In this document: piece by piece, positions 1 to 64,000 of the stretch
How positions within the stretch are numbered: position 1 is the first letter of the stretch
Layout: each line of letters opens with the position of its first letter
Assembly: GCA_028877275.1 (NCBI GenBank)
Contig: JAPPFP010000009.1
Span: 354,889 to 418,888 of the forward strand
Direction of reading: 5' to 3'
DNA from: Acidobacteriota bacterium
GTDB lineage: Bacteria; Acidobacteriota; Thermoanaerobaculia; Multivoradales; Multivoraceae
Length of the DNA: 64,000 bases
The notes under the pieces: model-generated
What the model was told of the DNA's origin: nothing
The model's database searches: none
What the model saw: only the letters and a program-made list of their open reading frames with translations
Translations under genes and position numbers: made by a program

Positions 1-1129
1 GGCCGCTGCCCCCGGTCGACGACGAGGTCACGGCGGTCCACCGGCCTCGCCGTTCCGGCCTGATCGCCGCCCGGGCCAGGTCCTGCAGTTCCTCGAAGTA
101 GCTGCGGAACGTCTCCTGGGGCCTGGGCGAGCGCTCCGAGAGGGTGATCATCGTCATCACGATGTCGGCTTCCGGGTCGACGCCGATGTACTGGCCGTTG
201 TAGCCGTGGGCGAGGTAGCGCCCCCGTGGCCTTATCCACCACTGGTAGCCGTAGCTCGGCGCGCCCGCGATGTTCGCGGTCTGGTTGCGCGTGGACTCCG
301 CGATCCACTCGCGGGAGACGAGGCGCCGGCCTTCCCAAAGGCCTTCCTGCAGGGCGAGCTGGCCGATCTTCGCCATGTCGCGTGGCCGGATGCGGAGACC
401 GGTGCCGCCCCAGTGGCGGCCGCTGAGGTCCGGGTCCCAGGTCGCGCTATGGATACCCAGCGGTTCGAACAGGTGCCTCCTGACAAAGGCGAGGTGGGTC
501 TGCCCGGAAGCGCGGTTGTTCGCTTCGGCGATCACGTGGGAGAGGCCGCTCGAGTAGGCGAATTCGGCCCCAGGTTGCGCCACCACTTCGCGGGTCAGCA
601 CGTAGTCGACGCTGTCAGGGTTGTTCCAGAACGCCTGGTCGGTGTCGCTCCATGCCAGGCCAGCCGTCATCGTCAGGGCGTGGCGCAGCGTCAGCCGGTT
701 CTTTGGCGCCTCCGAGAGGCGGTGCGCGTAGTGCGGAATGAGATCCGCCAGCCTGGCGTCGACGGAGGGGATGAGGCCGCGGTCGAGCGCGATTCCCGTC
801 GCGAGCGAGGTCACGCTCTTGCTGACGGAGTGGACGTTCTTGAGTGTCGTGTTCGTGAAGCCGCCGAAGTAGGTCTCGGCGACCAGGGTTCCGTGGCGAA
901 CGATGACGATGCCGCGCACGTTCTGGAACTCGGGGCGGGAGGCGGCGCGGTCGAAGATGTCCTGGACGACTCCCTGATCCAGACCCTGGTGGTCCGGGAC
1001 GGAGCGGGCCCAGCCGTCGCCGATGTCGGGTGGCTGTGCCAGACCGGGCAGGGCCGCCAGGGCGAGGAGCGCAACGAAGGCCGCTGCTGCGCCTCCACCT
1101 GGATCAAGGTTCGACATGGGGTTCGACAT
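1..1129 (-). CDS. Serine hydrolase / beta-lactamase-family protein. N-terminus is at 1129; the C-terminal end runs off the left edge of the window.
   Basis: Minus-strand translation from ATG 1129..1127 gives MSNPMSNLDPGGGAAAAFVALLALAALPGLA (signal-like), then an S-x-x-K motif (HSVSKSVT) and an open, high-GC3 frame to position 1. The ORF track lists only the antisense frame 206..1225, which I reject. Confidence 0.7.
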   Translation of the reverse strand, partial: MSNPMSNLDPGGGAAAAFVALLALAALPGLAQPPDIGDGWARSVPDHQGLDQGVVQDIFDRAASRPEFQNVRGIVIVRHGTLVAETYFGGFTNTTLKNVHSVSKSVTSLATGIALDRGLIPSVDARLADLIPHYAHRLSEAPKNRLTLRHALTMTAGLAWSDTDQAFWNNPDSVDYVLTREVVAQPGAEFAYSSGLSHVIAEANNRASGQTHLAFVRRHLFEPLGIHSATWDPDLSGRHWGGTGLRIRPRDMAKIGQLALQEGLWEGRRLVSREWIAESTRNQTANIAGAPSYGYQWWIRPRGRYLAHGYNGQYIGVDPEADIVMTMITLSERSPRPQETFRSYFEELQDLARAAIRPERRGRWTAVTSSSTGGSG

Positions 1130-1221
1130 GAGCGCTATTCTTGGGCACTGAGCTTAGTCACAGGCGGAGCAAAGGGTCCGAATCGCCGGTCTGCGCGGAG
1201 CCGGCTGGAAGGAGTTCCACA

Positions 1222-2856
1222 ATGAACCGAAGAAAGTCTCTTGTCGCAGCCCTCATCGTAGTTCCGACGGTCTGGCTGGCGGCAGCGGGGTGTGCCGTCA
1301 GCGGTGGTTCGGAGGCGGAAGCCGCGACCGACGTGTCCGACTTCGACGCCTCGGTCGATGTCGGATCGATCCATTTTCCGACATCGGCGGGTGAGGAGGC
1401 GCAGAAGCACTTCATCCGCGGCGTCGCGATCCTTCACAGCTTCGGCTACGAGCAGGCCCGCGAGCAGTTCCACGCGGCGCAGGAACTGGAGCCCGAGTTT
1501 GCGCTCGCCTACTGGGGCGAGACCCTGACCTACAACCACCCGCTGCTGCCGGAGCGTGATCTCGAGTCACCCCGCGACGCCCTGGAGCGACTGGGCGCTA
1601 CGCGAGAGGAACGGGCGGCCAAGGCTGGTGACGAGCGTGAGCGCGGCTTCCTGGCCGCGGTCGAGGACCTGTTCGACGAGGGTGAGCTCGCCGAGCGCCG
1701 GATCGCCTACATGGAAGCGATGGAGCGGCTCTACGACAGGTACCCGGACGACGACGAGGTGGCCGCGTTCTACGCCCTGTCCCTGCTGCAGGCGGTGGGG
1801 CCGCTCGGCGACGACTCCTTCCGGCTGAACGTGCTGGCCGGATCGATCGCGCTCGGCGTCTTCGAGCGCAACCCGGTTCACCCGGGCGCGGCCCACTACA
1901 TCATCCACGCCTTCGACGACCCGGTGCACGCGCCGCTGGCGCTGCCGGCGGCCTATCGTTTCGCCGACATCGCGGCCGCCGTGTCCCACGCCCGGCACAT
2001 GCCGTCGCACATCTTCATCCAGCGCGGCATGTGGGATCGGGTGTCGCAGTCGAACGACTCGGCGTACGAGGCCGCGGTAGCGCTTTGGGATCCGGGCGAA
2101 CGCGTCGGCGACATGGTCCACTCCCTCGACTGGGGGCAGTACGGCGACCTGCAGCGCGGCGACTACGCCAAGGCCCGCGAGTGGATCGCGGAACTCGACG
2201 ACCTGGTGGAGCGCACCGGCGACGAGGGCCGCGGCAAGAGCACGGTGCCCCTGGTGCGCGCCCGCTACATCGTGGAGACGGAGGAGTGGGAGACGCGCGA
2301 GATCACGGACGACACGCCCAGTTCGGAGTTGCTGGCGACCGGGATTTCGGCGGTTCACACCGGCGAGCTCGACCTGGCCCGTGAAGCCGCCGCGCGGCTC
2401 AGGAAGGCGGGCGAGCGGCAGAGCGGCGACAGCTCGACGTTCCAGCGCGGTCCCAAGCCCGCCCAGGTCATGCACCACGAGGTCGCCGGCCTGGTCCGGC
2501 TCGCCGAGGGCGACGCCGACGGCGCTGTCGAGATGTTCGACAAGGGGCTGGCGATTGCTTCGACGATGGGGCCGCCGCGCGGCGCGGCGTCGCCGATCAA
2601 GCCGATCAGGGAACTCTACGGCGAGGTGCTGCTGCAGCTCGAGCGCCCGGAGGACGCGATCGCGCAGTTCGAAGACCAGTTGCTGTACACCCCCAACCGG
2701 CCTCGTACGCTGTTGGGGCTGGCCCGCGCGCAGTCCGCCGCGGGCAACAGGGCGGCCGCCTCCGAGGCATATCAGAGGCTGCTCGAGATGTGGTCAGGCA
2801 CGACCGAGCCGAAGGAGCTTGCCGAGGCGCGGGAGTTCGTCGCCGCCTCCGCGTGA
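1222..2856 (+). CDS. TPR-like helical-repeat lipoprotein, function unknown
   Basis: ATG at 1222 is preceded by GGAAGGAG. N-terminus MNRRKSLVAALIVVPTVWLAAAGC is a lipobox-type signal. Alpha-helical repeat composition. The ORF track start at 1141 is probably too far upstream. Confidence 0.6.
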   Translation: MNRRKSLVAALIVVPTVWLAAAGCAVSGGSEAEAATDVSDFDASVDVGSIHFPTSAGEEAQKHFIRGVAILHSFGYEQAREQFHAAQELEPEFALAYWGETLTYNHPLLPERDLESPRDALERLGATREERAAKAGDERERGFLAAVEDLFDEGELAERRIAYMEAMERLYDRYPDDDEVAAFYALSLLQAVGPLGDDSFRLNVLAGSIALGVFERNPVHPGAAHYIIHAFDDPVHAPLALPAAYRFADIAAAVSHARHMPSHIFIQRGMWDRVSQSNDSAYEAAVALWDPGERVGDMVHSLDWGQYGDLQRGDYAKAREWIAELDDLVERTGDEGRGKSTVPLVRARYIVETEEWETREITDDTPSSELLATGISAVHTGELDLAREAAARLRKAGERQSGDSSTFQRGPKPAQVMHHEVAGLVRLAEGDADGAVEMFDKGLAIASTMGPPRGAASPIKPIRELYGEVLLQLERPEDAIAQFEDQLLYTPNRPRTLLGLARAQSAAGNRAAASEAYQRLLEMWSGTTEPKELAEAREFVAASA

Positions 2857-2866
2857 GGTCGGCAGC

Positions 2867-3271
2867 TTGACCTTCGAGACCGGGTTCGAGACCAGACACA
2901 GCGACTGCTTCGCCGCCACCGGCTTCGTCCACGCCGGTGTGCTGCTGGCGCTGACCGAGATGGCCTACGCGCGGTTCGAGCAGCATTGCGGCATCGATGC
3001 CGGACTGAAGCCCGAGCACATCTACGCAGTGCAGCGGTCGACGACGGCGACCTACTACTCGCCGCTCCGTTGGCAGGAGGGGGCTCGCATACGGGTCCGC
3101 ACGACCGAAGCGAACGAGCGCGGGTTCGATCAGGACTTCGAGGTTCTCTCCGCCGCCGACGGTCGCGAGGTCGCCCGGTTCACCCACCGCTGGGTGTTGT
3201 TCGACACCCGGGCCGGACGCCCGGTGCCTCTGTCCGAGGACCTTCGGCAGCGGCTGCTGGCCCCGGATTGA
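2867..3271 (+). CDS. Hotdog-fold acyl-CoA thioesterase (4HBT/YbgC-like)
   Basis: In-frame TTG at 2867 just after the upstream stop. The C-terminal roughly 135 aa (FVHAGVLLALTEMAYARF...HRWVLFDTRAGRPVPL) looks hotdog-like. The ORF track N-terminal extension from 2381 overlaps the upstream gene and is rejected. Confidence 0.5.
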   Translation: MTFETGFETRHSDCFAATGFVHAGVLLALTEMAYARFEQHCGIDAGLKPEHIYAVQRSTTATYYSPLRWQEGARIRVRTTEANERGFDQDFEVLSAADGREVARFTHRWVLFDTRAGRPVPLSEDLRQRLLAPD

Positions 3272-3293
3272 GTACTGGCTGGAAGGAGTTGCC

Positions 3294-4943
3294 ATGAACC
3301 GTAGACCGCCTTGTGCTCTCGTGGCCGCGATCGTCGTGGCCGTAGCCGCCTGTGAGGTGTCGGGAGACCCCGGGGCTGAGGGTCCGGGCCTGGTCGTCGA
3401 GACCTCCTACGGGGCGGTCGAGGGCGCGGCCGTCGACGACGGCCGCGGCCCCGCCGGCGACGTGCTCGCCTTCCGCGGCATTCCCTACGCCGTACCGCCG
3501 GTGGGCGACCTGCGCTGGCGGCCTCCGCAGCCGCCGGCATCGTGGGAGGGCGTGCGGCCGGCGCTGGAGTCCGGTGCGCCGTGCTGGCAGCGGATCAGTC
3601 CGGACACGTCCATCTGGAGCCGCGGCGAGCTCGACCGCAGCGAGGACTGCCTCTATCTCGATCTGTGGACGGCGTCCGTCGGCGACGCCGATCCGCGGCC
3701 GGTCATGGTCTGGTTCCACGGCGGCAGCCACGAGGTGGGCCACGGTTCGTCGCTCATCTTCGACGGCGCGGCGCTTGCCCGCAAGGGCGTCGTCCTGGTG
3801 TCGATCAACTACCGGCTCGGGTCCTTCGGGTTCCTGGCACACGCCGGGCTGAGTGCCGAGTCGGAGCACGGGTCTTCCGGCAACTACGGCCTGCTCGACA
3901 AGATCGCCGCACTGCGATGGGTGCGGGACAACGCGGCGGCGTTCGGTGGCGACCCGGCGCGAGTGACCATCTTTGGCCAGTCGGCGGGCTCGATGAGCGT
4001 CTGCAGCCTGGTCGCGTCGCCGCTGGCGACCGGTCTGTTCCATCGCGCGATCGGTCAGTCCGCCGGTTGCTTCACTCCGCTCGAGGGCCTGGAGCAGGCG
4101 GAGCGGCGCGGTGTGCTGCTCGCCGACGAGCTGGGCGTCGCGGCGGATGCCGCCGCCGCTGAGATCGCCGCCGCGATGAGGGCCGCTTCGGCCGAGGACG
4201 TGCTGGGCGCCGCCGGCAGTTCCGGGTGGTCCGACGGTTCGAAGACGGTGGTCGACGGCTGGTACCTGCCGGACCAACCGTCGGCGATCTACGCCCGCGG
4301 CGAGCACAACCGTGTACCGATGATGGTGGGCTTCATGGGCGACGAGTCGCGCGCCCTGTTCGCGCCCGGTCCGCCGCTCGAACGCCCGGCGCTCGAACGG
4401 CAGTTGGAGGAGCAGTACGGGAAGGCGGCCGCCGGGCTCCTGGCCGCCTACGCCGCGGAGGCGGAGAAGGCGCCCGGGGCGGTGCCAAGCCTGATCTTCT
4501 CCGACACGATCTTCGGCTGGGGTAGCCGGACCTGGGTCCGCCACGTCGCGGCCGCCGGCGGCGACGCGTACCTCTACTACATCCCGCACGCGCCGCCCGT
4601 GTTCCGGCTCTACCTGCCGGACCGGCCGGACCTGGGCGGCGAGGGCGGTCCGCGCCGGATGGGCGCCTACCATTCCGGCGATCTGGCCTACGTCTTCGGC
4701 AACACCGATCTGGTGGGCATCGACTGGGAGGACTGGGACCACGAGATCGCCGACCTGCTGTCGAGCTACTGGACGAACTTTGCGAAGACCGGTGACCCGA
4801 ACGGCGAGGGGCTTCCGGAGTGGCCGAGATACCGGTCCGAAACCGATCTGGCGCTCGTTGTGCGCGACACGGTCGGTGTCGAGTCGGGTGTGCTGAGAGA
4901 GAAGCTCGACGCCCTGGACGGAGCGCTGGGCGGAGGCGGATAG
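3294..4943 (+). CDS. Type-B carboxylesterase/lipase (para-nitrobenzyl-esterase-like), lipoprotein
   Basis: GQSAGS nucleophile elbow, HGGS oxyanion-hole motif and RGIPYA... N-terminal block typical of the family. Lipobox AVAAC after MNRRPP. The same GCTGGAAGGAGTT leader as the gene at 1222. Confidence 0.85.
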   Translation: MNRRPPCALVAAIVVAVAACEVSGDPGAEGPGLVVETSYGAVEGAAVDDGRGPAGDVLAFRGIPYAVPPVGDLRWRPPQPPASWEGVRPALESGAPCWQRISPDTSIWSRGELDRSEDCLYLDLWTASVGDADPRPVMVWFHGGSHEVGHGSSLIFDGAALARKGVVLVSINYRLGSFGFLAHAGLSAESEHGSSGNYGLLDKIAALRWVRDNAAAFGGDPARVTIFGQSAGSMSVCSLVASPLATGLFHRAIGQSAGCFTPLEGLEQAERRGVLLADELGVAADAAAAEIAAAMRAASAEDVLGAAGSSGWSDGSKTVVDGWYLPDQPSAIYARGEHNRVPMMVGFMGDESRALFAPGPPLERPALERQLEEQYGKAAAGLLAAYAAEAEKAPGAVPSLIFSDTIFGWGSRTWVRHVAAAGGDAYLYYIPHAPPVFRLYLPDRPDLGGEGGPRRMGAYHSGDLAYVFGNTDLVGIDWEDWDHEIADLLSSYWTNFAKTGDPNGEGLPEWPRYRSETDLALVVRDTVGVESGVLREKLDALDGALGGGG

Positions 4944-4951
4944 CTCGTGCC

Positions 4952-6166
4952 ATGACCGCGATTGCCGAGCCACTGCCGGCGGAAGTCGACGATTTCCGGC
5001 AGCGGGCGCTGGAGTTCGCCGAGCGCGAGGTGCTACCGCGGCACGAGCGGCATGGCGCACTGCTCGACGATCCGCGTGAGCGCTACGACGCCGGCGGGCG
5101 ACTCCAACCGGCCGTCGTCGACCTCATCAGGGAAGTACGCACGGCGTCTGCCCGCGAAGGGATTTTCACCGCGTGCGTACCCGAGGAGCTCGGTGGCGGC
5201 GGCCACGGTCATCTGGCCTACTACGCCGGCTGGCAGGCGCTCTTTCACAGTCTGGGGCCGCGGCCGTGGCTTCTGTTGCACGTCCTGGCGCACTGGGCGT
5301 TCGGTCCCAGCCGGCTGCTGTCGCAGCTTTCCGAGCGGGCGCGCGAGCGCTTCCTGCCGGGGTTGATGGATGGCTCGAAGATCATGTGCTTCGGGCTCTC
5401 GGAGCCGGGTGCCGGCTCCGACCTCTCGGCGCTGGCGACGAGAGCGGAGCGGGATGGTGACGGCTGGCGGATCACCGGCCGGAAGATCTGGACCACGCAC
5501 GGACCCATCGCCGACTACTGCGTGCTCTTTGCGCGCACCGGCGAGCAGGGGATCACCGCCTTCATCGTTCCGACCGAGGCTGACGGCTTCCGGAGGATGC
5601 GCGTGGTCGAACTCTTCGGCGACATCGGCGGCGACGAGGCCGAGATCGCGCTGGAGGGCCTGTACGTAGAGCCCTGGCAGGTCATCGGCGAGGTCGACCG
5701 CGGTCTGGCCGCGGCGCTCTACGGTGTGTCGCTCGGCCGCGTCTACAACTCGGCGCGAGCGGTGGGGACCGGTCGTTGGGCGATCGAGACGGCGCTCGCC
5801 TACGCCCAGAAGCGTGAAGCCTTCGGCTCCCCGATCGCCGAGTACCAGGGAGTCAGCTTTCCCCTGGCCGAGTCCGCAACGGAACTCCATGCTGCCCACC
5901 TGATGGGGCGAAACGCTGCCCGGCTGCTCGATGGCGGCAGCCGCGCGATCAAGGAGCTGAGCATGACGAAGGCCTACTCGGTCCAGGTAGGGCTGCGGGC
6001 CGTCGACCGGGCGATGCAGACCCACGGCGCCCTTGGCTTCACGAACGACCTCGGTCTCACCGAGGCCTGGAAGGCGCTCCGGGTTGTCAACGTCGCCGAC
6101 GGCTCGAACGAGATCATGAACCGGATGATCGCCCGCCAGCTACTCCGGGGCGACACCGATCTCTGA
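4952..6166 (+). CDS. Acyl-CoA dehydrogenase family protein
   Basis: ACAD-like layout: N-terminal helical domain, middle block (GLSEPGAGSD) and C-terminal helical domain. ATG at 4952 lies 8 nt after the upstream stop. Confidence 0.8.
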   Translation: MTAIAEPLPAEVDDFRQRALEFAEREVLPRHERHGALLDDPRERYDAGGRLQPAVVDLIREVRTASAREGIFTACVPEELGGGGHGHLAYYAGWQALFHSLGPRPWLLLHVLAHWAFGPSRLLSQLSERARERFLPGLMDGSKIMCFGLSEPGAGSDLSALATRAERDGDGWRITGRKIWTTHGPIADYCVLFARTGEQGITAFIVPTEADGFRRMRVVELFGDIGGDEAEIALEGLYVEPWQVIGEVDRGLAAALYGVSLGRVYNSARAVGTGRWAIETALAYAQKREAFGSPIAEYQGVSFPLAESATELHAAHLMGRNAARLLDGGSRAIKELSMTKAYSVQVGLRAVDRAMQTHGALGFTNDLGLTEAWKALRVVNVADGSNEIMNRMIARQLLRGDTDL

Positions 6167-6176
6167 GGGTGCCTCC

Positions 6177-6716
6177 TCAGTACTTCCCCATCTCCAGCGT
6201 CCCGGACGCCAGCTCGTGGGTCTCCTCTCCCATGCGGTGGACCGCCTTGACGGTCAGGTAGTAGCTGTTGCCGCGGCCGCCTGAGCAAGGCGGCAGGTAG
6301 GCGCCGGCTTTGTCCCAGGTTGGCGCCTTGTGCTCTTCGACGACGAAGAAGCCGGCCGGCAGGTCGCTCGTGTGGCCGGGCACGGAACCGACGTCGATGC
6401 TCGTCGTCCCGGGCTCGACCTCCAGGCCGAACTTGCCGTGGCCGCCGTTGTCCATGGGCGGAAAGTCGCGGTCGCTGAACTCGATGATCAGCGCGTTCGC
6501 CTGCTCGGGAATGCCTGCGACGTGAAGGGCGGGAGACCCCGCCTCTCCTCCAAACTTCTGGCACTGGCTGCCCGCCGGTACGGCCTCACCGTTCCATGCC
6601 TCGTCGAGGAAGCGGACTTCGAGGTCTTCTGCCGAGAGCGCAGCGCCGGTGGTGGCGACAACGGTGATGACCAGTGTGGCGGCTGCGACGTGTACGGCGA
6701 CGGCTCGATGAGGCAT
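6177..6716 (-). CDS. YbhB/YbcL (PEBP) family secreted protein
   Basis: Start at MPHRAVAVHVAAATLVITVVATTGAALSAE (signal peptide). C-terminal block AYLPPCSGGRGNSYYLTVKAV resembles the PEBP G-P-x-P-P-x-G-x-H-R-Y motif region. The longer 261-aa ORF-track N-terminus is rejected. Confidence 0.55.
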   Translation of the reverse strand: MPHRAVAVHVAAATLVITVVATTGAALSAEDLEVRFLDEAWNGEAVPAGSQCQKFGGEAGSPALHVAGIPEQANALIIEFSDRDFPPMDNGGHGKFGLEVEPGTTSIDVGSVPGHTSDLPAGFFVVEEHKAPTWDKAGAYLPPCSGGRGNSYYLTVKAVHRMGEETHELASGTLEMGKY

Positions 6717-6765
6717 AGACTGCTCCTGCTTTGTACGTTGAACCTGTCCCGATCCGGGAGTCGAG

Positions 6766-8169
6766 ATGAGCCTACCCGCCGAAGCGACTTCGTTCGCCCC
6801 CTCCACGTCAGATCGCGACCATCTGTCCGTCCTGCATCCGACAACCGACCTGCCGGCGCTGCGGCGCGACGGTCCGCTGGTGATCGAACGGGGGCAGGGC
6901 ATCCGTGTCTGGGACGAGGACGGCAACGAGTACATCGAGGGGTTGGCGGGCCTCTGGTGCACCGCTCTGGGCTATGGCGTCGAGGAGCTCGCGGAAGCCG
7001 CCGCCGAGCAGATTCGGAAGCTCTCCTTCGCTCATCTCTTCGCGGGTCGCAGCCACGAACCGGCGGTCGCGCTGGCCGAGAAGCTGCGCGAGATCGCGCC
7101 GATTCCGAACGCGAAGGCGTTCTTCGGCACCTCCGGCTCCGACGCGAACGACACCCAGGTCAAGCTCGTCTGGTACTACAACAACGCGCTCGGCCGGCCG
7201 GAGAAGAAGAAGATCATCAGCCGCCGGCGGGGCTACCACGGGGTTTCCGTGGCCGCCGGCAGCATGACCGGGCTGCCGCCGTTCCACAAGAGTTTCGACC
7301 TGCCGCTGCCGCAGTTCCGCCATGTGACCTGCCCGCACTACTACCGCGAGGGTGAGCCGGGGGAGACGGAAGCGGAGTTCACGGCCCGGCTGGCGGCCGA
7401 ACTCGACGAGCTGATCCGCGCCGAGGGGCCCGAGACCGTCGCGGCCTTCATCGCCGAGCCGGTCCTGGGCGCCGGGGGCGTCGTCGTGCCGCCCGAGGGC
7501 TACTACCCGGCGATCCAGGCGGTCCTGGACGAGCACGATGTCCTGCTGATCGACGACGAGGTGATCTGCGGTTTCGGCCGGCTCGGCACGCCGTTCGGCG
7601 CCGAGGCGATGGAGATGAGGCCGGACACCGCCTCGGTCGCGAAAGCGCTGTCCTCCGCTTATCTGCCGATCAGCGCGGTGCTCGTGCCGGACGAGATGGT
7701 CGACGTCTTCGTCGAGGCCGGGGAGCGCTGGGGCGTGTTCGGTCACGGCTTCACCTACACCGGCCATCCCGTCTGTGCGGCCGTGGCGCTCAAGGCGCTC
7801 GAGCTGATGGAGGAGCGGAACCTCTTCGCTCACGCCGCCCGGGTCGGGCACTACTTTCAGGCCGGGCTGCGGCGCTTTGCTGATCATCCGCTGGTGGGGG
7901 AAACGCGGGGCAAGGGACTGCTCGGCGCCTGCGAGCTCGTGGCGGACAGGCAGAGCCGCGAGGCCTTTCCGATCCAGCGCGGAGTGGGGGCGTACTGCAT
8001 GCAACGCTGCCTGGACCACGGTCTGATCGTGCGGGCGCTGGGCGACACGGTGGCGTTCTGCCCGCCGTTGATCGTCACCGAGTCGGACGTCGACGAGATC
8101 CTGGAGCGCTTCGGTCGCGGCCTGAACGACACGCTTGCCTGGGTCGAGACCGGAGGCGCGGCGTCATGA
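6766..8169 (+). CDS. Class-III (omega) aminotransferase, PLP-dependent
   Basis: Family hallmarks: GLWCTALGYG, DEVICGFGRLG, TYTGHP. Confidence 0.85.
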   Translation: MSLPAEATSFAPSTSDRDHLSVLHPTTDLPALRRDGPLVIERGQGIRVWDEDGNEYIEGLAGLWCTALGYGVEELAEAAAEQIRKLSFAHLFAGRSHEPAVALAEKLREIAPIPNAKAFFGTSGSDANDTQVKLVWYYNNALGRPEKKKIISRRRGYHGVSVAAGSMTGLPPFHKSFDLPLPQFRHVTCPHYYREGEPGETEAEFTARLAAELDELIRAEGPETVAAFIAEPVLGAGGVVVPPEGYYPAIQAVLDEHDVLLIDDEVICGFGRLGTPFGAEAMEMRPDTASVAKALSSAYLPISAVLVPDEMVDVFVEAGERWGVFGHGFTYTGHPVCAAVALKALELMEERNLFAHAARVGHYFQAGLRRFADHPLVGETRGKGLLGACELVADRQSREAFPIQRGVGAYCMQRCLDHGLIVRALGDTVAFCPPLIVTESDVDEILERFGRGLNDTLAWVETGGAAS

Positions 8170-8945
8170 CGGAACTGAGCACGTTGAGCCGGTCGGTGGC
8201 GGGGAAGACGGCGCTGATCACGGGCTGCGCCTCGGGCATGGGCAGGGCGACCGCGATGCTGTTCGCGGCGGAGGGCGCCAACGTCGCCGCGACCGACATC
8301 AACGGCCCGGGCGTTGAAGCGGTGGTTGCCGGAATCCGCGAGGCTGGCCGGGAAGCCACCGCCTGGACCCTCGACGTGGGCGACGGCGATGCGATCGAAC
8401 GCGTCGTCGGCGAGGTGGCCGACCGTTACGGCTGCCTGGACATCCTGGTGAACAACGCCGGCATCTCGCGCGGCGGCCCGATCGACGCGGACGAGTACGA
8501 GGCGCGCTGGCAGGAGACGGTCAACGTGCTCCTGACCGCCCACCAGCGGACGATCCGGGCGGCGCTGCCCTATCTGCGCAAGTCGGACTCGCCGCGGATC
8601 GTCAACATCGCTTCGACCGAGGGGCTGGGAGCGACGGCCATGAACAGCGCCTACTCGGCCGCCAAGACGGGGGTGATCGGCTTGACCAGGGGGCTGGCGG
8701 TGGAGCTCGGCAAGGAGGGCATCACCGTGAACTGCATCTGCCCTGGCCCGATCCGCACCGCGATGACGGAGCGGATCCCCGAGGAGCACAAGCAGATCTA
8801 CGCCCGCCGCCGCACCGCGTTACGCCGCTACGGCGATCCCGAGGAGGTAGCCCACGGCACGCTGCACCTTTGCCTGCCGGCGTCGTCGTTCATCACCGGC
8901 GTGGCGCTGCCAGTCGACGGCGGATTGACCGTTCGCCGCGCCTGA
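8166..8945 (+). CDS. SDR family oxidoreductase
   Basis: TALITGCASGMGRA Rossmann motif, NNAG, YSAAK catalytic Tyr/Lys. Start overlaps the upstream stop (ATGA). Confidence 0.85.
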   Translation: MTELSTLSRSVAGKTALITGCASGMGRATAMLFAAEGANVAATDINGPGVEAVVAGIREAGREATAWTLDVGDGDAIERVVGEVADRYGCLDILVNNAGISRGGPIDADEYEARWQETVNVLLTAHQRTIRAALPYLRKSDSPRIVNIASTEGLGATAMNSAYSAAKTGVIGLTRGLAVELGKEGITVNCICPGPIRTAMTERIPEEHKQIYARRRTALRRYGDPEEVAHGTLHLCLPASSFITGVALPVDGGLTVRRA

Positions 8946-8951
8946 GTGTGA

Positions 8952-8973
8952 CCGTGGGTCTTCTGACCCACGG
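8952..8973. terminator. Candidate bidirectional terminator hairpin between convergent genes
   Basis: Perfect 9-bp inverted repeat CCGTGGGTC ttct GACCCACGG, 7 nt after the SDR stop and about 30 nt from the convergent sulfatase-like stop. No U-tract, which is common in high-GC taxa. Confidence 0.35.
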
Positions 8974-9002
8974 AAGACGACGCGCCGCGTAGCGGCGACG
9001 AT

Positions 9003-11273
9003 TCAGTCCAGGTAGCCGAGCGCCTCGAGCGCCCGGCGTTGCTCGGGCGGCATGTCCGGTTCCAGGCCGGGTTCGAGTTGCTGCCGCGAGCCGCGGCGCA
9101 TGAGTCTGCCGATCGCCCGGAGGTAACCGGCCCAATGCGGTTCCCTCGCGCCCAGGTTGCGCAGTTCGGCCGGGTCGTTGGTTGTGTCGAAGAGCTGGTG
9201 AGCCTCTCCGAACGAGGCGCTCCAGTAGTCGATCAGCTTGCGGCGGGGTTCGTCGTCCTGCTCGAGCAGTAGCGCGTCCACGGCCTCTCCGTCGTTGCGG
9301 AGGTCGGACATGGCGATCCGGACCTCCTCCCGGCTGCCTCGGGAGCGCATGAGAGGCAGAAGCGACCGGCCGTCGGTCTCGATCAGACCGGAGCGACCGA
9401 TCGCTTCAAGAATCGTCGGCGCGATATCGATCTGCTGCACCTGTTCTTCGACCACCGAGCGTTCGACCGCCGCGCGCAGCCGGGCGGGGAGCTGGACGAT
9501 CAGGGGTACGTGGATCTGTTCACGGTAGAGGTTCGAACCGTGGCCGTGGTTGCCGTGGTCCTGAAACTCCTCGCCGTGGTCGGAAACGAACACGACCAGG
9601 GTGTCGTCGAGGAAGCCTCGCCGGTCGAGTTCCTCGAGCAGGCGGCCGAAGTGCTCGTCCACCGCGGCGATTTCGGCGTCGTAGAGATCGCTCAGGTGAG
9701 GGATCTCGAAGGGTTGCAACTTGCCCATGTTCTTCCCCAGGGCGCCGGCGGGAGCGTCAGGCGCAAAGCGCGACCGGTGCGGCTCCGGGGGGTAGTAAGG
9801 CGCGTGCGGATCCATCGCGTGCATGTACACGAAGAAGGAATCTTCGGGGCCTATCCGCTCCAGCCACTCCAGCGTCTCGTTGACGACCCGCCACACCGGA
9901 ATGTGGATGCCAGGGCTCGAGAGGTTCTCCGGCAGTTGCTTGAAGTGGCTGAAGCCGCGGCGGAACCCGAAGGTCGGTCCGGCGATGCTGTTGCTGGACA
10001 CGCCGAGCGCCCGATAGCCGATGGAGCGGAGAACCTCGGGCAGGTAGGCCACGTCGCGGGCCAGAACGTGGTTTCGGCTGCGGGCGCCGTGGCTGTGCGG
10101 GTAGAGGCCGGTGAGGATGCTGGCCGTCGACGGCCGGGTCCACGAAGACTGGGCCACCGCGTGCTCGAACCGAACGGCTCCGGCGGCGAACCGGTCGATG
10201 TTCGGGGAGGTCGGACGGTCGTAGCCGTAGCAGCCGAGTCGATCGGCGCGGAGCGTATCGACGAGGAAGATGAGTACGTGGGGAGGCTTCGCCCCAGGGC
10301 TGTCGGCGTCGCCTTCCGGTGCGGACGTCGCGGTCGCCGGCGCCGCGGCGGCGGGTGAAGCCGCGTGCGGCCACGGGTTGGCCGCGCTGTGCAGTGCGCC
10401 GGAGAAGCGGAATCCGGCCTCGGCCTGGGGCAATCGCGCGCCGGCCACCGGCTCGATGCGGACCCTGATCGGGAGGTGGTGCGGTCGCAAGCGGACGCGC
10501 TTGCGCCCCTCCGTGATCGTCTCGCTCACCGCGGCCGGCGCCGCCGGGTAGCGATGGACGGAGACCAGAAGCGCGGGGGCGGGCTCGGTGTTTCGCCAGG
10601 CGCCCTGGGGACCGTAGAGCGCGATGTCGTCCAGCGCGAGAGAGCCGCCGTCGGGCAGCATGACGTAGAAGTCGACTGCCGTTCGGAACGGCAGATGCAG
10701 GCTCCCATCGGCGGTCGTCGTCGGCTTGGCGCCGACACCGGCGCCCTCGACCCGGATATGACTCCAGGCGACCTCCGGCGGTGTCGGCGAGGACGCGCCC
10801 CCGGTGGAGTAGTCGAGAAGAACCGTGTTGGCGCCGATCCGCTGCACCTCAACCGGCACTTCCAGCCGGTGGTCTTGCACCCCGGCGCCCGCGGTCAGGT
10901 GGAGGTCGCCGAGCAGTTCACCGTTCCAGGACACCGCCACCCTGGTCGGCGCGCCGTTCGCCGCCGTCAAGGAACGACCGCTGAGCACGAGCTCGAGCGG
11001 TCGGGTCCAGGCGAGGCGCCAGGCGATCTCCGACCGCGGTCCTTCGTTCGTGGCGAAGGCGCCCTCCGCGTCCTGGTTGGGCGGAGACCAGCCGGCCATC
11101 AGTTCCCGTCGCTGGTCGTAGTCGCCCGGAACGACCTCGCTCGACTCGGCCGTGAGGTCGGCAAGGTCCAGATGCGAGGCGAGATCGGTAGCGAGCGGCG
11201 GCGAGCCGCCTCCGCAGGCGAGAAACGCCAGGGCGACCGCGCCCAGGGCGCGGCGGGGCTCGGGCATCGCCAT
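9003..11273 (-). CDS. Sulfatase-family (alkaline-phosphatase superfamily) lipoprotein with a roughly 300-aa N-terminal extension
   Basis: Lipobox LAFLACGGGS. C-terminal half carries DTLRADRLGCYGYDRPTSPNIDRF and SDHGEE family motifs. The canonical C/S-x-P-x-R formylglycine signature seems replaced (TRPSTASILTG). Confidence 0.75.
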   Translation of the reverse strand: MAMPEPRRALGAVALAFLACGGGSPPLATDLASHLDLADLTAESSEVVPGDYDQRRELMAGWSPPNQDAEGAFATNEGPRSEIAWRLAWTRPLELVLSGRSLTAANGAPTRVAVSWNGELLGDLHLTAGAGVQDHRLEVPVEVQRIGANTVLLDYSTGGASSPTPPEVAWSHIRVEGAGVGAKPTTTADGSLHLPFRTAVDFYVMLPDGGSLALDDIALYGPQGAWRNTEPAPALLVSVHRYPAAPAAVSETITEGRKRVRLRPHHLPIRVRIEPVAGARLPQAEAGFRFSGALHSAANPWPHAASPAAAAPATATSAPEGDADSPGAKPPHVLIFLVDTLRADRLGCYGYDRPTSPNIDRFAAGAVRFEHAVAQSSWTRPSTASILTGLYPHSHGARSRNHVLARDVAYLPEVLRSIGYRALGVSSNSIAGPTFGFRRGFSHFKQLPENLSSPGIHIPVWRVVNETLEWLERIGPEDSFFVYMHAMDPHAPYYPPEPHRSRFAPDAPAGALGKNMGKLQPFEIPHLSDLYDAEIAAVDEHFGRLLEELDRRGFLDDTLVVFVSDHGEEFQDHGNHGHGSNLYREQIHVPLIVQLPARLRAAVERSVVEEQVQQIDIAPTILEAIGRSGLIETDGRSLLPLMRSRGSREEVRIAMSDLRNDGEAVDALLLEQDDEPRRKLIDYWSASFGEAHQLFDTTNDPAELRNLGAREPHWAGYLRAIGRLMRRGSRQQLEPGLEPDMPPEQRRALEALGYLD

Positions 11274-11275
11274 CG

Positions 11276-12043
11276 TTACCGGCTGCCGCCGTCGATCCGC
11301 AGGATCGCCCCCGTCGTGTAGCTCGAAGCGTCGGAGGCGAGGTAGAGCGCCGCGCCCACGACCTCGTCAGGCTCCCCGCCGCGGCCGAGCGCGATGGAGG
11401 TCTTCGCACGGCGGTTGAACGCCTCCAGGTCCCACGCTTTCGAGATGTCGGTCAGGAACGGTCCGGGCATGATCGCGTTGACCCGGACCCTGGGGCCATA
11501 GGCGTGAGCGAGAGACTCGGTCAGGGCGTTCAGTCCGGCCTTGGCCGCGCCATAGGGTTCGGCATTGGCGCTCGGGTGGATCGCGGCGGTGCTGGTCACG
11601 TTGATGATGCTGCCGCCGTCGCCTTCCGCCATCCGCGAGCCGATCACCGCGGCAAGTCGAAAGGGTCCTTTCAGGTTGACGCCGACGACCTTGTCGAACA
11701 GCTCCTCGCTGACCTCGGAGAGGCTCGGGTAGAGCGGCGACATGCCGGCGTTGTTGACGAGGACGTCGACCTTGCCGAAGCGTTCGTAGGCGGCATCGAT
11801 CAGGGCGTCGACGTCGTTCCAGTGGCCGACGTGGCAGGCGTGGGCAAGGCCGTTCCCGCCCATCGCTTCGATCTCCGAGACGACACGGCGACAGGAGTCG
11901 ATCTTCCGGCTGGTGACGACGACGTTCGCTCCGGCGGCGGCGAAGGCGAGCGACATCTCGCGGCCGAGACCGCGGCTGCCGCCGGTGACGAGGGCGGTGC
12001 GTCCTGACAGGTCGAAGATGCTGCGTGCGTCTCTGGTCGTCAT
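11276..12043 (-). CDS. SDR family oxidoreductase
   Basis: TALVTGGSRGLG, NNAG, YGAAKAG motifs. Stop lies 3 nt from the sulfatase-like start, so the two are likely co-transcribed. Confidence 0.85.
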   Translation of the reverse strand: MTTRDARSIFDLSGRTALVTGGSRGLGREMSLAFAAAGANVVVTSRKIDSCRRVVSEIEAMGGNGLAHACHVGHWNDVDALIDAAYERFGKVDVLVNNAGMSPLYPSLSEVSEELFDKVVGVNLKGPFRLAAVIGSRMAEGDGGSIINVTSTAAIHPSANAEPYGAAKAGLNALTESLAHAYGPRVRVNAIMPGPFLTDISKAWDLEAFNRRAKTSIALGRGGEPDEVVGAALYLASDASSYTTGAILRIDGGSR

Positions 12044-12091
12044 GGCGCGAGATTACAACCGCGGCCGGGGCCGGGGTAGATTCCGCGGACG

Positions 12092-12775
12092 ATGAGCGCC
12101 GGAGAACCACGACTGATCCAGATCCAGGCCGGACCGATGGCGAATTTCGTCTACGTTCTGGCCGATCCGTCGACCCGTCACGCCTGGGTCGTCGATCCGG
12201 CCTGGGAGCCGCTCGGCGTCGTCAGGATCGCCGGGGAGCAGGGCTACGAGGTGGTCGGTGTGCTGGCGACCCACTTTCACCAGGATCACATCGGCGGCGA
12301 CATCTTTGGGCAGCACGTGCCGGGAGTGCGGGAGCTGCGCGCCGAGTTCGACCTGCCGATGCTGATTCATGAGGCCGAAGCGGAGCGCGGCGCCGAGATC
12401 GCCGGTTGCCCGCCCCACCGCGTGGAGTCGTTCCGGGACGGCGACGTCCTTGAACTGGGCGAGCTGGCGGTCGAGGTGCTGCACACCCCGGGCCACTCGC
12501 CGGGCAGTTGCTGTTTCCGCGCCGGCAGCCACGTACTCACCGCGGACACGCTGTTCGTGCAGGGCATCGGCCGGATCGACCTGCCGCACAGCGATGTCGA
12601 CGCGATGTACCGCTCGCTGCAGCGGCTGAAGACCCTGCCGCCGGAACTCACGATCTACCCGGGCCACGACTACGGCCCCGAGTCCAGCTCGACGATCGGT
12701 CGCGAACTCATGTGGAACGCCTACCTCCGACCGGACAGCCTCGAGCAGTGGCGGGCGATGCTGGGCTTCCTTTGA
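12092..12775 (+). CDS. MBL-fold metallo-hydrolase (glyoxalase-II-like)
   Basis: HFHQDHIGG metal-binding motif, TPGHSPGS, and distal H/D ligands. Confidence 0.8.
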   Translation: MSAGEPRLIQIQAGPMANFVYVLADPSTRHAWVVDPAWEPLGVVRIAGEQGYEVVGVLATHFHQDHIGGDIFGQHVPGVRELRAEFDLPMLIHEAEAERGAEIAGCPPHRVESFRDGDVLELGELAVEVLHTPGHSPGSCCFRAGSHVLTADTLFVQGIGRIDLPHSDVDAMYRSLQRLKTLPPELTIYPGHDYGPESSSTIGRELMWNAYLRPDSLEQWRAMLGFL

Positions 12776-13500
12776 GTCCCGAAGAGGCGGCCGGGTCGGC
12801 GGCACCCGTGTCGCAGGGGGCTCCGGCCCGCCTCGAGACGCGCGGACTGCGTCGCGAACTGCGTTCAGGAGAACGCACCCTCGTCGTGGTCGACGACGTC
12901 GATCTCGAAGTGGCCGCAGGTGAGTGCGTTTCCGTCCGGGGCCCCTCCGGGGCCGGCAAGTCGACGCTCCTTGCCCTGCTTGCCGGACTCGACCGGCCGA
13001 CCGCCGGGAGCGTCCTGATCGACGGCCAGCCGATCGAGCATCTGAGCGAGGACGAACTGGCCCTGCTGCGGCGGGAGAAGATCGGCTTCGTCTTCCAGGC
13101 GTTTCAGTTGCTCCCAAACCTGACCGCTCGCGAGAACGTCCAGTTTCCGCTCGACCTCCTGGGGCGCAGGCGTTCCGGCCGGCGGGCGGAGGAGCTCCTG
13201 GCGGAGGTCGGTCTGGCGGAACGCGTCCACCACTATCCGTCGCAACTCTCGGGCGGGGAGCAGCAGCGCGTGGCTCTGGCCAGGGCGTTCGCGGCGGAGC
13301 CCCGGATCCTCCTGGGGGACGAGCCCACAGGGAACCTGGACTCGGTGACCGGCGCGGCGGTTCTCGATGTGATGATGGCGTTGCGGGATCGATTCGGATC
13401 GACCCTGGTGCTGGTGACCCATGACCCGGCTGTGGCCGCGCGCGCCGACCGAGAGCTGGTCATGGTGGACGGCCGCATTGCGGAAGCAAGCGCGCGGTGA
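12772..13500 (+). CDS. ABC transporter ATP-binding protein (LolD/MacB/YbbA-like)
   Basis: Walker A GPSGAGKST, signature LSGGEQQRV, Walker B LLGDEPTGNLD. In-frame TTG at 12772 overlaps the MBL stop; GTG at 12808 is an alternative start. The upstream part of the ORF-track ORF is rejected. Confidence 0.8.
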   Translation: MSPEEAAGSAAPVSQGAPARLETRGLRRELRSGERTLVVVDDVDLEVAAGECVSVRGPSGAGKSTLLALLAGLDRPTAGSVLIDGQPIEHLSEDELALLRREKIGFVFQAFQLLPNLTARENVQFPLDLLGRRRSGRRAEELLAEVGLAERVHHYPSQLSGGEQQRVALARAFAAEPRILLGDEPTGNLDSVTGAAVLDVMMALRDRFGSTLVLVTHDPAVAARADRELVMVDGRIAEASAR

Positions 13501-16079
13501 GCCCGCGGGTCGCGCTCCGGTACTCGCTGCGGGAGCTTCGCGGTTCCCTGGGGCGGGTCTGGGTCTGGGTGGCGTGCCTCTCGGTCGGGGTCGGCGCCGT
13601 GGTTTCGGTGGCGGGACTCGCGTCGAGCGTCGACGGCGCGATCCGGGGGGAGGCCCGGAAGCTGCTGGCGGCTGACCTGGCGGTTCGCTCACGGAGCCCG
13701 ATTCCGGAACACGTGCTGGAGACGATCGATGGAGTCCCCGGGGCCGTTCGTGCCGAGGTCCGCGAGATGGCGGCGATGGTGGGCCGCGCCGCGCCCCGCG
13801 CGGTCTCGCCTGGAGAATCGGGCGGCGACGGGCCGTCGAGCCTGCTGGCCGAACTGAAGGCGGTCTCAGGCGGCTATCCGTTCTATGGCGATCTCGTAAC
13901 GGAGCCGCCGCTACCGGCGGGAACGAGCCCTGCGGACGTTCTGGGGGACCACTCGGCGCTCGTGTCGCCCGAGGCGCTGTCCCGGCTCCGTCTGGAGGTT
14001 GGCGACGATCTTCGTCTCGGCGGGCGGACGCTGCGGATCATCGGTTCGCTTGAAGGGGAGCCGGACCGGCTGCCCACCGGCTTCGCGTTCGGGCCGCGGG
14101 TCGTGGTGGGCGTCGCGGCGCAGGAGGCGGCGCGGGTCTTCCCCTTCGCCGGCTTCGGCGGCTACCGGATGCTGGTCCGGTTGCCCGGGGAGTACTCGCT
14201 CGAGGAGCTTGAACTCCGGGCGAATGCCCTGCGCGAAGAAATCGACGACAGCGCGGCGGTGCGTGTCGAGACCTACGCCGATGCCCAGCCCGGCATTCGA
14301 GAGGACCTCGAGCGGCTCTCGCGCTACCTGGGGCTGGTCGCGCTGCTGTCGCTTCTGGTGGGCGGCGTCGGCGTGGCCCAGGGCATTCGCGCCTGGCTGA
14401 CCCAGCGTCTCGACGCGCTCGCGGTGCTCAAGTGCCTGGGAGCCCGGCCACGCGATCTGATGCGCACCTACGTCGTCCAGGCGGTCCTGCTGGGCCTCGT
14501 GGCGGGGGTGATCGGAGGCGTCGCCGGGCTGCTCTCCATCCTCCTCGTGCCGGCGATCCTGGGCGGCGCGCTGCCGGTCGAGGCTGTTTCGATCTGGCAG
14601 CCCTGGGCCTTCGTCCGAGGCGTGGCCCTGGGCATCGGCGCATCGACCGCGTTTTCGGCTCCGGCGCTGCTCGTCGTGTTGAGGGCGCCGCCGGTGCGCG
14701 TGTTCCGCAGCGGCGCCGAACCGCTGCCGGGTTCACGGCTGGCCAGCGCGCTGTCCGTGTTCGCCGTAGGCGGGGGCGTGGCCGGTTCGACGGCGCTTCA
14801 GGCCGGGTCGCTGTGGCTGGCCCTTCGGTTCATGGGCGCGGTGGCGGCGTCTGTCGTCGCCCTGATTCTGGCGGCCCTGGTGTTGCGGAGGCTGGCCCGG
14901 TTCCTGGCGCCCAGATGCCGCTCCTCCTGGCTCCGCTATGGCGTCGCGGCGCTGGCGCGCCCTGAATCGGGAACGCTGGCGGCCTCGGTCGCACTGGGAA
15001 TGGGCCTGATGGTGTTGCTTGCCATGTTCGTGGTCCAGGGACACCTTCATGACGAACTGGCCGCCGGGCTTCCGGACGAGGCGCCGAGCGCGTTCCTCCT
15101 GAATGTGCCTGCGACGGGCTGGGCCGATCTCGCCGGACTTCTGGAGCGTCAGGGGGCGGAGAGGGTGCAGTCGGCGCCGGTGGTGATGGCCCGTGTCAGG
15201 GCGATCGACGGAGTTCCGGTGGCGGAACGGTTGAACGAGCGCAACCGCTGGGCGTTGAGGCGGCAACTGCGGCTGACCTTTCTCGATGAGCTGCCCGCCG
15301 ACAACGTGATCCTCGACGCATCAGGGCCGGCGACGGCGCCGCGACCGTGGGTCGATCCCGCGCTTGGCGAGGTCAGTGTCGAGCAGGACTTCGCGGAGAC
15401 GATCGGAGTGAGCGTCGGCTCGACGATCGACCTGGAGGTCGGCGGTCGGGAGACCAGGATCACCGTGACCAGCCTGCGACGGGTGGACTGGGAGGGTTTC
15501 GGCATCAACTTCTTCCTCGTGGTCGAACCGGCCGCGCTGGACTGGGCGCCGCACACCCGGCTCGCGGCGGCCTGGCTCCCACAGGAGCGGGAACAGCGGA
15601 TCCAGGACGAGATCTACGTCGCGTATCCCGGTGTCGCCGTGGTCCGGATCCGGGAAGTGCTCCAGAAGGTGGTCGACCTGGTGGGAAACCTCCAGGTTGG
15701 CGTGCGGGTTCTCGGCAGCTTCACGGTGGCCGCGGCCCTGCTGACGCTGGCCGGCGCGGTCGCTGCCAGCTCGGCCCGACGTGGCCGTGAGGCGGCCCTG
15801 CTCAAGACGATCGGCTCGACCCGCTTCGATGTGCTGCGCGCGTTCGCTGCCGAGTACGCCCTGGTCGGCCTGTCGGCGGCGGTCGTGGCGGCCGTGCTCG
15901 GCTCGGCGGCGGCATGGTGGCTGGTCACGCGGGAGCTTGAACTTGCCTGGTCGTTCAGGCCCTGGGCGGTGTTCGGGGCGCTCGCCGCGGGCAGCCTGCT
16001 GTCGCTCGCGACCGGGCTCCTCGCAAGCGTTGGCGCGTTGCAGAGGCCCCCGATCGACTCCCTGCGCGAGGCGCGTTGA
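13497..16079 (+). CDS. ABC transporter permease with two FtsX domains (YbbP-like)
   Basis: 860 aa with two blocks of four TM helices, each ending in an FtsX-type segment. Start overlaps the ATPase stop. Confidence 0.8.
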   Translation: MSPRVALRYSLRELRGSLGRVWVWVACLSVGVGAVVSVAGLASSVDGAIRGEARKLLAADLAVRSRSPIPEHVLETIDGVPGAVRAEVREMAAMVGRAAPRAVSPGESGGDGPSSLLAELKAVSGGYPFYGDLVTEPPLPAGTSPADVLGDHSALVSPEALSRLRLEVGDDLRLGGRTLRIIGSLEGEPDRLPTGFAFGPRVVVGVAAQEAARVFPFAGFGGYRMLVRLPGEYSLEELELRANALREEIDDSAAVRVETYADAQPGIREDLERLSRYLGLVALLSLLVGGVGVAQGIRAWLTQRLDALAVLKCLGARPRDLMRTYVVQAVLLGLVAGVIGGVAGLLSILLVPAILGGALPVEAVSIWQPWAFVRGVALGIGASTAFSAPALLVVLRAPPVRVFRSGAEPLPGSRLASALSVFAVGGGVAGSTALQAGSLWLALRFMGAVAASVVALILAALVLRRLARFLAPRCRSSWLRYGVAALARPESGTLAASVALGMGLMVLLAMFVVQGHLHDELAAGLPDEAPSAFLLNVPATGWADLAGLLERQGAERVQSAPVVMARVRAIDGVPVAERLNERNRWALRRQLRLTFLDELPADNVILDASGPATAPRPWVDPALGEVSVEQDFAETIGVSVGSTIDLEVGGRETRITVTSLRRVDWEGFGINFFLVVEPAALDWAPHTRLAAAWLPQEREQRIQDEIYVAYPGVAVVRIREVLQKVVDLVGNLQVGVRVLGSFTVAAALLTLAGAVAASSARRGREAALLKTIGSTRFDVLRAFAAEYALVGLSAAVVAAVLGSAAAWWLVTRELELAWSFRPWAVFGALAAGSLLSLATGLLASVGALQRPPIDSLREAR

Positions 16080-17278
16080 TGCGGCGCATCTCCACTCGTT
16101 GGCAGATCGTGGGCGCACTGTTCGCGATGATGATGTTCTCCTCCGGCCTCGGCTTCTACAACCAGTCGGTGCTGCTCGAGGCGCTGACGCGTGAACGCGG
16201 GCTGACCGTCTTCGCGGCCTCCCTTGCGCCGACGATCTTCTTCGCCGTGAGCGGTTTCGCCGGGCTCGGTGTCGCCAGCGTGATCGAACGGGTCGATGCC
16301 CGCTGGTCGGTCGCGGCGGGTGTCGCGATCTGCGCCGCGTCTCTCGTCCTGATCGGTCGTGTGGAGACGATCCTGCAGGTCTACCTTGCCTTCGCTCTCT
16401 TCGGTTTCGGATTCTCCGCCACGAACATGCTGACCGCGAGCACGGTCGTCACGAGGTGGTTCGCGCGCCGGCGGGCCCTTGCCCTGTCGGTCGTGTTCAC
16501 GGGGCTCTCGGTCGGCGGCATCGCGGTCGCTCCCTTCGCCGCCTGGGTGATGGGTGAGTACGGACTGCGGCGCGGCAGCGAGATCGTGGCCGCCGTGTAT
16601 GTCGTGGGCATCCTGCCCCTGTCGCTGTGGCGGCTGATTCCGCGGCCGCGCGGAGAGATGGACCGGGTGGGGGAGTTCGAGGGCGCCGAGGAGCCGGGTG
16701 TCGCCGCCCGGGAGGCGTTCCGCTCACGCTACTTCCTGGGCATCGCGGGCACGTTCTTCTTCGGTCTGATGGCGCAGGTCGGCGCCATCGCCCACCAGTT
16801 TCGCCTGGTCAGCGTTCATGAGCCCGGCGTGGCGGGCCTCGCGGTCTCGGTGCTGGCCGCCTCGAGCGTGGTGGGACGGCTGGCCTCCGGCGCCTTGCTG
16901 GAGCGGATTCCCTACCGTGGGTTCGCCTTGGTGCTGCTGGTTTTTCAGGGACTCACACTGGTCGTCCTGGGATCGAGCACCAGCGCGGCGAGCCTGCTGA
17001 TCGCGTCGGGCGCCTTCGGGCTCACCATCGGCAGTTTCCTCATGATGCAGCCGCTCCTGATCGCCGAGGCTTTCGGCACCCGGAGCTACGCGCGGATCTA
17101 CTCGGTGAGCACGCTGTTGGCCTCGATCGGCGTCGCGCTGGGACCCTTCCTGCTGGGCTGGGCTCACGACCTGGCGGGCGGCTACCGGAACGCCTACGCG
17201 CTGGGAGCGGTCATGTCCTGGCTCGGCTGCGTTGCCCTGTGGGCGGCGGGGAGAGACTTCGTGCGCCGGACAGCGTGA
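16079..17278 (+). CDS. MFS transporter
   Basis: 12-TM hydrophobic profile. ATG overlaps the permease stop (TTGATG context); TTG at 16076 is an alternative start. Confidence 0.8.
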   Translation: MRRISTRWQIVGALFAMMMFSSGLGFYNQSVLLEALTRERGLTVFAASLAPTIFFAVSGFAGLGVASVIERVDARWSVAAGVAICAASLVLIGRVETILQVYLAFALFGFGFSATNMLTASTVVTRWFARRRALALSVVFTGLSVGGIAVAPFAAWVMGEYGLRRGSEIVAAVYVVGILPLSLWRLIPRPRGEMDRVGEFEGAEEPGVAAREAFRSRYFLGIAGTFFFGLMAQVGAIAHQFRLVSVHEPGVAGLAVSVLAASSVVGRLASGALLERIPYRGFALVLLVFQGLTLVVLGSSTSAASLLIASGAFGLTIGSFLMMQPLLIAEAFGTRSYARIYSVSTLLASIGVALGPFLLGWAHDLAGGYRNAYALGAVMSWLGCVALWAAGRDFVRRTA

Positions 17279-17383
17279 GACTGGCGGATCTTCGTGGCAC
17301 CAACAAAGATGGAACAATGGTGGATCGACTGTAGACTCTGCGACGCTCTCGGGCGGCGCGGGCTCCCGGGATGAGGAGGTTCC

Positions 17384-18055
17384 TTGGCGGGTAGAAGAGA
17401 ACAGAACATGCGCCGGCGCAAGCGGCGGATCCTGGAGGCGGCGACGAAGTTGATCTCCAATGGAGGCGTCGAGGCGTGCACGATGCGCGAGCTGGCACGG
17501 AAGTCCCGGCTCGACGTGACGACGCTCTACAACTACTACGGCTCCAAGGATGAGATCCTCGAGGCCCTGCGGCGATCGGGCGCCAGGAAGCTCGAACGCC
17601 GGATCGCGCAACTCGAGGAAACGGATCCCGTCGATCGCATTCGGGCGATCGTCGACCTGATGCTGGGCGTGCGGGAGTCGCCCGCCCGTCTGGCGAGGCC
17701 CATCAATCTTCCGGGACCGCGGCGCCGTCCGGGCACCGGGCCGATCGAACTCGTCGCAAAGGCGCAGTTGGAACACGAACTCCGGCGGGCCAGCGCGGCG
17801 GGCGACCTGGCTGCCTCTGTCGACCCGGAACAAATGGCCTTGGTGATCCTTGGCCACTCCGTCGTGTGGCTACCCTTGTGGGCACGGCGCGTGATCGACG
17901 CCGAAGAGACGGCGGCTCGGGTCGGCCATCTCGTGAGCCTCTGCCTGCTGGCGGTCGCGACGGACCAGTCGAGACCGCGACTCGAGCAGGCGATGCTCGA
18001 AAGTCAGGGTCGGCTGGCCGCTCTCGACGCGGAACTCGAAGCCGCGGCGGTCTGA
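17384..18055 (+). CDS. TetR/AcrR family transcriptional regulator
   Basis: N-terminal HTH (ILEAATKLISNGGVEACTMRELARKSRLDVTTLYNYYGSKDEIL). Confidence 0.8.
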   Translation: MAGRREQNMRRRKRRILEAATKLISNGGVEACTMRELARKSRLDVTTLYNYYGSKDEILEALRRSGARKLERRIAQLEETDPVDRIRAIVDLMLGVRESPARLARPINLPGPRRRPGTGPIELVAKAQLEHELRRASAAGDLAASVDPEQMALVILGHSVVWLPLWARRVIDAEETAARVGHLVSLCLLAVATDQSRPRLEQAMLESQGRLAALDAELEAAAV

Positions 18056-18074
18056 CGCGGCTCCAAGCACACTT

Positions 18075-18815
18075 CTAGATCAGCCCCTGGTAGGCGCCGC
18101 CGTCGAGCAGGAGGCTTGTGCCCGTGATGAACCGCGCCGGTTCCGAGCACAGGAAGGCTACGGCCTTGCCGAAGTCGTCGGCTGTACCCAGCGTGCCGGT
18201 GGGTACTCGCTGCGCCACGACGTCCGTGTTGCCGAGTCCTTTGATCCGGTCGGTGGCGTGGATCCCGGGCTGGGCCGAGTTGACCGTCACGCCGTCCCGG
18301 GCGACCTCCGCGGACAGGGTCTTGAGAAAGCTGCTGACGCCAGCGCGGGCGACCGAGGACGCGGCGAGGTTGCCGATCGGCTGGCGGGCACCGATCGAAG
18401 TGATCGCCACGATTCGCCCCCAGCCGCGCTCGCGCATTCCGGGTAGGGCGGCCTGACACATGACGATGGTCGACAGCAGGTTCAAGTCGATCGCCTCGCG
18501 GTAGCCGTCGATCGACGTGGTCGCCGGCGAGCCGGGCGGGGGCCCGCCGGCATTGGCGACCAGGATGTCCACCTGACCCAGCTTCGCGATCGCCTGTTCG
18601 ACGAAGGAACGCGCGCCGTCCTCCGTCGACATGTCGGCGACGATCGGCACGGCGCCGGCGCCCAGCTCTGCAGCGGCTTCCCTGATCCGCTCCTCGCTGC
18701 GGCTGCAGATCGCGACGTCCACGCCGTCCTCGAGCAGCGCCTTGGCGCAGCCGAAGCCGAGTCCCGTCGATGCCGCGGCCACGGCGGCCTTCTTTCCGTG
18801 GATTCCCAGATCCAT
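18075..18815 (-). CDS. SDR family oxidoreductase
   Basis: Start at MDLGIHGKKAAVAAASTGLGFG with GAAGGAG-type RBS. NAG and S...Y-x-x-x-K-type catalytic region. The ORF-track 5' extension is rejected. Confidence 0.8.
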   Translation of the reverse strand: MDLGIHGKKAAVAAASTGLGFGCAKALLEDGVDVAICSRSEERIREAAAELGAGAVPIVADMSTEDGARSFVEQAIAKLGQVDILVANAGGPPPGSPATTSIDGYREAIDLNLLSTIVMCQAALPGMRERGWGRIVAITSIGARQPIGNLAASSVARAGVSSFLKTLSAEVARDGVTVNSAQPGIHATDRIKGLGNTDVVAQRVPTGTLGTADDFGKAVAFLCSEPARFITGTSLLLDGGAYQGLI

Positions 18816-18829
18816 CCTTGTCTCTCCTT

Positions 18830-19825
18830 CTAGCCCCGGCGAGCCTGTGCCAGTTCGGCCATGCGGGTGAACAGTTCCTGCATGTGCGTGCGGTCGCCGG
18901 CGCCGCCGCTGAACTCGCGGTACAGGGAGTCGACGTTGATCGCGATCCGCTCGCTGTCGCCCCACGACTCGAAGTCGCCGAGAGCGATGTCGAACGCCGC
19001 GTCGCGCGCGGAAAGCCCCGCGTCGTAGCGCTTTCTCGCCTCGTCGCGGATGTAGACCAGATAGGCGCGCATGGCCTCGACGCCGCGATTGTCGGTGATG
19101 GGACCGTGACCGGGCACGATCGTCTCGAGGTCCCAGCTCAGCAGCAGGTCGCAGGCGTCGATCCAGTTCTGGACGGGGCCCGCCCAGATGATCGGGGCGC
19201 CCTCGATGAACAGGATGTCGCCGGTGAACACGGTCCGGTCGTCGGGGACGTGGACCATGATGTCGCCGCCGGTGTGGGCCGGACCGACCTCGGTCAGCTC
19301 GACGCGCTTGTCGCCCACCGTGAGCGTCAACTGGCCCTCAAAGGTCCGGCTGGGCAGTGTGTGAGTGATCCCCTCGAAGTCGAAGCTGCCGAAGCACTCC
19401 ACCAGAAAGTCGCCGACCAGGCCGCCGTTCTCGCGGGCGCCTCGCATCAGCGCCGCGAGGCCCGCCGGCGTGGTTGCTTCCATCTCGGCGGCCGCGGTCG
19501 CCGACGCGACGATCTCGGCCCCGGCGACGAGTTCGTTGCCGTGCGTGTGGTCCCCGTTCGAGTGGGTGTTCACTAGCCGATCGATGTCGGCGGCGGCGTT
19601 GTGCGCACTCTTCATCGCGGCGAGCATCTCGCGCGTGTTCGGTAGGTCGAACAGGGTGTCGACGAGCAGCGACTCGTCGCCGCTCACGATCAGCCCGGCG
19701 TTGCTCCAGCCCCAGCCTCCGTCCGGCTGCAGCCAGGCGAACGAATTGTTGCCGAGGTCGTGGAGACCCCGTTCGAAGGCGAACCGTGGACTTCCGAGGC
19801 CGGTCCAGGGCGAAGTGTCAAGCAT
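18830..19825 (-). CDS. MBL-fold metallo-hydrolase
   Basis: THSNGDHTHGN (H-x-H-x-D-H), then downstream H and D ligands. Confidence 0.8.
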   Translation of the reverse strand: MLDTSPWTGLGSPRFAFERGLHDLGNNSFAWLQPDGGWGWSNAGLIVSGDESLLVDTLFDLPNTREMLAAMKSAHNAAADIDRLVNTHSNGDHTHGNELVAGAEIVASATAAAEMEATTPAGLAALMRGARENGGLVGDFLVECFGSFDFEGITHTLPSRTFEGQLTLTVGDKRVELTEVGPAHTGGDIMVHVPDDRTVFTGDILFIEGAPIIWAGPVQNWIDACDLLLSWDLETIVPGHGPITDNRGVEAMRAYLVYIRDEARKRYDAGLSARDAAFDIALGDFESWGDSERIAINVDSLYREFSGGAGDRTHMQELFTRMAELAQARRG

Positions 19826-19871
19826 GGGCGCACTTTAGCCAAAACGCCTCGGGCGTAGATACGATTGCGCG

Positions 19872-20273
19872 ATGACTGCCCCGACCGCGGTCGAGCGTTC
19901 CCGGGCCACGCTCGATCTCGACGCGTTCTGGAACTGGCTCGTCCTCCATCCAAACTGCGTCGTCCGGGCCGGATCGGTCGACGCGCTGCTCTGCGACGAC
20001 GAGGACTTCCACTGGCAGTTCGTCGCGGAGGAGAACAACCTCCTCATCGCACAGCTCGTCTACGGCAAGCGCCTGGTGGGAGAGATCCTGATCGACCGCG
20101 AGCGGGTCGCCTACGTCCAGGCTTTCCAGGGGGAGCAGGACGGCGAGTACGTGTTCGAGTTGATCTCGGAGACGGAGCGGGAGCGCACGGCGGCGTGGGT
20201 CTTCGTCATGTCCCACGGCCTGGACGACGAACCCCAGGAGTCGGCTCATTCCACTCCTACGCTGGTTCACTGA
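19872..20273 (+). CDS. Hypothetical protein (133 aa)
   Basis: Strong GC3 bias in this frame. Overlapping alternative-frame ORFs are arginine-rich artefacts. Confidence 0.5.
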   Translation: MTAPTAVERSRATLDLDAFWNWLVLHPNCVVRAGSVDALLCDDEDFHWQFVAEENNLLIAQLVYGKRLVGEILIDRERVAYVQAFQGEQDGEYVFELISETERERTAAWVFVMSHGLDDEPQESAHSTPTLVH

Positions 20274-20324
20274 CGGTCGCACGGACCCAATGGTGGGTGG
20301 GCGCGGGCAGACGGAGGCCCTGAG

Positions 20325-20993
20325 TTGACGCTGCGCATCCTCGGGGTCGTCGACCTGCACTGGTCCGGAAAGAGACCGCCACGGCTGCCGGACCCGTCCG
20401 GCTTCGATCTGGTCCTTCTGGCCGGAGACCTGACGAACTTCCTCGGTCCGGAACACGCCCGCCGCATCGTCGAGCCGCTTCGGGACTCCGGCGTTCCGCT
20501 GCTGGCGGTGTGCGGCAACTGCGATCAGCGGTCGGTGGATGACTACTTCCGCGAGATCGACATCGACCTCGACCGTCGCGCTCGCGTCATCGACGGCGTC
20601 CGCTTCCTCGGTCTCTCCGGCGGTCTCCCCTTCGGTGACCTTCCCTACGAACGGACCGAGGAAGACTACGAGCGGGTGGCCGCCGACACCTTCGAGCAGG
20701 CCGCTGCAGTCGAGGGAAGGCCCACCATCCTGGTCTCCCACCAGCCGCCCTTCGGCACCGCCTGCGACCTGGCCCGCGGCCAGCACGTCGGCTCGACGTC
20801 GCTCCGCGCCGCCGTCGAACGCCACCAGCCCGACCTCGTCTTTTCCGGCCACATCCACGAGTCCATCGGCGCCGGCACGATCGGCCCCACCCGCCTCGTC
20901 AACCCCGGCCCCTGGTTCCAGGGCCGCTCCGTCGTCATCGAAGCCGATCCGGATGCTGGGACCGTCGACTTCGAGATCCGCGCGCCGGACTAG
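20325..20993 (+). CDS. Metallophosphoesterase (calcineurin-like)
   Basis: DLH, GD, GNCD, and GHIH-type motifs in order. TTG start. Confidence 0.7.
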   Translation: MTLRILGVVDLHWSGKRPPRLPDPSGFDLVLLAGDLTNFLGPEHARRIVEPLRDSGVPLLAVCGNCDQRSVDDYFREIDIDLDRRARVIDGVRFLGLSGGLPFGDLPYERTEEDYERVAADTFEQAAAVEGRPTILVSHQPPFGTACDLARGQHVGSTSLRAAVERHQPDLVFSGHIHESIGAGTIGPTRLVNPGPWFQGRSVVIEADPDAGTVDFEIRAPD

Positions 20994-21015
20994 CGGCGCG
21001 CGCGCGGCGCTGTTT

Positions 21016-21218
21016 GGTTCGGGCCGCCTGCCGGCGTGGCCGGAGGGGAGGTTCCCATCGGACGCTCACGCTTGTTGGGTGGACGGGGGTTCAGCGCTCG
21101 CTTCGGTCGGCTGCGCTGCGGTAGGTCGTCGGTCGAGGTGACGGTCTGGGGAGACGCTTGCCTCCAGCCCGCTGGGAACCTCCCCCCGCACTCGCCGGCA
21201 GGCGGCCATCACCGAACC
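21016..21218. repeat. Long imperfect inverted-repeat element: about 36-nt arms (21022-21057 and 21173-21208) around a roughly 115-nt core
   Basis: Arms contain two perfectly complementary blocks, GGCCGCCTGCCGGCG (15 nt) and about 13 nt of GGGGAGGTTCCCA, plus flanking GGTTCGG/CCGAACC. Lies between convergent stops at 20993 and 21209. Internal mini-hairpin CAGCGC...GCGCTG. Confidence 0.5.
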
Positions 21219-22363
21219 CGTCGCAGCCGCGCCACGAGTTCATCGATCGCCGGCAGGTCGACGTTGGCGAAGGCGAGGCGGAGGTAGCGGTCCTGGCCGG
21301 GGCCGAACATGGAGCCGGCGAGGCAGAGGATGCCGTGGTCCTCGGCGAGTTTGCGGCCGACTTCGACGGAGGAGCGGTCGGTGAAGGGGTGGCGGAGGTA
21401 GACGAAGTAGCCGCCGGAGGAGACGACGTCGAAGCCCGTGTTCGCTTCGCGGAGGCGGCGGGCGGCGTAGGCGACGCGGTCGCGGACGGTGCGGCGGTAC
21501 TCCCGCTTCCAGTCGTCGAGGTGCTCGAGGCAGAAGGTGGCCGCCAACTGGCCGATGTGCGACGGGCAGAGGGCTACGCAGTCGGCGATCTTGAGCGTCT
21601 CCCGGAGCAGGGCAGGATTCGTGGCCATGCAGCCGATCCGGTAGCCCGCCATGCAGTAGGCCTTGGAGAAGCTGTAGAGGTGGATCAGCGTCTCACTCCA
21701 GTCGGGACGGGCGAAGAGCGTGTGCGGCGGCTCGGAGTGCTCGCGGAACTCGCGGTAGGTCTCGTCGATCACCAGGACCAGTCCGCGTTCGCGGGCGAGT
21801 TCGAAGAAGCTCTCGATGAGGGCCGGCGGGTAGACAGCGCCGGTCGGGTTGTTCGGCGTCACCAGGACGATCGCGCGTGTTCGGTCGGTGATGGACGCCG
21901 CCGCCCCTTGCGGGTCGGGGAGCATGTCCGGACCGGGCTCCAGGTAGACCGGCTCGACATCCTGGGAACGCAGCCACATGTCGTGGTTGAAGTAGGAGGG
22001 CAGGGGCAGCAGGACCTCGTCACCTGGTTCGGTCAGCGCCATCATCGCCAGGCAGAAGGCCTGGTTGCAGCCGGCGGTGACAGCCATGTGCTCGACGGCT
22101 ACCGGGGCGTCGTAGTCCGCGGTCAGAGCACGGGCCAGCGCTACGCGCAGCTCCGGGACTCCCTGCTGGTCGGTGTAGGTCGCGGTGGCCGGGCTCTGGG
22201 CCTGGGCCGCGATGTGGTTGCGCAGTTCCCGGGCGGGCGGGTAGGTAGGCGCTGCCTGGGAGACGTCGATGAGGGGCAGGTCCGGGGAGGCGTCGTTCTT
22301 CCACCGCCCGACCTGGGTGATCGGCGAATCGATCACCCGATGCACTACCTCCCTGATACGCAT
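21209..22363 (-). CDS. Class I/II PLP-dependent aminotransferase
   Basis: Fold-type-I aminotransferase architecture with SFSKAY lysine motif. Confidence 0.85.
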   Translation of the reverse strand: MRIREVVHRVIDSPITQVGRWKNDASPDLPLIDVSQAAPTYPPARELRNHIAAQAQSPATATYTDQQGVPELRVALARALTADYDAPVAVEHMAVTAGCNQAFCLAMMALTEPGDEVLLPLPSYFNHDMWLRSQDVEPVYLEPGPDMLPDPQGAAASITDRTRAIVLVTPNNPTGAVYPPALIESFFELARERGLVLVIDETYREFREHSEPPHTLFARPDWSETLIHLYSFSKAYCMAGYRIGCMATNPALLRETLKIADCVALCPSHIGQLAATFCLEHLDDWKREYRRTVRDRVAYAARRLREANTGFDVVSSGGYFVYLRHPFTDRSSVEVGRKLAEDHGILCLAGSMFGPGQDRYLRLAFANVDLPAIDELVARLRRVR

Positions 22364-22429
22364 TGAGGGCGTAAGCTACCGGATCGATTCGGCGGCTGCG
22401 GGGTTGACCGGGATGGAGGAAGACGAAGG

Positions 22430-22870
22430 ATGAAGTACCTGCACACGATGGTCCGGGTCCACAGCCTGGAGAAGGCGCTCGACTTCTACTGCGGCAAACT
22501 GGGCATGGTCGAGCTGCGGCGGTTCGACAGCGAGCAGGGGCGGTTCACGCTCGTTTTCCTGGCCGCTCCCTCGGACCTCGAACTCGCTCGCGAGCGGACC
22601 GCGCCGTTGCTCGAGCTGACGCACAACTGGGATCCGGAGGACTACACCGGGGGGCGCAACTTCGGGCATCTCGCCTTCGAGGTCGAGGACATCTACGGCA
22701 CCTGCCGCTCGCTGCAGGAACAGGGCGTTGTCATCAACCGCCCGCCGCGGGACGGTCGCATGGCGTTCATCCGCTCGCCGGACGGGATCTCGATCGAACT
22801 CCTGCAGGCCGGCGGCTCCCTGCCGGTCGAGGAGCCGTGGGCCTCGATGCCGAACGAAGGCACCTGGTAG
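22430..22870 (+). CDS. gloA: Lactoylglutathione lyase-like VOC protein (glyoxalase I)
   Basis: [26 protein letters not shown]..., [20 protein letters not shown]. Confidence 0.75.
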
Positions 22871-22876
22871 TGGCGA

Positions 22877-22895
22877 GGCCGCCGGCCTGGCGGCC
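22877..22895. terminator. Short GC hairpin between convergent genes
   Basis: GGCCGCC ggcct GGCGGCC (7-bp stem) directly after the gloA-like stop. Confidence 0.25.
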
Positions 22896-22918
22896 CGCGC
22901 GCCCAATCTGCGACCGCC

Positions 22919-23311
22919 TCAGTAGTCGGCGTAGTCCTTCTCTTCGACCAGTTCGGAGCCCAGCAGTTCGTTGATGCTCCGTTTGGCCGCGGCGCGCCGG
23001 TCGTTCGTGCGGTAGACCGCCCGCGCGAGTTCGATGAAGCGCTCGCCGAAGTCGCCGTTCCGCTCGCAGTCGCGGATGTCGTCCTCGATCTCCCACAGCC
23101 GCTCGTTGATCCGGCGCAGTTCCGTGGTGAACTCGTCGAGCTCAGGCGAGGCGTCCAGCGCTTCTTCGCGAGTGGCGGTCAGGCTCCGCAGCTCGCGGTG
23201 GACGTTGGCGAGCTTCCGCGGGTCGGCGATCCGCTCGGCCTTGATCTCGAGGATCGTGATCTTGTCGATCAACTCGCCCGGCGACACTTCGACCTGCAGC
23301 ACGGTCCCCAC
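22919..23311 (-). CDS. Conserved hypothetical protein often found beside glycosyltransferases (DUF6165-like, by recollection)
   Basis: 130 aa, acidic, coding-biased frame. Lies directly downstream of a GT4 gene. Confidence 0.5.
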   Translation of the reverse strand: MGTVLQVEVSPGELIDKITILEIKAERIADPRKLANVHRELRSLTATREEALDASPELDEFTTELRRINERLWEIEDDIRDCERNGDFGERFIELARAVYRTNDRRAAAKRSINELLGSELVEEKDYADY

Positions 23312-23353
23312 AACGGCGGAGACACTACAGGACTTCGCGTGTCCGGTTGCCGC

Positions 23354-24574
23354 TCAACTTCTCTCCCGCCGCACGAGGACGTTCCCGGCCTCGATGACTC
23401 GGGCGGCCACTTGCCGCCAGTCGTAGCCGGCTGCCCGCTCGACGGCAGAGCTCGAAGCGGCGGCGAGTTCTCCGGGTTCGGCGAGCAACCGTTCCAGCAA
23501 CCCGGTCAGGTCGCCGGCGTGGGGGTCGACGGCCCAGCCTTCCCGGCCGTCGCGGACGAGTTCGGACACCGCGCTGTTCGGCGACCGGCAGTGGACCACC
23601 GGCACGCCGGCGGCCATCGCTTCCAGCGGGAAGAGTCCGAAGCCCTCGCGTGCGGAGGGTTGGACCGCGAGGCGGGCGCCGGCCACGGCGCGCCACACGT
23701 CCTCGTTCTCGGGCAGTCTGCCGGCGAAGTCGACGATCGCGTTGAGATTCTCCCGCTCGATGTGGGCGCGGAGATCGTCCTCCGCCGGGCCGCCGCCGAT
23801 GATCCGGAGCAGGGCCCCGCGTTCGGTGGCGAGCTTGCGGCCCGTCTCCGTGGCCGCCAGCCTGGCCGTGGCGTCGAGCAGCAGGTCGATCCGTTTCTCC
23901 GGGATCAGTCTGCCTGCGTAGACCAGGGGCGGCGCGGTCGCGTCCGCGTCGGCCGCGAGGGTGCGGATTCTCTCGAACGGAATGCCGTTCGGAATCACAT
24001 CGACCGTTTCGCCGCGGACCGTCGAGACACGGTCCGCGGTGAGCCGGCTGACCGCGGCCGCCTGGGTGCCGAAGCGCGCCGACCAGTGTTCGCAGAGGGC
24101 GTAGAGGCGCCACATGCCGGGGCTGAACGGCCCTGGAGGCCGGTGCTCCCGCCAATAGCGCCCCCAGTGCTCGTGCCAGGTGACGAGCAGCGGGATGCGC
24201 CGCCTGCGGCAGCGCCGGGCGAGCAGGGGCAGGTGGAGATAGGGGATGTTCGCGGTCTCGACGATGTCGACGCCGTCCAGCGGAATGCGGCGCACCTGGG
24301 AGGCAAGCGTCAGCGCTTCGATTCCCGATCTGCGGCCGCGCGCCACGTAGCGGCGGCTCGCCCTCGCCACCGGTTGAACGCGGACGTTCGGGTGGGGTTC
24401 GGCCGGAGACTCGGCCCAGCCCGACAGCAGGACCTCATGGCCGAGCCGGCCCAGCTCCCGCGCCAGCTCGTAGTTCCGGTGCTCGACGCCGCCGACCGAC
24501 TCCGGGTAGATGCAGTCGTAGAAGAACAGCCAGCGCAGGGGGCGTCCCGTCATCGCGGAAAGCGTACCCGCCAC
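23354..24574 (-). CDS. GT4 family glycosyltransferase
   Basis: GT-B fold with E-x7-E-like C-terminal motif region (EGFGLFPLEAMAAGVPVV). Confidence 0.8.
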   Translation of the reverse strand: MAGTLSAMTGRPLRWLFFYDCIYPESVGGVEHRNYELARELGRLGHEVLLSGWAESPAEPHPNVRVQPVARASRRYVARGRRSGIEALTLASQVRRIPLDGVDIVETANIPYLHLPLLARRCRRRRIPLLVTWHEHWGRYWREHRPPGPFSPGMWRLYALCEHWSARFGTQAAAVSRLTADRVSTVRGETVDVIPNGIPFERIRTLAADADATAPPLVYAGRLIPEKRIDLLLDATARLAATETGRKLATERGALLRIIGGGPAEDDLRAHIERENLNAIVDFAGRLPENEDVWRAVAGARLAVQPSAREGFGLFPLEAMAAGVPVVHCRSPNSAVSELVRDGREGWAVDPHAGDLTGLLERLLAEPGELAAASSSAVERAAGYDWRQVAARVIEAGNVLVRRERS

Positions 24575-24644
24575 TGGCTGCTGCTAGCGTCTCGGCTGCA
24601 TGGCGCCGCGGTCGGAACGGGGAAGAGTCTCGCGGGGACGCGGG

Positions 24645-25937
24645 ATGCGGATCGCCCTGCTCGTTGCCGTGGGCTGGGCGCTGGTGGCTACCATTCTGGC
24701 GATCGGACCGGATCGGATCGCGAGATGGCTGGGGGTGCCGAAGGAAGCAGAGACGCCGGTACCGCCCGAGGCCGCTGCGATTGCCGTCTACGGACCGCCG
24801 GTCGAGGTCGCGGCGCTGCCGGGCTGGGCCGGTGACGATGTGTCGGAGGCTTTGCCGGCCCTGCTCAGGAGTTGCGATCGACTGCTGGCGCAGCCCGCGG
24901 ACCGGCCGCTCCAGCCGGTCGAGCTGGGCGGCACGCCCGACGACTGGCGTCCGTTGTGCGGCGCACTGCGTGGCTTGGGCGACGCGGCCGGGGAGGAGGA
25001 GGTGCGCGCGATCATCGAGCGGGAGGCGGTCGCGGTACCGCTTTCCCGGGCCGACGTGGAGGCGGCCGGCGGCCGGCCGGGCGAAGGCTCGGTCTGGTCG
25101 CGCCGGATCGGCCTCTTCACCGGCTACTTCGAGCCCCTGCTGCATGGCAGCCGCCGTCGCAGCGCCCGCTACAGGGTGCCGCTCTACATGCAGCCCCCGG
25201 ACCTCGTCTCGGTCGACCTGGGGCGGTTTCGGGACGATCTGCGGGGGCGCCGCGTGGCCGGGAGAGTCCGGGAGCGCAGCCTGGAGCCCTACGACGACCG
25301 CCAGGCGATCACGTCCGGTTCGCTGGCCGGCCGCAACCTCGAACTTGTGTGGGTCGACGACGCGATCGACGCCTTCTTTCTTCACATCCAGGGTTCGGGG
25401 AGGATCGAACTCGACGACGGCTCCAGCTTCCGGGTCGGCTATGCGGCACAGAACGGCCACCCCTACCACGCGATCGGCCGCACCCTGGTCGACCGGGGGG
25501 AGCTGACGCTGGAGGAGGTGTCATTGCAATCGATCGATGCCTGGCTGCGGGAGCATTCCGACCGTGCCGGCGAGGTCATGGCGACGAACGACTCCTACGT
25601 TTTCTTTCGTGAGATCCGCGGCGAAGGCCCGGTGGGCGCCCAGGGCGTCGCGCTGACCCCGGAGCGTTCCCTGGCGGTCGACCGTCAGCACGTTCCGCTC
25701 GGCGTTCCCGTCTGGCTCGATGCGATGATCCCGGCAGCCAGCGTCAACGCGCCGGACGAGCGCCGCCAGTGGCTCCTCGTGGCCCAGGACGTCGGCGGCG
25801 CGATCCGCGGCGCCGTACGCGGCGACGTCTTCTGGGGGGCCGGCGAACGAGCCCGTGCGATTGCAGGCCGCATGGCGCACCGGGGCCGCTACTGGGCGCT
25901 GGTGCCCCGGGGCGTGGCGCTGGCACTCAATCTGTAG
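24645..25937 (+). CDS. mltA: Membrane-bound lytic murein transglycosylase A
   Basis: MltA blocks (LVWVDDAIDAFFLHIQGSGRI, VGYAAQNGHPY, 3D-domain C-terminus). Start at MRIALLVAV; the ORF-track 5' extension is rejected. Confidence 0.75.
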   Translation: MRIALLVAVGWALVATILAIGPDRIARWLGVPKEAETPVPPEAAAIAVYGPPVEVAALPGWAGDDVSEALPALLRSCDRLLAQPADRPLQPVELGGTPDDWRPLCGALRGLGDAAGEEEVRAIIEREAVAVPLSRADVEAAGGRPGEGSVWSRRIGLFTGYFEPLLHGSRRRSARYRVPLYMQPPDLVSVDLGRFRDDLRGRRVAGRVRERSLEPYDDRQAITSGSLAGRNLELVWVDDAIDAFFLHIQGSGRIELDDGSSFRVGYAAQNGHPYHAIGRTLVDRGELTLEEVSLQSIDAWLREHSDRAGEVMATNDSYVFFREIRGEGPVGAQGVALTPERSLAVDRQHVPLGVPVWLDAMIPAASVNAPDERRQWLLVAQDVGGAIRGAVRGDVFWGAGERARAIAGRMAHRGRYWALVPRGVALALNL

Positions 25938-25969
25938 CGTTCTGCGGCGCAAGCCCATAGTGTCGGGCC

Positions 25970-27157
25970 ATGGAGACGGTGCGCAACCTGGAACCGACGG
26001 ACGCAAGCGGCGGCATCGGCGTCGTCGAGACCCGGTTCGAGCATTTCGACGAACCGCTCGAACTCCGCTGCGGCGACACGCTGTCCGGTTTCACCCTGGC
26101 CTGGGAGCAGTACGGCGAACTGAACGCCGCGCGCGACAACGTCGTCCTCCTGTTCCACGCCCTGACCGGGAGCCACCACGCGGCGGGGACGAACCACGGC
26201 GTGGCCGGCATCGGAGACGCCTGGACCGACGAGATGGTCGTTGGCTGGTGGCACGAGTTCATCGGACCGGGGCGTGCGATCGACACGGACCACTTCTGCG
26301 TCATCTGCGTCAACTACATCGGCGGCTGCTACGGCTCGACCGGCCCGCTGTCGATCGACCCGGCCACGGGGGAGCGCTGGGGCCCGTCCTTCCCCCGGGT
26401 GCGCTTTTCGGACTCGGTGCGGGCGGCGATGCGCCTCGTCGACCGGCTGGGAATCGACGTGCTGCACGCTGGAATCGGTCCCTCGACCGGGGGCATGGCG
26501 GTGCTCGATCTCGCGGTCATGTTCCCGGAGCGGGTGCGTAACGTCGTCGTCGTCGCCGCCGGCATGGAGGTGACGCCGCTCCAGCGGATCCACAACTTCG
26601 AGCAGATCCAGGCGATCTGCAACGATCCGCGATTCGACGGCGGCAACTACCCGCCGGACACGGAACTCGAAGGGATGAAGATCGCGCGCCAGATCAACCA
26701 CAAGACGTTCGTGTCGCTGCGCACGTTGCGGCGGCGGGCGCGGAGCACGGTTGCCGAGGCGTCGGGCGTGCCGTGGTACGGCGTGAACCACCCGATCGAG
26801 TCCTACATGCGGCACCAGGGCCGGAAGTTCGCGGCCCGGTTCGACGCCAACTCCTACCTGCGGATTCTCGACGCCTGGAGCCAGTTCGAGCTGGCCGCGG
26901 CCGCCGGTGCCGGTTCTCTCCGGGAGGCGTTCGAGCGCTGCCGCGATCAGCGCTTCCTGATCTTCTCGATCAACTCCGACGTCTGCTACTACCCCGAAGA
27001 ACAGGGCGAGCTGATGGCGACGCTCGAGGAGGCCGGCGTCAGTTGCATGAGGATCATCGTCCACTCCGACAAGGGGCACGACTCCTTCCTGCTGGAGCCG
27101 GCGCTGTATCACCCGCACCTGACCTTCATGCTGGAGGGGCGGGGTTCCTGGCCGTAG
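25970..27157 (+). CDS. metX: Homoserine O-acetyltransferase (alpha/beta hydrolase MetX family)
   Basis: MetX-type layout: catalytic Ser in a GPSTGG-type segment, then downstream Asp/His blocks. Confidence 0.8.
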   Translation: METVRNLEPTDASGGIGVVETRFEHFDEPLELRCGDTLSGFTLAWEQYGELNAARDNVVLLFHALTGSHHAAGTNHGVAGIGDAWTDEMVVGWWHEFIGPGRAIDTDHFCVICVNYIGGCYGSTGPLSIDPATGERWGPSFPRVRFSDSVRAAMRLVDRLGIDVLHAGIGPSTGGMAVLDLAVMFPERVRNVVVVAAGMEVTPLQRIHNFEQIQAICNDPRFDGGNYPPDTELEGMKIARQINHKTFVSLRTLRRRARSTVAEASGVPWYGVNHPIESYMRHQGRKFAARFDANSYLRILDAWSQFELAAAAGAGSLREAFERCRDQRFLIFSINSDVCYYPEEQGELMATLEEAGVSCMRIIVHSDKGHDSFLLEPALYHPHLTFMLEGRGSWP

Positions 27158-27190
27158 TCCTGGCACTCGTTACACAAGGGAGAACTCACT

Positions 27191-27955
27191 ATGTGGTTGC
27201 GCTTGCGGCAGATCTGTCTGGTAGCCGAGAAACTCGCCCCGGTCGTCGACGACCTGGAGGCTGTCTTCGACATCGAGGTCTGCTTCAACGATCCCGGCAT
27301 CGTTCGGTTCGGGCTCGAGAACGCTCTGCTGCCGATCGGTAACCAGTTGCTCGAGGTCGTGGCCCCGATCGAGGAGAACACCGCCGGCGGGCGCTACCTG
27401 GAGAAGCGCGGCGGCGACGGCGGCTACATGTTCATCACCCAGTGCGACGACCATGCCCCGCGCCGGCGCCGGGTCGCCGAACTGGGGATTCGCCTGGTCA
27501 ACGAGTTCGAGCGCCACGGCTTCCAGAACATGCAGCTCCATCCCAAGGACACGGGCGGGACGTTCTTCGAGATCGACTGCCAGACGAACGGCCTGGAGCC
27601 GGGCGGGCCCTGGGAACCGGCGGGAGAGAACTGGCAGCGCTGCAGGCGGACTGACGTCGTCGACGCGATCGTGGCGGGGGAGATTCAGACCCCGGACCCG
27701 GACCGCCTTGCCGCCCGCTGGAGCGAGATCGCCGAGATTCCGCTGCACGATGTCGACGGCGTGCCGACGATCCCGTTCGAGAATGCTGACCTGCGGTTCG
27801 TTCTGCCGACCGACGGCCGGCCCGAAGGCCTGGGTGGCATCGATCTGCGCGCGGTCGACGCGGACCGCGCCCGTTCAGCCGCGGGCGAGCGGGGCTGCCT
27901 CGGCGCCGACGGCGTGATCCACATCTGCGGTACCCGCATCCGGCTCGTCGACTGA
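27191..27955 (+). CDS. VOC/glyoxalase-like domain protein
   Basis: Glyoxalase-like fold signals. The 3' end overlaps the convergent sqdB by about 80 nt. Confidence 0.6.
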   Translation: MWLRLRQICLVAEKLAPVVDDLEAVFDIEVCFNDPGIVRFGLENALLPIGNQLLEVVAPIEENTAGGRYLEKRGGDGGYMFITQCDDHAPRRRRVAELGIRLVNEFERHGFQNMQLHPKDTGGTFFEIDCQTNGLEPGGPWEPAGENWQRCRRTDVVDAIVAGEIQTPDPDRLAARWSEIAEIPLHDVDGVPTIPFENADLRFVLPTDGRPEGLGGIDLRAVDADRARSAAGERGCLGADGVIHICGTRIRLVD

Positions 27956-29215
27956 CGGCTTCGCGGCGGCGGGCTCGTCCGGTCCCGCACCGTTGCCGCC
28001 TTCCAGACGGGTCGTTCCATCCAGGAAACCGGACCTCCGCCGGCTGCCGTCCCAACGGATGTCGGGCAGCAGTACGTCCCGCTTCGACGCGATCCGGTCG
28101 TGGTGCGGCAGGAGGTCCTCGAGCATCGCCCGGAGCTCCGAGTCCATGTCGCGGGTCGGCTGGTAACCCAGGGCCAGCAGGTGGTCGTGGTCCGGGTTGT
28201 AGTGGTGCTCTTCCATTTCCTTGCGGGGATTCTCGATGCGCCGGATTCGCGGATCGAGGCCCATTTCGGAAGCGACGGCAGCGACCTTGGCGGCGAGCTC
28301 CGAGATGGTGTACGTCTCCTCGAACTGATTGAAGACGCGGTAGTCGCCTGCCTCGGGCGGGTTGTCGACCGCCAGAGTCAGGCACTGCATCGAGTCGCAG
28401 ATCGGCAGGAAGCCGCGGCGCTGGTTGCCGAGCCCGAAGAGGGTCAGCGGTTCCCCGATCACGGACTGGCAGCAGAAGCGGTTGAGGGCCGTGCCGAAAG
28501 CCTGGTCGAAGTCGAGCCGGGTGTGGAGCGCGGGATCGGCGGGGTGGTCGGCGGCGCTGCCGAAGAAGCGGGTGCCGTAGACGACGCCCTGCATCACGTC
28601 GGTGGCCCGCAGCCCGAAGATGCGGCACGCGAACATCACGTTGTTGCTGTCGTGGACCTTGCTCCAGTGGTACCAGGAGCCGGCTTGCCGCGGGAAGGGC
28701 AAGCGGTCGCGACGACCGCGGTACTCGACTTCGAAGAAGCCCTCGGGGATGTCGAGGTTCGGCGTGCCGTACTCGCCCATCGTGCCGAGCTTGACCAGGT
28801 GCGCCGCGGGGGCCAGATCGCGCATCGCGTAGAGCACGTTCATCGTGCCCTCGATGTTGTTGCGCTGCACCCAGATGGCGTGGTCCGCGTCCATCATGGA
28901 GTAGGGCGCCGAGGGGCATTCGCCCAGGTGGACAATCGCCTCCGGTCGGACGTCCTCGAACAGCCGGTACACCACGGCCTTGTCGGTCACGTCGCCCTGC
29001 ACCAGGTGCGGACGCCGGCCGTGGGCGGACTCGAAAGCGTCGAGGCGGGCCTCGACGGAGGCGACCGGCAAGGCGGAATGGCCGCCCATTTCGGCGACCC
29101 ACTCGCGGCGGAAGCCGGCATCGATGCCGGAAACCTCGTGGCCGCGGGCAGTCAGGTACTGCGCCAACGGCCAGCCGAGATAGCCGTCGATGCCTGCTAT
29201 GAGAACGCGCGTGAT
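27875..29215 (-). CDS. sqdB: UDP-sulfoquinovose synthase (SQD1/SqdB family). Proposed non-canonical ATC start at 29215; the ORF-track TTG start is 29167.
   Basis: Collinear similarity (recalled) to SQD1: GECPSAPYSM, QRNNIEGTMNVL, HLVKLGTMGEYGTPNLDIPEGFFEV, WYHWSKVHDSNN (catalytic Y-x-x-x-K), RLDFDQAFGTALNRFCCQ, YRVFNQF. The Rossmann loop IAGIDGYLGW is in frame upstream of TTG 29167, only 7 codons after a TGA. Confidence 0.8.
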   Translation of the reverse strand: MTRVLIAGIDGYLGWPLAQYLTARGHEVSGIDAGFRREWVAEMGGHSALPVASVEARLDAFESAHGRRPHLVQGDVTDKAVVYRLFEDVRPEAIVHLGECPSAPYSMMDADHAIWVQRNNIEGTMNVLYAMRDLAPAAHLVKLGTMGEYGTPNLDIPEGFFEVEYRGRRDRLPFPRQAGSWYHWSKVHDSNNVMFACRIFGLRATDVMQGVVYGTRFFGSAADHPADPALHTRLDFDQAFGTALNRFCCQSVIGEPLTLFGLGNQRRGFLPICDSMQCLTLAVDNPPEAGDYRVFNQFEETYTISELAAKVAAVASEMGLDPRIRRIENPRKEMEEHHYNPDHDHLLALGYQPTRDMDSELRAMLEDLLPHHDRIASKRDVLLPDIRWDGSRRRSGFLDGTTRLEGGNGAGPDEPAAAKPSVDEPDAGTADVDHAVGAEAAPLARG

Positions 29216-29340
29216 GTCACCCCCGAATCAAGCAAGTCGATTGTAGGGGCTTGCACGGCGGAACGCTACGGGTAAGGTCCCGTGGTGCTACCTTCCGCCC
29301 TCGTGCTCTGGTCGGGAACAAGACCGCCCCCCACCCCGTC

Positions 29341-30405
29341 ATGAGGATTCTCTACGGAGTGCAGGGCACGGGCCACGGTCACCTGGTGCGGTCGGCGGCG
29401 ATGGTGGCGGGCTTGCGAAGTCGGGGCCACGATGTGCACTGCCTGTTGACCGGCCGGTCTTCGGCGGCGTTCGCTGACCCTGAGATCCGGGCCAGCCACA
29501 CCCTGCTCGAGGGCTTCACCGGCCAGGCGGCCGGTGGGCGAGTGCGGTTGCTCCAGACCATTCGGCAGTTGCGGGTGGTTCGCTTTCTGCGCGACGTGCG
29601 CAGCTTCGACGCGTCCGGTTTCGACCTCGTGCTGACCGACTACGAACCGGTGTCCGCGTGGATCGCTCGTCGCTGCCGCCGGCGCAGCATCGGCGTCGGC
29701 CATCTGTACGCGTTCCACCGGCGGCTGAGACTGCCGGGCCGGACCGGGCCGGCCCGCTGGATGCTGCGCCTGTTCGCCCCGCTCTATACCCCTGTACGCA
29801 CCGCGGTCGGCCTTCACTGGCATCGATTCGGCGGCACGAATCTGCCACCGACGATCAGCCCCGACCTCGTCGCGGCGGCCGCCGGCGGTTCTGCCCGTAG
29901 CGATGGCCGGCGGTTCCTCGTCTACCTGCCCGCGGAGAGCGAACAGAGCATCGTGGAGCTTCTGGGGCGACTGCCGGGTCAGCGGTTTGTCGCCTACCGG
30001 CCGGTGCCCGAGCCGCTGGAGCGCGGCAACGTCTCGATTCGCCCCTACGATCGCGAGGCTTTCGTGGCCGATCTGGTCGACTGCGCGGGAGTCATCACGA
30101 ATGCGGGTTTCTCGCTCGTCAGTGAGGCGCTCCATCTGGGTCGCCGTCTCCTGGTGCAGCCCATTCGCCGCCATCCGGAGCAGTTCCTCAACGGCCGGGC
30201 TCTCACGGCCCTGGGTCTTGGCACCGTCGTCGAGCGGCTGACGGTGGAGGGGATCGAGTCCTGGATCGATACTCCGGAGCCGGCTCCCATGAACTATCCG
30301 GACGTAACGCGCCACCTGGTCGGCTGGATCGACGGTGGCGCCGAGCGTCCGCTCGGCGACCTGGCGTCCGATGCGTGGGACGAAGTGTCCTGGCGGCCGG
30401 CATGA
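29341..30405 (+). CDS. MurG/MGD-type (GT28-like) glycosyltransferase
   Basis: N-terminus MRILYGVQGTGHGHLVRS (G-rich GT-B N-domain like MurG/MGD). C-domain GVITNAGFSLVSEALHLGRRLLVQP. Divergent from sqdB with a 125-bp gap. Confidence 0.7.
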   Translation: MRILYGVQGTGHGHLVRSAAMVAGLRSRGHDVHCLLTGRSSAAFADPEIRASHTLLEGFTGQAAGGRVRLLQTIRQLRVVRFLRDVRSFDASGFDLVLTDYEPVSAWIARRCRRRSIGVGHLYAFHRRLRLPGRTGPARWMLRLFAPLYTPVRTAVGLHWHRFGGTNLPPTISPDLVAAAAGGSARSDGRRFLVYLPAESEQSIVELLGRLPGQRFVAYRPVPEPLERGNVSIRPYDREAFVADLVDCAGVITNAGFSLVSEALHLGRRLLVQPIRRHPEQFLNGRALTALGLGTVVERLTVEGIESWIDTPEPAPMNYPDVTRHLVGWIDGGAERPLGDLASDAWDEVSWRPA

Positions 30406-31208
30406 ACAGACCGCGAGCGGAACGTCCGGCCGATCCCGACCTCGACTTCACACTGGATCACTACCGGGAGATCCTGGCCCGGATTACCTCGACGCACCGC
30501 ACCCTCTCGTTCGGCGAGGCGGCTCCGCTGGATGAGGCGTTGCTCGAGGTGGAGCGCTTCGTCCTGATGCGGCACGACGTCGAGTTCAGTCTCGACGCCG
30601 CCCTGACCATGGCGCGAGCCGACCACGACGCCGGCGTCCGCTCGACCTTCTTCGTCCAGATCGGTTCCGACTACAACCTGTTCGAGGCCGACGGTGCGGA
30701 GGCTGTCGAGCAGATCCTCGATCTGGGGCACGACCTGGGATTCCACTACGATCTCGGACTGCTGGAGCGTTCCGGCGGCGACCCGGTGGCGCTGGCCGGC
30801 CGGGCGATCGACCTGATCGAGGGCTTCTTCGACACGCGCATCCGGGCCGCCAGCCCCCACATGCCGATGCGGTCGGGCCGGACGCTGCCGATTCCCGGCG
30901 TCGTCGACGCCTACGACCCGCTCTACTTCGAGCGGATCAAGTACCTCTCCGACAGCACCCAGGTCTGGCGCGAGGGCGTGGTGACGTCGCTGCTCGACCG
31001 CTACGACCAGATCCAGCTCCTCACCCACGAGTACCACTGGACGGAGGAGGGCCTGGGTTGGGACAAGTTGCTGTTGCTCGAGGCCGAGTTCAAGTACCGG
31101 CGGCTCAGGCGCCGCGCCGAGGCCAACATCGAGCGCTTTCGGGAGGGGCTGCGCCTGCGGGCCGAGCGCGACGCCGCGTTTCGCGCAGGGCGCGGCGGGT
31201 CGAAGTAG
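30402..31208 (+). CDS. Polysaccharide-deacetylase-like protein / hypothetical
   Basis: ATGA-coupled to the GT. Conserved acidic/His blocks (LMRHDVEFSLD, HDAGVRSTFF, HDLGFHYD) reminiscent of NodB-type deacetylases. Assignment is weak. Confidence 0.45.
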   Translation: MNRPRAERPADPDLDFTLDHYREILARITSTHRTLSFGEAAPLDEALLEVERFVLMRHDVEFSLDAALTMARADHDAGVRSTFFVQIGSDYNLFEADGAEAVEQILDLGHDLGFHYDLGLLERSGGDPVALAGRAIDLIEGFFDTRIRAASPHMPMRSGRTLPIPGVVDAYDPLYFERIKYLSDSTQVWREGVVTSLLDRYDQIQLLTHEYHWTEEGLGWDKLLLLEAEFKYRRLRRRAEANIERFREGLRLRAERDAAFRAGRGGSK

Positions 31209-31219
31209 CCTTCGGGTCG

Positions 31220-32152
31220 ATGGATCGGGTGCGCACGGTTCGGGACGTCCTGCTGCGCCCGACGGCCGAGAACGAACTCCCGCGTCTCTCCGAACTGACG
31301 GAGGTCGTCTACGGCGTCCGGCGCGAGCCGGAGGTGCTGCGCTGGCTTCTCTTCCATTCCGGTCCGGGGCCGGAGGTCGAGTCTTCCGTCGCCGAACGGC
31401 ATGGCCGAATCGTCGGCCACGTGGCTTCGTTGCACTGCCGCTACCGGATCCATGGCGGAACGGTGACGGGTGCTCACCGGATGCTGTGGATGGTTGAACA
31501 CGCCGCGAGGGGCAGGGCCGGCGTCCCCCTTGCCGGTCGCACCCCCGACACGGACTTCGAGGTCGTGCTCGGCGGCACCGCCGCCACCAAGGCGATGCTG
31601 GTCATGCGCGGATTCCGCGAGGCCGGCGAAGCGCTCGAAGTACGTCTGAGCACCGCGGCGCCGGGCCCCGCCACGACCAGGCCGACCGGCCTGGAGCTGG
31701 TCAACTTCGATCCTGCCGCGGTCGGCCCGGTCGCTCCTCCGGACACGCTGGTCAATCTCGCCGAGCCCGACCACCTGACGTGGCTGGCGGCCTGTCCGGA
31801 GCACGACGGACTACTGTTCACCCTGGAACGCTCGGGCGAGCCGCTGGGTCCGGTCCTGCTCTACGTCAACCGGGCGAACGATCCGCCCACCGGCCGGATC
31901 GTCCACATGCCGTGGCTTGAAGACGATGCGGATCTGGCGCTGCTTGCCCTCCTCGACCGATTGGGCCGGGAAGGCTGCGCCGAGGCGACCATCCTGACCA
32001 CGGAAGAGGGCCTGTTGCGGGCCACGGAGTCGCTAGGGGGCGAGGTCTTCTACAGGCGTCCGCTCTGGTTCCGCAACCCGAACGGCGCGGTCGAGCCTGC
32101 CCGCTTCTTTCTCACCTACATGGAGGGGGACCTCGCCTACCGGCGGGTATAG
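31220..32152 (+). CDS. GNAT-fold acyltransferase (FemAB/BioF2-like), hypothetical
   Basis: ATG at 31220, 12 nt after the upstream stop. Coding bias. Weak family resemblance only. Confidence 0.45.
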   Translation: MDRVRTVRDVLLRPTAENELPRLSELTEVVYGVRREPEVLRWLLFHSGPGPEVESSVAERHGRIVGHVASLHCRYRIHGGTVTGAHRMLWMVEHAARGRAGVPLAGRTPDTDFEVVLGGTAATKAMLVMRGFREAGEALEVRLSTAAPGPATTRPTGLELVNFDPAAVGPVAPPDTLVNLAEPDHLTWLAACPEHDGLLFTLERSGEPLGPVLLYVNRANDPPTGRIVHMPWLEDDADLALLALLDRLGREGCAEATILTTEEGLLRATESLGGEVFYRRPLWFRNPNGAVEPARFFLTYMEGDLAYRRV

Positions 32153-32158
32153 AGGTGG

Positions 32159-33307
32159 CTACCCGTGCGGCGTCACGAGGTACTTCTCGCCGGTCGCCTG
32201 CTTCGCGTAGACCGCGATGGACGCCGGGTCGAGAGCCTGCCGCAGGGTGATCGTCTTCGCGTAGCTCGACGCGAACGTCGTCGTGATCTCGGCGGCGACC
32301 CGCTTGCGGAGGCGTTCCGAGGCCTCGTAGCCGATGCGGCGCAGGAAGTGGGGCAGCAGCCAGCCGCCCAGGCCCCAGGCCATGCCGAAGTTGCGGGTCA
32401 GGACGGTCTGTCTGCGGTCGAGTCCGCCGTAGATGTAGACCTGCTTGAGTGTCGCCGAGCCGTAGCGGCTGTACTCGGGAGCGTTGGCGGAGAGCGCCGC
32501 CTCCATCGCGGTCAGGATCTGGCCGGCCAGCACACCGCCGCCGGTGGCGTCGAAGCCGAGCGTGGCAGAGGTCGCCGCGAGGGCGGCAATCAGGTCGGCC
32601 ATGAAGGTCTCGGAACTCGAGTTCACGACGTGGGTGGCGCCGATGCCGCGCAGGAGTTCCTCGTGTTCCTGCCGGCGGACGACGTTGACCAGCGGCACGC
32701 CGTCCGCGGTGCAGATCTTCTGGAGCATCTGGCCGAGGTTGGAGGCGGCGGCGGTGTGGACCAGGGCGGTGTGGCCCTCGAGGCGCATCGTTTCGACCAT
32801 GCCCAGGGCGGTCAGCGGGTTGACGAAGCAGGAGGCTCCTTCCGCGGGTGTCGTGCCCTCGGGCAGCGACAGGCACTGCCGGGCCTCGGCCAGCCGGTAC
32901 TCCGCGTACATCGAGCCGCCGAGGACGGCAACCGTGCGGCCGATCAGGGCCTGGGCGGCCGGCGACGAGCCGGCGGCGACGACGACGCCGGCGCCCTCGT
33001 TGCCGGTCGGTATTGCCTGGTCGAGACGACCGGCCACCAGCCGCGCCAGTCCCTTGGGGAGGTCGGCGACTACGACCGGGCCGTGCTCGCCGTTCGAGGC
33101 GCGGACCGTGGAGACGTCGGCCGGACCGAACAGCACGCCCAGGTCGGACGGGTTGATCGGCGACGCCTCGACGCGGATCACGACCTGGTCCGGTCCGGGT
33201 TCGGGTACCGGGACCCTGATCAGCGCCAGTTCGACGGTGCCGCCGCCGCTATCGTCGGCGCGGATCGTGGAGTGGAGTGTCAGGCCATCGGCGGGAAGTT
33301 CGGTCAT
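32159..33307 (-). CDS. MDR-superfamily oxidoreductase (quinone-oxidoreductase/alcohol-dehydrogenase-like)
   Basis: GroES-like N-domain plus Rossmann domain pattern. Confidence 0.75.
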   Translation of the reverse strand: MTELPADGLTLHSTIRADDSGGGTVELALIRVPVPEPGPDQVVIRVEASPINPSDLGVLFGPADVSTVRASNGEHGPVVVADLPKGLARLVAGRLDQAIPTGNEGAGVVVAAGSSPAAQALIGRTVAVLGGSMYAEYRLAEARQCLSLPEGTTPAEGASCFVNPLTALGMVETMRLEGHTALVHTAAASNLGQMLQKICTADGVPLVNVVRRQEHEELLRGIGATHVVNSSSETFMADLIAALAATSATLGFDATGGGVLAGQILTAMEAALSANAPEYSRYGSATLKQVYIYGGLDRRQTVLTRNFGMAWGLGGWLLPHFLRRIGYEASERLRKRVAAEITTTFASSYAKTITLRQALDPASIAVYAKQATGEKYLVTPHG

Positions 33308-33402
33308 GGTCGGTTTCCGGTTGGTTGAGGTGTGAGCGGCGGCGAAGGCTATCGCGGCTCAGTCGCGCTGGACGACTATGCTCCCCGAACGGAGCCCAAC
33401 CG

Positions 33403-33939
33403 ATGACCGCGACCTACCACGCCTTCGACACGCCGATCGGCACCCTCCGCCTGGTGGGCGGAGAGGACTCGATCGATTGCATCGACTTGCCGAATCGGGC
33501 GGTGGAACCAGCGAATCCGGCCTGGAAGCCCTCGAGTGAGGTGCTTCCGGCCGCGCTGGCGGAAGCGAAACGGCAGCTCGAGGAGTACTTCGCCGGCGAG
33601 CGGCAGGACTTCGACCTGCCGCTCTCTCCCCACGGCACAGCGTTCCAGCGCCGCGTCTGGACCGAACTGCGGCGCATCCCGTTTGGCGAGACGATCTCCT
33701 ACGGGGAACTCGCGGCGCGGATCGGCAAGCCGTCGGCCTCGAGGGCCGTTGGCGCCGCGAACGGCCGCAACCCGCTGCCGGTCGTCGTGCCCTGCCATCG
33801 GGTGATCGGCAGCGACGGCCGACTGACCGGCTTCGGCGGCGGTCTGCCAACGAAGCAGGCGTTGCTGGACCTGGAACGGCGGGTGGCCGGAAGGCAGCTA
33901 CTCCTTGCGCCGGTGCTAAGCTCGCGCGCGACTTCGTAG
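33403..33939 (+). CDS. ogt: Methylated-DNA--protein-cysteine methyltransferase
   Basis: PCHRVIG active-site motif and HTH region FQRRVWTELRRIPFGETISYGELA. Confidence 0.85.
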   Translation: MTATYHAFDTPIGTLRLVGGEDSIDCIDLPNRAVEPANPAWKPSSEVLPAALAEAKRQLEEYFAGERQDFDLPLSPHGTAFQRRVWTELRRIPFGETISYGELAARIGKPSASRAVGAANGRNPLPVVVPCHRVIGSDGRLTGFGGGLPTKQALLDLERRVAGRQLLLAPVLSSRATS

Positions 33940-33956
33940 GCAGTTTCCCAGCCCGA

Positions 33957-35351
33957 GTGACCTCCACCTGGAGAATCCGGATGCGCACATCTCGACACGT
34001 GTTCCCCGCGGCCACAGCCGCCCTCCTCTTCGCCGGTGCCGCCCTCGCCGCGCCGCCGGCCACGGAAAACTGGCCGGCTTTCCGCGGCCCGGATGCCATG
34101 AGCGTCGCCGACGACGACCCGCGTCTGCCGGAGTCCTGGAGCACGGAGGAGAACGTGGCCTGGGTCGTTGACGTGCCGGGTCTGGGGTGGTCTTCGCCGA
34201 TCGTGCAGGGCGATCGCGTCTACCTGACCACTGTGTGGAGCGAGGGCGAGGTCGAGGAGCCGAAGAAGGGCCTCTATCTCGGCGGAAACCGGATGCAGCC
34301 GTCGGCCGACCAGCACCACTGGTCGGTCTACTGCCTGGAGGTGGAGACCGGCGAGAAGTGCTGGGAGCGCGAGGTACTGGTCGGGGCGCCGGACTTCCCG
34401 CGCCACCTGAAGAACACCTACGCCTCGGAGACTCCGGTCACGGACGGCGAGCGGATCTACGCCTACTTCGGCAACGTCGGCGTCTTCGCCTTCACGCTGG
34501 ACGGCGAGCCGCTCTGGGAGCAGCGCTTCGAGGTCGTGCGGACGCGCTTCGGGTGGGGGACGGCGGCGTCGCCGGTCGTGCACAACGGGCAGCTCTACGT
34601 CGTGAACGACAACGAGGACCAGTCCTTCCTGATGGCCCTCGACGCGGCGACCGGCGAGGAACTGTGGCGCGACGCTCGGGAGGAGGGGAGCAACTGGGCG
34701 ACCCCCTTCGTGTGGGAGAACGAACTCCGGACGGAGGTGATTACGCCGGGTACCGACCAGGTTCGCTCGTACGACGAGCAGGGCAACCTCCTGTGGCACT
34801 TCGGCGGCATGTCGTCCATCGCGATTCCGCAGCCGTTCTCGAAGTACGGCCTGCTCTACGTGTCGTCGGGCTACATCGGTGACCAGGTCCGCCCGGTGTA
34901 CGCGATCAAGCCGGGCGCCGAAGGCGACATCACGCTGGAGAAGGACCAGCAGAGCAACCGCTGGGTGGTTTGGTACCAGCCCCAGGCCGGCGCCTACAAC
35001 CCGACGCCGCTGATCTACCGCGACCGCTTCTACACCCTGCTCGACCGGGGCTTCTTCACCGCGCACGATCCGAAGACGGGCGCCGAGGTCTACGGCAAGC
35101 AGCGGATCGAACGCGGATCGGGCGCCTTCACGGCGTCGCCCTGGGCCTACAACGGCAAGGTCTTCGTTCTCAGCGAGGACGGCGACACGTTCGTGATCGA
35201 GGCCGGCGACGAGTTCAAGGTCGTCGGCAAGAACTCGCTCGACGAGATGGCGATGTCGACGCCGGCGATCGCCGACGGCAGCCTCTACATCCGTACCCGG
35301 AGCAAGCTGTACCGGATCACGAATCAGGCGGGCGGCGCGAGCGGACCCTGA
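33957..35351 (+). CDS. Secreted PQQ-like beta-propeller repeat protein
   Basis: Signal peptide, then repeated W/Y-rich beta-propeller blades (RVYLTT, GERIYAYFG, GQLYVVNDN, GLLYVSSG, DGSLYIRT). Confidence 0.7.
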   Translation: MTSTWRIRMRTSRHVFPAATAALLFAGAALAAPPATENWPAFRGPDAMSVADDDPRLPESWSTEENVAWVVDVPGLGWSSPIVQGDRVYLTTVWSEGEVEEPKKGLYLGGNRMQPSADQHHWSVYCLEVETGEKCWEREVLVGAPDFPRHLKNTYASETPVTDGERIYAYFGNVGVFAFTLDGEPLWEQRFEVVRTRFGWGTAASPVVHNGQLYVVNDNEDQSFLMALDAATGEELWRDAREEGSNWATPFVWENELRTEVITPGTDQVRSYDEQGNLLWHFGGMSSIAIPQPFSKYGLLYVSSGYIGDQVRPVYAIKPGAEGDITLEKDQQSNRWVVWYQPQAGAYNPTPLIYRDRFYTLLDRGFFTAHDPKTGAEVYGKQRIERGSGAFTASPWAYNGKVFVLSEDGDTFVIEAGDEFKVVGKNSLDEMAMSTPAIADGSLYIRTRSKLYRITNQAGGASGP

Positions 35352-36556
35352 ACGCCGGGGCTGTCGCGGCCGCGCTTTGGTTCGGCCTGACGGCGCTCGC
35401 CCAGTCCGCTGCCGCGGTCGACTTCGACGCGGTAGCGGAGGTGTTCCGGAGCCGCTGCTCCGGTTGTCACACGGAGGGCGGTCCGGCGCCGTTCGCGCTG
35501 CGGACGTTCGAGCAGGCGCGCGCCTGGTCGTCCTCGATCCGCCGGGCGGTCACCTCGGGAGCGATGCCTCCATGGCACGCCGACCCGCGTTACGGCGAGT
35601 TCGCGAACGACCGGCGTCTGCCGGCGTCGGAGAAAGCGAAGCTGCTGGCCTGGATCGATGGCGGCAGCCTGCCCGGGTCTTCTTCGCTTGAGGCAGCGCC
35701 GGAAGAACGGCCCGCATCCTCCCGGAGAATCGACTGGAGCATCGGTGTTCCCGATCTCGTCTTCGAACTGCCGGAAGACGTGACGGTACCCGCGGCCGGT
35801 GACGTTCCGTACCACGGCTACCGCGTGGAAACGGGTCTGACCGAGGACGTGTGGATCCAGGCGGCGGAGACGAAGCCGGGCAACCCGGCCGTGGTCCATC
35901 ACGTCATCGTGCAGGCGTTCCGGGGAGCCGGCGCCGTCCGGGAGAGCCCCGGCGGCGATCCGCGCACGGCGGGGGATCTCGGCGGTTACGCGCCGGGCAC
36001 CGGACCCCTGGTCATGCCACCGGGGGTCGGCCGCCGGCTTCCGGCCGGCGCCGTGCTCGACTTCCAGATGCACTACACGCCGACGGGAAGGGAGGAGACG
36101 GACCGGAGCCGGATCGGCCTGATCCTGGCGGCCGAGCCGCCTCGCCACGAGTCCCTCACGGCGCTCTGCTCGACGCCCTTCCTGTGGATTCCGGCGGGCG
36201 AGCGGGACATCCGGTTCGAGGCCGACCTGACCTTCCCGCGCGCCGCCCGCCTGCTGTCGCTCAGGCCGCACATGCACCTGCGGGGCGACACGTTCGAGTT
36301 CCGGGCGGAGTACCCGGACGGACGCTCCGAGATTCTGCTCCTGGTCACCGGCTACGACTTCAACTGGCAGACGACCTACCGGTTCGCCGAGCCCAGGCTG
36401 CTTCCTGCCGGCACACGGCTTCGCTGCACGGCGACCTACAACAACAGCGACGCCAATCCACAGAACCCCGATCCCACCCGGGACGTCTCCTGGGGACGCG
36501 AGACGACGGACGAGATGATGATCGGGTTCGTCGACTACTACGAGGTGGGGGACTAG
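35348..36556 (+). CDS. Secreted c-type heme (CxxCH) plus copper type-II monooxygenase-like domain fusion protein. Start uncertain: CTG 35348 or GTG 35441.
   Basis: CSGCH heme-binding motif and MPPW. Downstream HH...H...HMH...M pattern (VVHHVIV, QMHYTP, RPHMHLRGD, DEMMIGF) resembles PHM/DBH copper sites. Signal-like AVAAALWFGLTALAQSAAA lies upstream of the first canonical start. Confidence 0.5.
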   Translation: MNAGAVAAALWFGLTALAQSAAAVDFDAVAEVFRSRCSGCHTEGGPAPFALRTFEQARAWSSSIRRAVTSGAMPPWHADPRYGEFANDRRLPASEKAKLLAWIDGGSLPGSSSLEAAPEERPASSRRIDWSIGVPDLVFELPEDVTVPAAGDVPYHGYRVETGLTEDVWIQAAETKPGNPAVVHHVIVQAFRGAGAVRESPGGDPRTAGDLGGYAPGTGPLVMPPGVGRRLPAGAVLDFQMHYTPTGREETDRSRIGLILAAEPPRHESLTALCSTPFLWIPAGERDIRFEADLTFPRAARLLSLRPHMHLRGDTFEFRAEYPDGRSEILLLVTGYDFNWQTTYRFAEPRLLPAGTRLRCTATYNNSDANPQNPDPTRDVSWGRETTDEMMIGFVDYYEVGD

Positions 36557-36574
36557 AGCCGCCGCCGCTGGGGC

Positions 36575-37822
36575 CTAGGCGGGGCTCCATTCGCCGCGAG
36601 CGACGGCGGGCACGAACTCGTCGAGACCTTGGGGCGGGTAGTCGACGGCCCGGCCGAGTTCGGCGCTCATGTAGGCGGCCATCAGCAGGCGGGTGACCTC
36701 CAGGCCGTCCTCGAAGGTCTCCCGCGGTCGCTCCCCGCGCCGGAAGCTCGCCACCATGTGCCGATTCTCGGCGTCGTAGCCGTAGGCGGCCGGCTCGTTC
36801 GGAAGCACCGGCATGAGGCCCATCTCGGCGTTCTGCTTCTCGACCAGATCCTCGCCGCTGTACTGCTCGAGGTCACGACTGAAGAAGAGTTCGAGCTCCG
36901 TGTCGAGGCTGTTGGCCCGCATCGAGTACTCCGGCCCCAGCAGCTCCATCGACAGACGCAGGCCGGCGCCGACGTAGCTCCACGAGGTTGTCGCCTCGAC
37001 CACCAGCGGCGTGCCGTTCTCGTCTTCGTACTCCACCATCGCCCGGGCGAAGTCCTCGGCCGGTCGCTGCTCATAGTCGACGGCCTCTCCGTACTCGTCG
37101 CGCAGCTTGCGGGCGTACTCGGGACGCTGCCACTTGAGGCAGTGGATCTGGGCGTGGACGCGCTTCGGGGTCAGGCTGCTGCGCGGCTTGCCGGGTTCGG
37201 TGAGCAGGAAGCGCGCCGCCTCGACCGAGTGGCACATCATGTCGTTCAGCACCCCGCCGCCCTGGAGTTCGCCCTGCCAGAACCAGGCGTTGTGCGGGCC
37301 GGAGTGTTCCTCGGCGGCACGGGCCAGGTACGGGCGGCCGGCTGCCCGGGCGCCGCGCTCCCATGCCAGCTCGCGGCCTCTGACGACCGCCGGGCTGAAC
37401 ACCTGGTTCTCGAGGTAGCCGTCGAGTACGCCGATCTCGTTCGCGAGCTCGACCATTCGCCTCGCTTCGCCCGCGTTGCGGGCAAGCGGCTTCTCGCAGG
37501 CGATGCCGACCAGGCGGCCGCGGCCACTGGCGACGGCCTCGGCGATCTCCTCCATGTTGGCGATCCGGCGGTCGTTGCGGCCGCAGATCCAGATCGCGTC
37601 GATGGCGTCGTCGGCGACCATCGCCGCGATCGACTCGTAGGCCCCGGCGCCGCCGACGTCCAGCTCGGTGGCCAGAGCCGCCGCGGACTCGGCGCTTTCG
37701 CGGTTCGGGCTCCACACCCCCCGTACATCGGCGCCGCGGACGGCGGTCCAGGAACGGATGTGGAAGCGGGTGATGAAGCCGCTGCCGACGAAACCGATGC
37801 CGAGAGTTCGCTGGGCAGGCAC
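36575..37822 (-). CDS. Gfo/Idh/MocA family oxidoreductase
   Basis: N-terminal Rossmann GFVGSGFITRFH and a C-terminal alpha/beta domain. Confidence 0.8.
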   Translation of the reverse strand: MPAQRTLGIGFVGSGFITRFHIRSWTAVRGADVRGVWSPNRESAESAAALATELDVGGAGAYESIAAMVADDAIDAIWICGRNDRRIANMEEIAEAVASGRGRLVGIACEKPLARNAGEARRMVELANEIGVLDGYLENQVFSPAVVRGRELAWERGARAAGRPYLARAAEEHSGPHNAWFWQGELQGGGVLNDMMCHSVEAARFLLTEPGKPRSSLTPKRVHAQIHCLKWQRPEYARKLRDEYGEAVDYEQRPAEDFARAMVEYEDENGTPLVVEATTSWSYVGAGLRLSMELLGPEYSMRANSLDTELELFFSRDLEQYSGEDLVEKQNAEMGLMPVLPNEPAAYGYDAENRHMVASFRRGERPRETFEDGLEVTRLLMAAYMSAELGRAVDYPPQGLDEFVPAVARGEWSPA

Positions 37823-37835
37823 CGCGTGTGCGGCC

Positions 37836-38243
37836 TCAGCTGGCCGCCTCCTTCAGCTCCTTCGCCTTCGCGATCCAGCGTTCCACCATCGGCACCGACG
37901 GCGCGCGGCGGCTCAGCTTCTTCTTCGCGTTGACGGCGCTCACCTTGAGCGCGAGGTTCAGGGGCCGGCGGCGGCTCAGGTCGCGTACGGTGCTGACCCC
38001 CGAGGCGACGAGCAGTTCCGCGAAGTCCCCGCCGACGCCGCGAATGCGCATCAGGTCCGCCCGGTTGACGAACCTCTGGATCTGGCGCTCGGGCAGTCCG
38101 GTGCGTTCCGACAGGAGTCGGCGCTCGCGGCGGTCGCGGCAGGCGGCGAGGAGACCGTCCGTGGTTCGGATTCCGGCCTTCGCCAGCTTGGCGGCAACTG
38201 CGGGACCGACGCCTCCGATCTTCCGGACGCCGTAGGGCATCAA
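37836..38243 (-). CDS. DUF4332-like helix-hairpin-helix protein
   Basis: Two HhH-like G-I-G segments (IGGVGPAVAAKLAKAGI, IRGVGGDFAELLVASGV). Confidence 0.55.
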   Translation of the reverse strand: MMPYGVRKIGGVGPAVAAKLAKAGIRTTDGLLAACRDRRERRLLSERTGLPERQIQRFVNRADLMRIRGVGGDFAELLVASGVSTVRDLSRRRPLNLALKVSAVNAKKKLSRRAPSVPMVERWIAKAKELKEAAS

Positions 38244-38272
38244 CCTACGGAGTGGAAGGGCGTCGTCGTCAC

Positions 38273-39004
38273 TTACTCGCTGCCTTCGAAGGTGAGGTTC
38301 AGACCCTCGACGTCGGCGGTGACTTCGACTTCAAGGATCTGTTCGCCGAGCTTCTCGTGCCAGAACACCAGTTCGTAGGAGCCGGCGGGAAGCGCGTCGA
38401 TGCGGTACTTGCCGTCGCTGCCGGTAGTCGAGTGGAACGAGTGTTCCATGACGAAGACATAGGCGGACATCCAGGGATGGACGTCGCACTTCACCTGAAT
38501 CGGCTTTTCGGGCGCCCTGAAGGACTTGATCCTCGTGCCGCGCGCGGGCTGGCCGATGTTGAACGGGCGGTTCGCCTTGGCCAGGGCGCGGACGTTGTGC
38601 AGAGTCGGGTCGTCGTTGACGATCTCGATGTCCTGTTCCACGCGGACGCCGATGATCCGCGGCGTGTAGAGGCAGCCACGCTGCTCCAGCCGGACGGTTT
38701 CCTCGGGCGTGTCGCCGGCGGCGCCTTCGGGCGCCTCCCGCAGATAGACGAAGACGTTCCGGACCGCGCCGTCGTCGCCGACCAGGCTGTCGCGCGAGAG
38801 GACGCGCTTCCCTTCGTACATCGCGGCGCAGTTCGGGTCGGCGTCCATGCGCAGCGGGTAGCGCTTGAGCGGTTCGCCCTCGTAGGTGACCGTGCCGCTG
38901 ATGCTGAAGTCCGCGGCGGCGGCACTGCCGGAGACCAGGAGAGCCGCGGCCAGCGCCCAGGCGGCGATGGCTGGGCCTGAGCGGCGGGCGCGCAGGTGGA
39001 GCAT
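38273..39004 (-). CDS. Secreted carboxypeptidase-regulatory-like / cupredoxin-like protein with a putative type-1 copper site
   Basis: Signal peptide, then a SGTVTYEGEPL Ig-like block. A C-terminal H ... C-D-V-H-P-W-M arrangement matches the cupredoxin ligand spacing. Confidence 0.55.
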   Translation of the reverse strand: MLHLRARRSGPAIAAWALAAALLVSGSAAAADFSISGTVTYEGEPLKRYPLRMDADPNCAAMYEGKRVLSRDSLVGDDGAVRNVFVYLREAPEGAAGDTPEETVRLEQRGCLYTPRIIGVRVEQDIEIVNDDPTLHNVRALAKANRPFNIGQPARGTRIKSFRAPEKPIQVKCDVHPWMSAYVFVMEHSFHSTTGSDGKYRIDALPAGSYELVFWHEKLGEQILEVEVTADVEGLNLTFEGSE

Positions 39005-39024
39005 CGATCGTCGTTACCCGCTCG

Positions 39025-39618
39025 TCAGCGGGAGTAGAACTCGATGACCAGCGGCACTTCGCACACGATCGGGACTTCGTCCCGAACCGGTGTGCTGCGC
39101 AGGGTCGCCTGATAACCGGTTTCGTCCGTCTCTACGTAGGTAGGGACCGTCACGCCGCGCGGCTCGTTGAAGCAGCGGAGTTTCCGGCTCTTCTCCCGCA
39201 CCTCGACGACATCGCCTTCCTTCACCCCGTAGGACGGGATGTTGACACGCCGCCCGTTGACCAGGATGTGGCCGTGGCCGACGAACTGGCGAGCGGCGAA
39301 CACGCTGGGCGCGAAGGCCCGGTGCACGACCGAGTCGAGACGGGTCTCCAGGAGACCGACCAGATTGTCGCCGGTCACGCCCCTCATCCTCGACGCCCGC
39401 TTGTAGTAGTTGCGGAGCTGGCGCTCGCTGACGTTGTACTGGTAGCGCAGCCGTTGCTTCTCGAGCAACTGCCGCCCGTAGTTGCTCTGGCGTCGCCGTC
39501 GCTTGAGACCGTGCATGCCCGGCGGATGGCCCTTCTTTTCCATGTAGCGCGCGGCCTTGGGCGTCAGTGGTATGCCCAGCTTGCGCGAGAGCTTGACCTT
39601 GGGCCCGTTGAACTTCAC
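39025..39618 (-). CDS. rpsD: 30S ribosomal protein S4 (zinc-ribbon-less form)
   Basis: GTG start with GGAG 9 nt upstream. VKFNGPKVKLSRKLG..., S4-domain blocks QRLRYQYNVSERQLRNYY, LLETRLDSVV, GHILVNGRRVNIPSY. The 657-aa ORF-track ORF is an artefact of the open frame upstream. Confidence 0.9.
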   Translation of the reverse strand: MKFNGPKVKLSRKLGIPLTPKAARYMEKKGHPPGMHGLKRRRRQSNYGRQLLEKQRLRYQYNVSERQLRNYYKRASRMRGVTGDNLVGLLETRLDSVVHRAFAPSVFAARQFVGHGHILVNGRRVNIPSYGVKEGDVVEVREKSRKLRCFNEPRGVTVPTYVETDETGYQATLRSTPVRDEVPIVCEVPLVIEFYSR

Positions 39619-39836
39619 GTGGTGTATCTCCGAGTGTCCTGTGCCGAATGTCTTGGGGGTAATGCGCCGCTTGATCCGCGCGCGGGCCCCGGGCCGATCT
39701 CTTGCCCCGATGGGTCGGTTCGACCGGCGTCGTGGCCCCTGGTCGCCTGGCCGGGGCTGGCTGGCGCCTGCAGCGGACCGCGGATTGTAGCAGCGAGTCG
39801 CCGCCGGCCCAAGCCCTCCTCCGGCCCGGTTTGGTT
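39619..39836 (-). promoter_or_regulatory. rpsD 5' leader / promoter region (about 218 nt)
   Basis: Unusually long untranslated gap between the radical SAM stop and the rpsD start. S4 genes are often autoregulated through a structured leader. Confidence 0.3.
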
Positions 39837-40979
39837 TCAGGGATGTGCTTCCGGAGCGGCGGCTTCGTCGAAGAGACTTCGCTGGTCCGTGCGCCGCCGG
39901 AAAGCCGACGCGGAGGGGCTGCCGAGCCGCCTGCTCCGACCGCCGTCGAGCCCGACGCGGCGGCGCACCGTCTCGAACAGCCTGCCGATCTGCTCGGCGT
40001 ACTCCCCGCCGCCCTTCATGCGGTGGTGGAAGCGGGGGTCGTTCAGGTTGCCGTCGCGCGCTTCCCGAAGCCGGTTCAGCACCCGGTCGCGGCGGTCGGG
40101 GAAGTGGGTCGCGAGCCAGTTGGAGAAGAGCTCCCGCAGGCCGTGGGGCAGGCGCACCAAGATGTAGCCCGCCCGGTTCGCTCCGGCTTCGGCTGCGGCT
40201 TCCAGGATGGCGGGGATCTGGTCGTCGTTCAGACCCGGGATGATTGGTGCGGCCATCACGCCGCAGGGGATGCCGGCGGCGCTCAGTTCTCGCAGTGCGT
40301 CTAACCGCCGCCGTGGCGTCGAGGCCCGCGGTTCCATTCGCGCCGAGAGCGAGGCGGAGACCGACGTGATCGAGAGGTAGACGCCGCAGGCCTGGAATCG
40401 GTTGAGTTCCAGGAGCAGGTCGAGGTCGCGGGTCACGAGGTGGTTCTTCGTGATGATCGCCACCGGGTTGCGGAACTCGGCGAGGATCTCCAGGCAGCGC
40501 CGGGTGATCTGGAGCTTCCGTTCGATCGGCTGGTAGGGATCGGTGACGCCGGAGAGGACGATGACCTGGGGTTTCCAGCGCGGGTTCAGGAGCGCCTTTC
40601 GCAGCAGTTCCGGCGCACGCTCCTTGACGAGGATCCGGCTCTCGAAGTCCAGCCCGGCGGAGAAGCCGAGGAACTCGTGGGTGGGACGGGCGTAGCAGTA
40701 GATGCAGCCGTGCTCGCAGCCGCGGTAGGGGTTCAGGCTGTACTCGAAGCCGATGTCTGGTGAGTCGTTTCGGGACAGGATGGTCTTCGAGTGATCCCGG
40801 AACAACTCGGTAGAAGGCGAAACGCCGCGCTCGGCGACGCTCTCTCCCGGTTCGAAGTCGATGTCGATCCTCTCGAAGCGGTTGCGGGGGTTGGCGGCTG
40901 TGCCGCGGCCGCGTACCGAGCCCGCGGGCGCCCCAGGGGGTTTCGAGCGGCGGTCGGGGAGACGGTCGGGAGTCTTCAC
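39837..40979 (-). CDS. Radical SAM protein, PA0069 family (SplB-like)
   Basis: NRFERIDIDFE..., LNPYRGCEHGCIYCYA (C-x3-C-x2-C). Confidence 0.8.
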   Translation of the reverse strand: MKTPDRLPDRRSKPPGAPAGSVRGRGTAANPRNRFERIDIDFEPGESVAERGVSPSTELFRDHSKTILSRNDSPDIGFEYSLNPYRGCEHGCIYCYARPTHEFLGFSAGLDFESRILVKERAPELLRKALLNPRWKPQVIVLSGVTDPYQPIERKLQITRRCLEILAEFRNPVAIITKNHLVTRDLDLLLELNRFQACGVYLSITSVSASLSARMEPRASTPRRRLDALRELSAAGIPCGVMAAPIIPGLNDDQIPAILEAAAEAGANRAGYILVRLPHGLRELFSNWLATHFPDRRDRVLNRLREARDGNLNDPRFHHRMKGGGEYAEQIGRLFETVRRRVGLDGGRSRRLGSPSASAFRRRTDQRSLFDEAAAPEAHP

Positions 40980-41044
40980 GGGGAAGGCAGCCTAGCATGA
41001 CTTACGCCCTGTTTGCGGTCGGCAAGCCGGCCGACTTGGCGCCG

Positions 41045-43294
41045 TCAAGCCAGAATCAGCCTCGGGCTGCCGGAAGACGCGGGCCTCGCGCGGGCGATGA
41101 CCGAGGCTGCCTGGAGGCCGTTGTTCCGGAGGGCGCGGACCAGACTGTCGGCGCCCTCCGGAGAGACCGCCGCCACCAGTCCGCCGGCCGTCTGGGGATC
41201 GAAGGCCAGCTCCAGGCGTGGTCCCGCGGCGGCCAGGCGCTCGACCTCGACCGGCAGCCGGGTGTTCTGATCGTGGCTCGTGCTGCGCTCGCCGCGGCCC
41301 AGCAGTTCGATCGCGCCGGGAAGCGCGGGCAGGGCGTCGACATAGACCTCGAGGTCCACGCCGCTCGCCTGCGCCATCTCGCCCAGGTGACCGGCGAGGC
41401 CGAAACCGCTCACGTCGGTCGCAGCGGTTACGCCGGCTCGTCTGGCCGCTTCCATCGCGCCACGGTTGCTGGTCTGCATCGAGGCGAGGCAGGCCCGCAG
41501 CCAGCGACCGGGACAGAGCCCCATCCTGTCGGCGGCGAGCAGGACGCCGGAGCCCAGTGGCTTGGTCAGGACCAGGGCGTCGCCGGGCCGGACCCGCCTC
41601 TTGAGCAGCAGGTCATGGCCGTCTTCCGACACGCCCTCGACGTGGAAGCCGACGACCAGTTCAGGCCCGGTGTTCGTGTGGCCGCCGAGGAGCCGGACAC
41701 CTTCCGGCTCAAGCGCCGCGCGGGCGCCTGCGAGGACCTGGGCCAGGAGCTCCTCGGCGGTTGCGCCGGCGGCAGCCTGCGGCAGAGTGACCAGAGCCTG
41801 GGCAAACCGGGGCGTCACCCCGGTGGCGTGGAGATCGGAGCAGGCGTTCACGGCAGCTACGCGGCCCACGAGCCAGGGGTCGTCGGTGAAGGCGGGGAAG
41901 GCGTCCAGAGAAGCCACGATGCGATCCCCGGCCGGCGTCCGGTAGGCCACCGCATCGTCCGGCGTCCGAGTGTCCAGAATGATCTGGTCCGGGAGGATCT
42001 GGTCGCCGGTCTCCGGCCGAGCGTGCAGACCCGCGCGCGCCAGGGCCCTGCCCAGCCGGTCGGGTCCTACTTTCGCCGCGCAACCGCCGCAGTACATGGG
42101 GACCGGCTGAGGCACGTCGTTCACCCCGTGCGTTTCGGGACCTGCCGTCATGACGCCGAACGCGGGCAGCGCCGCGCCGTCCGGAGCGAGGGCCTGGAAG
42201 CGTTCCATGAACCGGCGGTCGATCCGGTCCTTGAGCCGCATGACCCAGCGACCTTCGAAGGCGGCGCCCCACTTGGCGCCGGCGGCCCGGCCGTCGCCGA
42301 GATTGAGCAGAGCCAGGAAGTCGCCCTGCGGCCGGTACCGGAGGAGTCGCTGTCCCGACTGCAGGCGCTCCAGGTTCTCGATCAGGTAGGGCCCCATGCG
42401 CACCGCGTAGACGCCTGCCCGAGGGCGATTCGGCTGGTCGGTCAGGGTCGCGCAGTCGCCGACGGCGAAGATGTGGTCGTGGCCCTCCACCTGCAGAGTG
42501 GGCCGGGTGCGTGCGAAGCCACGATCGCAGAGGGGCAGGTCGGAACCCCGGAAGATCGGCAACGCGGCGGCGCCGGTTACCCAGAAGGTCAGGTCCGAGT
42601 CGAGGCTCTTGCCGTCTTCGAGCCGCACGCCGTGCTCCTCGACGGCGACGACGGCCGTATCGACCAGGGTGCGGAGGTCGCGCTCGCGTGCCGCCGCCTC
42701 GATGCGCCGCGCCAGTGCCGGGTGGTAGCCGGGCAGGATGTGGTGGCCGGCCTCGACGATCGTGACCCGGGGTTCCAGGTCCAGACCGCGCAGCCGGGCG
42801 TCGATGCAGAACGCGAGTTCGATGCCGCCCGCGCCGCTGCCGACGACGACCACGTTCGGCTGCCGGCTGGTCAGGCCCTCGAGACGGCCGGAGATCGCGG
42901 CCGCCAGCCGGTTGATCGGCCGCGTGGGAACCGCGTGCTCGCGCACGCCGGGCAGCTCGAGCCCGGCCACTGTCGACCCAACGTCGAAAGAGGCGACGTC
43001 GAACGGGAGTGGCTCCCGGCCCTCGACCAGAACGCGCCGGTCCGCCGCTTCGACGCCGGTGCAGGGCGCGAGCACCACGCGGACTCCCGCCCGGCGCGCA
43101 AGCGGCACCGCGTCGATCTCCAGTTCATGCCGTTCGTACTGTCCGGCGACGAGTCCGGGCGCCATGCCGGAGTAGACGGCGATGGGCGTGTCGACGACGA
43201 GGGTCGCCTCGATCGCCGGATCCGGGTGCATCATCCAGTGGCGCAGGACCTGGATGTGGGTGTGCCCGGCGCCGACCAGGACAACCTGCGGCAT
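41045..43294 (-). CDS. selD: Fusion protein: FAD/NAD(P)-binding pyridine-nucleotide-disulfide oxidoreductase domain plus selenide, water dikinase (SelD)
   Basis: N-terminus VVLVGAGHTHIQ (FAD Rossmann) and a second GxGxxG (VVVVGSGAGGIE). The C-terminal roughly 350 aa is SelD-like: MYCGGCAAKVGP (Cys-containing glycine-rich N-terminal loop) and TDVSGFGLAGHLGEMA (AIR-synthase-like). Start is coupled to the CaiB stop (TGATG). Confidence 0.8.
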   Translation of the reverse strand: MPQVVLVGAGHTHIQVLRHWMMHPDPAIEATLVVDTPIAVYSGMAPGLVAGQYERHELEIDAVPLARRAGVRVVLAPCTGVEAADRRVLVEGREPLPFDVASFDVGSTVAGLELPGVREHAVPTRPINRLAAAISGRLEGLTSRQPNVVVVGSGAGGIELAFCIDARLRGLDLEPRVTIVEAGHHILPGYHPALARRIEAAARERDLRTLVDTAVVAVEEHGVRLEDGKSLDSDLTFWVTGAAALPIFRGSDLPLCDRGFARTRPTLQVEGHDHIFAVGDCATLTDQPNRPRAGVYAVRMGPYLIENLERLQSGQRLLRYRPQGDFLALLNLGDGRAAGAKWGAAFEGRWVMRLKDRIDRRFMERFQALAPDGAALPAFGVMTAGPETHGVNDVPQPVPMYCGGCAAKVGPDRLGRALARAGLHARPETGDQILPDQIILDTRTPDDAVAYRTPAGDRIVASLDAFPAFTDDPWLVGRVAAVNACSDLHATGVTPRFAQALVTLPQAAAGATAEELLAQVLAGARAALEPEGVRLLGGHTNTGPELVVGFHVEGVSEDGHDLLLKRRVRPGDALVLTKPLGSGVLLAADRMGLCPGRWLRACLASMQTSNRGAMEAARRAGVTAATDVSGFGLAGHLGEMAQASGVDLEVYVDALPALPGAIELLGRGERSTSHDQNTRLPVEVERLAAAGPRLELAFDPQTAGGLVAAVSPEGADSLVRALRNNGLQAASVIARARPASSGSPRLILA

Positions 43295-44514
43295 CAGTTC
43301 GTGTCTGCTGTGTCCGCGGCCCGCACCGCGCCGGACGCTTCGAGACCGGCGATTCGCTCCGAGCCGTAGCCCAACTCCGCGAGCACTTCGCCCGTGTGCT
43401 CGCCTAGACGCGGGGCGGGCCTTCGGATGGCTCCCGGTGTCTGAGAGAAACGCCAGGGCACGCCGGCCATGCGCAGGTTGCCGAGTTGCGGGTGACGGAC
43501 GACCTGGCTCATCGCCATCGCCTCGACCTGCGGGTCGTCGAAGAACTCCTCGGCCGAGCGGACGGCGGCGCAGGGAACGCCGACCGCGACCAGCTCCGCC
43601 TCCAGTTCCCGTGCCGGTCTTCCTGCCACGATCGGGTCGATCTCGGCGCTCAGCGCGGCGGCGTTGCTGACCCGCTGGGGGTTCGTCTCGTAGCGCGGGT
43701 CATTGGCCAGGTCGTCGCGACCGATCGCTTCGCAGAACAGCTTCCAGAACTTGTCCGTGCCGGCGGCGATGAAGATCGGCCCGTCGGCGGCGGCGAACAT
43801 CCGGTAGGGGAAGATGCCGGGAGGCCCGGTGATCTCGGCCTCGAGGGGCTGGAGGTAGGACTGCGCCTGGGCCGTCATGATCGCCTGCAGCAGAGAGGTC
43901 TCGATGTGCTGGCCAACGCCGGTGCGCTCGCGGTGGAGGAGGGCGGCGTTGATCGAGCAGACCGTCAGCACGGCGGCCATGTAGTCGGAGACCGCCACCG
44001 GGCAGATGGCGGCGACGCCGTTCATCAGTTGCTGCAGGTGGGCGGCGCCGGCCATCGACTGCAGCACCGGGTCGTAGCCGGGCCGCTGCGCGTACGGTCC
44101 GCTGCCGCCGAAGGCGCTCGAGGAGGCGTAGATGAGTCCGGGGTTGTGGCGGCTCAGGGTGTCGTAGTCGATGCCGAGTCTGGCGGCGACGCCCGGACGG
44201 AAGTTCTCCATCGCGACGTCGGCATCCCCGGCCAGGTCGTAGATCACCTGCCGGCCCTCCGTCGTCTTCAGGTTGACAGAGATGCCGCGCTTGTTTCGGT
44301 TCCAGGCCTGGAACATCCGGCTTTCGCCCTCGATGAAGGGTCCCCAGTGGCGGGCGTTGTCGCCGCCGGGCGATTCGATCTTCAGGACATCGGCGCCCAT
44401 GTCGCCGAGCAGCATGGCGCCGTAGGAGCCGGCGATGAAGCTCGTGAAGTCGAGGACCCGGATGCCGTCGAGCGGGCCGCCCGAACCGGCCTCGGGCGAA
44501 GGCGTCTCAGACAT
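43294..44514 (-). CDS. CaiB/BaiF family (class III) CoA-transferase
   Basis: GIRVLDFTSFIAGSYGAMLLGDMGADVLKIE N-terminal signature and a catalytic Asp region. Confidence 0.85.
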   Translation of the reverse strand: MSETPSPEAGSGGPLDGIRVLDFTSFIAGSYGAMLLGDMGADVLKIESPGGDNARHWGPFIEGESRMFQAWNRNKRGISVNLKTTEGRQVIYDLAGDADVAMENFRPGVAARLGIDYDTLSRHNPGLIYASSSAFGGSGPYAQRPGYDPVLQSMAGAAHLQQLMNGVAAICPVAVSDYMAAVLTVCSINAALLHRERTGVGQHIETSLLQAIMTAQAQSYLQPLEAEITGPPGIFPYRMFAAADGPIFIAAGTDKFWKLFCEAIGRDDLANDPRYETNPQRVSNAAALSAEIDPIVAGRPARELEAELVAVGVPCAAVRSAEEFFDDPQVEAMAMSQVVRHPQLGNLRMAGVPWRFSQTPGAIRRPAPRLGEHTGEVLAELGYGSERIAGLEASGAVRAADTADTN

Positions 44515-44548
44515 TCGGCGATTGTAGCTCCGCCGAACCTCCCCGCGC

Positions 44549-46348
44549 CTACTCCACGAGCTCGACGTTGTCGATCTCGAGCCGGAACGGGCCGTGATCG
44601 GTAGGGCCGCCGATGAAGAACGCCCAGGCGCCCGAGGGATCGAGACCGTTGAACGAGGACAGCGGGATCTCGATCCGGCCCCAGGCCTCTCCGGCCTCGA
44701 AGGAGACGGCGGCCGGTTGCATTCCCAGGCTCTCGGCGAACACCATCGCCTGGTAGGCCGCGCCCTCGCCGCGGGCGTCGAAGGCCAGAGCGCGGAGACC
44801 GCTGGCGTCGACCGGGTCGTTGAACCGGGAGCCGAGCAGGACCATCACACCTGACCACGGAAAGGCGAAGCCCTCCTTGATCTCGCCTTCGATCCGCAGG
44901 GCGTTGCCGCCCCCGTCGCCGGGCGCTGCGCCGGTTGTCACCGTCGACTTGCCGCCGGCGAAGGCGTCGGTCGAGTGCGACCACTTGGGGGGCAGTGCGC
45001 CGGCGGCCAGGTTCTCGAAATCGCTGAGCAGGGTGGGTTCAAGGCGGGGCCGGCCGCTAGCGGGTGCGGTGATCCGTCGCTCGAAGCGGATCCCGTCCTT
45101 CCAGATCGCCGCGACGTCGCGGGTGGCGCGCACGTCGGCGGTCGCGTCGTCGCGAACCAGGAGCAGGTCGGCCTTGAGGCCGGCCGCTACCCGGCCGCGG
45201 TCCTCCAGGCCGAATGCGTCGACGGGCGCGGTGGTGGCCGCTCGCAGGGCCTCGACCGGCGTCAGACCGGCGCGGACCAGCAGTTCGAGTTCCCGGTGGA
45301 CGCTCGCGCCATGAGTCGTTCCAGGATTCGGCGCGTCCGAACCGGCCAGAATCGGCACTCCGGCGGCGTGCAGCGCGCCTACATCGGCCAGGATGTTCGC
45401 CATCAACTCGGGGTCCGGTTCCCGGCCGAAGTTCTGACCCAGACCGCCTCGCTGTTCGGGCGTCAGAAAGGGGGCGATGAGCGGATCCGCGGCCAGCTCC
45501 GGACCGCCGCCGGTGGCCGCGATCGTTTCGAGCACGGCGAGCGTGGGGACGACGAAGATCCCCGCCTCGCGGGCCGCTTCGACAATCTCTCCGCTTCCGG
45601 CGCGGTCGAAGTGCATGTGGACCAGGCCGTCGGCGCCCGCGGCGATGACCTCCCCAGCCGCTTCCTCCGTGCTGATGTGGAAGACAGCCAGCAGATCGTT
45701 ACTGTGCGCGGCGGCCACGATCCGGGGCAGGGTCGAGACCGCGAACGTGGGAAGCGGGCGTCCGGCGGTTCCGGCTTCGTAGATCACCTTGATGAAGTCG
45801 GCGCCCGCGGCCGCCCGGTCGCCGATGAAGGCCTCGGTCTGCTCCGGGTCGTCCAGAGTGGGCAACGCGACGCCGAACTGCGTGCCGTGCCCGCCCGTGA
45901 CGGTTACGGGACCGCCGGCGAAGACGTCGGCCCGGCCCGGAACCGCTCCCGCTGCCTGCTGCCGCCGCCACTGTGCCGCCATGGCCTCGGCGGTGAGCAT
46001 GTCCAGAACGGTCGTGACGCCGAAGTTCAGCGCCTGTTCGAGCGCCGGTCCGAAGTTGTGGGTGTGGCTGTCGATCAGCCCTGGCAGCAGGGTCATGTCG
46101 GCGCCGTCGACGACCTCCGCTTCGGCGCCGGCGGTCGCTGGAATGTCGGCGCCTGTCGTCACCGACTCGATCGTCCGGCCGCGGATCACGACGGTGCCTG
46201 TCGGGAGTACCTCGTCGCCCGTGAAGACGCGCGCGCCCTGGATCACCGTGGCCTGCGCGAGGGCGACGCTGGAGAGACCGGTCAGACCGCATACCGCGAC
46301 GGCGGCGATGCGGAGAAGGCGGAACGACGTGCGGCGACAGACCCCCAT
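44549..46348 (-). CDS. Secreted amidohydrolase-family protein with a C-terminal roughly 150-aa beta-rich extra domain (CIA30/CBM-like)
   Basis: Signal peptide. DSHTHN metal-binding start of the amidohydrolase TIM barrel and a later HAAGVPILAGSDAPN block. The C-terminal domain is outside the barrel. Confidence 0.75.
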   Translation of the reverse strand: MGVCRRTSFRLLRIAAVAVCGLTGLSSVALAQATVIQGARVFTGDEVLPTGTVVIRGRTIESVTTGADIPATAGAEAEVVDGADMTLLPGLIDSHTHNFGPALEQALNFGVTTVLDMLTAEAMAAQWRRQQAAGAVPGRADVFAGGPVTVTGGHGTQFGVALPTLDDPEQTEAFIGDRAAAGADFIKVIYEAGTAGRPLPTFAVSTLPRIVAAAHSNDLLAVFHISTEEAAGEVIAAGADGLVHMHFDRAGSGEIVEAAREAGIFVVPTLAVLETIAATGGGPELAADPLIAPFLTPEQRGGLGQNFGREPDPELMANILADVGALHAAGVPILAGSDAPNPGTTHGASVHRELELLVRAGLTPVEALRAATTAPVDAFGLEDRGRVAAGLKADLLLVRDDATADVRATRDVAAIWKDGIRFERRITAPASGRPRLEPTLLSDFENLAAGALPPKWSHSTDAFAGGKSTVTTGAAPGDGGGNALRIEGEIKEGFAFPWSGVMVLLGSRFNDPVDASGLRALAFDARGEGAAYQAMVFAESLGMQPAAVSFEAGEAWGRIEIPLSSFNGLDPSGAWAFFIGGPTDHGPFRLEIDNVELVE

Positions 46349-46389
46349 GCGGCGTATGCTAGCGACGGTTTCAGAGGAAGGGAGAACCC

Positions 46390-46620
46390 GTGAAGATCAA
46401 ACTCGATATCGACTGTACGCCCGAAGAGGCGCGCGCCTTTCTCGGCCTCCCCGACGTCGCCGGAGTCCAGAACGAGATGCTGGAGAAGGTTCGCGACCGC
46501 ATGGTCGCCAACCTGAAGTACGCGGACCCGCAGGAGATGTTCCGGTTCTGGTTCCCGGGCGCCGCGGCGCGCATCGCGGCGCGGAGCGGCTCCGGCGCCG
46601 ACTCCGAGGACGGCGAGTAG
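46390..46620 (+). CDS. Small conserved hypothetical protein (76 aa)
   Basis: GTG start with GGAAGGGAG RBS. Coding-biased frame. Confidence 0.45.
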   Translation: MKIKLDIDCTPEEARAFLGLPDVAGVQNEMLEKVRDRMVANLKYADPQEMFRFWFPGAAARIAARSGSGADSEDGE

Positions 46621-46629
46621 GGGCGCCGG

Positions 46630-47199
46630 CTAGGCGCCCGCCCCCGCTTCCAGGCCCGTCACGTCGTACGACATGAGGATCAGGTCGTGCGTGGCGTCGT
46701 TCGGGTCGATGACCCAGTCGGCCAGCAGGGCCTCCACCGAGAAGCCCAGGTTCTGGAACATCTGACGGGCGCCGCGCTGCTCCCGGGCCATCTGGGCGAT
46801 GATCTTGGTCAGCCCGATCTGCTGGGCCAGGTGGAACACGTCGTGCGCCAGTTGGCCGCCGAGGCCGACCTGGCGGACCTCGGGCAGGACCATGATCCTG
46901 ATCTCGCCCAGGTGCCTCATCCAGGCCGACTCCCGCCGGTTCAGGCTGCCGTAGCCGACGACACGATCGCCGAGATGAGCGAGCACCGCGACGCGGGTTC
47001 CGGCCATCGCGCCTTCGACCCAGTTGTCGACGACCTTCGGATCCGTCATGTCGACGCGCAGGAATCGGAGGTCCTCTTCCGGCAGCGCCCGGGCAAAGGC
47101 GAGCACGTCATCGCGGTCTTCCTGCCTCAGAAGGCTGAACTGGAAGGACTGGTTCTCGAGGCGGACCGTCCGCGGGTACTGGGTCGCCATGTCGTTCAC
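46630..47199 (-). CDS. GNAT family N-acetyltransferase
   Basis: GNAT motif A region (VRQVGLGGQL...). GTG start overlaps the upstream stop (GTGA). Confidence 0.8.
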   Translation of the reverse strand: MNDMATQYPRTVRLENQSFQFSLLRQEDRDDVLAFARALPEEDLRFLRVDMTDPKVVDNWVEGAMAGTRVAVLAHLGDRVVGYGSLNRRESAWMRHLGEIRIMVLPEVRQVGLGGQLAHDVFHLAQQIGLTKIIAQMAREQRGARQMFQNLGFSVEALLADWVIDPNDATHDLILMSYDVTGLEAGAGA

Positions 47200-47564
47200 T
47201 CGGCTGTCTCCTCTTGGACTTGGGGCGTGGGTGGGGCCTGGTCGGTTGCCTCGTCGGTGGCGGAGCCGTCGGCGAGGCGATCGAGGTAGGTAGTGACGGC
47301 ATCGAAGGATCCGTCGATCGTGTTCTTGAACTGGCGCTGGCCTTCCTGTGCGGCGCCCCGCCAGGTCTGGATCAGATCACGTGCCTCCTCGGGGAGGTTC
47401 GGGACCTGGTTCATCATCCGGTCGGCGAGTTCGAGCTGACGGTCCTGGAGGGCGACGATCGCGTCGTAGCCGTTCTCGAAAGCGGCCCTCTGGAACTCGA
47501 GGACCTGCCTCTGGAAGGCAAGCACCTGTCTTGGGATGTTGCTCGGAATGTTGGCTCGGGTCAT
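47196..47564 (-). CDS. Phasin-like (granule/lipid-body-associated) small protein
   Basis: 122 aa, amphipathic helical. LAFQRQVLEFQRAAFENGYDAIVALQDRQLELADRMMNQ is reminiscent of phasin_2-type repeats. ATGA coupling on both sides. Confidence 0.5.
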   Translation of the reverse strand: MTRANIPSNIPRQVLAFQRQVLEFQRAAFENGYDAIVALQDRQLELADRMMNQVPNLPEEARDLIQTWRGAAQEGQRQFKNTIDGSFDAVTTYLDRLADGSATDEATDQAPPTPQVQEETAE

Positions 47565-48949
47565 GGTGTCTCCAGGTTGTGGAACTGCCGCGGTTTGGAC
47601 GGGGCCGGAACACTGCGCCGCCGTCGTCGGGGAGCGCGACCTGCCGCTTCGCGAAGTTCGTCGAACGACTCCGCGAGCAGGTCGGGCAGCACTTCGGCGT
47701 CGGGACAGGCTCGTTCGTCCACCGTGACGCCGACGTGCAGCGCCTGGTTGTAGGCGAAGAACGCGCAGGAGAGGCCCTGGCCGTAACCGATAGGCCAGGA
47801 GGGCGTGTAGCCGGAAAGCGGCCGGCCGGCCAGGAACTGGGGGATCTGGGGACCGTTCGCGTTGGCGACGGTCAGATGGAACGGCGGCCGCAACGAAGAG
47901 GTCATCGCGGTCGCGGCGGCCGCCAGCGGGCCGGCGGCGCCCTGCACGCCGGCGAAGCGCGACAGCACGTCCGCCACCCGCGCCGTCCGCATCAGGCGCG
48001 CGAGCTGGTGCACCGTACGGAGCCGGTCCGCTGCGCCGACGCTCAGGGGAACTTCGATGGGCAGCAGGCTTCGTCGTTTCCGATCGCGTTCGGGGAGGTC
48101 GGTGGCCAGAGCCACGCGCAGACTTCGGCCTCTGGTCGAGACGCCTCTCAGGTCCAGATAGCGTTCGAGTGCGCCGCCGGCCAGGGCGACGACCACATCC
48201 GAGAGCGCGCCGCCCAGCCGGGCCCGGATCAGCCGGATGTCGCGGTAGGAGAAGGCGCACCGAATCAGGCGGCGCCGTCCCCCCAGCTTTCGGTTGAACG
48301 GCATGGGCACCGGCGGCAGTGCGAGATCGGGCATCGTTTCGTTCAGGGTCAGGAGCGCGGTCCGCGTGTCTTCCGAGGTGAGTTCCTGGAGGCCCGCGGC
48401 CAGATGCTGGCCAATCAGTGTCCAGTTCTGGAGCCACTCCGCCCCGCGAGCGCCGCATCGGGCGCCGTTCGACGCCGGTTCGCCGGCCTTCTTCTCCTCG
48501 ACCGTCGTACCGCTCGCAAACAGCGCGTGGAAGAGGTCGCCGGTGCCCAGTCCGTCGACGGCGACCAGGTGGGATTTGACCAGCAGAGCGTCGCCGCCGT
48601 CGTGGTAGCCGGGCGCCAGATGGAACTCCCACAGCGGCCGGCGGGGATCGAGCGGCTTGCCGAGGGCTTCGTCGAACGCGGAAGCAGGGTCGCCGTTCGC
48701 GACGACGTGCAGGTGCTTGTCGAGTTCGAACGGCGCCGGGCGCCAGCGCGGAGGGCCATAGGGCGGTCCGTCGACACGGAGGCTGAACCGCGGCAGCCTG
48801 CGCAGCCGACCCATCCAGTGCAGGAGTTCCTGCCGGTCGATCTCGCCATCGACGAGCGCCAGACCCGCGACGTGCAGTCCGGGGCCGCGGCGCTCGAGGT
48901 TCCACAGGACCGCCTGGTCGGGCGTCAGGAGGGTGTTGGGAGCGGTCAC
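47561..48949 (-). CDS. Wax ester synthase/diacylglycerol acyltransferase (WS/DGAT) paralogue with a variant active-site motif
   Basis: WS/DGAT-like length and blocks. The H-H-x-x-x-D-G motif appears as SHLVAVDG. ATGA-coupled to the upstream hydrolase gene. Confidence 0.75.
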   Translation of the reverse strand: MTAPNTLLTPDQAVLWNLERRGPGLHVAGLALVDGEIDRQELLHWMGRLRRLPRFSLRVDGPPYGPPRWRPAPFELDKHLHVVANGDPASAFDEALGKPLDPRRPLWEFHLAPGYHDGGDALLVKSHLVAVDGLGTGDLFHALFASGTTVEEKKAGEPASNGARCGARGAEWLQNWTLIGQHLAAGLQELTSEDTRTALLTLNETMPDLALPPVPMPFNRKLGGRRRLIRCAFSYRDIRLIRARLGGALSDVVVALAGGALERYLDLRGVSTRGRSLRVALATDLPERDRKRRSLLPIEVPLSVGAADRLRTVHQLARLMRTARVADVLSRFAGVQGAAGPLAAAATAMTSSLRPPFHLTVANANGPQIPQFLAGRPLSGYTPSWPIGYGQGLSCAFFAYNQALHVGVTVDERACPDAEVLPDLLAESFDELREAAGRAPRRRRRSVPAPSKPRQFHNLETP

Positions 48950-49770
48950 GTGGCCGTCTCCGCGGTGAGCGCGGGACTCGGGTGGCGCTTCAGGAACCGT
49001 GCGAGATGCCAGTACGCGAGGGCGTTGGCGGCCAGGCCGGAATGGGTGCCGAGGACCTCCCGATTCAGCGACGGGTCGTGTAGCCGCGTGTAGCGCCAGG
49101 CGACGACGCCGTCCCGCCGGGTGAAGATGGCGAGCTGCGGCACCTCTTCCGGAAACGGGCTCTGCACCGAGCGGACCAGGTCGCAGCGGCAGTCACCCGA
49201 GAAGCAGGCGGGTTCCCGGGCGCCGTCCCGTTCGACGACGCGGCGGCGTACCGCCTCCGCCAGCCGCATCACCATGGGATGGGAGCGGACGCCCCGGATC
49301 GGTGAGCCCATCGTGGTGACGGACGCGACCAGATCGGGACGCAGGCTCGTTACACCGCGCGAGAGCATGCCGCCCAGGCTGTGGCCGACCAGGTGCGCGC
49401 GCCGGCCGGTCTCGTCCGCGGCCTTCTGGAGCGTTCCGATCAGCCGGTTGCCCAGCCGGTCGAGACAGTCGGCGTTCTGCCCGATGGCCGAACGGTAGGG
49501 GCGGTAGCCGATGCGGCCAAGCCAGCGGCGCATCGGCGCCAGGTAGCCGTCGGTTCCGGTGAAGCCGGGAACGACGATCACCGCGGCGCCGTCGCCGCGC
49601 GGCACGCCCATGCCGTGGTAGATGGGCGTGAACGGCAGGAAGGCAAACTCGGCGGCCGCGAACGGCTCGCGCCAAAGCGGCAGCGCCGCCGGCACCGAAT
49701 CCCGCAGGAGACGCGGGTTCGCGCTCCAGATCGGGCTGGCCTGACGCCCCCGCCGGGCCGACGCCGTCAC
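48946..49770 (-). CDS. Alpha/beta-hydrolase lipase/esterase (GHSLGG)
   Basis: VIVVPGFTG..., nucleophile elbow GHSLGG. GTG start overlaps the WS/DGAT stop (TAGTG). The ORF-track 5' extension is rejected. Confidence 0.7.
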   Translation of the reverse strand: MTASARRGRQASPIWSANPRLLRDSVPAALPLWREPFAAAEFAFLPFTPIYHGMGVPRGDGAAVIVVPGFTGTDGYLAPMRRWLGRIGYRPYRSAIGQNADCLDRLGNRLIGTLQKAADETGRRAHLVGHSLGGMLSRGVTSLRPDLVASVTTMGSPIRGVRSHPMVMRLAEAVRRRVVERDGAREPACFSGDCRCDLVRSVQSPFPEEVPQLAIFTRRDGVVAWRYTRLHDPSLNREVLGTHSGLAANALAYWHLARFLKRHPSPALTAETAT

Positions 49771-51284
49771 TAGGCGACTCCTCGCAGGGACGCGTCGGAA
49801 TGGGAGTCGGTCGCGGCGGCCTCTTCGGCCTGCGGCAGATCGACCTGGGGTGACGCTGCCGCGAAGCAGCGCGCGCCGCTCGGCTCCTCGCTCTCCACCC
49901 CGGCCGCCTCCCGGAGTTCGGCGTACGACTCCTCCAGGCACTGGGCGAGGAACCACGCGTCGGGGATGAGCTTGGCGTCCACCGTCACTCCCAGGGTGAT
50001 GCGCTGGTTGTAGCTCAGGATGGCGACGAACAGGCCGATGTTGTTCGAAACGATGCCGAGTGGTAGCCAGTCGACCAGCTTGTGGGGTCCGAAGTACAGC
50101 GGAATCATCGGCCCGGGCACGTTGGTCGAGACGGTGTTGAACAGGGTCTGGGAGAAGGGCATCGTCGCGGCGACGGCAGCCATGAGCGGCGGGACCCGGT
50201 CGCTGAACTGGGTCATCTGGTAAAAGGCCTTCGCCTGCCCGGCCTCCTTCAGCTTGTTCATCGCGTCCCGTTCCCTGCCGAGGCGTTCGACCGGGTCGTC
50301 GACCCCGACGAAGAGCGGAGCGATCATGTTCGAGACGAGATTCCCGAGCTGACCCCGTTCGTCCTGCTGGCGCATGCTGACCGGGCACATGGCGCGCAGC
50401 TCGAGTCCCTTCGGGTCCTGGCCGCGCTCACGCAGGTAGCGACCGATGCCGCCGGCGAGCACGGTGAGCACGACGTCGTTGACGGTGCCGCTCAGGGCGG
50501 ACTTGACGGCGCGCAGTTCGGGGAAGGAGAACTGGGCCCATGCGAACCCCCGCTCCTTGCTGACCGGTCGATTGAAGACGGTGCGCGGCGCAGGAGCGGC
50601 GGAGACCGGCAGGGTCGCGGCGCTGGCCGCCACCATCTCGCGTACGCGGTCCGCCATCTGGCGAGGGCGCGCGGCGTCGAAGGCGGCGTTCGTCCAGGAC
50701 TCGTTCAGTTGTCCGAGGCGATGCTGCATCGCTTCCTGGAGGAGGCTCAGAGAGTCCGGCAGCGGCTTCGGCGCCCAGGGCTCGGCGGGTGCGTCCGGCA
50801 GTTCCTCGGTGGGTGAGAAGTCGCTCAGCACCATCGACAGGTCGACGCCGGAGACGCCGTCGACCATCGCGTGGTGGATCTTCCAGACGACCGCCGTGTG
50901 TCCCGGGATGCCGCGGAGCAGAATCCCCTTCCAGAGCGGCCGGTTGCGGTCGAGCATGCCGCCGTAGGCCTCGGCGGCGGCGCGGGCCAGTACCTGGTGG
51001 TCGCTGTCCTCAGGGATCCAGACCTCCTCGACGTGGTTCTCCAGGTTGAAGGACGGGTCATCGACCCACACCGGGTGGGAGACGAGGAAGGGCGGGAACA
51101 GCACGCGCTGGCGGTAGCGGGGCAGCAGGTGCATGCGGGCGGCAAGCTGTTCGACCATGTACTCGCGCGAGAACTCGCCTTCGTAGACCATGCAGCCGCC
51201 GATGTGCATCGTCTCGTGGGGGCGTTCGACATAGAGGAAGGCGGCGTCGAGCGGGGTCAGGAATCGGTTCAGTTCCGTGGCCAT
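49770..51284 (-). CDS. Wax ester synthase/diacylglycerol acyltransferase (WS/DGAT)
   Basis: Canonical HHAMVDGVSG active-site motif and WS/DGAT N-terminal block LTPLDAAFLYVE. Confidence 0.85.
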   Translation of the reverse strand: MATELNRFLTPLDAAFLYVERPHETMHIGGCMVYEGEFSREYMVEQLAARMHLLPRYRQRVLFPPFLVSHPVWVDDPSFNLENHVEEVWIPEDSDHQVLARAAAEAYGGMLDRNRPLWKGILLRGIPGHTAVVWKIHHAMVDGVSGVDLSMVLSDFSPTEELPDAPAEPWAPKPLPDSLSLLQEAMQHRLGQLNESWTNAAFDAARPRQMADRVREMVAASAATLPVSAAPAPRTVFNRPVSKERGFAWAQFSFPELRAVKSALSGTVNDVVLTVLAGGIGRYLRERGQDPKGLELRAMCPVSMRQQDERGQLGNLVSNMIAPLFVGVDDPVERLGRERDAMNKLKEAGQAKAFYQMTQFSDRVPPLMAAVAATMPFSQTLFNTVSTNVPGPMIPLYFGPHKLVDWLPLGIVSNNIGLFVAILSYNQRITLGVTVDAKLIPDAWFLAQCLEESYAELREAAGVESEEPSGARCFAAASPQVDLPQAEEAAATDSHSDASLRGVA

Positions 51285-51397
51285 TTTGGGGTCTCCAGAA
51301 CGGGCGGATCGCGTATGGGTAGGGGTTTATGCTGCGCTGCTTGCTGCAACGCAGCAGAAGCCTCGCACAGAAACGGGCGATTGGCAAGGGTTGGCCC

Positions 51398-53404
51398 CTA
51401 GGCCGGTCGCCGCCACCGGAACACGGCTACGTCGATGACCTCCCGCGCCGGCTCGACCAGGATCCGTATCGGTGACTGCGGCACGTCGAAACGCTGCGTT
51501 AGACAGCGGCGCCGTTCCCTGCCTCTCTGGGTGTGGCGGCAGGGCAGCGGATTGCCATCGACTTCAATGGAGATCTCCACCGCGTCGCGTGAGGGACTGC
51601 GGACTGCGATCTCCAGCGACACGAGGCCAGGGCCTGCTGCGGGTGCGTCGGTCCCTGCTGGCAGCGCCGCCGGATCGACTTCGTAGAGTCCCTCGCCCGT
51701 ACGGGAGAAGGCGGTGGGCGCGGGTGGTCCCAGCGCCTCGAAGGGTCGGCGCACGAGGACGACGGGATCTCCGCGCAGCCGGAACAGCTTCGGATCGAAA
51801 CGCTGAACGGTCACACCCGGCTGAGCCGCGGCCAACTCCCGGTAGGCGGAGTCCTGGTCGGGTTCAAGCCGCGAAGCCGGGAAGAGCAGGATGTCGGCCG
51901 CCTCCCGCTCCGACCGGGACTCGGCGGCGATGCTGTCCGCGCGGATGAGTGTGGTTACGTAGTTCCCGTTCCAGATCCGGGGGTCGAAGTCCTGGATCCC
52001 GAGCGGCAGTTCGGTCATGAACGTCCGTCCCCTGAGCGGCTTCGGCCTCCCGGCCGTTCGGGCGGCCTCCGCCGAAGTCAGCGGGACGTTCTCTTCGTAC
52101 ACCGCGGTGTGGACGAAGCGGGCCTTGTCGAGTCCGGCCAGTCCGGCGCCGGCAGCCAGGACGGCCAGGGAGACGATCGTCCACCGGCGTTGCGGCAGGC
52201 CGCGGGCTGCGCGCACCAGCTTGCCGAGGAACCAGGCGCCGGCCAGGGCGACCACCGGAGCGACGATCAGCCAGTTGGGCGGCTTCGGATACCGGGTGAC
52301 GACCCACAGGGAGGCGACGTAGCCGCCGAAGAAGACGCCCAGGACGAGCGCGTCGGCAACCGTGGCGCCGCCCCGTTCGCCCGGCAGCCGCCCCCGGACA
52401 TCGCGCCGGGCCCGCAGCGCGAGAACGAGCATCCAGCCCAGGCCGAGGAGCCCGCAGGCGCCCAGCACGGGGCTGAAGTAGACGCTGCCTGCGAGGCTCG
52501 TCACCGCGTTCAGCGGCTGGTCGAAGAGCCCGGCGCCTACTTCGGCGAGTCGCTCCCGGTAGTGGCTCACGGTCGACCCGAGATGGCGCCGGTACATCTC
52601 GGGTGCCAGCACCAGCCAGGGATTGAGCAGGAGCAGCACGCCGGCGCCGCCGGCGGCCGCGGCCGCGGTACGGCGGACCAGCAGACCGATGTCGCGGACG
52701 CCGCCCAGGGCGATCGCAACGAGCAGCGGTAGCGCCAGCGCCGCGCCGTTCCACTTGGCGGCGGCGGTTGCGCCGACCATGGCGCCGGCGATCGCGTACC
52801 CTCGGAGACTCTCGCTTCGCCGCGCGGCGAGGATCGCGTAGAGGGTCAGGACGGCAGTCAGGACCAGCATGATGTCGGGCTTGAACACGCCCGACTGGCG
52901 CATGTGCCAGGGGGCGACGGCGAGCAGGAAGGCCGCGCCCAGACCGACCCAGGGGCCGAACAGCCGCCGGCCGATCACGAACACGACGAACAGCGAGGCG
53001 GTGCCCAGCAGCGTCTGGATGATCCGGGAGACGCGCACGGCGATCCGGGTGAGATAGGGCCGTCCGTCCGGTGCGATCCCGAACGTCGTCGGCAGGGAGG
53101 AGAGCCAGGGCAGGGAGCGGGCCGTTTCGTATGCCTTGAGGGCCGCCGCGTGGGGCAGGTAGGAGAGCGTCGGGTAGTGCGTGCGCACCGGTCGCCACTG
53201 GTCGTGGGCCAGGACCGCGGCGACGTTGCCGGCGTTGTAGCGCTCGTCCCAGAGCCGGTTCATCGTCGGGTCCGGCCAACTGAAGAGCACGCGGACCGCA
53301 AGCGCCCACAGGAGCAGCAACCCGAGCAGCCACTTCTGCAGGCTCGTCGTCCGGAGCGGCGTCCCTTCCGGGTCCAGATGACTCCCCGGCTCTACCGCGC
53401 TCAT
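51398..53404 (-). CDS. GT39/GT83-like (PMT/ArnT-type) polyprenyl-phosphate-sugar-dependent glycosyltransferase, integral membrane
   Basis: Multi-TM N-terminal region with the ArnT/PMT-like loop pattern and a large C-terminal periplasmic domain. Confidence 0.7.
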   Translation of the reverse strand: MSAVEPGSHLDPEGTPLRTTSLQKWLLGLLLLWALAVRVLFSWPDPTMNRLWDERYNAGNVAAVLAHDQWRPVRTHYPTLSYLPHAAALKAYETARSLPWLSSLPTTFGIAPDGRPYLTRIAVRVSRIIQTLLGTASLFVVFVIGRRLFGPWVGLGAAFLLAVAPWHMRQSGVFKPDIMLVLTAVLTLYAILAARRSESLRGYAIAGAMVGATAAAKWNGAALALPLLVAIALGGVRDIGLLVRRTAAAAAGGAGVLLLLNPWLVLAPEMYRRHLGSTVSHYRERLAEVGAGLFDQPLNAVTSLAGSVYFSPVLGACGLLGLGWMLVLALRARRDVRGRLPGERGGATVADALVLGVFFGGYVASLWVVTRYPKPPNWLIVAPVVALAGAWFLGKLVRAARGLPQRRWTIVSLAVLAAGAGLAGLDKARFVHTAVYEENVPLTSAEAARTAGRPKPLRGRTFMTELPLGIQDFDPRIWNGNYVTTLIRADSIAAESRSEREAADILLFPASRLEPDQDSAYRELAAAQPGVTVQRFDPKLFRLRGDPVVLVRRPFEALGPPAPTAFSRTGEGLYEVDPAALPAGTDAPAAGPGLVSLEIAVRSPSRDAVEISIEVDGNPLPCRHTQRGRERRRCLTQRFDVPQSPIRILVEPAREVIDVAVFRWRRPA

Positions 53405-53414
53405 CCCTAAGCCC

Positions 53415-54314
53415 TCAGCTCAGGATGGGATAGCCGCTGACGGCGGTCAGCTTGCGGAACAGGCCCTGCAGCCGCTCGAGCACGGGCCGGTCGGTGCCGC
53501 CGATCGGACGGCCGTCCACCTCCGCGACGGCCACCAGTTCGCCCATCGTGCCGGTACAGAAGGCCTCGTCGGCACGGTAGAGCTCGGCCTGCGTGAAGTC
53601 GGCGACTTCATGAGGGATGCCGTGGTTTCGGCAGAGTTCGAGCACGGTCGAGCGGGTGACGCCCTCGGGACAGGCGTGGCAATGGCTGGTCACCACGACT
53701 CCGTCGCGCACCAGGAAGACGTGGGTCGCGTTCGTTTCCGCCACGAAGCCCTGGCGGTCGAGCATCAGGGCGTCGTCGGCGCCGGCGGCGTTCGCCTCGA
53801 TCTTGGCCAGGATCGACTGGATCAGGTTGTTGTGGTGGATCTTCGGATCCATGCAGTCGGGCGGAAAGCGGCGGATCGAGGAGGTCATCAGCCGGATGGG
53901 TTGTGAGCCGTAGACCGGCGCCTTGTGCTCGGCGAGGACGATCAGGGTGGGTCCGGCGGTGTTGAGGCGGGGGTCCATGCCGGACGTGATCTTGACGCCC
54001 CGGGTCAGGGTCAGGCGGATGTGGACATCGTCCCGCATCCCGTTCGCCTCCAGGGTGCGGCGGATCTCGTCGATGATCTCCTCGTGCTGCGGGATCTCCG
54101 CGAAGGCCAGAGCCAGCGCCGAGTGGCGGAGGCGGTCCAGGTGCTGCTCGAGCCTGAAGATGCGGCCGTCGTACAGGCGCAGCCCCTCCCAGACGGCGTC
54201 GCCGCCCTGGACGGCCGAATCGAAGGGGCTGATGCCCGCCTGGTCGCGGTGGATCAGGTCGCCGTTGATGTTGATCAGCAGGTCGCGGTTTCTGGGGTTG
54301 GCCTTCTGCAGCAT
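53415..54314 (-). CDS. Class IV (branched-chain / D-amino-acid) aminotransferase
   Basis: Start at MLQKANPRNRDLLININGDL. Fold-type-IV blocks HVFLVRDGVVVT, EAFCTGTMGELV. The ORF-track 5' extension is rejected. Confidence 0.8.
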   Translation of the reverse strand: MLQKANPRNRDLLININGDLIHRDQAGISPFDSAVQGGDAVWEGLRLYDGRIFRLEQHLDRLRHSALALAFAEIPQHEEIIDEIRRTLEANGMRDDVHIRLTLTRGVKITSGMDPRLNTAGPTLIVLAEHKAPVYGSQPIRLMTSSIRRFPPDCMDPKIHHNNLIQSILAKIEANAAGADDALMLDRQGFVAETNATHVFLVRDGVVVTSHCHACPEGVTRSTVLELCRNHGIPHEVADFTQAELYRADEAFCTGTMGELVAVAEVDGRPIGGTDRPVLERLQGLFRKLTAVSGYPILS

Positions 54315-54367
54315 GACGGGTTCGCTGGCGGCTGGGGCGGGCGGTCTCTCGGTTCGGAAGACGAGGC

Positions 54368-55111
54368 TCAGAAGAGGAGACGATGCGCGGCGAGGTGATC
54401 GTAGTGCTCCTGGCACTCCTCGAGCACGTCGGCAAGGAACTCCGGAACCGGCTCGTTCTTGGGCCGGTAGGGCGCGAAGCCCGTGCTCTTCTCGACCGCA
54501 CCGTACCAGTGCGGCGCCCAGATGCCGTCCGTCTCGCGGCGGCCGGACGGCCAGTGCAGCATCGCTTCGTCGAACTCGGCTCCGACCGCGCGGCAGAGAC
54601 TCTCGAGGCCCGCTCGGGGGTCCCGCAGCACGTCGGCCGAGTCGATGACCGCCGGAGCCTGGCCGAGCCGCTCGCACTCCAGGTCGAAGAGCTCCCGCTG
54701 CTGGGGCAGGCCGGTATCGGGCAGCCCGGGTTGCGGGAGGATGTGGATCAGGGACGTCAGCATCTCCGCCGGGTCGCGGATCAGGAAGACGTTCGTGAGC
54801 TTCGCCACCCAGGACCGGTCCGTTTCCGGCAGCAGGTGGTGCGCCATGTGCTTCTGGTAGAAGACCGTCCGGCCAAAGGAGGTGTCCTCCGTCAACCAGT
54901 GGACGACCTGCCGCAGGTCACTGTCATGGTGGGCGAGGATCTCGTCCCGGCCAGGGTGGTCGAGCCCGTGCTGGAGCAGGTAGTTGGCGTAGAGCGGCTC
55001 ATCGCACACGAAGGTGTCGTCGCGGTTCCCCCAGGCCCGGAGCATCGCGGTCGAGATGTTCCGGGGGCCGGACCACATCGCGATCCTCAGCACCTGTCGT
55101 TCGCCTGGCAC
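54368..55111 (-). CDS. PAPS-type sulfotransferase family protein
   Basis: N-terminal IAMWSGPRNISTA resembles the 5'-phosphosulfate-binding loop of cytosolic-type sulfotransferases. Confidence 0.6.
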   Translation of the reverse strand: MPGERQVLRIAMWSGPRNISTAMLRAWGNRDDTFVCDEPLYANYLLQHGLDHPGRDEILAHHDSDLRQVVHWLTEDTSFGRTVFYQKHMAHHLLPETDRSWVAKLTNVFLIRDPAEMLTSLIHILPQPGLPDTGLPQQRELFDLECERLGQAPAVIDSADVLRDPRAGLESLCRAVGAEFDEAMLHWPSGRRETDGIWAPHWYGAVEKSTGFAPYRPKNEPVPEFLADVLEECQEHYDHLAAHRLLF

Positions 55112-55118
55112 TTCGTTG

Positions 55119-55964
55119 TTACGAAGGCGCCGCCGCGGTCGCTTCGCCGGCCGTTCCGTACCCGGCTCGCATCCGGGCGAACAGGGCGGTCATGTCGTCG
55201 TGGGTGGCCTCGGTCAGGAAGCGCTGGGTCCACATGATCCTCGGCGCTGCCGACACGTTCGGAGCGGGTGAGTGCAGCAGACGCATGTCGATCAGGTAGA
55301 CGTCCCCGCGCCGCCCCGTCAGCTCGACGACGCGAAGGTCGGCGTCGCCGCAGCGCACGGTCTCGCGCAGGAACCGGCCGCGGTGCTTCACCTGCTTCGA
55401 CATGAGTTCCCGGAAGTAGCGCTCCCGGCGAAGGCGTTCCGTGATCTGCCGGGAACCGAGCCACGGAATGTCGTACAGGAGCCGGTGGCCGCCCTGGACG
55501 ACGACCGTGCCGCCGCTGCCCGGCTCGACCGTGTCGAGCATCGCGAACGCCTGCACGCCTGGAGTGGTCCGGCGATTGGGCAGTTTCGGCAGGTCGACGT
55601 GCCAGGTGGTCTCGGGCAGGGACCAGGCGCCCGGTTGCGGAAACGAGAAGAGGAGTTGCGGCCACTTCATCATCGGCCTGGCCGGGCCGCCAGCCGCCGC
55701 CTCGACCGCGGCCTCGAGGCCCGGTGTGACCAGATCGGCGAGCACGCAGGCGTGTCGGATTCCCTCGAGCAGCCGCTTGTTGTGGCGCTGGAGAGGCTCG
55801 TCGGTCAGTTGGTCCAGTAGCCAGACGCCGTTCCGGCGCACCCCTGCCTGCTCCGACTTCTCGTAGACGAGTCTCAGCGCGCGGCTGGTCAGCTCGTCCG
55901 GGAGCAGCCCGGGCAACTTGACCAGTCCGGCGGCCTCGAATCGTTCGCGGGCGGTCCGGTTCAT
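55119..55964 (-). CDS. Phytanoyl-CoA dioxygenase (PhyH) family Fe(II)/2-oxoglutarate oxygenase
   Basis: Start chosen at MNRTARERFEAAGLVKLPGLL (typical PhyH N-terminus). WHVD (H-x-D) and a distal His region. Confidence 0.7.
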   Translation of the reverse strand: MNRTARERFEAAGLVKLPGLLPDELTSRALRLVYEKSEQAGVRRNGVWLLDQLTDEPLQRHNKRLLEGIRHACVLADLVTPGLEAAVEAAAGGPARPMMKWPQLLFSFPQPGAWSLPETTWHVDLPKLPNRRTTPGVQAFAMLDTVEPGSGGTVVVQGGHRLLYDIPWLGSRQITERLRRERYFRELMSKQVKHRGRFLRETVRCGDADLRVVELTGRRGDVYLIDMRLLHSPAPNVSAAPRIMWTQRFLTEATHDDMTALFARMRAGYGTAGEATAAAPS

Positions 55965-56015
55965 TGCGTCCCTCGGGACAAGCATACGGCGTTCACCCGG
56001 TGATAGCTTGCGCCG

Positions 56016-57182
56016 ATGAGTCGGCGGGCCGAGTTCGAGGCTGAGCACCCGGAAGTTCACGTCCTGTCGGCCGACCAGGCGGGGCGAGTGGACCTGGTGA
56101 TGGGCGCGGTCGGGTGGTTAGGTGACGAGGAGCAGGTCACGACCTGTGCCTCCCTGGGCGGCGAGTCGAGCACCGTGATGCGGGTCGAACTCCAGGAACT
56201 GCGCGGAGGGTGGCGTACCGCGGTTCTGAAGCAGTCGCTTCCCTGGCTGCGGCGAGACGAGTCGATCGCCATGCCGACCGGCCGCTGGAGCGGCGAGCGC
56301 GCCTTCTATGCGGAGGTAGCCCGTGTGCCCGAGGTCGCGGCCCGCATGCCGCGCCTGATGGCGGCCAACGAAGCGAGGTTCCTGTTGCTGCTCGAGGACT
56401 TTCGCGGCGCTCCGAATCTCGTGTCGCTCTACCGGGGCGGTTCGCTGGCCGATCAGGCCGCGAGTGCTCTGGGCGCGTTCCTTGGGGCGCTTCGCCGCGG
56501 GACGCGCGGCCAGGAGGAGCCGGACCGTGCGAACACCGGCATGAAGGCTCTGAACCATCGGCTCCTGTTCGAGGCGCCGTTCGCTTCTTCGATGGTGAGA
56601 GGCGACGGCTTCGGGCCCGACGGTCCGGCGCCGGAAAGCGCCGCCCTCGACGCAACCGAACCCGGGCTCGGCGAGGCGGCGGCGGCCCTGCGGTCGGATC
56701 GTGTCTTCGGGGAGGCCGTCTCGGAGCTGGGGAGCCGCTTTCTCGGCGCCGGCGCCTGCCTGGTTCACGGCGCGTTCCATCCCGCCAACTGGCTGGTCGC
56801 GCAGGACGGCGGCGTTCGCGTGGTAGACCCGCAGTACGGCGGCTGGGGCGATTCCGAGTTCGACATCGGCACGGGGCTCGCGCACCTGCTGCTTGCCCGG
56901 CAGCCGGCGGAGGTTGTCGCGGCGTTCCTGGCGGCGGCCGTCGGCTTGGAGGAGGCCGGTGGAGAAGAGCCGGGGGACGCCGAAGGCGGGGAACCCGGCG
57001 TCGACCGACCACTCGTGGCCCGGTACGCGGGAGTCGAGATCGTCCGCCGGCTGATTGGCGGCGGCCAGCTGCCGCTCGAGGCGGCTGAACTTTCCGAGCC
57101 GGAGGCGGGTTTTCGCTGCGGTCTGCTGGAGACGGCCCGGAAGGCCGTTCTGTCGGGCCGCCTGGAGGTACTGGAAACATGA
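56016..57182 (+). CDS. Phosphotransferase-family protein (APH / choline-kinase / MTR-kinase-like fold)
   Basis: HGAFHPANWLV (Brenner-type H-x-D/N loop) followed by a D-x-E/D region. Confidence 0.55.
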   Translation: MSRRAEFEAEHPEVHVLSADQAGRVDLVMGAVGWLGDEEQVTTCASLGGESSTVMRVELQELRGGWRTAVLKQSLPWLRRDESIAMPTGRWSGERAFYAEVARVPEVAARMPRLMAANEARFLLLLEDFRGAPNLVSLYRGGSLADQAASALGAFLGALRRGTRGQEEPDRANTGMKALNHRLLFEAPFASSMVRGDGFGPDGPAPESAALDATEPGLGEAAAALRSDRVFGEAVSELGSRFLGAGACLVHGAFHPANWLVAQDGGVRVVDPQYGGWGDSEFDIGTGLAHLLLARQPAEVVAAFLAAAVGLEEAGGEEPGDAEGGEPGVDRPLVARYAGVEIVRRLIGGGQLPLEAAELSEPEAGFRCGLLETARKAVLSGRLEVLET

Positions 57183-58573
57183 AGCGCTCTCCCGTGCGCC
57201 GGCTGGTCGTTGCCCTCGGTCTGGTCACGCTCGGCGCGGCGCCCGCAATCGCCCAGGGCACGGACTTCGAGCAGGGACGGGTGCTCCACGGACCCGGCCA
57301 TGTGCTGCCGCACCGGGACCGGGTGGAGCCCTTCAACCGCATGCTCGAGGAGCGGCTGAACGAACTCCTGCCGCGGTTGATGCGCGAAACCGGGATCGAC
57401 ATGTGGCTCGTCATCAACCGCGAGTACAACGAGGATCCGGTGTTCTTCAGCCTGGTGCCGCGGCCGGTGTTCGCCGCCCGCCGGACGACGATGCTCGTGT
57501 TCTTCGACCGAGGGGCGGACAACGGTGGCATCGAACTCCTGACGGTGAACCGCTACCCGTACGGCGCGCTCTACGAGTCGGCCTGGGAGGGCGGCGACCT
57601 GGAGGAGCAGTGGCGGGGACTGGGCGAGGTGATCGCCGCCCGCGACCCGAAACGGATCGGCGTCAACGTCTCGCGTCATTGGCCCGTCGCGGACGGTCTC
57701 TCGGCGGCGCTCCACGAGCGGCTGCTGGAGGTGCTCACGCCCGAACTCAAGGAGCGGTTGACCAGCGCCGAGGAGCTGGTCGTACGCTGGATCGAGACCC
57801 GCAGTCCGCTGCAGATGGAGGCCTATCCCCAGATCGTCTCCCTGGCACGCGGCGTGATCGCGGAGGCCTTCTCGGAACGCGTGATCACCGCGGGCGCCAC
57901 GACCACGGACGATGTCGCCTGGTACATCGCCCAGCGGTTCGAGGACCTGGGGCTCGACATCTGGTTCCTGCCCTCCGTCAACGCCCAGCGCCGGGCGTCC
58001 GAAGAGGACGACGCCTGCGGTCGCGGTGAGCCCTTCTGCGGTGGCAGCGGCGAGTTCGTCATCCAGCGCGGCGACGTCCTGCACACGGACGTCGGCATCT
58101 GTTACCTCGGCCTGTGCACCGACACCCAGGAGATGGGCTACGTACTACGCCTCGGCGAGAGCGAGGCGCCGGTCGAGCTCCAGGGCGCACTGGCCGCCGG
58201 CAACCGCTGGCAGGACATCCTCACCGGCGAGTTCAGGACCGGCCGAACCGGCAACGAGATCCTGGCGGCGACGATCGCGATCGCCACCGACGAGGGTCTG
58301 CGTTCCAGTACCTACACCCACCCGCTCGGCGTGTTCGGCCACGCTCCCGGACCGACGATCGGCATGTGGGACAACCAGGGAGCGACGCCGATTCGCGGCG
58401 ACTGGCCGCTTCACCCGGACACCGCCTACGCGATCGAGGGCAACGTCAAGGTCGAACTCGAGATGTGGGGCGGCCAGGACGTCCAGATCAAGCTGGAGCA
58501 GAGCGCCGTCTACGACGGCGAGCAGGTGCTCTACCTGGCGGGCCGCCAGACCGAGTGGCACCTGGTCCGCTGA
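57179..58573 (+). CDS. Secreted M24-like (creatinase/Xaa-Pro peptidase fold) metallopeptidase
   Basis: Signal peptide, then a creatinase-N-like domain and a pita-bread C-domain with His/Glu-rich blocks. ATGA-coupled to the upstream gene. Confidence 0.55.
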   Translation: MKRSPVRRLVVALGLVTLGAAPAIAQGTDFEQGRVLHGPGHVLPHRDRVEPFNRMLEERLNELLPRLMRETGIDMWLVINREYNEDPVFFSLVPRPVFAARRTTMLVFFDRGADNGGIELLTVNRYPYGALYESAWEGGDLEEQWRGLGEVIAARDPKRIGVNVSRHWPVADGLSAALHERLLEVLTPELKERLTSAEELVVRWIETRSPLQMEAYPQIVSLARGVIAEAFSERVITAGATTTDDVAWYIAQRFEDLGLDIWFLPSVNAQRRASEEDDACGRGEPFCGGSGEFVIQRGDVLHTDVGICYLGLCTDTQEMGYVLRLGESEAPVELQGALAAGNRWQDILTGEFRTGRTGNEILAATIAIATDEGLRSSTYTHPLGVFGHAPGPTIGMWDNQGATPIRGDWPLHPDTAYAIEGNVKVELEMWGGQDVQIKLEQSAVYDGEQVLYLAGRQTEWHLVR

Positions 58574-58576
58574 CGC

Positions 58577-58867
58577 CTAGAAGATCGCGCTCAGCAGACC
58601 GAAGCCGGCGCAGACGGCGGCCACGAGACCGCCGACGACCAGCAGTACGACGCCGACGGCGATCGTCACCGGAAGGGCCACGATGGCGATCGGAATCAGG
58701 ACCGCGGCCAGCAGGGTCGCGGCGATGAAGCCGATGATCTTGAACGGCAGCAGGACCAGCTTGAAGGCGATCTTCGCGACGAACGCGACGACGGCGAAGA
58801 CGGCAAGCAGTCCGAGGGCGATCGCTCCGAGGGTCAGGATGGTCAGGACTTCCATTTCGAGTTGCAC
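58577..58867 (-). CDS. Small hydrophobic membrane protein
   Basis: 96 aa, almost entirely two or three TM helices. Confidence 0.4.
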   Translation of the reverse strand: MQLEMEVLTILTLGAIALGLLAVFAVVAFVAKIAFKLVLLPFKIIGFIAATLLAAVLIPIAIVALPVTIAVGVVLLVVGGLVAAVCAGFGLLSAIF

Positions 58868-58953
58868 TCCTCCTGCCTCAGGACTACGGAGATGAAGCGT
58901 AGAGGTTTCGCGGCGCGCTACACTGCCTGGATTCTCTGCCGCAGGGAGACGCG

Positions 58954-59982
58954 ATGAAGATGGATCGCAGACGTTTTCTGCAAACCGGCGCCGTGCTCGG
59001 CGCGGCTGCCGCTGCCGGCTGCATGGACGGCGACGCCGGGTCCGGTGACGAGGCGGCGCCGGCCGCCGAGGCCGCGGTCGAGCCCCTCTACCGCATATCC
59101 CTGGCCGAGTGGTCCTACTTCCGTGAACTCTTCGGTGAGGGTGGCCGGGAGGCGCTGAGGGAGGGCACGTTCGGGGAAGTGCTCGGCAGCGACCCTCGTT
59201 CGCTCTACGGGGGCGAGCTGGATCACCTGGACTTCCCGGCGCGCGCCCGCGGCCTGGGGATCGAGGCGGTCGAGTACGTGAACACGTTCTTCTTCGACCG
59301 CGCGCGGGATGAGGAGTACCTGGCGGATCTCAAGTCGCGCTGCGACGGGGAGGGCGTGACCAGCCTGCTGATCATGTGCGACGCGGAGGGCGATATCGGG
59401 GCTCCTGATGCGGCTGCCCGCACGCAAACGGTCGAGAACCATCACAAGTGGGTCGAGGCGGCGGCCTTTCTCGGCTGTCATTCGGTGCGCGTGAACGCGG
59501 CTAGCGCGGGGTCCTTCGAGGAGCAGCAGAAGCTGGCGGCCGACGGTCTGCGACAGTTGTGCGAGTACGCCGACGGCTACGGCATCGACGTCCTGGTCGA
59601 GAACCACGGCGGCATCTCGAGCAACGGCGAGTGGCTGGCCGGCACCCTCGCCATGGTCGATCACCCCCGCATCGGATCCCTGCCCGACTTCGGCAACTTC
59701 CGGGTTTCCTACGAACCCGAAGAGTGGTACGACAGGTACAAGGGCGTCACCGAGCTGATGCCCTTCGCCCGCGCCGTCAGCGCCAAGAGCTACGACTTCG
59801 ACGAGGCCGGCGACGAGACGACGATCGACTACGAGCAGATGATGCGGATCGTCCTCGACGCGGGCTACCGCGGCTGGGTCGGCATCGAGTTCGAGGGGCC
59901 GATGGCCGCCGACGACGGCATCGTGAGGACGAAGGAACTGCTCGAACGGCTGCGGGACGATCTCGCGCCCGAGTACGTCTGA
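58954..59982 (+). CDS. Tat-exported xylose-isomerase-like TIM-barrel protein (sugar phosphate isomerase/epimerase family)
   Basis: Twin-arginine signal MDRRRFLQTGAVLGAAAAAG. TIM-barrel metal-ligand blocks (VENHGG...). Confidence 0.8.
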   Translation: MKMDRRRFLQTGAVLGAAAAAGCMDGDAGSGDEAAPAAEAAVEPLYRISLAEWSYFRELFGEGGREALREGTFGEVLGSDPRSLYGGELDHLDFPARARGLGIEAVEYVNTFFFDRARDEEYLADLKSRCDGEGVTSLLIMCDAEGDIGAPDAAARTQTVENHHKWVEAAAFLGCHSVRVNAASAGSFEEQQKLAADGLRQLCEYADGYGIDVLVENHGGISSNGEWLAGTLAMVDHPRIGSLPDFGNFRVSYEPEEWYDRYKGVTELMPFARAVSAKSYDFDEAGDETTIDYEQMMRIVLDAGYRGWVGIEFEGPMAADDGIVRTKELLERLRDDLAPEYV

Positions 59983-59986
59983 ACTC

Positions 59987-61447
59987 CTACGCCGGAAGGC
60001 GTACGCTGGCGTCCGCGCGTGAGCCCGTTTCCGGCGCACCCTCTGCCTGGAAGACGCGCCCGGGATTGAGGATGCCCCTCGGGTCGAGAGTCCGCTTGAG
60101 CGTCCTCATGAGGGCGATCTCCGCCGGCGTTCGGCTGCGCCCCAGGTGAGCCCGCTTCTCGAAGCCGATGCCGTGTTCGGCCGACACCGAACCGCCGATC
60201 GGCTCGAGGCCTCCGTAGACGACTTCCTCGACCGCGGTGCGCGCTTCAGGAGAACCGTCGCCGACGGCGACGACGACGTGGAGGTTGCCGTCGCCCAGAT
60301 GGCCGAAGACGACGCACTGGCTCTCCGGCCAGCGCTTGGCCAGGGCCGCCTTGATCCCGGCGACGTAGCTCTCCATGTCGGCGATCCGGAGGCTGACGTC
60401 GAACGTGAAGATCGGCGCCAGGTGGTTGAGCTGTTCGACGTCGTCGCGCAGCGCCCAGATCTCGTCGCGCTCCGCTTTGGACCGGCCGAGCACCGCGTCT
60501 CCGATCAAGCCGGCTTCCATGCAGCCGCCGAGCGTCTCCTCGAACTGCGCCGCGTCCTCCTCGGGCCGCGCACCGAGCGACTCGACCAGAACGTAGTAGG
60601 GATCGCCGTGCGGAATCGGGGGCGCCGTCCTCGCCTGCGGGCCGGTGACCAGTTCGTAGAACTCGCGCCACATGACCTCGAAGGCGCTCATCGAGCCGCC
60701 GATCTCCTCTTCCAGCCGGCGCAACAGTTCGACCACTTCGGCGAAGCCCGGCACCGCCAGCAGGGCGCAGTCGTGGCTGCGGGGCCGCCGCTCCAGACGC
60801 AGGACAACGCGGGTGACGATTCCAAGGGTGCCTTCGGAACCGACGAATAGGTGTTTCAGGTCATAGCCCGCGTTGTTCTTGACCATCTTGTTCAGGCTGG
60901 AGAGCACCGTGCCGTCAGCGAGCACGGCCTCCAGGCCGAGCACCGAATCGCGAGTCATGCCATAACGAATCGTTCGGTTGCCTCCGGCGTTGGTCGCCAC
61001 GTTGCCGCCGATCGTGCAGGATCCGCGGGCGCCCAGGTCGAGCGGAAACAGCAGCCCTTCGGCCTCGGCCGCCTCCTGAATGCTCTGCAGCGCGGCGCCC
61101 GCCTGAACCGTCATCGTCCGGCCCACCGGATCGATCTCCTCGATCGTGGTCATCCGTTCCAGGGTGATGGCGACCTCAAGATCACCGGCGACGCCGCCGC
61201 CGACGAGACCGGTCAGTCCGCCCTGCGGCACCACCGGCTGGTTGGCGGCGTGACAGGCCGCCAAGGCTGCCGAGAGTTGCTCCGTGGTGCGCGGGCGAAG
61301 CACTGCCCGGGCGACGCAGGGAACGGTGCCCGAGCCGTCGCCGGCCCTCGCCGTCACCGCCTCGCCAACGAGGACGCCGTCCTCCCCGAGAGCGTGGCGG
61401 AGTTCGGCGAGTAGGGCGTCGCTGGAGCGACGTGCGTGATCGGTCAT
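59987..61447 (-). CDS. FAD-binding oxidase (GlcD / D-lactate-dehydrogenase-like)
   Basis: FAD-binding PCMH domain (VVPQGGLTGLVGG) plus a C-terminal FAD-oxidase domain. Confidence 0.85.
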   Translation of the reverse strand: MTDHARRSSDALLAELRHALGEDGVLVGEAVTARAGDGSGTVPCVARAVLRPRTTEQLSAALAACHAANQPVVPQGGLTGLVGGGVAGDLEVAITLERMTTIEEIDPVGRTMTVQAGAALQSIQEAAEAEGLLFPLDLGARGSCTIGGNVATNAGGNRTIRYGMTRDSVLGLEAVLADGTVLSSLNKMVKNNAGYDLKHLFVGSEGTLGIVTRVVLRLERRPRSHDCALLAVPGFAEVVELLRRLEEEIGGSMSAFEVMWREFYELVTGPQARTAPPIPHGDPYYVLVESLGARPEEDAAQFEETLGGCMEAGLIGDAVLGRSKAERDEIWALRDDVEQLNHLAPIFTFDVSLRIADMESYVAGIKAALAKRWPESQCVVFGHLGDGNLHVVVAVGDGSPEARTAVEEVVYGGLEPIGGSVSAEHGIGFEKRAHLGRSRTPAEIALMRTLKRTLDPRGILNPGRVFQAEGAPETGSRADASVRLPA

Positions 61448-61502
61448 GGCAGTCCAGGGGAGCGCGTGGAGCGCGGATCATAGCGAGCCCAGCGGTGCCG
61501 CT

Positions 61503-62381
61503 TCACCCCGCGACGCTGTGCTCCCGCTCCCGCAACCGGATCAGGCATTCCTGGCTTGCCGAGGCGACGAGTTCGCCGTCGCGGTTGAACACGTGGCCGC
61601 GGACGAAGCCGCGGGCGCGGGCGGCTGTCGGGCTTTCCTTGCTGAAGAGGAGCCACTCGTCGGCGCGGAAGGGGCGGTGGAACCAGAGGGCGTGGTCCAG
61701 GCTGGCGCCCTGGATGCGGTAGCCCTTCATCGACGGACCGTGCGGCTGCATCGAGACGGCCATGAAGTCCAGGTCGGACATGTAGGCGAGAAAGGAGAGG
61801 TGGACGGTGTGGTCGTCGGGCAGCTCTTCGCGGCAGCGAAGCCAGGTGTTCTTTCGCGGTTCCCTTGCCTGCCGGCCCTCGCGCGGGAGCATCTGGATTC
61901 CCTCGACCTGGCGGCTGTCGATCACTTCGAAGCGGTGGGCGAAGCGCCTGTAGGACGGGTCGTCCTTCGCCATCTTCCGGTAGATGTCCCCGTCGGAGGG
62001 GAGGTCGTCGGGCGGCGGCACGTCCGGCATGTCGGACTGGTGCTCCAGACCGCCTTCCTCGACCTGGAAGGACGAGGACATGTTGAAGATGGCCCGGCCG
62101 TGCTGGATGCCGACGACGCGGCGGGTGGTGAAGCTCCTCCCGTCGCGGATCCGGTCGACGTCGAAGAGGATCGGCCGCTCCGGGTCGCCGCGGCGCAGGA
62201 AGTAGGCGTGGATGGAGTGCAGGTGACGGTTCTCGACCGTCTTCGAGGCGGCGACGATGGCCTGGCCCAGCACCTGGCCGCCGAACACGTGGTTGCCTGG
62301 TCCGTTCTGCGCCCGGAACAGGTTCTCCTCGATCTGCTCCATCTGCAGCAGGTCGATCATCTCCTGGACGGCGCCGTTCAT
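61503..62381 (-). CDS. tesB: Acyl-CoA thioesterase II
   Basis: Double hotdog with TesB blocks (LFRAQNGPGNHVFGGQVLGQA, LSFLAYMSD). Start at MNGAVQEM, coupled (ATGA) to the upstream stop. The ORF-track 5' extension is rejected. Confidence 0.8.
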   Translation of the reverse strand: MNGAVQEMIDLLQMEQIEENLFRAQNGPGNHVFGGQVLGQAIVAASKTVENRHLHSIHAYFLRRGDPERPILFDVDRIRDGRSFTTRRVVGIQHGRAIFNMSSSFQVEEGGLEHQSDMPDVPPPDDLPSDGDIYRKMAKDDPSYRRFAHRFEVIDSRQVEGIQMLPREGRQAREPRKNTWLRCREELPDDHTVHLSFLAYMSDLDFMAVSMQPHGPSMKGYRIQGASLDHALWFHRPFRADEWLLFSKESPTAARARGFVRGHVFNRDGELVASASQECLIRLREREHSVAG

Positions 62382-62956
62382 CGGAGCGGGATGGTAACGG
62401 TACGTCGTAGCCAGTCGACGAGCTGGTCGAGGTCGGTGAACACGCGCGCGCCGGCCGCGGCCGCGGCGGTCGACTGGTCGCTGTCGCCCGGCGGCCGGTC
62501 GAAGACAGCCAGGGGACGCCCGTAGCGGAGCGACAGCTCGATCTCGCTCCAGGTGCCGGCGCTGCCCGGCAGGGCAACCACGGCGTCGGCGGAGAGGACG
62601 TTGATGTGGTTGCGCGAGAAGGGACCGGTGCCGGACGCGCCGGACAGCGGCAGGTGAGTGCGGATCACGACCTCCACCCACGGGTTGGGGTAGCCGTCGG
62701 GCGAGCCGTCGCCGTCCTGCTGGCTCGGAACGACTCCCAGGCACAGGCCCTCTCGTCCCTCGGTCTCGGCGAAGGCGCGGCTGGTGGCCGTCATCGTGCC
62801 GCGGCCGGCGCCGGTCAGCAGGTGCCAGCCGTTCCCGGCGATCGCCCGGCCCAGGGGCGCGGCCAGGTCCTCGTGGCTCTCGGCGCCCGAACCCATCACG
62901 CCGACGATGGGGCGCCGCTCGACTACTGGGACTTGCCCCGGGCGCTGATCGGCCAC
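62378..62956 (-). CDS. TIGR00725/LOG-like Rossmann-fold nucleotide-binding protein
   Basis: IVGVMGSG glycine loop, GWHLLTGAGRGTM, VVALPGSAGTWSEIELS. Proposed GTG at 62956 has GGAGG 5 nt upstream but overlaps the upstream gene by 34 nt. Alternative starts are 62899 and 62896. Confidence 0.6.
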   Translation of the reverse strand: MADQRPGQVPVVERRPIVGVMGSGAESHEDLAAPLGRAIAGNGWHLLTGAGRGTMTATSRAFAETEGREGLCLGVVPSQQDGDGSPDGYPNPWVEVVIRTHLPLSGASGTGPFSRNHINVLSADAVVALPGSAGTWSEIELSLRYGRPLAVFDRPPGDSDQSTAAAAAGARVFTDLDQLVDWLRRTVTIPLR

Positions 62957-63969
62957 AGTTCCTCCACCCGGCCGTCCCGTACCGGGTAGTACACGTCGTA
63001 GAGGTTGACCGTCGGGTCGCAGTGGGGCGTGATGCAGCGGAGCCGGTCGCCGAGTTGCACGGGTCTGGACGCATCGGCGATCCGGAGGATGCCGTGCTCG
63101 TCGCCGCCCCAGCCGTAGACCACGCCGCCGACGTCGGCGAGCTGCGGGCGGTCCGCGTCCGAGGCGAACGCCTTGTAGCCGCCGTCCGTCGTGATCAGTT
63201 CCGGCACGGGCTGGCTGATCGCCGTCACCTGCACGAAGAGCGAGGTCTCGAAGTCGTCGAAGACGTCCCCGCTGCGACCGCCGATCCGCAGGTACTGCTC
63301 GTCCATGAACAGGTAGGAACCGACCTGGAGGTCGGTCATGCCATCGACCTCCGAGTCGATGTCCCAGGTGCCGGTGCCGCCGCCGCTCAACACGCTGACG
63401 GAGATGCCGTCGGCCTCGATCAGCCGCCTCGTCTCGACCGCGGCCTTGAGTGCGTCGAGGGACCGGGCCTGTCGCTCGGCGTGGCCGTGGACGTGCATCA
63501 GATGGCCGGCGTAGGCCTGAAGACCGCGCAGGTCGAGATGGGGCAGGCCGTCGATCGTCCGCGCCAGCTCGAGCGCCGGCTCGCCGGTGGCGACACCGGT
63601 ACGCCGGGTACCGACATCGAGGTCGACCAGGACGCGCTGGGTGACGCCTTCGGAGGCCGCGGCCTGGTGGAGCCGTTCGGCCGCGGCCTGGTGGTCGACC
63701 ACCAGGGTGACCTCGGGGCTCTGTTTCGAGAGGGCGACGACCCGCCCGATCTTGTCGTCGGTCACGACCGGCGACGTGATCAGGACCTCGTCGATGCCCG
63801 CCTCGACCATGACCTCCGCCTCGCTGACCTTGGCGCAGCAGACGCCGACCGCGCCGAGTTCGATCTGGCGTTTCGCCAGGAGCGGGCACTTGTGGGTCTT
63901 CGTGTGGGGGCGCAGCGAGATGCCCCGTTCCTCGGCGTGGGCGGCCATCTTCGCCAGGTTCAACTCCAT
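62923..63969 (-). CDS. DSD1-family PLP enzyme (alanine-racemase-N-domain; D-serine deaminase / D-threonine aldolase-like)
   Basis: LRPHTKTHKC PLP-lysine motif and a TIM-barrel plus beta C-domain layout. Confidence 0.75.
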   Translation of the reverse strand: MELNLAKMAAHAEERGISLRPHTKTHKCPLLAKRQIELGAVGVCCAKVSEAEVMVEAGIDEVLITSPVVTDDKIGRVVALSKQSPEVTLVVDHQAAAERLHQAAASEGVTQRVLVDLDVGTRRTGVATGEPALELARTIDGLPHLDLRGLQAYAGHLMHVHGHAERQARSLDALKAAVETRRLIEADGISVSVLSGGGTGTWDIDSEVDGMTDLQVGSYLFMDEQYLRIGGRSGDVFDDFETSLFVQVTAISQPVPELITTDGGYKAFASDADRPQLADVGGVVYGWGGDEHGILRIADASRPVQLGDRLRCITPHCDPTVNLYDVYYPVRDGRVEELWPISARGKSQ

Positions 63970-64000
63970 CCTGGCGACGTCGACGAGCAGCGCCGGCGTC

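Follow-up and report, generated by a model that had tools for sequence, protein, structure and literature searches.

ERIC, Correia/NEMIS, RUP and BOX are structured intergenic palindromic repeats. ERIC- and Correia-type elements are non-coding imperfect palindromes of 100-200 nt that are found intergenically at the ends of genes in either orientation, form a long stem-loop if transcribed, and vary in presence and absence between relatives; the repeat described here resembles them in each of these properties. Of the known systems its behaviour is closest to that of these palindromes, with a single point of likeness to REPIN-RAYT systems or pdif modules. However, it is unrelated in sequence to ERIC, Correia/NEMIS, RUP and BOX and its detected copy number is low; unlike an ERIC-type element it has a core with two extra covarying helices and invariant junction blocks, and it recurs as inverted pairs around variable cargo with no TA-type target duplication visible.

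The likeness to REPIN-RAYT systems consists of a vertically inherited single-copy gene (here designated X417) between two inverted hairpin repeats that are also present elsewhere in the genome, and of hairpin pairing that is kept through compensatory change. In contrast to a RAYT, X417 has an RNase H/RuvC fold (DUF429-like) and not that of a Y1 HUH transposase, the repeat is a branched unit of ~185 nt and not a doublet of 20-25-nt REPs, the genes between other pairs are unrelated, and only 1-3 copies per genome were detected, with no sign of hundreds; the size and branching of the unit and the fold of the flanked gene place it outside the REP/REPIN-RAYT class. Like the pdif sites of Acinetobacter plasmids and the attC sites of integrons, the repeat bounds small accessory modules (toxin-antitoxin, defence candidates, unknown genes) with imperfect palindromes; as with pdif, the sites are in inverted orientation around the module, and as with attC, structure is kept over sequence. 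However, the element contains no 28-bp XerC/XerD site as in pdif and no RYYYAAC/GTTRRRY core sites as in attC, its sites are ~185 nt long with no integrase seen nearby, and its conserved core and variable outer stem are the reverse of attC. It was not classified as attC: its stem bases are CCAG.../...CGG, its centre is conserved, and its pairs are inverted, not direct. A ~180-nt structured element adjoining a RuvC-fold gene at the border of an insert also recalls the IS110 bridge RNA and the omega RNAs of TnpB and IscB, but none of those domains is present, the element also occurs solo or with other cargo, and it has no match in Rfam. A guide RNA of either kind was rejected, there being no adjacent IS110 (DEDD + Tnp), TnpB or IscB gene and no complementarity of the variable segments to the flanks.

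Thermoanaerobaculia are uncultured, abundant Acidobacteriota, and we know of nothing on their mobile DNA or non-coding RNAs. The inverted repeat at issue lies in a window (the whole stretch of DNA that was analysed, 64 kb) and may be a solo, chimeric copy of a lineage-specific family of ~185-nt structured palindromic repeats that form the borders of accessory-gene cassettes in Thermoanaerobaculia, a reading to which we give an even chance. Judged by Rfam and by the searchable literature, where a search on repeats and MITEs of Thermoanaerobaculia or Acidobacteriota found nothing relevant, the family appears to be previously undescribed. Its behaviour (location at the borders of variable toxin-antitoxin, defence-candidate and nuclease cassettes, with apparent arm-mediated deletion and inversion) matches no described element exactly. 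The family is a candidate new structured RNA or recombination site, and a potential marker for accessory-gene hotspots in Thermoanaerobaculia genomes.

The inverted repeat between two convergent genes

The original prediction, made from the window alone, was of a ~200-bp inverted repeat between convergent genes with perfectly complementary blocks of 15 and about 13 nt. Sequence inspection and a repeat search both place it at 21012-21217. GGCCGCCTGCCGGCG at 21022-21036 is the exact complement of 21193-21207 (15 nt), GGGGAGGTTCCCA at 21045-21057 is the exact complement of 21173-21185 (13 nt; an extended version of 17 nt is complementary at 94%), and the full arms at 21012-21047 and 21182-21217 (36 nt) are 78% complementary. 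The flanking runs that were said to reach the end of the minus-strand aminotransferase gene are likewise present: GGTTCGG (21017-21023) pairs with CCGAACC (21212-21218), which overlaps the final codons of that gene (stop codon 21209-21211). The element fills the 215-nt gap between the two genes, which are convergent since the aminotransferase is on the minus strand and the metallophosphoesterase on the plus strand:

20325-20993, plus strand: metallophosphoesterase (Pfam PF00149 and PF12850), convergent with the aminotransferase
21209-22363, minus strand: class I/II aminotransferase (Pfam Aminotran_1_2, PF00155, E = 2e-47); stop codon abutting the element, last codons (GGTTCGG) pairing with a CCGAACC-like trailer

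Just outside the element, at 20992-21011, a palindrome consisting only of G and C, AGCGGCGCGCGCGCGGCGCT, lies over the metallophosphoesterase stop codon and is conserved in syntenic copies.

That so long an inverted repeat is unlikely by chance was borne out by folding. The plus strand folds at -132.5 kcal/mol compared with -105.2 ± 5.0 kcal/mol for dinucleotide shuffles (z = -5.45), the minus strand gives z = -5.88 against dinucleotide shuffles, and 0 of 200 shuffles of each strand fold as well. The small core hairpin CAGCGC...GCGCTG that had been noticed is present in the window copy, but the pairing conserved in the family is a different one (helices P3 and P4, below). The view that the repeat has no embedded coding potential is upheld: the 83-aa ORF at 21036-21287 has no Pfam match, no reading frame is consistently kept across copies beyond the expectation for G+C-rich DNA, and coding potential was rejected because no frame is specifically conserved and base composition accounts for the one that is open on the G-rich strand.

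No second copy was found in the 64-kb window by BLAST, arm-pattern searches, nhmmer or a covariance model (R1) with filters off. The calibration of R1 was shortened and the window is 69% G+C, which makes its E-values far too optimistic (342 matches at E ≤ 10 with filters off); therefore, bit scores alone are trusted. A 16-bit match of the model at 32017-32162 was rejected as a copy, being within an ORF and without any of the conserved blocks. A search for known structured RNAs came back empty: Rfam 15 has no match in the whole window at gathering scores, and at E ≤ 10 the sole match in 20900-21350 is a chance one to Ms_IGR-2 (14.5 bits; gathering score 45). ARAGORN identified no tRNA or tmRNA gene in 19000-23000, and a scan for sigma-70-like promoters returned no sites, although promoters of this phylum may differ from the scanned consensus.

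Dispersed copies and their conserved fold

Beyond the window, nhmmer and the covariance model identified 27 related copies in at least six genomic contexts (the aminotransferase locus, L004, L008, L006/L009/L013, L014/L018, and the locus shared by L015-L017; L numbers designate the sequences compared) in Thermoanaerobaculia/"Holophagales" MAGs and metagenomes. When 185,579 species genomes were scanned for the pair of inner-arm words at its proper distance, ten loci matched, eight of them in Thermoanaerobaculia, "Holophagales" and Candidatus Multivorans MAGs. The two core blocks were found on five contigs in JGI metagenomes, three of which carry two inverted copies. The number of copies detected per genome is 1-3 (the SB0666_bin_22 MAG has at least three at two loci), a count that comes from matches to an inner-arm pattern fitting only ~45% of known copies. 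Many of the genomes with the repeat are from sponge and marine metagenomes; the element has no BLAST match in plasmid and phage collections, and a pattern scan of IMG/VR gave zero matches. The repeat is not specific to one locus; the window contains a single copy.

Two Verrucomicrobiia sequences (L007 and L011) were rejected as family members, having the stem word alone in common. Each begins with an identical 126-nt hairpin repeat (13-138 in both) at the very start of a contig of a Verrucomicrobiia MAG; its stem begins GGAGGTTCCCAG like the ~185-nt family and its core is unrelated. This hairpin is probably a separate multi-copy palindromic repeat that breaks assembly.

The dispersal bears on the suggestion that the hairpin is a bidirectional terminator specific to these two convergent genes and nothing more, which we regard as highly improbable. 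Its position exactly between the convergent stop codons and the great stability of its stem are as expected of such a terminator, but the same sequence is found at unrelated loci, between co-directional genes and around cassettes, and the orthologous gap in L021 is only 60 nt with no element. There is no T/U run after the stem on either strand, and a scan of 20600-21600 detected no terminator-like site (hairpin plus T-run), so that the element does not qualify as an intrinsic (Rho-independent) terminator. Because the family is dispersed in either orientation and lacks a U-tract, a gene-specific terminator is excluded as the sole explanation.

Two alignments of the family (A1, 20 copies; A3, 21 copies) were folded with RNAalifold. 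The consensus consists of a closing stem of at least 26 pairs, two internal helices (P3 and P4) and invariant unpaired blocks. Arms of 35-52 nt that are complementary to each other are found in every copy, and a canonical copy has a 14-nt leader (..CCGACGACGTCCAG) before the stem and CGG(GTG) after it. In A1 and A3, variation is greatest in the outer stem and conservation is greatest in the core; the outer stem sequence differs by copy (GCCTGCCGGCG, GTCCGCGACGG, GCCTCGGCCAGG) with complementarity kept. P3 (GGCAAGCG / CGCAGCC) encloses a 37-nt segment of fixed length and variable sequence, the family-level junction GACCGMA is unpaired within CGACCGMAGCGA and varies at one position, and P4 (GCGAGCGC / GCGCGAGC in the family alignment) closes a 22-nt C-rich loop. 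The family orientation corresponds to the minus strand of the window, where the parts, with coordinates mapped from alignment columns, are as follows:

21024-21205, minus strand: whole element, stem base to stem base (R1 match at 21020-21206 on the minus strand, 152 bits, the only real one in 64 kb; nhmmer E = 3e-46)
21188-21205, minus strand: 5′ outer arm with 'type A' spacer (CCGCCTGCCGGCG AGTGC), attributed to border copy 1 of an ancestral [copy 1]-X417-[copy 2] cassette
21167-21187, minus strand: 5′ strand of P2, the inner closing stem (GGGGGGAGGTTCCCAGCGGGC; 98% of cells paired across 26 pairs, of which 13 have double changes)
21155-21162, minus strand: 5′ strand of P3 (GGCAAGCG), pairing with 21109-21115 (100% of cells paired)
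21116-21154, minus strand: variable segment inside P3, of constant length (~37 nt; 36-37 nt in 17 copies) and variable sequence in A1 and A3
21109-21115, minus strand: 3′ strand of P3 (CGCAGCC), covarying with the 5′ strand
21102-21108, minus strand: unpaired junction GACCGAA within the block CGACCGMAGCGA, invariant except for one position in A1 and A3
21064-21101, minus strand: P4 (GCGAGCGC / GCGTGAGC) with its 22-nt C-rich loop TGAACCCCCGTCCACCCAACAA; compensatory sets, 100% of cells paired
21042-21063, minus strand: 3′ strand of P2 (GTCCGATGGGAACCTCCCCTCC), covarying with the 5′ strand
21024-21041, minus strand: 3′ outer arm with 'type B' spacer (GGCCACGCCGGCAGGCGG), attributed to border copy 2; it matches the copy 2 arms (GGGCCGGA spacer) of L001, L002, L005 and L012

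The pairing is strongly maintained. Canonical pairs make up 98.6% of the 797 pair cells in A3, compared with 86.9 ± 0.7% in column shuffles and 34-47% when the registers are slid by 1-3 columns. Double-sided changes affect 16 of the 38 pairs, including pairs of P3 and P4, and number 104 cells versus 31 in shuffles (a count of 104 is reached by 0 of 500 shuffles); A1 gives the same picture. In P3, a change of GGC to GCC is matched by a change of GCC to GGC in three copies, and P4 has the compensatory sets GCGC/GCGC, GCAC/GUGC and CCCC/GGGG. Compensation in the closing stem could reflect gene conversion between the arms during inversions, not selection, but P3 and P4 are exempt: they are inside the core, and therefore recombination between the arms does not explain their compensation. 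We take the branched fold to be under selection. This support from covariation is as strong as that of many curated RNA families, and is what would be expected of a structured RNA, one of the options first raised for the repeat. Variable segments of 17 copies were compared with their flanks (±200 nt), and no matches of at least 9 nt were found beyond those of shuffled controls.

Both border copies of L027 (2695-2860 and 4309-4564) contain the same ~75-nt double-hairpin insert (GGGTGGCGCGATCCGCGCCACCC, CCGTGCGCCCGTCATCGGGCGCACGG), with identical placement and orientation within conserved block 3. The insert could be a nested mini-palindrome that prefers this site; alternatively, gene conversion may have occurred between the two copies.

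Cassettes bordered by inverted pairs and the origin of the window copy

The aminotransferase of the window belongs to a graded series of orthologues with up to 100% identity (an Acidobacteriota MAG protein). The gap between the aminotransferase and metallophosphoesterase genes of these relatives contains the following:

L001: the 417-aa X417, then the element
L002: a truncated X417 between two inverted copies
L022: X417 (77% identity), then a copy
L023/L024: X417 (65% identity), then a copy, with a diverged inverted copy before X417
L027: X417 (58% identity), then a copy, with a diverged inverted copy before X417
L005 and L012: copy 2 alone
L003: a 5′ fragment of the element
L019: a 3′ fragment of the element
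L021: 60 nt with no element
L020: a different island

In L022 (2289-2938) and L027 (1868-2517), a FitA-like RHH/PIN toxin-antitoxin pair lies between the aminotransferase and X417. In L020, a fragment that reads like an IS3-family transposase (..WVADITYVPT..) is located downstream of the orthologous aminotransferase (3674-6173), and a 1132-aa YjiT_N/YjiT_2nd gene is found where the metallophosphoesterase would be. The 3′ flank of this aminotransferase gene is a recurrent insertion hotspot.

The window copy is composite: the outer arm and spacer of copy 1 are joined to the core and right arm of copy 2. Its spacer AGTGCGG matches the aminotransferase-side arm of copy 1 in L002 and remnants in L003 and L023, and its left flank GTGATGGCCGCCTG corresponds to GTGACACCCGCCTG in L002, L003, L019 and L023. 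Its core is 94% identical to copy 2 of L001, its right arm has the copy 2 spacer GGCCGGA, and the canonical leader ..CGTCCAG is absent. Copies 1 and 2 carry their left arms as a direct repeat, and through recombination inside GGGGAGGTTCCCA the core and right arm of copy 1, X417 and the left arm of copy 2 would have been lost. From the arrangements of extant relatives, we infer that the window copy is the product of an old deletion in an ancestral [copy 1, inverted]-X417-[copy 2]. Such an arm-to-arm deletion would account for the two perfect blocks with a mismatched spacer between them (the "imperfect" terminal inverted repeats of the original prediction) and for the missing leader, and the GGTTCGG/CCGAACC pair would be due to the homologous trailers of copy 1 and copy 2. 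The hairpin of the window would then be a relic or scar and not an intact member of the family, which would explain the absence of a gene that is present in close relatives. L001, by the same comparison, appears to have lost copy 1 between its own arms. MITE, terminator and structured RNA had been listed as options for the repeat; repetition and structure are confirmed, but a chimera derived by deletion of a cassette was not visible from the window alone.

Between the window (21300-22900) and L001, the aminotransferase gene and a glyoxalase gene are 95-100% identical, compared with 80-90% on both sides, and the tract ends at the element. This suggests a recent recombination patch that may be bounded by the element.

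Across the family, copies were found either solo or as inverted pairs with their leaders facing variable cargo. Inverted pairs with both leaders toward the enclosed DNA occur in L002, L008, L015-L017, L023/L024 and L027, and the cargo is, depending on the locus, X417, a 206-aa TPR protein or a PDC-S11-like nuclease. The last is PD-(D/E)xK-like, 422 aa long, matched by PDC-S11, a PADLOC defence candidate, and accompanied by a 117-aa ORF. It is complete in L015 (cargo at 597-2433), has frameshifts in L016 and survives in L017 only as its last ~40 codons, a series that we read as stepwise decay of a defence-candidate cassette at one site. L014 and L018 have a common 3′ flank, and on the leader side their sequences are unrelated from precisely the leader onward; the leader-side ORF of L018 is one that we take, by eye, to be HicB-antitoxin-like. 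The arms would provide portable homology for deletions, inversions and the exchange of cassettes.

The repeat was also considered as a classical MITE or the end of a DNA transposon, with arms of 35-50 bp serving as terminal inverted repeats for a transposase encoded elsewhere and pairs forming composite MITE-flanked mobile units. Complementary arms are indeed present in every copy, copies are dispersed over unrelated loci (at least six) with variable presence and absence, inverted pairs enclose foreign-looking cargo of lower G+C content, and both L027 copies contain a nested mini-palindrome. However, conservation is highest in the core and lowest in the outermost stem, the reverse of what is expected of terminal inverted repeats bound by a transposase, and the conserved termini matching a parent transposon that define a MITE were not found. 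No transposase domain was detected in the cargo between paired copies, nor could a parent transposase be recognised. In the aligned flanks, which include no clean pair of an empty and a filled site to fix the boundaries, no target-site duplication was visible as a direct repeat beside the stems or beside the leader and trailer. Furthermore, [copy 1]-X417-[copy 2] keeps to a single syntenic site even as the identity of X417 falls to 58%, and there is one copy in 64 kb and 1-3 detected per genome. We consider a MITE improbable and continue to prefer recombining border repeats.

An inversion was observed in L013, where a 183-nt stem-and-core segment is reversed relative to L009 and L006 with 98.9% identity and collinear flanks. 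Inverted repeats flanking a segment that is seen in both orientations are characteristic of an inverton, in which the expression of neighbouring genes would be changed through inversion of the 110-nt core, catalysed between the arms by a site-specific invertase. Against this, the sigma-70 scan found no promoter-like site in the core, no tyrosine recombinase or integrase (or other recombinase) was found among the annotated immediate neighbours of copies, the inversion is the only one among 27 copies, and the covarying internal helices are left unexplained; the inverton has very little probability in our estimation.

X417 is the cargo for which a partnership with the repeat can be proposed. This 417-aa gene encodes a DUF429-like zinc-finger protein with a RuvC fold; it has no match in Pfam, NCBIfam, PADLOC or PDB sequences, but a few of its 372 homologues are annotated as DUF429, and its fold (RNase H/RuvC) is nearest to those of junction resolvases. 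Published work assigns DUF429 to the RuvC/RuvX clade of the RNase H-like superfamily and regards it as a nuclease that is probably active but not mobile (PMC3985635); the annotation of X417 relatives agrees with this. Syntenic X417 genes of 58-100% identity are found in L001, L002, L010, L022, L023/L024 and L027. In the manner of REPIN-RAYT systems, the elements could be recognition or recombination sites, or partner RNAs, of X417, which would process and spread the hairpins while other copies are dispersed substrates. Copies border X417 in the Thermoanaerobaculia loci that have it (as inverted pairs in L002, L023/L024 and L027), the fold is closest to junction resolvases, and the RuvC/RuvX placement of DUF429 predicts an active nuclease (PMC3985635). 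On the other hand, homologues in other lineages (L025 and L026) have no such flanks, other pairs enclose unrelated cargo, the variable segments are not complementary to their flanks, and DUF429 was judged non-mobile (PMC3985635), so the partnership has only a slim chance of being correct. As a universal partner of the repeat X417 was rejected, because L025 and L026 have neither a flanking repeat nor a flanking structure; thus, the repeat is not a general partner of the protein family.

A bolder proposal, to which we assign a similarly slim chance, is that the family represents a new class of structured RNA (or of single-stranded DNA site that folds) and has X417 as its partner, a resolvase-like nuclease recognising branched hairpins at cassette borders and driving insertion, exchange or inversion of cassettes. 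If so, cassettes would be shuffled by a system that is neither an integron nor an Xer/dif module nor a known transposon, and the window copy would be the scar at the place from which the gene of that system, X417, was excised.

Strand, constraint and possible roles of the fold

The strand on which the fold acts was addressed by two signals. Among pairs common to the predictions for both strands, there are 21 G·U-compatible cells on the family strand compared with 15 on its opposite, whereas the folding energy of single sequences favours the G-rich strand, opposite to the family strand; neither the G·U versus A·C counts nor the folding energy assigns the strand. The orientation of the element relative to host genes is not fixed. 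In inverted pairs, by construction, cassette genes read into the family strand and host genes into the opposite strand. Orthologous copies are 75-94% identical, compared with 68-78% at third codon positions of a neighbouring gene; these identities are only modestly apart, indicating that overall constraint is modest and concentrated in the blocks and the pairing.

A rival reading of the repeats is a family of independent, trans-acting sibling sRNAs, each with the closing stem as an RNase III-type processing stalk and the core as the mature RNA; the C-rich loop of P4 (CCYUCC..UCACC, resembling an anti-Shine-Dalgarno sequence) would pair with purine-rich sites of mRNAs. Covarying internal helices, invariant junction nucleotides, a C/U-rich P4 loop that is partly conserved across paralogues, and the low number of copies detected per genome are all consistent with sRNAs. 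However, there is no conserved promoter: DNA upstream of the 14-nt leader is unrelated between copies, and no sigma-70-like site or terminator was found in the scans. Copies decay freely at the aminotransferase locus, the core is inverted relative to its flanks in L013, the strand signals conflict, and the leader is missing from the window copy. On balance, independent sRNAs are rather unlikely.

For border repeats of cassettes, our leading guess is that the fold has a role at the transcript level. The 35-50-bp closing stem would be a processed or protective structure at the 3′ ends of transcripts of both the cassette and the converging host genes, enclosing a conserved core RNA, and the branched fold would be needed for whatever propagates or uses the element. 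In the window, what is left of the element most likely serves today as no more than a highly stable two-way hairpin between the convergent genes. The element appears to decay when it is not maintained, as judged from the aminotransferase locus, where L003 and L019 retain fragments and L021 retains none.

Follow-up and report, generated by a model that had tools for sequence, protein, structure and literature searches.

A conserved sqdB-linked gene cluster in an acidobacterium as a candidate pathway for a sulfoquinovose-containing glycoconjugate

Introduction

Synthesis of SQDG in cyanobacteria (SqdB/SqdX) and plants (SQD1/SQD2) starts with UDP-sulfoquinovose synthase and uses one GT-B transferase, soluble or peripheral, whose gene lies beside that of the synthase; SqdX and SQD2 belong to family GT4. 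In Sinorhizobium and Rhodobacter, which use sqdBDC and sqdA, the gene after sqdB encodes a transferase outside GT4, and a separate acyltransferase acylates the first conjugate; the sqdB operon of S. meliloti yields both sulfoquinovosyl glycerol and SQDG (bioRxiv 10.1101/2022.08.18.504050). The S. meliloti transferase gene sqdD, which comes right after sqdB, encodes a GT8 enzyme (GT-A fold), and SqdA, an O-acyltransferase of the PlsC type, takes its acyl groups from acyl-ACP. In the nonphototroph Sulfolobus acidocaldarius, the gene for the UDP-sulfoquinovose (UDP-SQ) synthase Agl3 lies in a cluster with that for Agl1, a predicted SQ transferase described as a membrane-bound glycosyltransferase acting on a dolichol-linked glycan (PMC4388408). 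Outside sulfoquinovose metabolism, amino-glycolipids are made by pairs of a glycosyltransferase and a CE4 deacetylase: in HexSDF (C. difficile) and GpgSDF (P. aeruginosa), one operon encodes both a glycosyltransferase and an enzyme of the polysaccharide deacetylase type, which act successively on a membrane lipid, adding GlcNAc and finishing with a free amine, and an MprF-like flippase is present (PMC10128005, PMC11483062).

Here, we describe a four-gene cluster with sqdB in a 64,000-nucleotide stretch of DNA (the window). The source is a sponge-type, nonphototrophic acidobacterium.

Results

The genes considered here are as follows.

9003-11273: sulfatase-domain gene, 17 kb from the cluster
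23354-24574, minus strand: GT4-family gene, 3.3 kb from the 3′ end of sqdB
27191-27955, convergent to sqdB: VOC/glyoxalase-like gene
27875-29215, minus strand: sqdB, UDP-sulfoquinovose synthase homologue (446 codons as read)
29216-29340: divergent intergenic region between sqdB and the glycosyltransferase gene (125 bp)
29341-30405, plus strand: GT, GT-B glycosyltransferase of the uncharacterized MJ1255/VC2487 family (354 aa)
30402-31208, plus strand: gene 3, CE4/NodB-fold deacetylase-like protein (268 aa), ATGA-coupled to GT
31220-32152, plus strand: gene 4, tandem-GNAT acyltransferase (310 aa)
54368-55111: sulfotransferase gene, 22 kb from the cluster

All four open reading frames of the cluster had coding-type GC3 values (0.82 to 0.91). 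The divergent gap between sqdB and GT (29341-30405) measured 125 bp, as the first-pass annotation had it, and the ATGA that it took for translational coupling of GT to gene 3 was located at 30402-30405, where the stop codon of GT shares bases with the start codon of gene 3. Gene 3 and gene 4 are separated by 11 nt. In an alignment of 11 loci, an intergenic block at 29283-29313 (TGGTGCTACCTTCCGCC CTCGTGCTCTGGTC) hardly varied among relatives and probably serves the GT operon as promoter or leader; the sqdB leader was ~55 to 80 nt shorter here than in the relatives. No match to the sigma-70 consensus was found in the divergent region (29216-29340).

The product of 27875-29215 had been read as an SqdB/SQD1-like protein with the catalytic Y-x-x-x-K in WYHWSK, and our analysis bears this out. 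In a family profile search, SqdB matched NCBIfam NF041015 (UDP-sulfoquinovose synthase) with 523.5 bits, the next-best family scoring ~35 bits. Residues 2 to 389 aligned with SQD1 (PDB 1qrr; E value, 6e-114), and the SWYHWSK motif was present. T145, M146, E148, Y149, Y182, H183, K186, and Q209 were all kept; the catalytic residues were all as in SQD1, as were most sugar-site residues. SqdB shared 44% of its residues with SQD1 and 37% with S. meliloti SqdB, two validated enzymes that are themselves 43% identical. The score lies below the NF041015 equivalog cutoff of 575, and Arg101 of both validated enzymes is Pro in the window protein; we count both points against our main reading. Among the nearest 96 family representatives, Pro is the residue seen most often at this position. 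No canonical in-frame start was found 5′ of the SqdB Rossmann motif. Codon 29215-29213 is ATC, and translation probably starts at this ATC (29215) or at ACG (29212). At the other end, SqdB has a C-terminal tail of ~57 aa whose coding sequence runs into the 3′ end of the VOC/glyoxalase-like gene, which is convergent to it.

GT matched PF13528 (115.8 bits; E value, 2.9e-33) and TIGR00661 (163.9 bits over positions 1 to 319 of 321, below the cutoff of 195.9). In a profile search of the PDB, its nearest solved relatives were weak GT1 matches only, and no GT28/MurG-family Pfam model matched at an E value of ≤0.01. We reject the original assignment of GT to the GT28/MurG/MGD group on the basis of these family tests. 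The relatives of GT were not MurG proteins in a peptidoglycan context, a result that favors the pathway idea over the MurG alternative. Judged by charge and hydropathy, GT lacks a transmembrane segment and is basic. Among the direct neighbors of GT homologues are genes for a PAP2 phosphatase, a GtrA-like transmembrane protein, a prenyltransferase (UbiA), and a transporter (MMPL), a lipid context that counts for our main reading.

The CE4/NodB fold of gene 3 was confirmed, in agreement with its description as a NodB-like deacetylase candidate; no Pfam or NCBIfam model exists for its family. R57-H58-D59, H110, H115, H153, S183-D184-S185, and H209 are invariant. Among gene 3 orthologues (≥50% identity; loci with adjoining sequence, with L105, L109, and L111 set aside), an N-acyl transferase gene adjoins gene 3 in every locus. 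The partners are of two types: GT together with the tandem GNAT, or a Formyl_trans_N/C gene in translational coupling with gene 3. One protein (P0215) is a fusion. SqdB is encoded near five formyltransferase-type gene 3 loci, including a contiguous formyltransferase-gene 3-SqdB run (L096). Formyltransferase-gene 3 pairs also lie in ordinary surface-polysaccharide clusters without sqdB, a point against our main reading.

Gene 4 matched PF13527 with 24.8 bits, just under the cutoff of 25, and its homologues carry an existing PF13527 annotation. Its AF2 model had a pLDDT of 85.5, and its Foldseek matches were Eis-like 2ozg (E value, 1e-12), the tandem GNAT MAB_4324, and N-myristoyltransferases (NMT). 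Of the label "FemAB/BioF2-like GNAT," the GNAT part is retained, as an Eis/NMT-like tandem fold. There was no FemAB Pfam match, and FemAB-type aminoacyl transfer by gene 4 found no support. The gene 4 family appears to be restricted to clusters of this kind.

sqdB, GT, gene 3, and gene 4 stay together in ~45 acidobacterial loci. They are adjacent in all ~41 loci from related acidobacterial genomes with enough flanking sequence and in metagenome loci L088, L091, L093, L094, and L095. Genes flanking the unit, GT4 included, are common to the closest clade only. On a distant metagenomic contig (L085), homologues of GT (53% identity), gene 3 (62%), gene 4 (46%), and SqdB (44%) lie contiguously in that order on one strand (6970-10988), with unrelated genes on either side and no GT4 nearby.

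The first-pass annotation had proposed a synteny search for sqdB beside the transferase gene, and the linkage proved to be kept far beyond the clade, from acidobacteria to archaea. sqdB lies within 2.3 kb of distant GT homologues in 14 of 39 loci. In 11 of these 14 (gammaproteobacteria, including Rariloculaceae; Thermodesulfobacteriota; and Nanobdellota archaea), it is directly upstream on the same strand, and in some loci (L045 and L053) the two open reading frames share one base; in the other 3 (Desulfofustis and Desulfohalobiaceae), it is downstream on the opposite strand. A GT homologue directly downstream of sqdB was found in at least five other lineages, DPANN archaea included. The SqdBs of the distant GT-linked loci are 56 to 62% identical to validated S. 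meliloti (Sinorhizobium) SqdB. Against our main reading, sqdB is missing from the 8 kb around 25 of the 39 distant homologues, and GT-gene 3-gene 4 occurs without adjacent sqdB in L086 and possibly also in L038; the GT family may therefore use several donors.

The usual sqdB partners had been reported absent from the window. For SqdD this stands, as tblastn with the S. meliloti protein gave a best E value of 0.017 and no homologue in the window; for GT4 it is wrong as written, because a GT4 gene sits at 23354-24574. That gene could encode an SqdX-type transferase, which counts against our main reading. The sulfatase and sulfotransferase genes said to form a sulfur-glycoconjugate theme both exist, but at 17 to 22 kb nothing ties them to the cluster.

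Discussion

Like SqdB/SqdX and SQD1/SQD2, the cluster pairs a UDP-sulfoquinovose synthase bearing the SQD1 catalytic set with a single GT-B transferase. Unlike in those systems, the transferase is of the TIGR00661/PF13528 family, the CE4-fold and tandem-GNAT tailoring enzymes have no counterpart, and the host is a nonphototrophic, sponge-type acidobacterium. In the distant loci, the TIGR00661 transferase takes the exact place of sqdD, after SqdBs 56 to 62% identical to that of Sinorhizobium, although SqdD is GT-A and GT is GT-B; the other two enzymes here are a hydrolase of CE4 fold and a tandem GNAT, whereas SqdA is of the PlsC type. Relative to HexSDF and GpgSDF, the cluster has a re-acylating tandem GNAT and an sqdB partner but no flippase. 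As with Agl3/Agl1, GT homologues lie beside sqdB in archaea (Nanobdellota); unlike Agl1, GT has no transmembrane segment, and the four-gene cluster has no linked N-glycosylation genes. The formyltransferase domain of ArnA and the deformylase ArnD (structure for comparison, 8t0j) belong to the lipid A aminoarabinose pathway, which has formyltransferase, aminotransferase, and ArnT-type genes, none of them linked to the cluster in the window.

We put at about even the chance that the four genes work as a single biosynthetic unit whose product is a glycoconjugate containing sulfoquinovose; a membrane glycolipid is the most likely kind. Their conserved linkage suggests that GT, a soluble and basic GT-B enzyme of the TIGR00661 family, would move the sulfonated sugar onto a membrane-associated acceptor, as the counterpart of GT4 SqdX/SQD2 or GT8 SqdD. 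GT is a candidate sulfoquinovosyltransferase and may represent a new class of such enzymes, a proposal open to test. Given their folds and conserved partnership, the CE4-fold enzyme would remove the N-acyl substituent, probably an acetyl, of an amino sugar that belongs to the molecule bearing the sulfonated sugar or to a precursor of that molecule, and the tandem GNAT would re-acylate the freed amine from acyl-CoA, following the logic of HexS/HexD, GpgS/GpgD, NodC/B/A, and MshA/B/D. Sulfoquinovose has no N-acetyl group, and this tailoring is therefore possible only with a second amino sugar or if SqdB takes another substrate. The product is probably an undescribed sulfonated glycoconjugate tailored by N-acyl exchange. 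The pathway first proposed, with sqdB, a noncanonical transferase, a deacylase, and a re-acylase, survives in its conserved linkage and its non-MurG transferase; its GT28, FemAB, and sulfur-theme details find no support, and its GT4-absence claim is wrong.

A rather unlikely reading is that GT, gene 3, and gene 4 alone make a glucosamine-type glycolipid or small conjugate; in its favor, a sequence of glycosyltransferase, deacetylase, and N-acyltransferase needs an N-acetyl sugar, which sulfoquinovose is not. GT would add GlcNAc from UDP-GlcNAc, gene 3 would deacetylate it, and gene 4 would N-acylate it, while SqdB would feed UDP-SQ to another transferase, such as the nearby GT4 (23354-24574) or an enzyme encoded elsewhere in the genome, which would either modify this molecule too or produce ordinary SQDG. 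Glycosyltransferase-CE4 pairs are known to make GlcN-lipids (PMC10128005, PMC11483062), L086 is a GT-gene 3-gene 4-MMPL locus with no sqdB in range, and a GT4 gene lies near sqdB in the window clade. However, GT4 is kept only inside that closest clade, and L085 has the four genes in one codirectional run with no GT4 nearby. In 11 distant loci, moreover, a bona fide sqdB has no glycosyltransferase gene beside it other than the TIGR00661 homologue, and the two frequently overlap at stop and start. The remaining readings are less probable still. It is improbable that this SqdB clade turns UDP-GlcNAc into UDP-6-sulfo-6-deoxy-GlcNAc, which gene 3 deacetylates and GT transfers, the freed amine being re-acylated by gene 4 here and formylated in other phyla. 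We know of no natural 6-sulfo-GlcNAc sulfonate, and the SqdB catalytic residues all, and sugar-site residues mostly, match those of SQD1. Still, one scheme would cover the de-N-acetylase and N-acyltransferase pair that recurs beside sqdB in two architectures, with contiguous formyltransferase-gene 3-SqdB in L096 and gene 3-SqdB in L111, and gene 3, gene 4, and the formyltransferase-type enzymes are soluble, which fits enzymes that act on nucleotide sugars. Pro occupies SQD1 position 101 in all gene 3-associated EYG-type SqdBs, and the validated enzymes examined have Arg; yet Pro101 is commonest in the nearest 96 representatives, hence not specific to gene 3, and formyltransferase-gene 3 pairs are found without sqdB too.

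We likewise see little likelihood of a nonlipid product, an SQ-bearing surface or protein glycan for which GT would act on a polyprenyl-linked oligosaccharide. SQ occurs on an N-glycan in Sulfolobus (PMC4388408), and the GtrA-like and UbiA neighbors of GT homologues fit polyprenyl carriers. Formyltransferase-linked gene 3 homologues lie in O-antigen/capsule-type clusters (Wzy, Wzx, Bac_transf sugar-phosphate transferase, and NeuB), one of which (L082) also carries sqdB. In every type-A locus, however, the four-gene unit lacks any linked gene for a flippase, polymerase, initiating transferase, or oligosaccharyltransferase, and in L086 an MMPL lipid exporter is coupled to it. Least credible, and strongly disfavored, is that the adjacency is meaningless, with sqdB and an SqdX-type GT4 making plain SQDG next to an unrelated GT-gene 3-gene 4 operon. 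sqdB and that operon are divergent in the window, not cotranscribed, and a GT4 gene is nearby, but we estimate that a single-copy gene in a 4- to 5-Mb genome would be a chance neighbor in ~0.1 to 0.2% of loci, and the linkage recurs in divergent, codirectional downstream, and directly upstream arrangements in unrelated phyla and archaea.

Gene content and conservation of the sqdB region

The window has a G+C content of ~69%, and GC3 values of 0.82 to 0.91 support four genes in the region considered here, which is bordered by a convergent gene on either side:

27191-27955, convergent, VOC/glyoxalase-like gene (one border)
27875-29215, minus strand, sqdB (GC3 supported)
29341-30405, plus strand, glycosyltransferase (GT) gene (GC3 supported)
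30402-31208, plus strand, gene 3, deacetylase-like protein (GC3 supported)
31220-32152, plus strand, gene 4, tandem GNAT (GC3 supported)
32159-33307, convergent, zinc-type dehydrogenase gene (other border)

Metagenome-assembled genomes that carry the labels Thermoanaerobaculia, Holophagales, or "Candidatus Multivorans" are the closest relatives of the window; several of them come from sponge metagenomes, and GT protein identity is up to 96%. The sqdB gene overlaps the VOC gene by 81 bp (27875-27955). This overlap lies where SqdB has a low-complexity tail (~57 aa) at its C terminus, a tail that has no counterpart in the Arabidopsis enzyme SQD1 and differs in length among relatives. Scans for sigma-70 promoters and for terminators found nothing.

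We used tblastn to compare the window proteins with 80 genome loci holding GT relatives. All four genes were found together in every acidobacterial locus with enough flanking sequence (~41 loci), including Holophagae relatives with GT identity of 60 to 62%. The same four genes were together in five metagenome loci (L088, L091, and L093 to L095), whereas the flanking GT4, MltA, MetX, VOC, and ADH genes were common to the closest clade only. A more distant contig (L085) carries the GT (53% identity), gene 3 (62%), gene 4 (46%), and SqdB (44%) in that order on one strand (6970-10988), with unrelated genes on both sides. In another locus (L086), the GT gene, gene 3, and gene 4 are followed by an MMPL transporter gene, and sqdB is not within reach. 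Outside the phylum, sqdB lies within 2.3 kb of the GT homologue in 14 of 39 loci, from Rariloculaceae and other gammaproteobacteria, Thermodesulfobacteriota, Desulfofustis, Desulfohalobiaceae, and Nanobdellota archaea. In 11 of these 14, sqdB is immediately upstream of the GT gene on the same strand, and in some (L045 and L053) the two open reading frames overlap by one base. Since GT8 sqdD is the gene that follows sqdB in Sinorhizobium meliloti, the GT gene holds the position of sqdD. The synteny search proposed in the first-pass annotation thus bore out its pairing of sqdB with this GT. Linkage is the decisive evidence for a four-gene unit, and we consider it very likely that the four genes form one functional unit involving an SqdB product.

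sqdB encodes a predicted UDP-sulfoquinovose synthase

We compared the window SqdB with two validated enzymes, SQD1 and S. meliloti SqdB. The latter is genetically validated, and its operon leads to sulfoquinovosyl glycerol, which is then acylated by SqdA (bioRxiv 10.1101/2022.08.18.504050). Residues 2 to 389 of the window SqdB align with residues 2 to 383 of SQD1 (1qrr; E = 6e-114). The window protein shares 44% identity with SQD1 and 37% with S. meliloti SqdB; because the validated pair are 43% identical to each other, it falls inside the range covered by proven enzymes. It retains the GxxGxxG NAD motif, the triad T145/Y182/K186, the SQD1-specific residues H183, M146, E148, and Y149, and likewise Q209. 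Its score against the NCBIfam model for UDP-sulfoquinovose synthase (NF041015) is 523.5 bits, under the curated equivalog cutoff of 575; the next-best sugar-nucleotide SDR family scores ~35 bits. [quoted passage not shown] The sqdB identity described earlier is upheld by the family match and the catalytic residues; the "start" at 29215 is an ATC codon.

The SqdB proteins adjoining distant GT homologues score only ~330 bits against NF041015, which cast doubt on their identity. They retain the SQD1 signature, resemble the validated Sinorhizobium enzyme, and are 56 to 62% identical to it, so we regard them as genuine. It follows from the ~330-bit scores of these Sinorhizobium-like proteins that the NF041015 cutoff leaves out at least one genuine subfamily.

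At SQD1 position 101 the window SqdB has Pro (ECP-SAPYSM, compared with EQR-SAPYSM); SQD1, S. meliloti SqdB, and Pseudonocardia have Arg here, which may match Arg101 of Agl3 (PMC4388408). Pro at this position correlates with association with gene 3, and we considered it as a marker of altered substrate. However, Pro is the commonest state, found in 80 of the 96 nearest SqdB family representatives. Pro101 is therefore not diagnostic, and we dropped this idea.

A canonical start codon is missing from the window sqdB. Reading on from an in-frame TGA (29230-29228), the sequence is TTC GGG GGT GAC ATC ACG CGC GTT, and the earliest ATG, GTG, or TTG is a TTG at 29167 on the minus strand; initiation there would remove the GxxGxxG NAD motif. 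The same situation was found in at least 28 related loci (site compared in L001 to L040 and L074). The start region AGGGGGTGAC-ATC-ACG is conserved: four loci have ACC in place of ATC, ACG is invariant, and a Holophagae outgroup (L037) has TTG where the others have ACG. Because this conserved region lacks a canonical codon upstream of the NAD motif in related loci, the alignment implies conserved non-canonical initiation of sqdB, putatively at ATC or ACG. The sqdB leader of relatives (L001, L008, and others), ~60 to 80 nt upstream of sqdB, carries GCGCGGTCTGATCCCC, which is complementary to an SD-like GGGGG and to the ATCACGCGC start region and would form a sequestering hairpin. Covariation offers no support for this hairpin, since every pair is invariant, and an Rfam search of the leader from one relative gave nothing credible. 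The hairpin piece of the leader is deleted in the window (29216-29260), where the intergenic region is 125 bp, compared with about 185 to 210 bp in relatives.

We also surveyed the SqdB family beyond the window. A Rosetta-stone search of 150 family representatives found no SqdB-GT fusions; the long family members are intein-bearing SqdBs or fusions of SqdB to Aminotran_5. Many representatives (among P0306 to P0451) are 680 to 1,160 aa long, with insertions of 300 to 400 aa whose place in the fold varies (sites near residues 100, 145 to 190, and 240 to 290 are examples); P0312 carries Hint/intein domains. Four proteins (P0416, P0422, P0436, and P0451) are fused to a class-V aminotransferase or cysteine desulfurase-like domain, possibly a built-in supply of the sulfur donor. 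On a Pseudonocardia autotrophica plasmid (L169; NZ_AP018921.1, 275948-289075), a gene for an SqdB homologue 56% identical to SQD1 is divergent to a GT2 gene, with a GNAT gene upstream and genes for a PLP-dependent cysteine synthase family protein and an MFS transporter downstream. Here too, sqdB occurs without SqdX or SqdD.

The glycosyltransferase belongs to the TIGR00661/PF13528 family

The 354-aa GT matches PF13528 over model positions 1 to 317 of 322 (115.8 bits; cutoff, 25; E = 2.9e-33) and TIGR00661 over positions 1 to 319 of 321 (163.9 bits; cutoff, 195.9; E = 5e-48). These full-length matches place it, by sequence, in the MJ1255/VC2487 family (TIGR00661; Pfam PF13528, Glyco_trans_1_3). 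The GT had been read from sequence as a MurG/MGD-type (GT28) enzyme. At E ≤ 0.01, however, a Pfam search returned PF13528 and a weak PF13439 match, with neither Glyco_transf_28 (PF03033) nor Glyco_tran_28_C (PF04101), and an NCBIfam search gave no match to MurG. A profile search of the PDB with the GT family gave only weak GT1 matches (such as OleD; E = 3e-4) and no MurG. A mur/fts or galactolipid gene context was likewise not found, the neighbors here being sqdB, gene 3, and gene 4. With no GT28 family match and only weak GT1 proteins as nearest solved relatives, we ruled out a MurG/GT28 identity.

Elsewhere, GT homologues neighbor sqdB and genes for a PAP2 phosphatase, a GtrA-like transmembrane (TM) protein, a UbiA prenyltransferase, MMPL, and large GT4 fusion proteins; of these direct neighbors, the PAP2, GtrA-like, UbiA, and large GT4 fusion proteins are lipid related. 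Peripheral lipid glycosyltransferases are often basic and without a TM segment; the GT lacks a TM segment and carries a net basic charge. In literature searches we found no functional study of TIGR00661, MJ1255, or PF13528 and no paper on sqdB beside a GT of this type.

The usual partners of sqdB had been described as absent from the window. This holds for SqdD, of which the window has no homologue, but a GT4 gene (Glycos_transf_1 and Glyco_transf_4; 23354-24574, minus strand), the sole GT4 gene in the window, lies 3.3 kb from the sqdB 3′ end and had been missed. Its best NCBIfam matches are weak and generic, and its synteny holds in the closest clade only.

Genes 3 and 4 suggest N-acyl exchange

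Gene 3 had been called NodB-like. Its product shows the distorted (β/α) barrel fold of the CE4 type, in keeping with that call, but it has no Pfam or NCBIfam match at E ≤ 0.01, Polysacc_deac_1 (PF01522) included; a plain sequence comparison with the PDB gave no match either, and the best match in a profile search of PDB sequences was a chitin deacetylase at E of ~0.1. Its family consists of "hypothetical proteins" (50 to 57% identity) from Acidobacteriota, Rhodospirillales, Planctomycetes, Acidimicrobiia, and Nanoarchaeota. Three invariant motifs, RHD(V/I)(E/D), GH-x4-H, and (L)TH, lie at plausible places for the Asp-His-His metal triad and catalytic Asp/His motifs of CE4 enzymes, which they appear to resemble.

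Two architectures are seen among orthologues of gene 3 with at least 50% identity. In type A, the order is GT-gene 3-tandem GNAT. In type B, a Formyl_trans_N/C gene lies upstream of gene 3 and is translationally coupled to it; in P0215, both are fused into a single protein. Five type B loci (L082, L083, L087, L096, and L111) have sqdB close by, and one of these (L096) is a contiguous formyltransferase-gene 3-SqdB run. Other type B loci belong to ordinary surface-glycan clusters that contain Wzy, GT2, NeuB, and PseB-like genes; an MprF-like flippase domain is encoded in one of these. Given these two contexts, the constant feature of gene 3 is a de-N-acylase-like enzyme beside an N-acyl transferase, a pairing suggestive of N-acyl exchange at an amino sugar. 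Pairs of a GT and a deacetylase that make amino-glycolipids are documented (HexSDF, PMC10128005; GpgSDF, PMC11483062). The formyltransferase-gene 3 pair is a widespread module (L081 to L084, L087, L096 to L104, L107, L108, and L110), with a 4-nt overlap of the two genes in L081 to L084 and L087, and is present in surface-glycan clusters of several phyla. It looks like an undescribed module for exchange of N-acetyl for N-formyl, or an ArnA/ArnD-like one.

The gene 4 product scores 24.8 bits against PF13527 (cutoff, 25), and most of its homologues are pre-annotated with this domain. We found 63 homologues, all from this cluster type; a distant one (P0301) carries PF13480. In Foldseek searches, its structure model (pLDDT, 85.5) gave matches spanning ~300 columns to Eis-like 2ozg (E = 1e-12; TM, 0.64), the tandem GNAT 7q3a, N-myristoyltransferases, and 2wpw, and the model also resembles MAB_4324. 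We concluded from the modelled fold that gene 4 is a tandem GNAT, with two GNAT folds in one chain. The earlier GNAT assignment is thus retained, but its FemAB/BioF2-like part is not: there was no match to a FemAB model, and no Fem structure was among the top 50 fold matches.

A candidate route to a modified sulfoquinovose conjugate

We conclude that the four genes are one functional unit for a sulfoquinovose (SQ) conjugate, probably a lipid, with the TIGR00661 GT as candidate SQ transferase and genes 3 and 4 as a putative N-acyl exchange pair; we regard this mechanism as about as likely as not. Its weak point is chemical: SQ has no N-acetyl group, so the scheme requires one of three conditions. 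Either the acceptor contains HexNAc; or the GT transfers HexNAc, SQ being added elsewhere; or SqdB here sulfonates UDP-GlcNAc. The last would allow the product to be a conjugate of an N-acylated 6-sulfo amino sugar ("sulfoquinovosamine"), with this SqdB clade sulfonating UDP-GlcNAc and not UDP-glucose. The CE4-fold enzyme would then remove the acetyl group, the tandem GNAT would replace it with another acyl group (possibly a fatty one), and a membrane lipid would receive the sugar from the TIGR00661 transferase. Gene 3 and the formyltransferase would, in other phyla, give an N-formyl version. We consider this reading quite improbable; if true, both the sulfonated sugar and the class of sulfonolipid would be new.

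In many bacteria and archaea that are not phototrophic, sqdB is present without a recognized partner. The known transferases that use UDP-SQ are GT4 SqdX/SQD2 and GT8 SqdD, archaeal Agl1 being predicted only (PMC4388408). Linkage to sqdB names a concrete candidate SQ transferase, the uncharacterized TIGR00661/PF13528 family, which is spread over Acidobacteriota, Gammaproteobacteria, Desulfobacterota, and DPANN archaea. Two orphan families are also defined: a CE4-fold enzyme that is always paired with an N-acyl transferase where the adjoining sequence is available (L105, L109, and L111 aside), and a tandem GNAT specific to this cluster. Taken together, these suggest a modified SQ conjugate in abundant sponge symbionts. 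If confirmed, this would change the use of sqdB as a marker of the SQ lipid SQDG in metagenomes.

Other genes in the window

A sulfur-glycoconjugate theme had been proposed for the window. The sulfotransferase and sulfatase-domain genes on which it drew exist, but they share neither synteny nor proximity with the four genes, and we dropped the proposed link to the cluster. The sulfotransferase gene lies in a minus-strand run (49770-56060), which may be a separate cluster for a sulfated lipid or envelope modification; a second WS/DGAT gene is elsewhere in the window. The genes are as follows:

9003-11273, minus strand, "sulfatase," 756 aa
49770-51284, minus strand, WS/DGAT acyltransferase
51398-53404, minus strand, PMT_2 (ArnT-like GT-C) protein
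53415-54677, minus strand, class-IV aminotransferase (call overlaps the sulfotransferase)
54368-55111, minus strand, Sulfotransfer_5 sulfotransferase (call overlaps the aminotransferase)
55119-56060, minus strand, PhyH-type dioxygenase

In the 9003-11273 product, the Sulfatase domain covers residues 331 to 626 only, after a 330-aa N-terminal region, a layout that would fit a transferase of the LtaS/EptA type rather than a genuine sulfatase.

Follow-up and report, generated by a model that had tools for sequence, protein, structure and literature searches.

A propeller gene followed by a predicted heme-copper gene of PHM/DBH-like fold that most likely starts at CTG in an acidobacterial genome

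Introduction

From which codon is a gene translated when no canonical start precedes its signal peptide, and what kind of protein does such a gene encode? This question is raised by two adjacent genes in the window, i.e., the whole 64,000-nucleotide stretch of acidobacterial DNA analyzed here. ORF1 encodes a β-propeller, and ORF2, which follows directly, joins a heme c motif to a histidine and methionine pattern resembling the copper sites of PHM and DBH. Enzymes of the PHM/DBH type are considered to be essentially eukaryotic and to depend on ascorbate. An earlier note, made from the DNA letters, had located both ORFs and their motifs; these were recovered at the same positions, and the same arrangement occurs in seven distinct sequences, which places it beyond chance (Table 1). 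PHM itself has been described as widespread in eukaryotes (PMC8812541).

Table 1. Features of the ORF1–ORF2 locus, in window coordinates.
Feature	Position	Strand	Description
ORF1	33981..35351	+	Secreted 8-bladed PQQ-repeat (BamB-like) β-propeller, 456 aa
CTGA junction	35348..35351	+	Proposed ORF2 CTG start overlapping the ORF1 TGA; -4 nt NTGA geometry
ORF2 leader	35348..35416	+	23 codons, signal-peptide shape, (M/L)NAGAVAAALWFGLTALAQSAAA, predicted cleavage before VDF
c-type cytochrome domain	35417..35677	+	CSGCH 35456-35470; invariant MPPWH, Met 35564-35566
GTG	35441..35443	+	First canonical start (codon +31), inside conserved mature sequence; used by the public annotation
Linker	35678..35737	+	Variable, low model confidence, between cytochrome and copper domains
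N-terminal jelly roll	35738..36142	+	CuH-type ligands H184, H185 (HH 35897-35902) and H242 (36071-36073)
C-terminal jelly roll	36143..36556	+	CuM-type ligands H308, H310 (HMH 36269-36277) and M390 (36515-36517, in EMM 36512-36520); then TAG stop

Results

A PHM/DBH-like core behind a cytochrome domain

As modeled with AF2 (pLDDT 83.9), the catalytic core of ORF2 has the two-jelly-roll fold of PHM and DBH. In a Foldseek search of the PDB with this model, the first 31 ranks were taken up entirely by PHM and DBH (E 8e-12 to 4e-9, 281–305 aligned columns), the best being PHM 3mll (E 8e-12) and DBH 4zel (E 2e-11), with other folds at 1e-6 or weaker. A profile of the core alone also retrieved DBH 4zel from the PDB (E 4.8e-4) and aligned the segments vvHH, lHY, and PHmH with LVHH, VHY, and LHTH of DBH. 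Five of the six copper-ligand positions thereby fall on DBH ligands, while M390 lies beyond the reach of the DBH alignment. Profiles of the whole of ORF2 and of its C-terminal domain found no PHM match and no match at all, respectively, in the PDB. The HMM comparison suggested in the earlier note gave a divided result: Cu2_monoox_C (PF03712; residues 301–399, E 1e-3, 19.0 bits, gathering 23) and Cytochrome_CBB3 (E 7e-6, 26.6 bits, cut-off 27) were both found below their cut-offs, and no match to PF01082 was reported, such that the PF01082/PF03712 pair of the PHM/DBH family is not recognized in ORF2 at gathering level.

Residue conservation is consistent with the fold. Among 35 sequences reaching down to 44% identity, C37, C40, H41, M73, H184, H185, H242, H308, H310, and M390 are invariant, as is H77 in the family alignment. 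The His-His pair H184 and H185 and the third histidine, H242, align with DBH as a putative CuH site; for the putative CuM site, the HxH pair (H308, H310) aligns with DBH, and M390 sits in a T-x-D-E-M motif within the Cu2_monoox_C match. Across the HH...H and HxH...M pattern, the ligands of ORF2 are spaced by 57, 66, and 80 residues, similar to PHM, in which the spacing is 64, 70, and 70 residues. The N-terminal domain carries CSGCH at residues 37–41 and M73 in MPPWH, i.e., the CxxCH and distal ligand of a class I-like c-type cytochrome. Between the two domains, model confidence drops below pLDDT 50 at residues 120–126, where orthologues have inserts of variable length. Sequence and model together support the earlier proposal that ORF2 combines a heme c domain with a PHM/DBH-like domain predicted to hold two coppers, all six candidate ligand positions being invariant. 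ORF2 differs from PHM and DBH, non-coupled binuclear copper monooxygenases with the same two jelly rolls, in being bacterial and predicted periplasmic, in its identity of only 14–20%, and in its Pfam scores below gathering; further, it lacks the DOMON domain of DBH and the PAL domain of PAM. To our knowledge, no characterized PHM/DBH member has an N-terminal c-type cytochrome domain.

The assignment of a fold and ligands leaves room for a core that is not a monooxygenase and that serves instead as a copper-dependent oxidase, a peroxidase, or a module for electron transfer in redox defense involving peroxide or thiols, or as a metal-free, PNGase-F-like binding module. We consider this possible, although the lesser chance. 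It would fit the fusion of about three-quarters of the relatives in GTDB loci to an AhpC/TSA domain, and the PHM double jelly roll also occurs in non-redox proteins (PMC8812541), which appear among the weaker Foldseek matches. On the other hand, PHM and DBH are the best folds by a wide margin (E 1e-11 versus 1e-6 or weaker), and six invariant ligand positions with PHM-like spacing argue for two copper sites, if for no particular reaction.

A widespread family with a misleading name

The combination of heme c and copper motifs had been thought uncommon. This did not hold: ORF2 has more than 3,770 homologues in several phyla, with 575 confirmed matches in GTDB species genomes (Planctomycetota, Acidobacteriota, Verrucomicrobiota, and Armatimonadota). 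In about three-quarters of the GTDB loci, the encoded protein is a long form, extended by a Redoxin/AhpC-TSA domain at its N-terminus. Named “peroxiredoxin” or “thiol-disulfide isomerase,” these relatives of approximately 580–650 aa, mainly from Planctomycetota, combine AhpC/TSA, cytochrome c, and Cu2_monoox_C domains; they belong to the same family as ORF2, with 42–50% identity over the cytochrome and copper domains and the same invariant residues. ORF2, in contrast, lacks the thioredoxin-fold domain and is paired with a propeller gene instead. The fusion is thus not rare, and no homologue appears to have been characterized; a limited literature collection yielded nothing relevant on a described bacterial family of this heme-c/PHM-like type.

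In public records, ORF2 is a 371-aa “alkyl hydroperoxide reductase” read from GTG 35441. Neither Pfam nor NCBIfam models detected an AhpC/TSA or Redoxin domain in it with E values up to 1, and because the thioredoxin-fold domain is absent, the name is unfounded. The public record is therefore misnamed, and it is also truncated.

The propeller gene and the reach of the pairing

ORF1 more likely starts at ATG 33981, as in public records, than at GTG 33957, and it stops at TGA 35349-35351; NCBI MDE2924053.1 is identical to its product. The protein begins with the signal peptide MRTSRHVFPAATAALLFAGAALA, without a lipobox cysteine, and matches Pfam PQQ_2 (E 1.6e-24). Its AF2 model (pLDDT 79) has BamB and tetrathionate hydrolase as top fold matches, with a TM-score of about 0.75 on the target. 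The earlier designation “PQQ-type” is apt for the repeat motif only: the quinoprotein dehydrogenase models TIGR03075 and TIGR03074 reach 27 and 17 bits (cut-offs 480 and 833), PQQ dehydrogenases are not among the top folds, no quinoprotein signature was seen, and nothing points to PQQ binding. ORF1 resembles BamB and other 8-bladed PQQ-motif propellers, e.g., tetrathionate hydrolase, in its fold and PQQ_2 match. Nevertheless, it is some 70 residues longer than BamB, scores 43 bits against the BamB equivalog TIGR03300 (cut-off 285), and has no cysteine in its N-terminus (...LLFAGAALAAPP), which sets it apart from the BamB lipoprotein, such that the two have only the fold in common. About 150 invariant alignment columns give the ORF1 family a degree of conservation that, judged from the alignment, is enzyme-like.

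By analogy to bifunctional PAM, in which PHM is joined to PAL, ORF1 was considered as a PAL-like second enzyme. This idea is unsupported, with no PAL match among the top 50 folds; PAL is a Zn-dependent lyase whose NHL-type propeller has six blades, whereas the model of ORF1 shows eight blades with PQQ motifs.

The suggestion that the propeller is a partner of the heme-copper protein stands for one acidobacterial subfamily and falls for the rest of the family. A propeller gene lies directly upstream (-4 to +55 nt) at loci L016, L017, and L090-L093, where the flanking genes differ. Mere local synteny was therefore dropped as an explanation, L016 and L090-L093 keeping the pair in different contexts. 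Conversely, a partnership across the whole ORF2 family is ruled out by the 70 of 72 distant loci without a propeller neighbor; most family members have an AhpC/TSA domain and no propeller next to them, ORF1 orthologues in Blastocatellia stand alone, and any other neighbor family is shared by at most 8 of 74 loci. In the loci compared, only Thermoanaerobaculia-type Acidobacteriota conserve the pairing, and the contexts differ among them.

A coding leader upstream of the annotated start

The ORF2 frame is open from CTG 35348-35350 to the TAG stop that ends at 36556, and its translation from this CTG reads LNAGAVAAALWFGLTALAQSAAA, then, past the predicted cleavage point, VDFDAVAE VFRSRCSGCH. The earlier observation of a signal-like leader ahead of the first canonical start was thus confirmed. 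The uncleaved precursor from the upstream start would begin (f)MNAGAVAAALWFGLTALAQSAAAVDFDAVAEVFR. Among the seven distinct sequences, which include four GTDB species representatives, the 23 leader codons contain no indels and carry 7, 5, and 18 substitutions at first, second, and third codon positions (p=0.0025); their hydrophobic core and the AxA cleavage site before VDF are kept. Orthologues with canonical starts, whose N-termini the earlier note had proposed to compare, have signal peptides that end at the same alanine before VD(F/Y). Sec-type export of the ORF2 product is predicted from this signal-peptide shape, although basic residues are absent from the n-region of the leader.

Selection was also assessed in the mature part of ORF2. 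Its dN/dS is 0.175 within the clade and likewise 0.175 among relatives with canonical starts (dS ~0.3); these substitution rates demonstrate purifying selection without relaxation and rule out a pseudogene or relaxed constraint.

A start at GTG 35441, as annotated, would make ORF2 a cytoplasmic, heme-free protein or a decaying gene and would turn the upstream segment into an untranslated relic. GTG is the first canonical start and the one picked by every gene caller; even so, this reading is improbable. The 31 codons ahead of it, without indels and with 8, 6, and 22 substitutions by codon position (p=6e-4), evolve as coding sequence, and orthologues at 80% identity conserve the VDFDAVAE segment upstream of the GTG as part of the mature protein. 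Moreover, the dN/dS values leave no sign of relaxation, and CxxCH motifs receive their covalent heme outside the cytoplasm.

The CTGA junction

Within the open frame, the sole canonical codon upstream is TTG 34970 (codon -126); it was ruled out as the ORF2 start, since it lies 126 codons inside ORF1 and is not conserved, reading CTG in L001. From codon -69 to the hydrophobic core, CTG is the only near-cognate codon in frame. The junction, CCCTGAACGC, has neither an indel nor a canonical start in any of the seven distinct sequences, which come from independent ENA, Logan, and NCBI assemblies, and the in-frame CTGA, with its -4 geometry of the NTGA type, is kept in all clade members. In sister lineages, an ATG (L006) or a GTG (L009, L014) lies six codons past the same in-frame CTGA, and the relative L092 has TTGA at this junction. 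The arrangement has the geometry of NTGA (-4 nt) translationally coupled gene pairs (PMC12548453; PMC6728339), the commonest coupling geometry (PMC12548453). What sets this junction apart is that N is C: the resulting CUG is rarely annotated as a start, and its initiation efficiency in E. coli is 1-2% of that of AUG (10.1101/063800). Of the options left by the earlier note, a CTG start with coupled reinitiation is favored, and the indel falls away with seven indel-free sequences: on the comparative evidence, ORF2 most likely starts at CTG 35348, coupled to ORF1 termination.

Signals around the junction were sparse. No clear Shine-Dalgarno sequence was seen upstream of the CTG, an Rfam search of the junction region found no element, and promoter and terminator scans of the locus gave nothing informative. 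The junction RNA has a structure z-score of -2.4, with the CUG/UGA inside a small hairpin stem; no conclusion is drawn from the hairpin because its pairing is lost in L003 and L004.

Alternatively, programmed -1 frameshifting where ORF1 ends might yield a propeller-cytochrome-copper fusion in which the leader is an internal linker. The ORF2 frame is indeed the -1 frame of ORF1, and in the clade it extends at least 156 codons upstream without a stop, but with such a G+C content alternative frames can be expected to stay open over long distances. Two sequences, L010 and L008, read C CCC TGA, a context in which tRNA-Pro could pair again after slipping by -1; this re-pairing is not conserved because the nucleotide ahead of CCC can be A, G, or C, and there is no X XXY YYZ heptamer and, as mentioned above, no Rfam element. 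Furthermore, relatives encode two separate proteins with their own starts and signal peptides, in one case with an 80-nt spacer, and the leader has retained features of a signal peptide for which a linker would have no use. A frameshift is therefore highly improbable. An assembly or sequencing error (an indel or miscalled base), for which nothing speaks beyond the anomaly itself, deserves practically no credence: error, indel, and pseudogene alike are excluded because the same architecture recurs without indels in seven sequences whose samples, assemblers, and sequencing platforms differ, with third-position bias, a dN/dS of 0.175, and canonical starts in sister lineages.

Discussion

With moderate confidence, ORF1 and ORF2 can be read as a two-gene periplasmic module in which a heme-copper enzyme is translated from a CTG start coupled to ORF1 termination. 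The host is an uncultured, sponge-type Acidobacterium, in which the pair forms a predicted two-gene operon. ORF2 would be exported through a Sec-type signal peptide, and its mature product would comprise the cytochrome domain, a flexible linker, and a PHM/DBH-type core with separate sites CuH (H184, H185, H242) and CuM (H308, H310, M390). The covalently bound heme may take the place of ascorbate in delivering single electrons to CuH, and O2 may be activated at CuM for the oxidation of a periplasmic substrate. An ancestral ATG or GTG start six codons downstream of the ORF1 stop was apparently lost in this clade, and translation would now most likely begin at CTG 35348. As this codon overlaps the ORF1 TGA, the initiating ribosomes would be those terminating on ORF1; coupling of this kind would tie the output of ORF2, probably low, to ORF1 translation.

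A bolder version, which we regard as rather unlikely, would make CTGA a selected device and the propeller/cytochrome-PHM-like pair an unrecognized periplasmic oxidative pathway of sponge-associated Acidobacteria. Obligatory low-efficiency CUG reinitiation would then keep the heme-copper enzyme, which could be dangerous because it activates O2, scarce relative to its propeller partner. If true, ORF2 would represent the first non-coupled binuclear copper monooxygenase from bacteria with a connection to the respiratory chain through a heme c of its own.

A very large bacterial family with both copper sites and a built-in heme c would suit studies of the electron route to CuH and then CuM, and it would suggest that Planctomycetota and Acidobacteriota carry out novel oxidation chemistry in the periplasm. 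As for translation, the locus offers a clean natural case of a gene under full purifying selection across several species without an ATG, GTG, or TTG start. Lacking a canonical start, ORF2 is truncated by standard gene callers and in the NCBI annotation, which removes its export signal; similar genes with non-canonical starts are probably missed systematically.

Annotation of the gene pair

The propeller gene (ORF1) and the downstream gene encoding a predicted heme-c and two-copper protein (ORF2) meet in a CTGA sequence, where the TG of the CTG is common to the ORF2 frame and the ORF1 stop codon (see table). An earlier note had placed this stop correctly but begun ORF1 at a GTG, whereas ATG 33981 is the start in public records and in every orthologue call; from it the product is identical to NCBI MDE2924053.1. 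The same note rightly observed that ORF2 lacks a canonical start ahead of its leader: the first ATG, GTG or TTG downstream of CTG 35348 is GTG 35441. Read from the CTG, the product begins LNAGAVAAALWFGLTALAQSAAA-VDFDAVAEVFRSRCSGCH.

Coordinates of the gene pair in the window
Feature	Position	Strand	Remarks
ORF1	start ATG 33981 (public records) or GTG 33957 (earlier note); stop TGA 35349-35351	+	456 aa from ATG 33981
ORF2	proposed start CTG 35348-35350; stop TAG 36554-36556	+	reading frame open from far upstream

NCBI annotates ORF2 from GTG 35441 as an "alkyl hydroperoxide reductase" of 371 aa (MDE2924054.1), and MDE3265016.1 has the same name, internal GTG start and length (window 35441-36556); this call cuts off the predicted ORF2 export signal. 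Since Pfam and domain model searches of the window protein found no AhpC/TSA domain, the name is unfounded. It was apparently carried over from long-form relatives, in which an AhpC/TSA or Redoxin domain is added at the N-terminus; these relatives account for about three quarters of the GTDB loci. Inside ORF1 (window 34970-35347), the ORF2 frame is the -1 frame of ORF1 and, in the window clade (close relatives sharing the start-less junction), contains no stop for 156 to 466 codons before the CTG, probably as a mere consequence of high G+C content; ORF lists thus contain a spurious 528-aa ORF2.

Conservation and translation of the start-less leader

Independent assemblies in ENA, Logan and NCBI supplied the syntenic loci for comparison (L001-L005 and L010-L013), which comprise seven distinct sequences, four of them from GTDB species representatives. 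All seven have the junction ...GGN CCC TGA ACG C... with CTG in the ORF2 frame; in each of them the 93-nt ORF2 leader is free of indels, and no ATG, GTG or TTG follows the CTG before codon +28/+31. This shared junction excludes assembly error or an indel, the latter among the options raised earlier; the missing start is a biological anomaly, not a technical one. The sole canonical codon upstream in the window ORF2 frame, TTG 34970 (codon -126), is CTG in L001.

The substitution pattern indicates that the leader is translated. Among the seven sequences, the 93 nt require at least 8, 6 and 22 substitutions at the first, second and third codon positions (third-position share against one third, binomial p=6e-4), and the first 23 codons alone require 7, 5 and 18 (p=0.0025). 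Comparison of orthologue N-termini bears out the signal-peptide-like segment noticed upstream of the GTG: the seven sequences maintain a hydrophobic core, (A/V)AALW(F/L)GL(T/A)A(L/I), and a small-x-small site ahead of VDF, and the eight residues VDFDAVAE, which precede GTG 35441, are conserved in the mature part of orthologues that are 73-85% identical. These orthologues bear signal peptides of their own, e.g., MARAVAAWAAFSAFAFPAFA before VDF in P0012 and MLSGPFRRLAAWVLMAVAGSLATA before VDY in P0002. From CxxCH onward, dN/dS is 0.175 within the clade (dS about 0.30) and likewise 0.175 in relatives with canonical starts; judged by these ratios, constraint on ORF2 is not relaxed since the start was lost.

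Origin and probable mechanism of the proposed CTG start

Sister lineages share the CCC TGA junction with CTG in frame and have a canonical start six codons on, which is ATG in L006/L007 (P0007) and GTG in L009 and L014. This position reads GCT or CCN in the window clade, where two codons are deleted. In a more distant relative, L092 (P0040), the start is a TTG that overlaps the stop of the propeller gene as TTGA (L092:4001-4004), which indicates that the -4 overlap is not unique to the window clade.

Between codon -69 and the hydrophobic core, no near-cognate start codon other than CTG 35348 occurs, and the likely mechanism is initiation at this CTG within the CTGA overlap. On the best reading, ribosomes that terminate on ORF1 would initiate ORF2 at the CUG. 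Among translationally coupled pairs, no geometry is more frequent than NTGA, the -4 nt overlap (PMC12548453), of which CTGA would be a rare variant; CUG initiation in E. coli reaches 1-2% of the AUG level (10.1101/063800). A -1 frameshift producing an ORF1-ORF2 fusion would likewise reach the ORF2 frame, but the end of ORF1 has no slippery heptamer, the base preceding CCC varies between sequences, relatives produce two separate secreted proteins, and signal-peptide features are maintained in the leader. A local hairpin with CUG/UGA in its stem is predicted at the junction (z=-2.4), although its pairs are not conserved, and an Rfam search of the region gave no match.

ORF2 and its family

The earlier structural interpretation of the pair, with heme-c and copper domains in ORF2, was largely right. 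In Pfam searches, the cytochrome and C-terminal copper domains were both matched only below their cut-offs (Cytochrome_CBB3, 26.6 bits vs 27; Cu2_monoox_C, 19.0 vs 23). In the AF2 model, built on 35 homologues (pLDDT 83.9), the N-terminal domain is helical, and a disordered linker joins it to two beta-sandwich domains. Foldseek against the PDB returned PHM or DBH at every rank from 1 to 31 (E 8e-12 to 4e-9), followed at 1e-6 or weaker by other double-jelly-roll proteins, e.g., capsid proteins and DUF2961, as expected (PMC8812541). The core profile matches human DBH 4zel (E 4.8e-4), aligning vvHH/lHY/PHmH with LVHH/VHY/LHTH and thereby five of the six copper ligands; the sixth candidate, M390 (TTDEMM), falls inside the sub-threshold Cu2_monoox_C match and outside the explicit DBH alignment. 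In 35 sequences, with identities as low as 44%, no variation is seen at C37, C40, H41, M73, H184, H185, H242, H308, H310 and M390. Fold, alignment and invariant residues together support the PHM/DBH-type copper sites first proposed, and we infer that the ORF2 heme would donate electrons to CuH (H184, H185, H242).

Close relatives have long low-complexity insertions, rich in Ala/Ser/Pro/Gly and very variable in length, both in the linker that joins the cytochrome and copper domains (window 35678-35737) and in a loop past the HH motif (orthologues P0009, P0010, P0018, P0025, P0027, P0028).

The pairing of heme c with copper domains, earlier called uncommon, belongs to a very large family: >3,770 significant matches among 8,000 candidates scored, and at least 575 confirmed in GTDB species genomes of Planctomycetota, Acidobacteriota, Verrucomicrobiota, Armatimonadota and Nitrospirales. 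ORF2 belongs to a bacterial branch of the PHM/DBH fold that is widespread and bears its own c-type heme, and the locus is not a new kind of system. The branch is apparently uncharacterised; the literature searched, whose incomplete coverage makes this weak evidence, yielded no published description. The locus would be of use to copper enzymologists and in the annotation of start codons.

The propeller as a possible partner

ORF1 matches Pfam PQQ_2 (E 1.6e-24). Modelled with pLDDT 79, it folds as an 8-bladed propeller whose nearest structural matches are BamB and tetrathionate hydrolase. It shares the fold of BamB but scores far under every cut-off of the quinoprotein and BamB equivalog models, and it lacks a lipobox cysteine. 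Tetrathionate hydrolase is a cofactor-less propeller enzyme, and ORF1 may itself have a catalytic role. The ORF1 family is unusually conserved: Thermoanaerobaculia and Blastocatellia members are 61-65% identical, with about 150 invariant columns (propeller-family alignment A5), a level of conservation that suggests an enzyme or specific binder. The invariant columns (window 33981-35351) include many W, H, D, E, R and N, e.g., RHLKNTYASETP, NDN(E/D)DQSF and SSGY(I/V)GDQ.

The suggestion that the propeller is a partner of ORF2 holds in part. The pair is retained at -4 to +55 nt in L016, L017 and L090-L093 (Thermoanaerobaculia-type Acidobacteriota; ORF2 identity 49-60%), amid flanking genes largely different from those of the window. 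By contrast, 70 of 72 distant loci have no ORF1 relative near the ORF2-family gene (the exceptions being L018 and L039), and ORF1 orthologues in Blastocatellia and one further lineage have unrelated neighbours. A functional link is thus plausible yet limited to one lineage. Every other neighbouring gene family recurs in 8 of 74 loci at most. The ORF1 fold matches lend no support to a PAM-like arrangement, in which PHM would be paired with a PAL-type propeller.

Variation among relatives

Very close relatives carry a second 5' allele (L008:1-420, P0002, P0125, P0127, P0133), with an 80-nt spacer, an ATG, a basic signal peptide (MLSGPFRRLAAWVLMAVAGS..ATA) and differing first ~30 mature residues (VDYSDVADVLRLRCAGCHHAGG); the four proteins share a 90% cluster with window ORF2. 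P0125 changes from this type to the window type past about residue 55, which, with the second allele, suggests that the 5' end of the ORF2 gene has undergone recombination. In L003:3908-5236 (= L013), the ORF2 stop codon is lost, giving 442 codons and a ~120-nt overlap with the convergent Gfo/Idh/MocA gene.

In close relatives (L001-L015), the pair is preceded by an ADH-like and/or AlkA-type glycosylase gene and then an MGMT/Ogt DNA-repair gene (window 32159-33939); downstream and convergent lie genes for a Gfo/Idh/MocA oxidoreductase, a DUF4332 protein, a CarboxypepD_reg-like protein and ribosomal protein S4 (window 36575-39004). None of these flanking genes is retained beside the pair in L016 or L092-L093. 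A few are shared in L090, where the oxidoreductase and a CarboxypepD_reg-like gene are still near the pair, and in L091, where the MGMT gene is.
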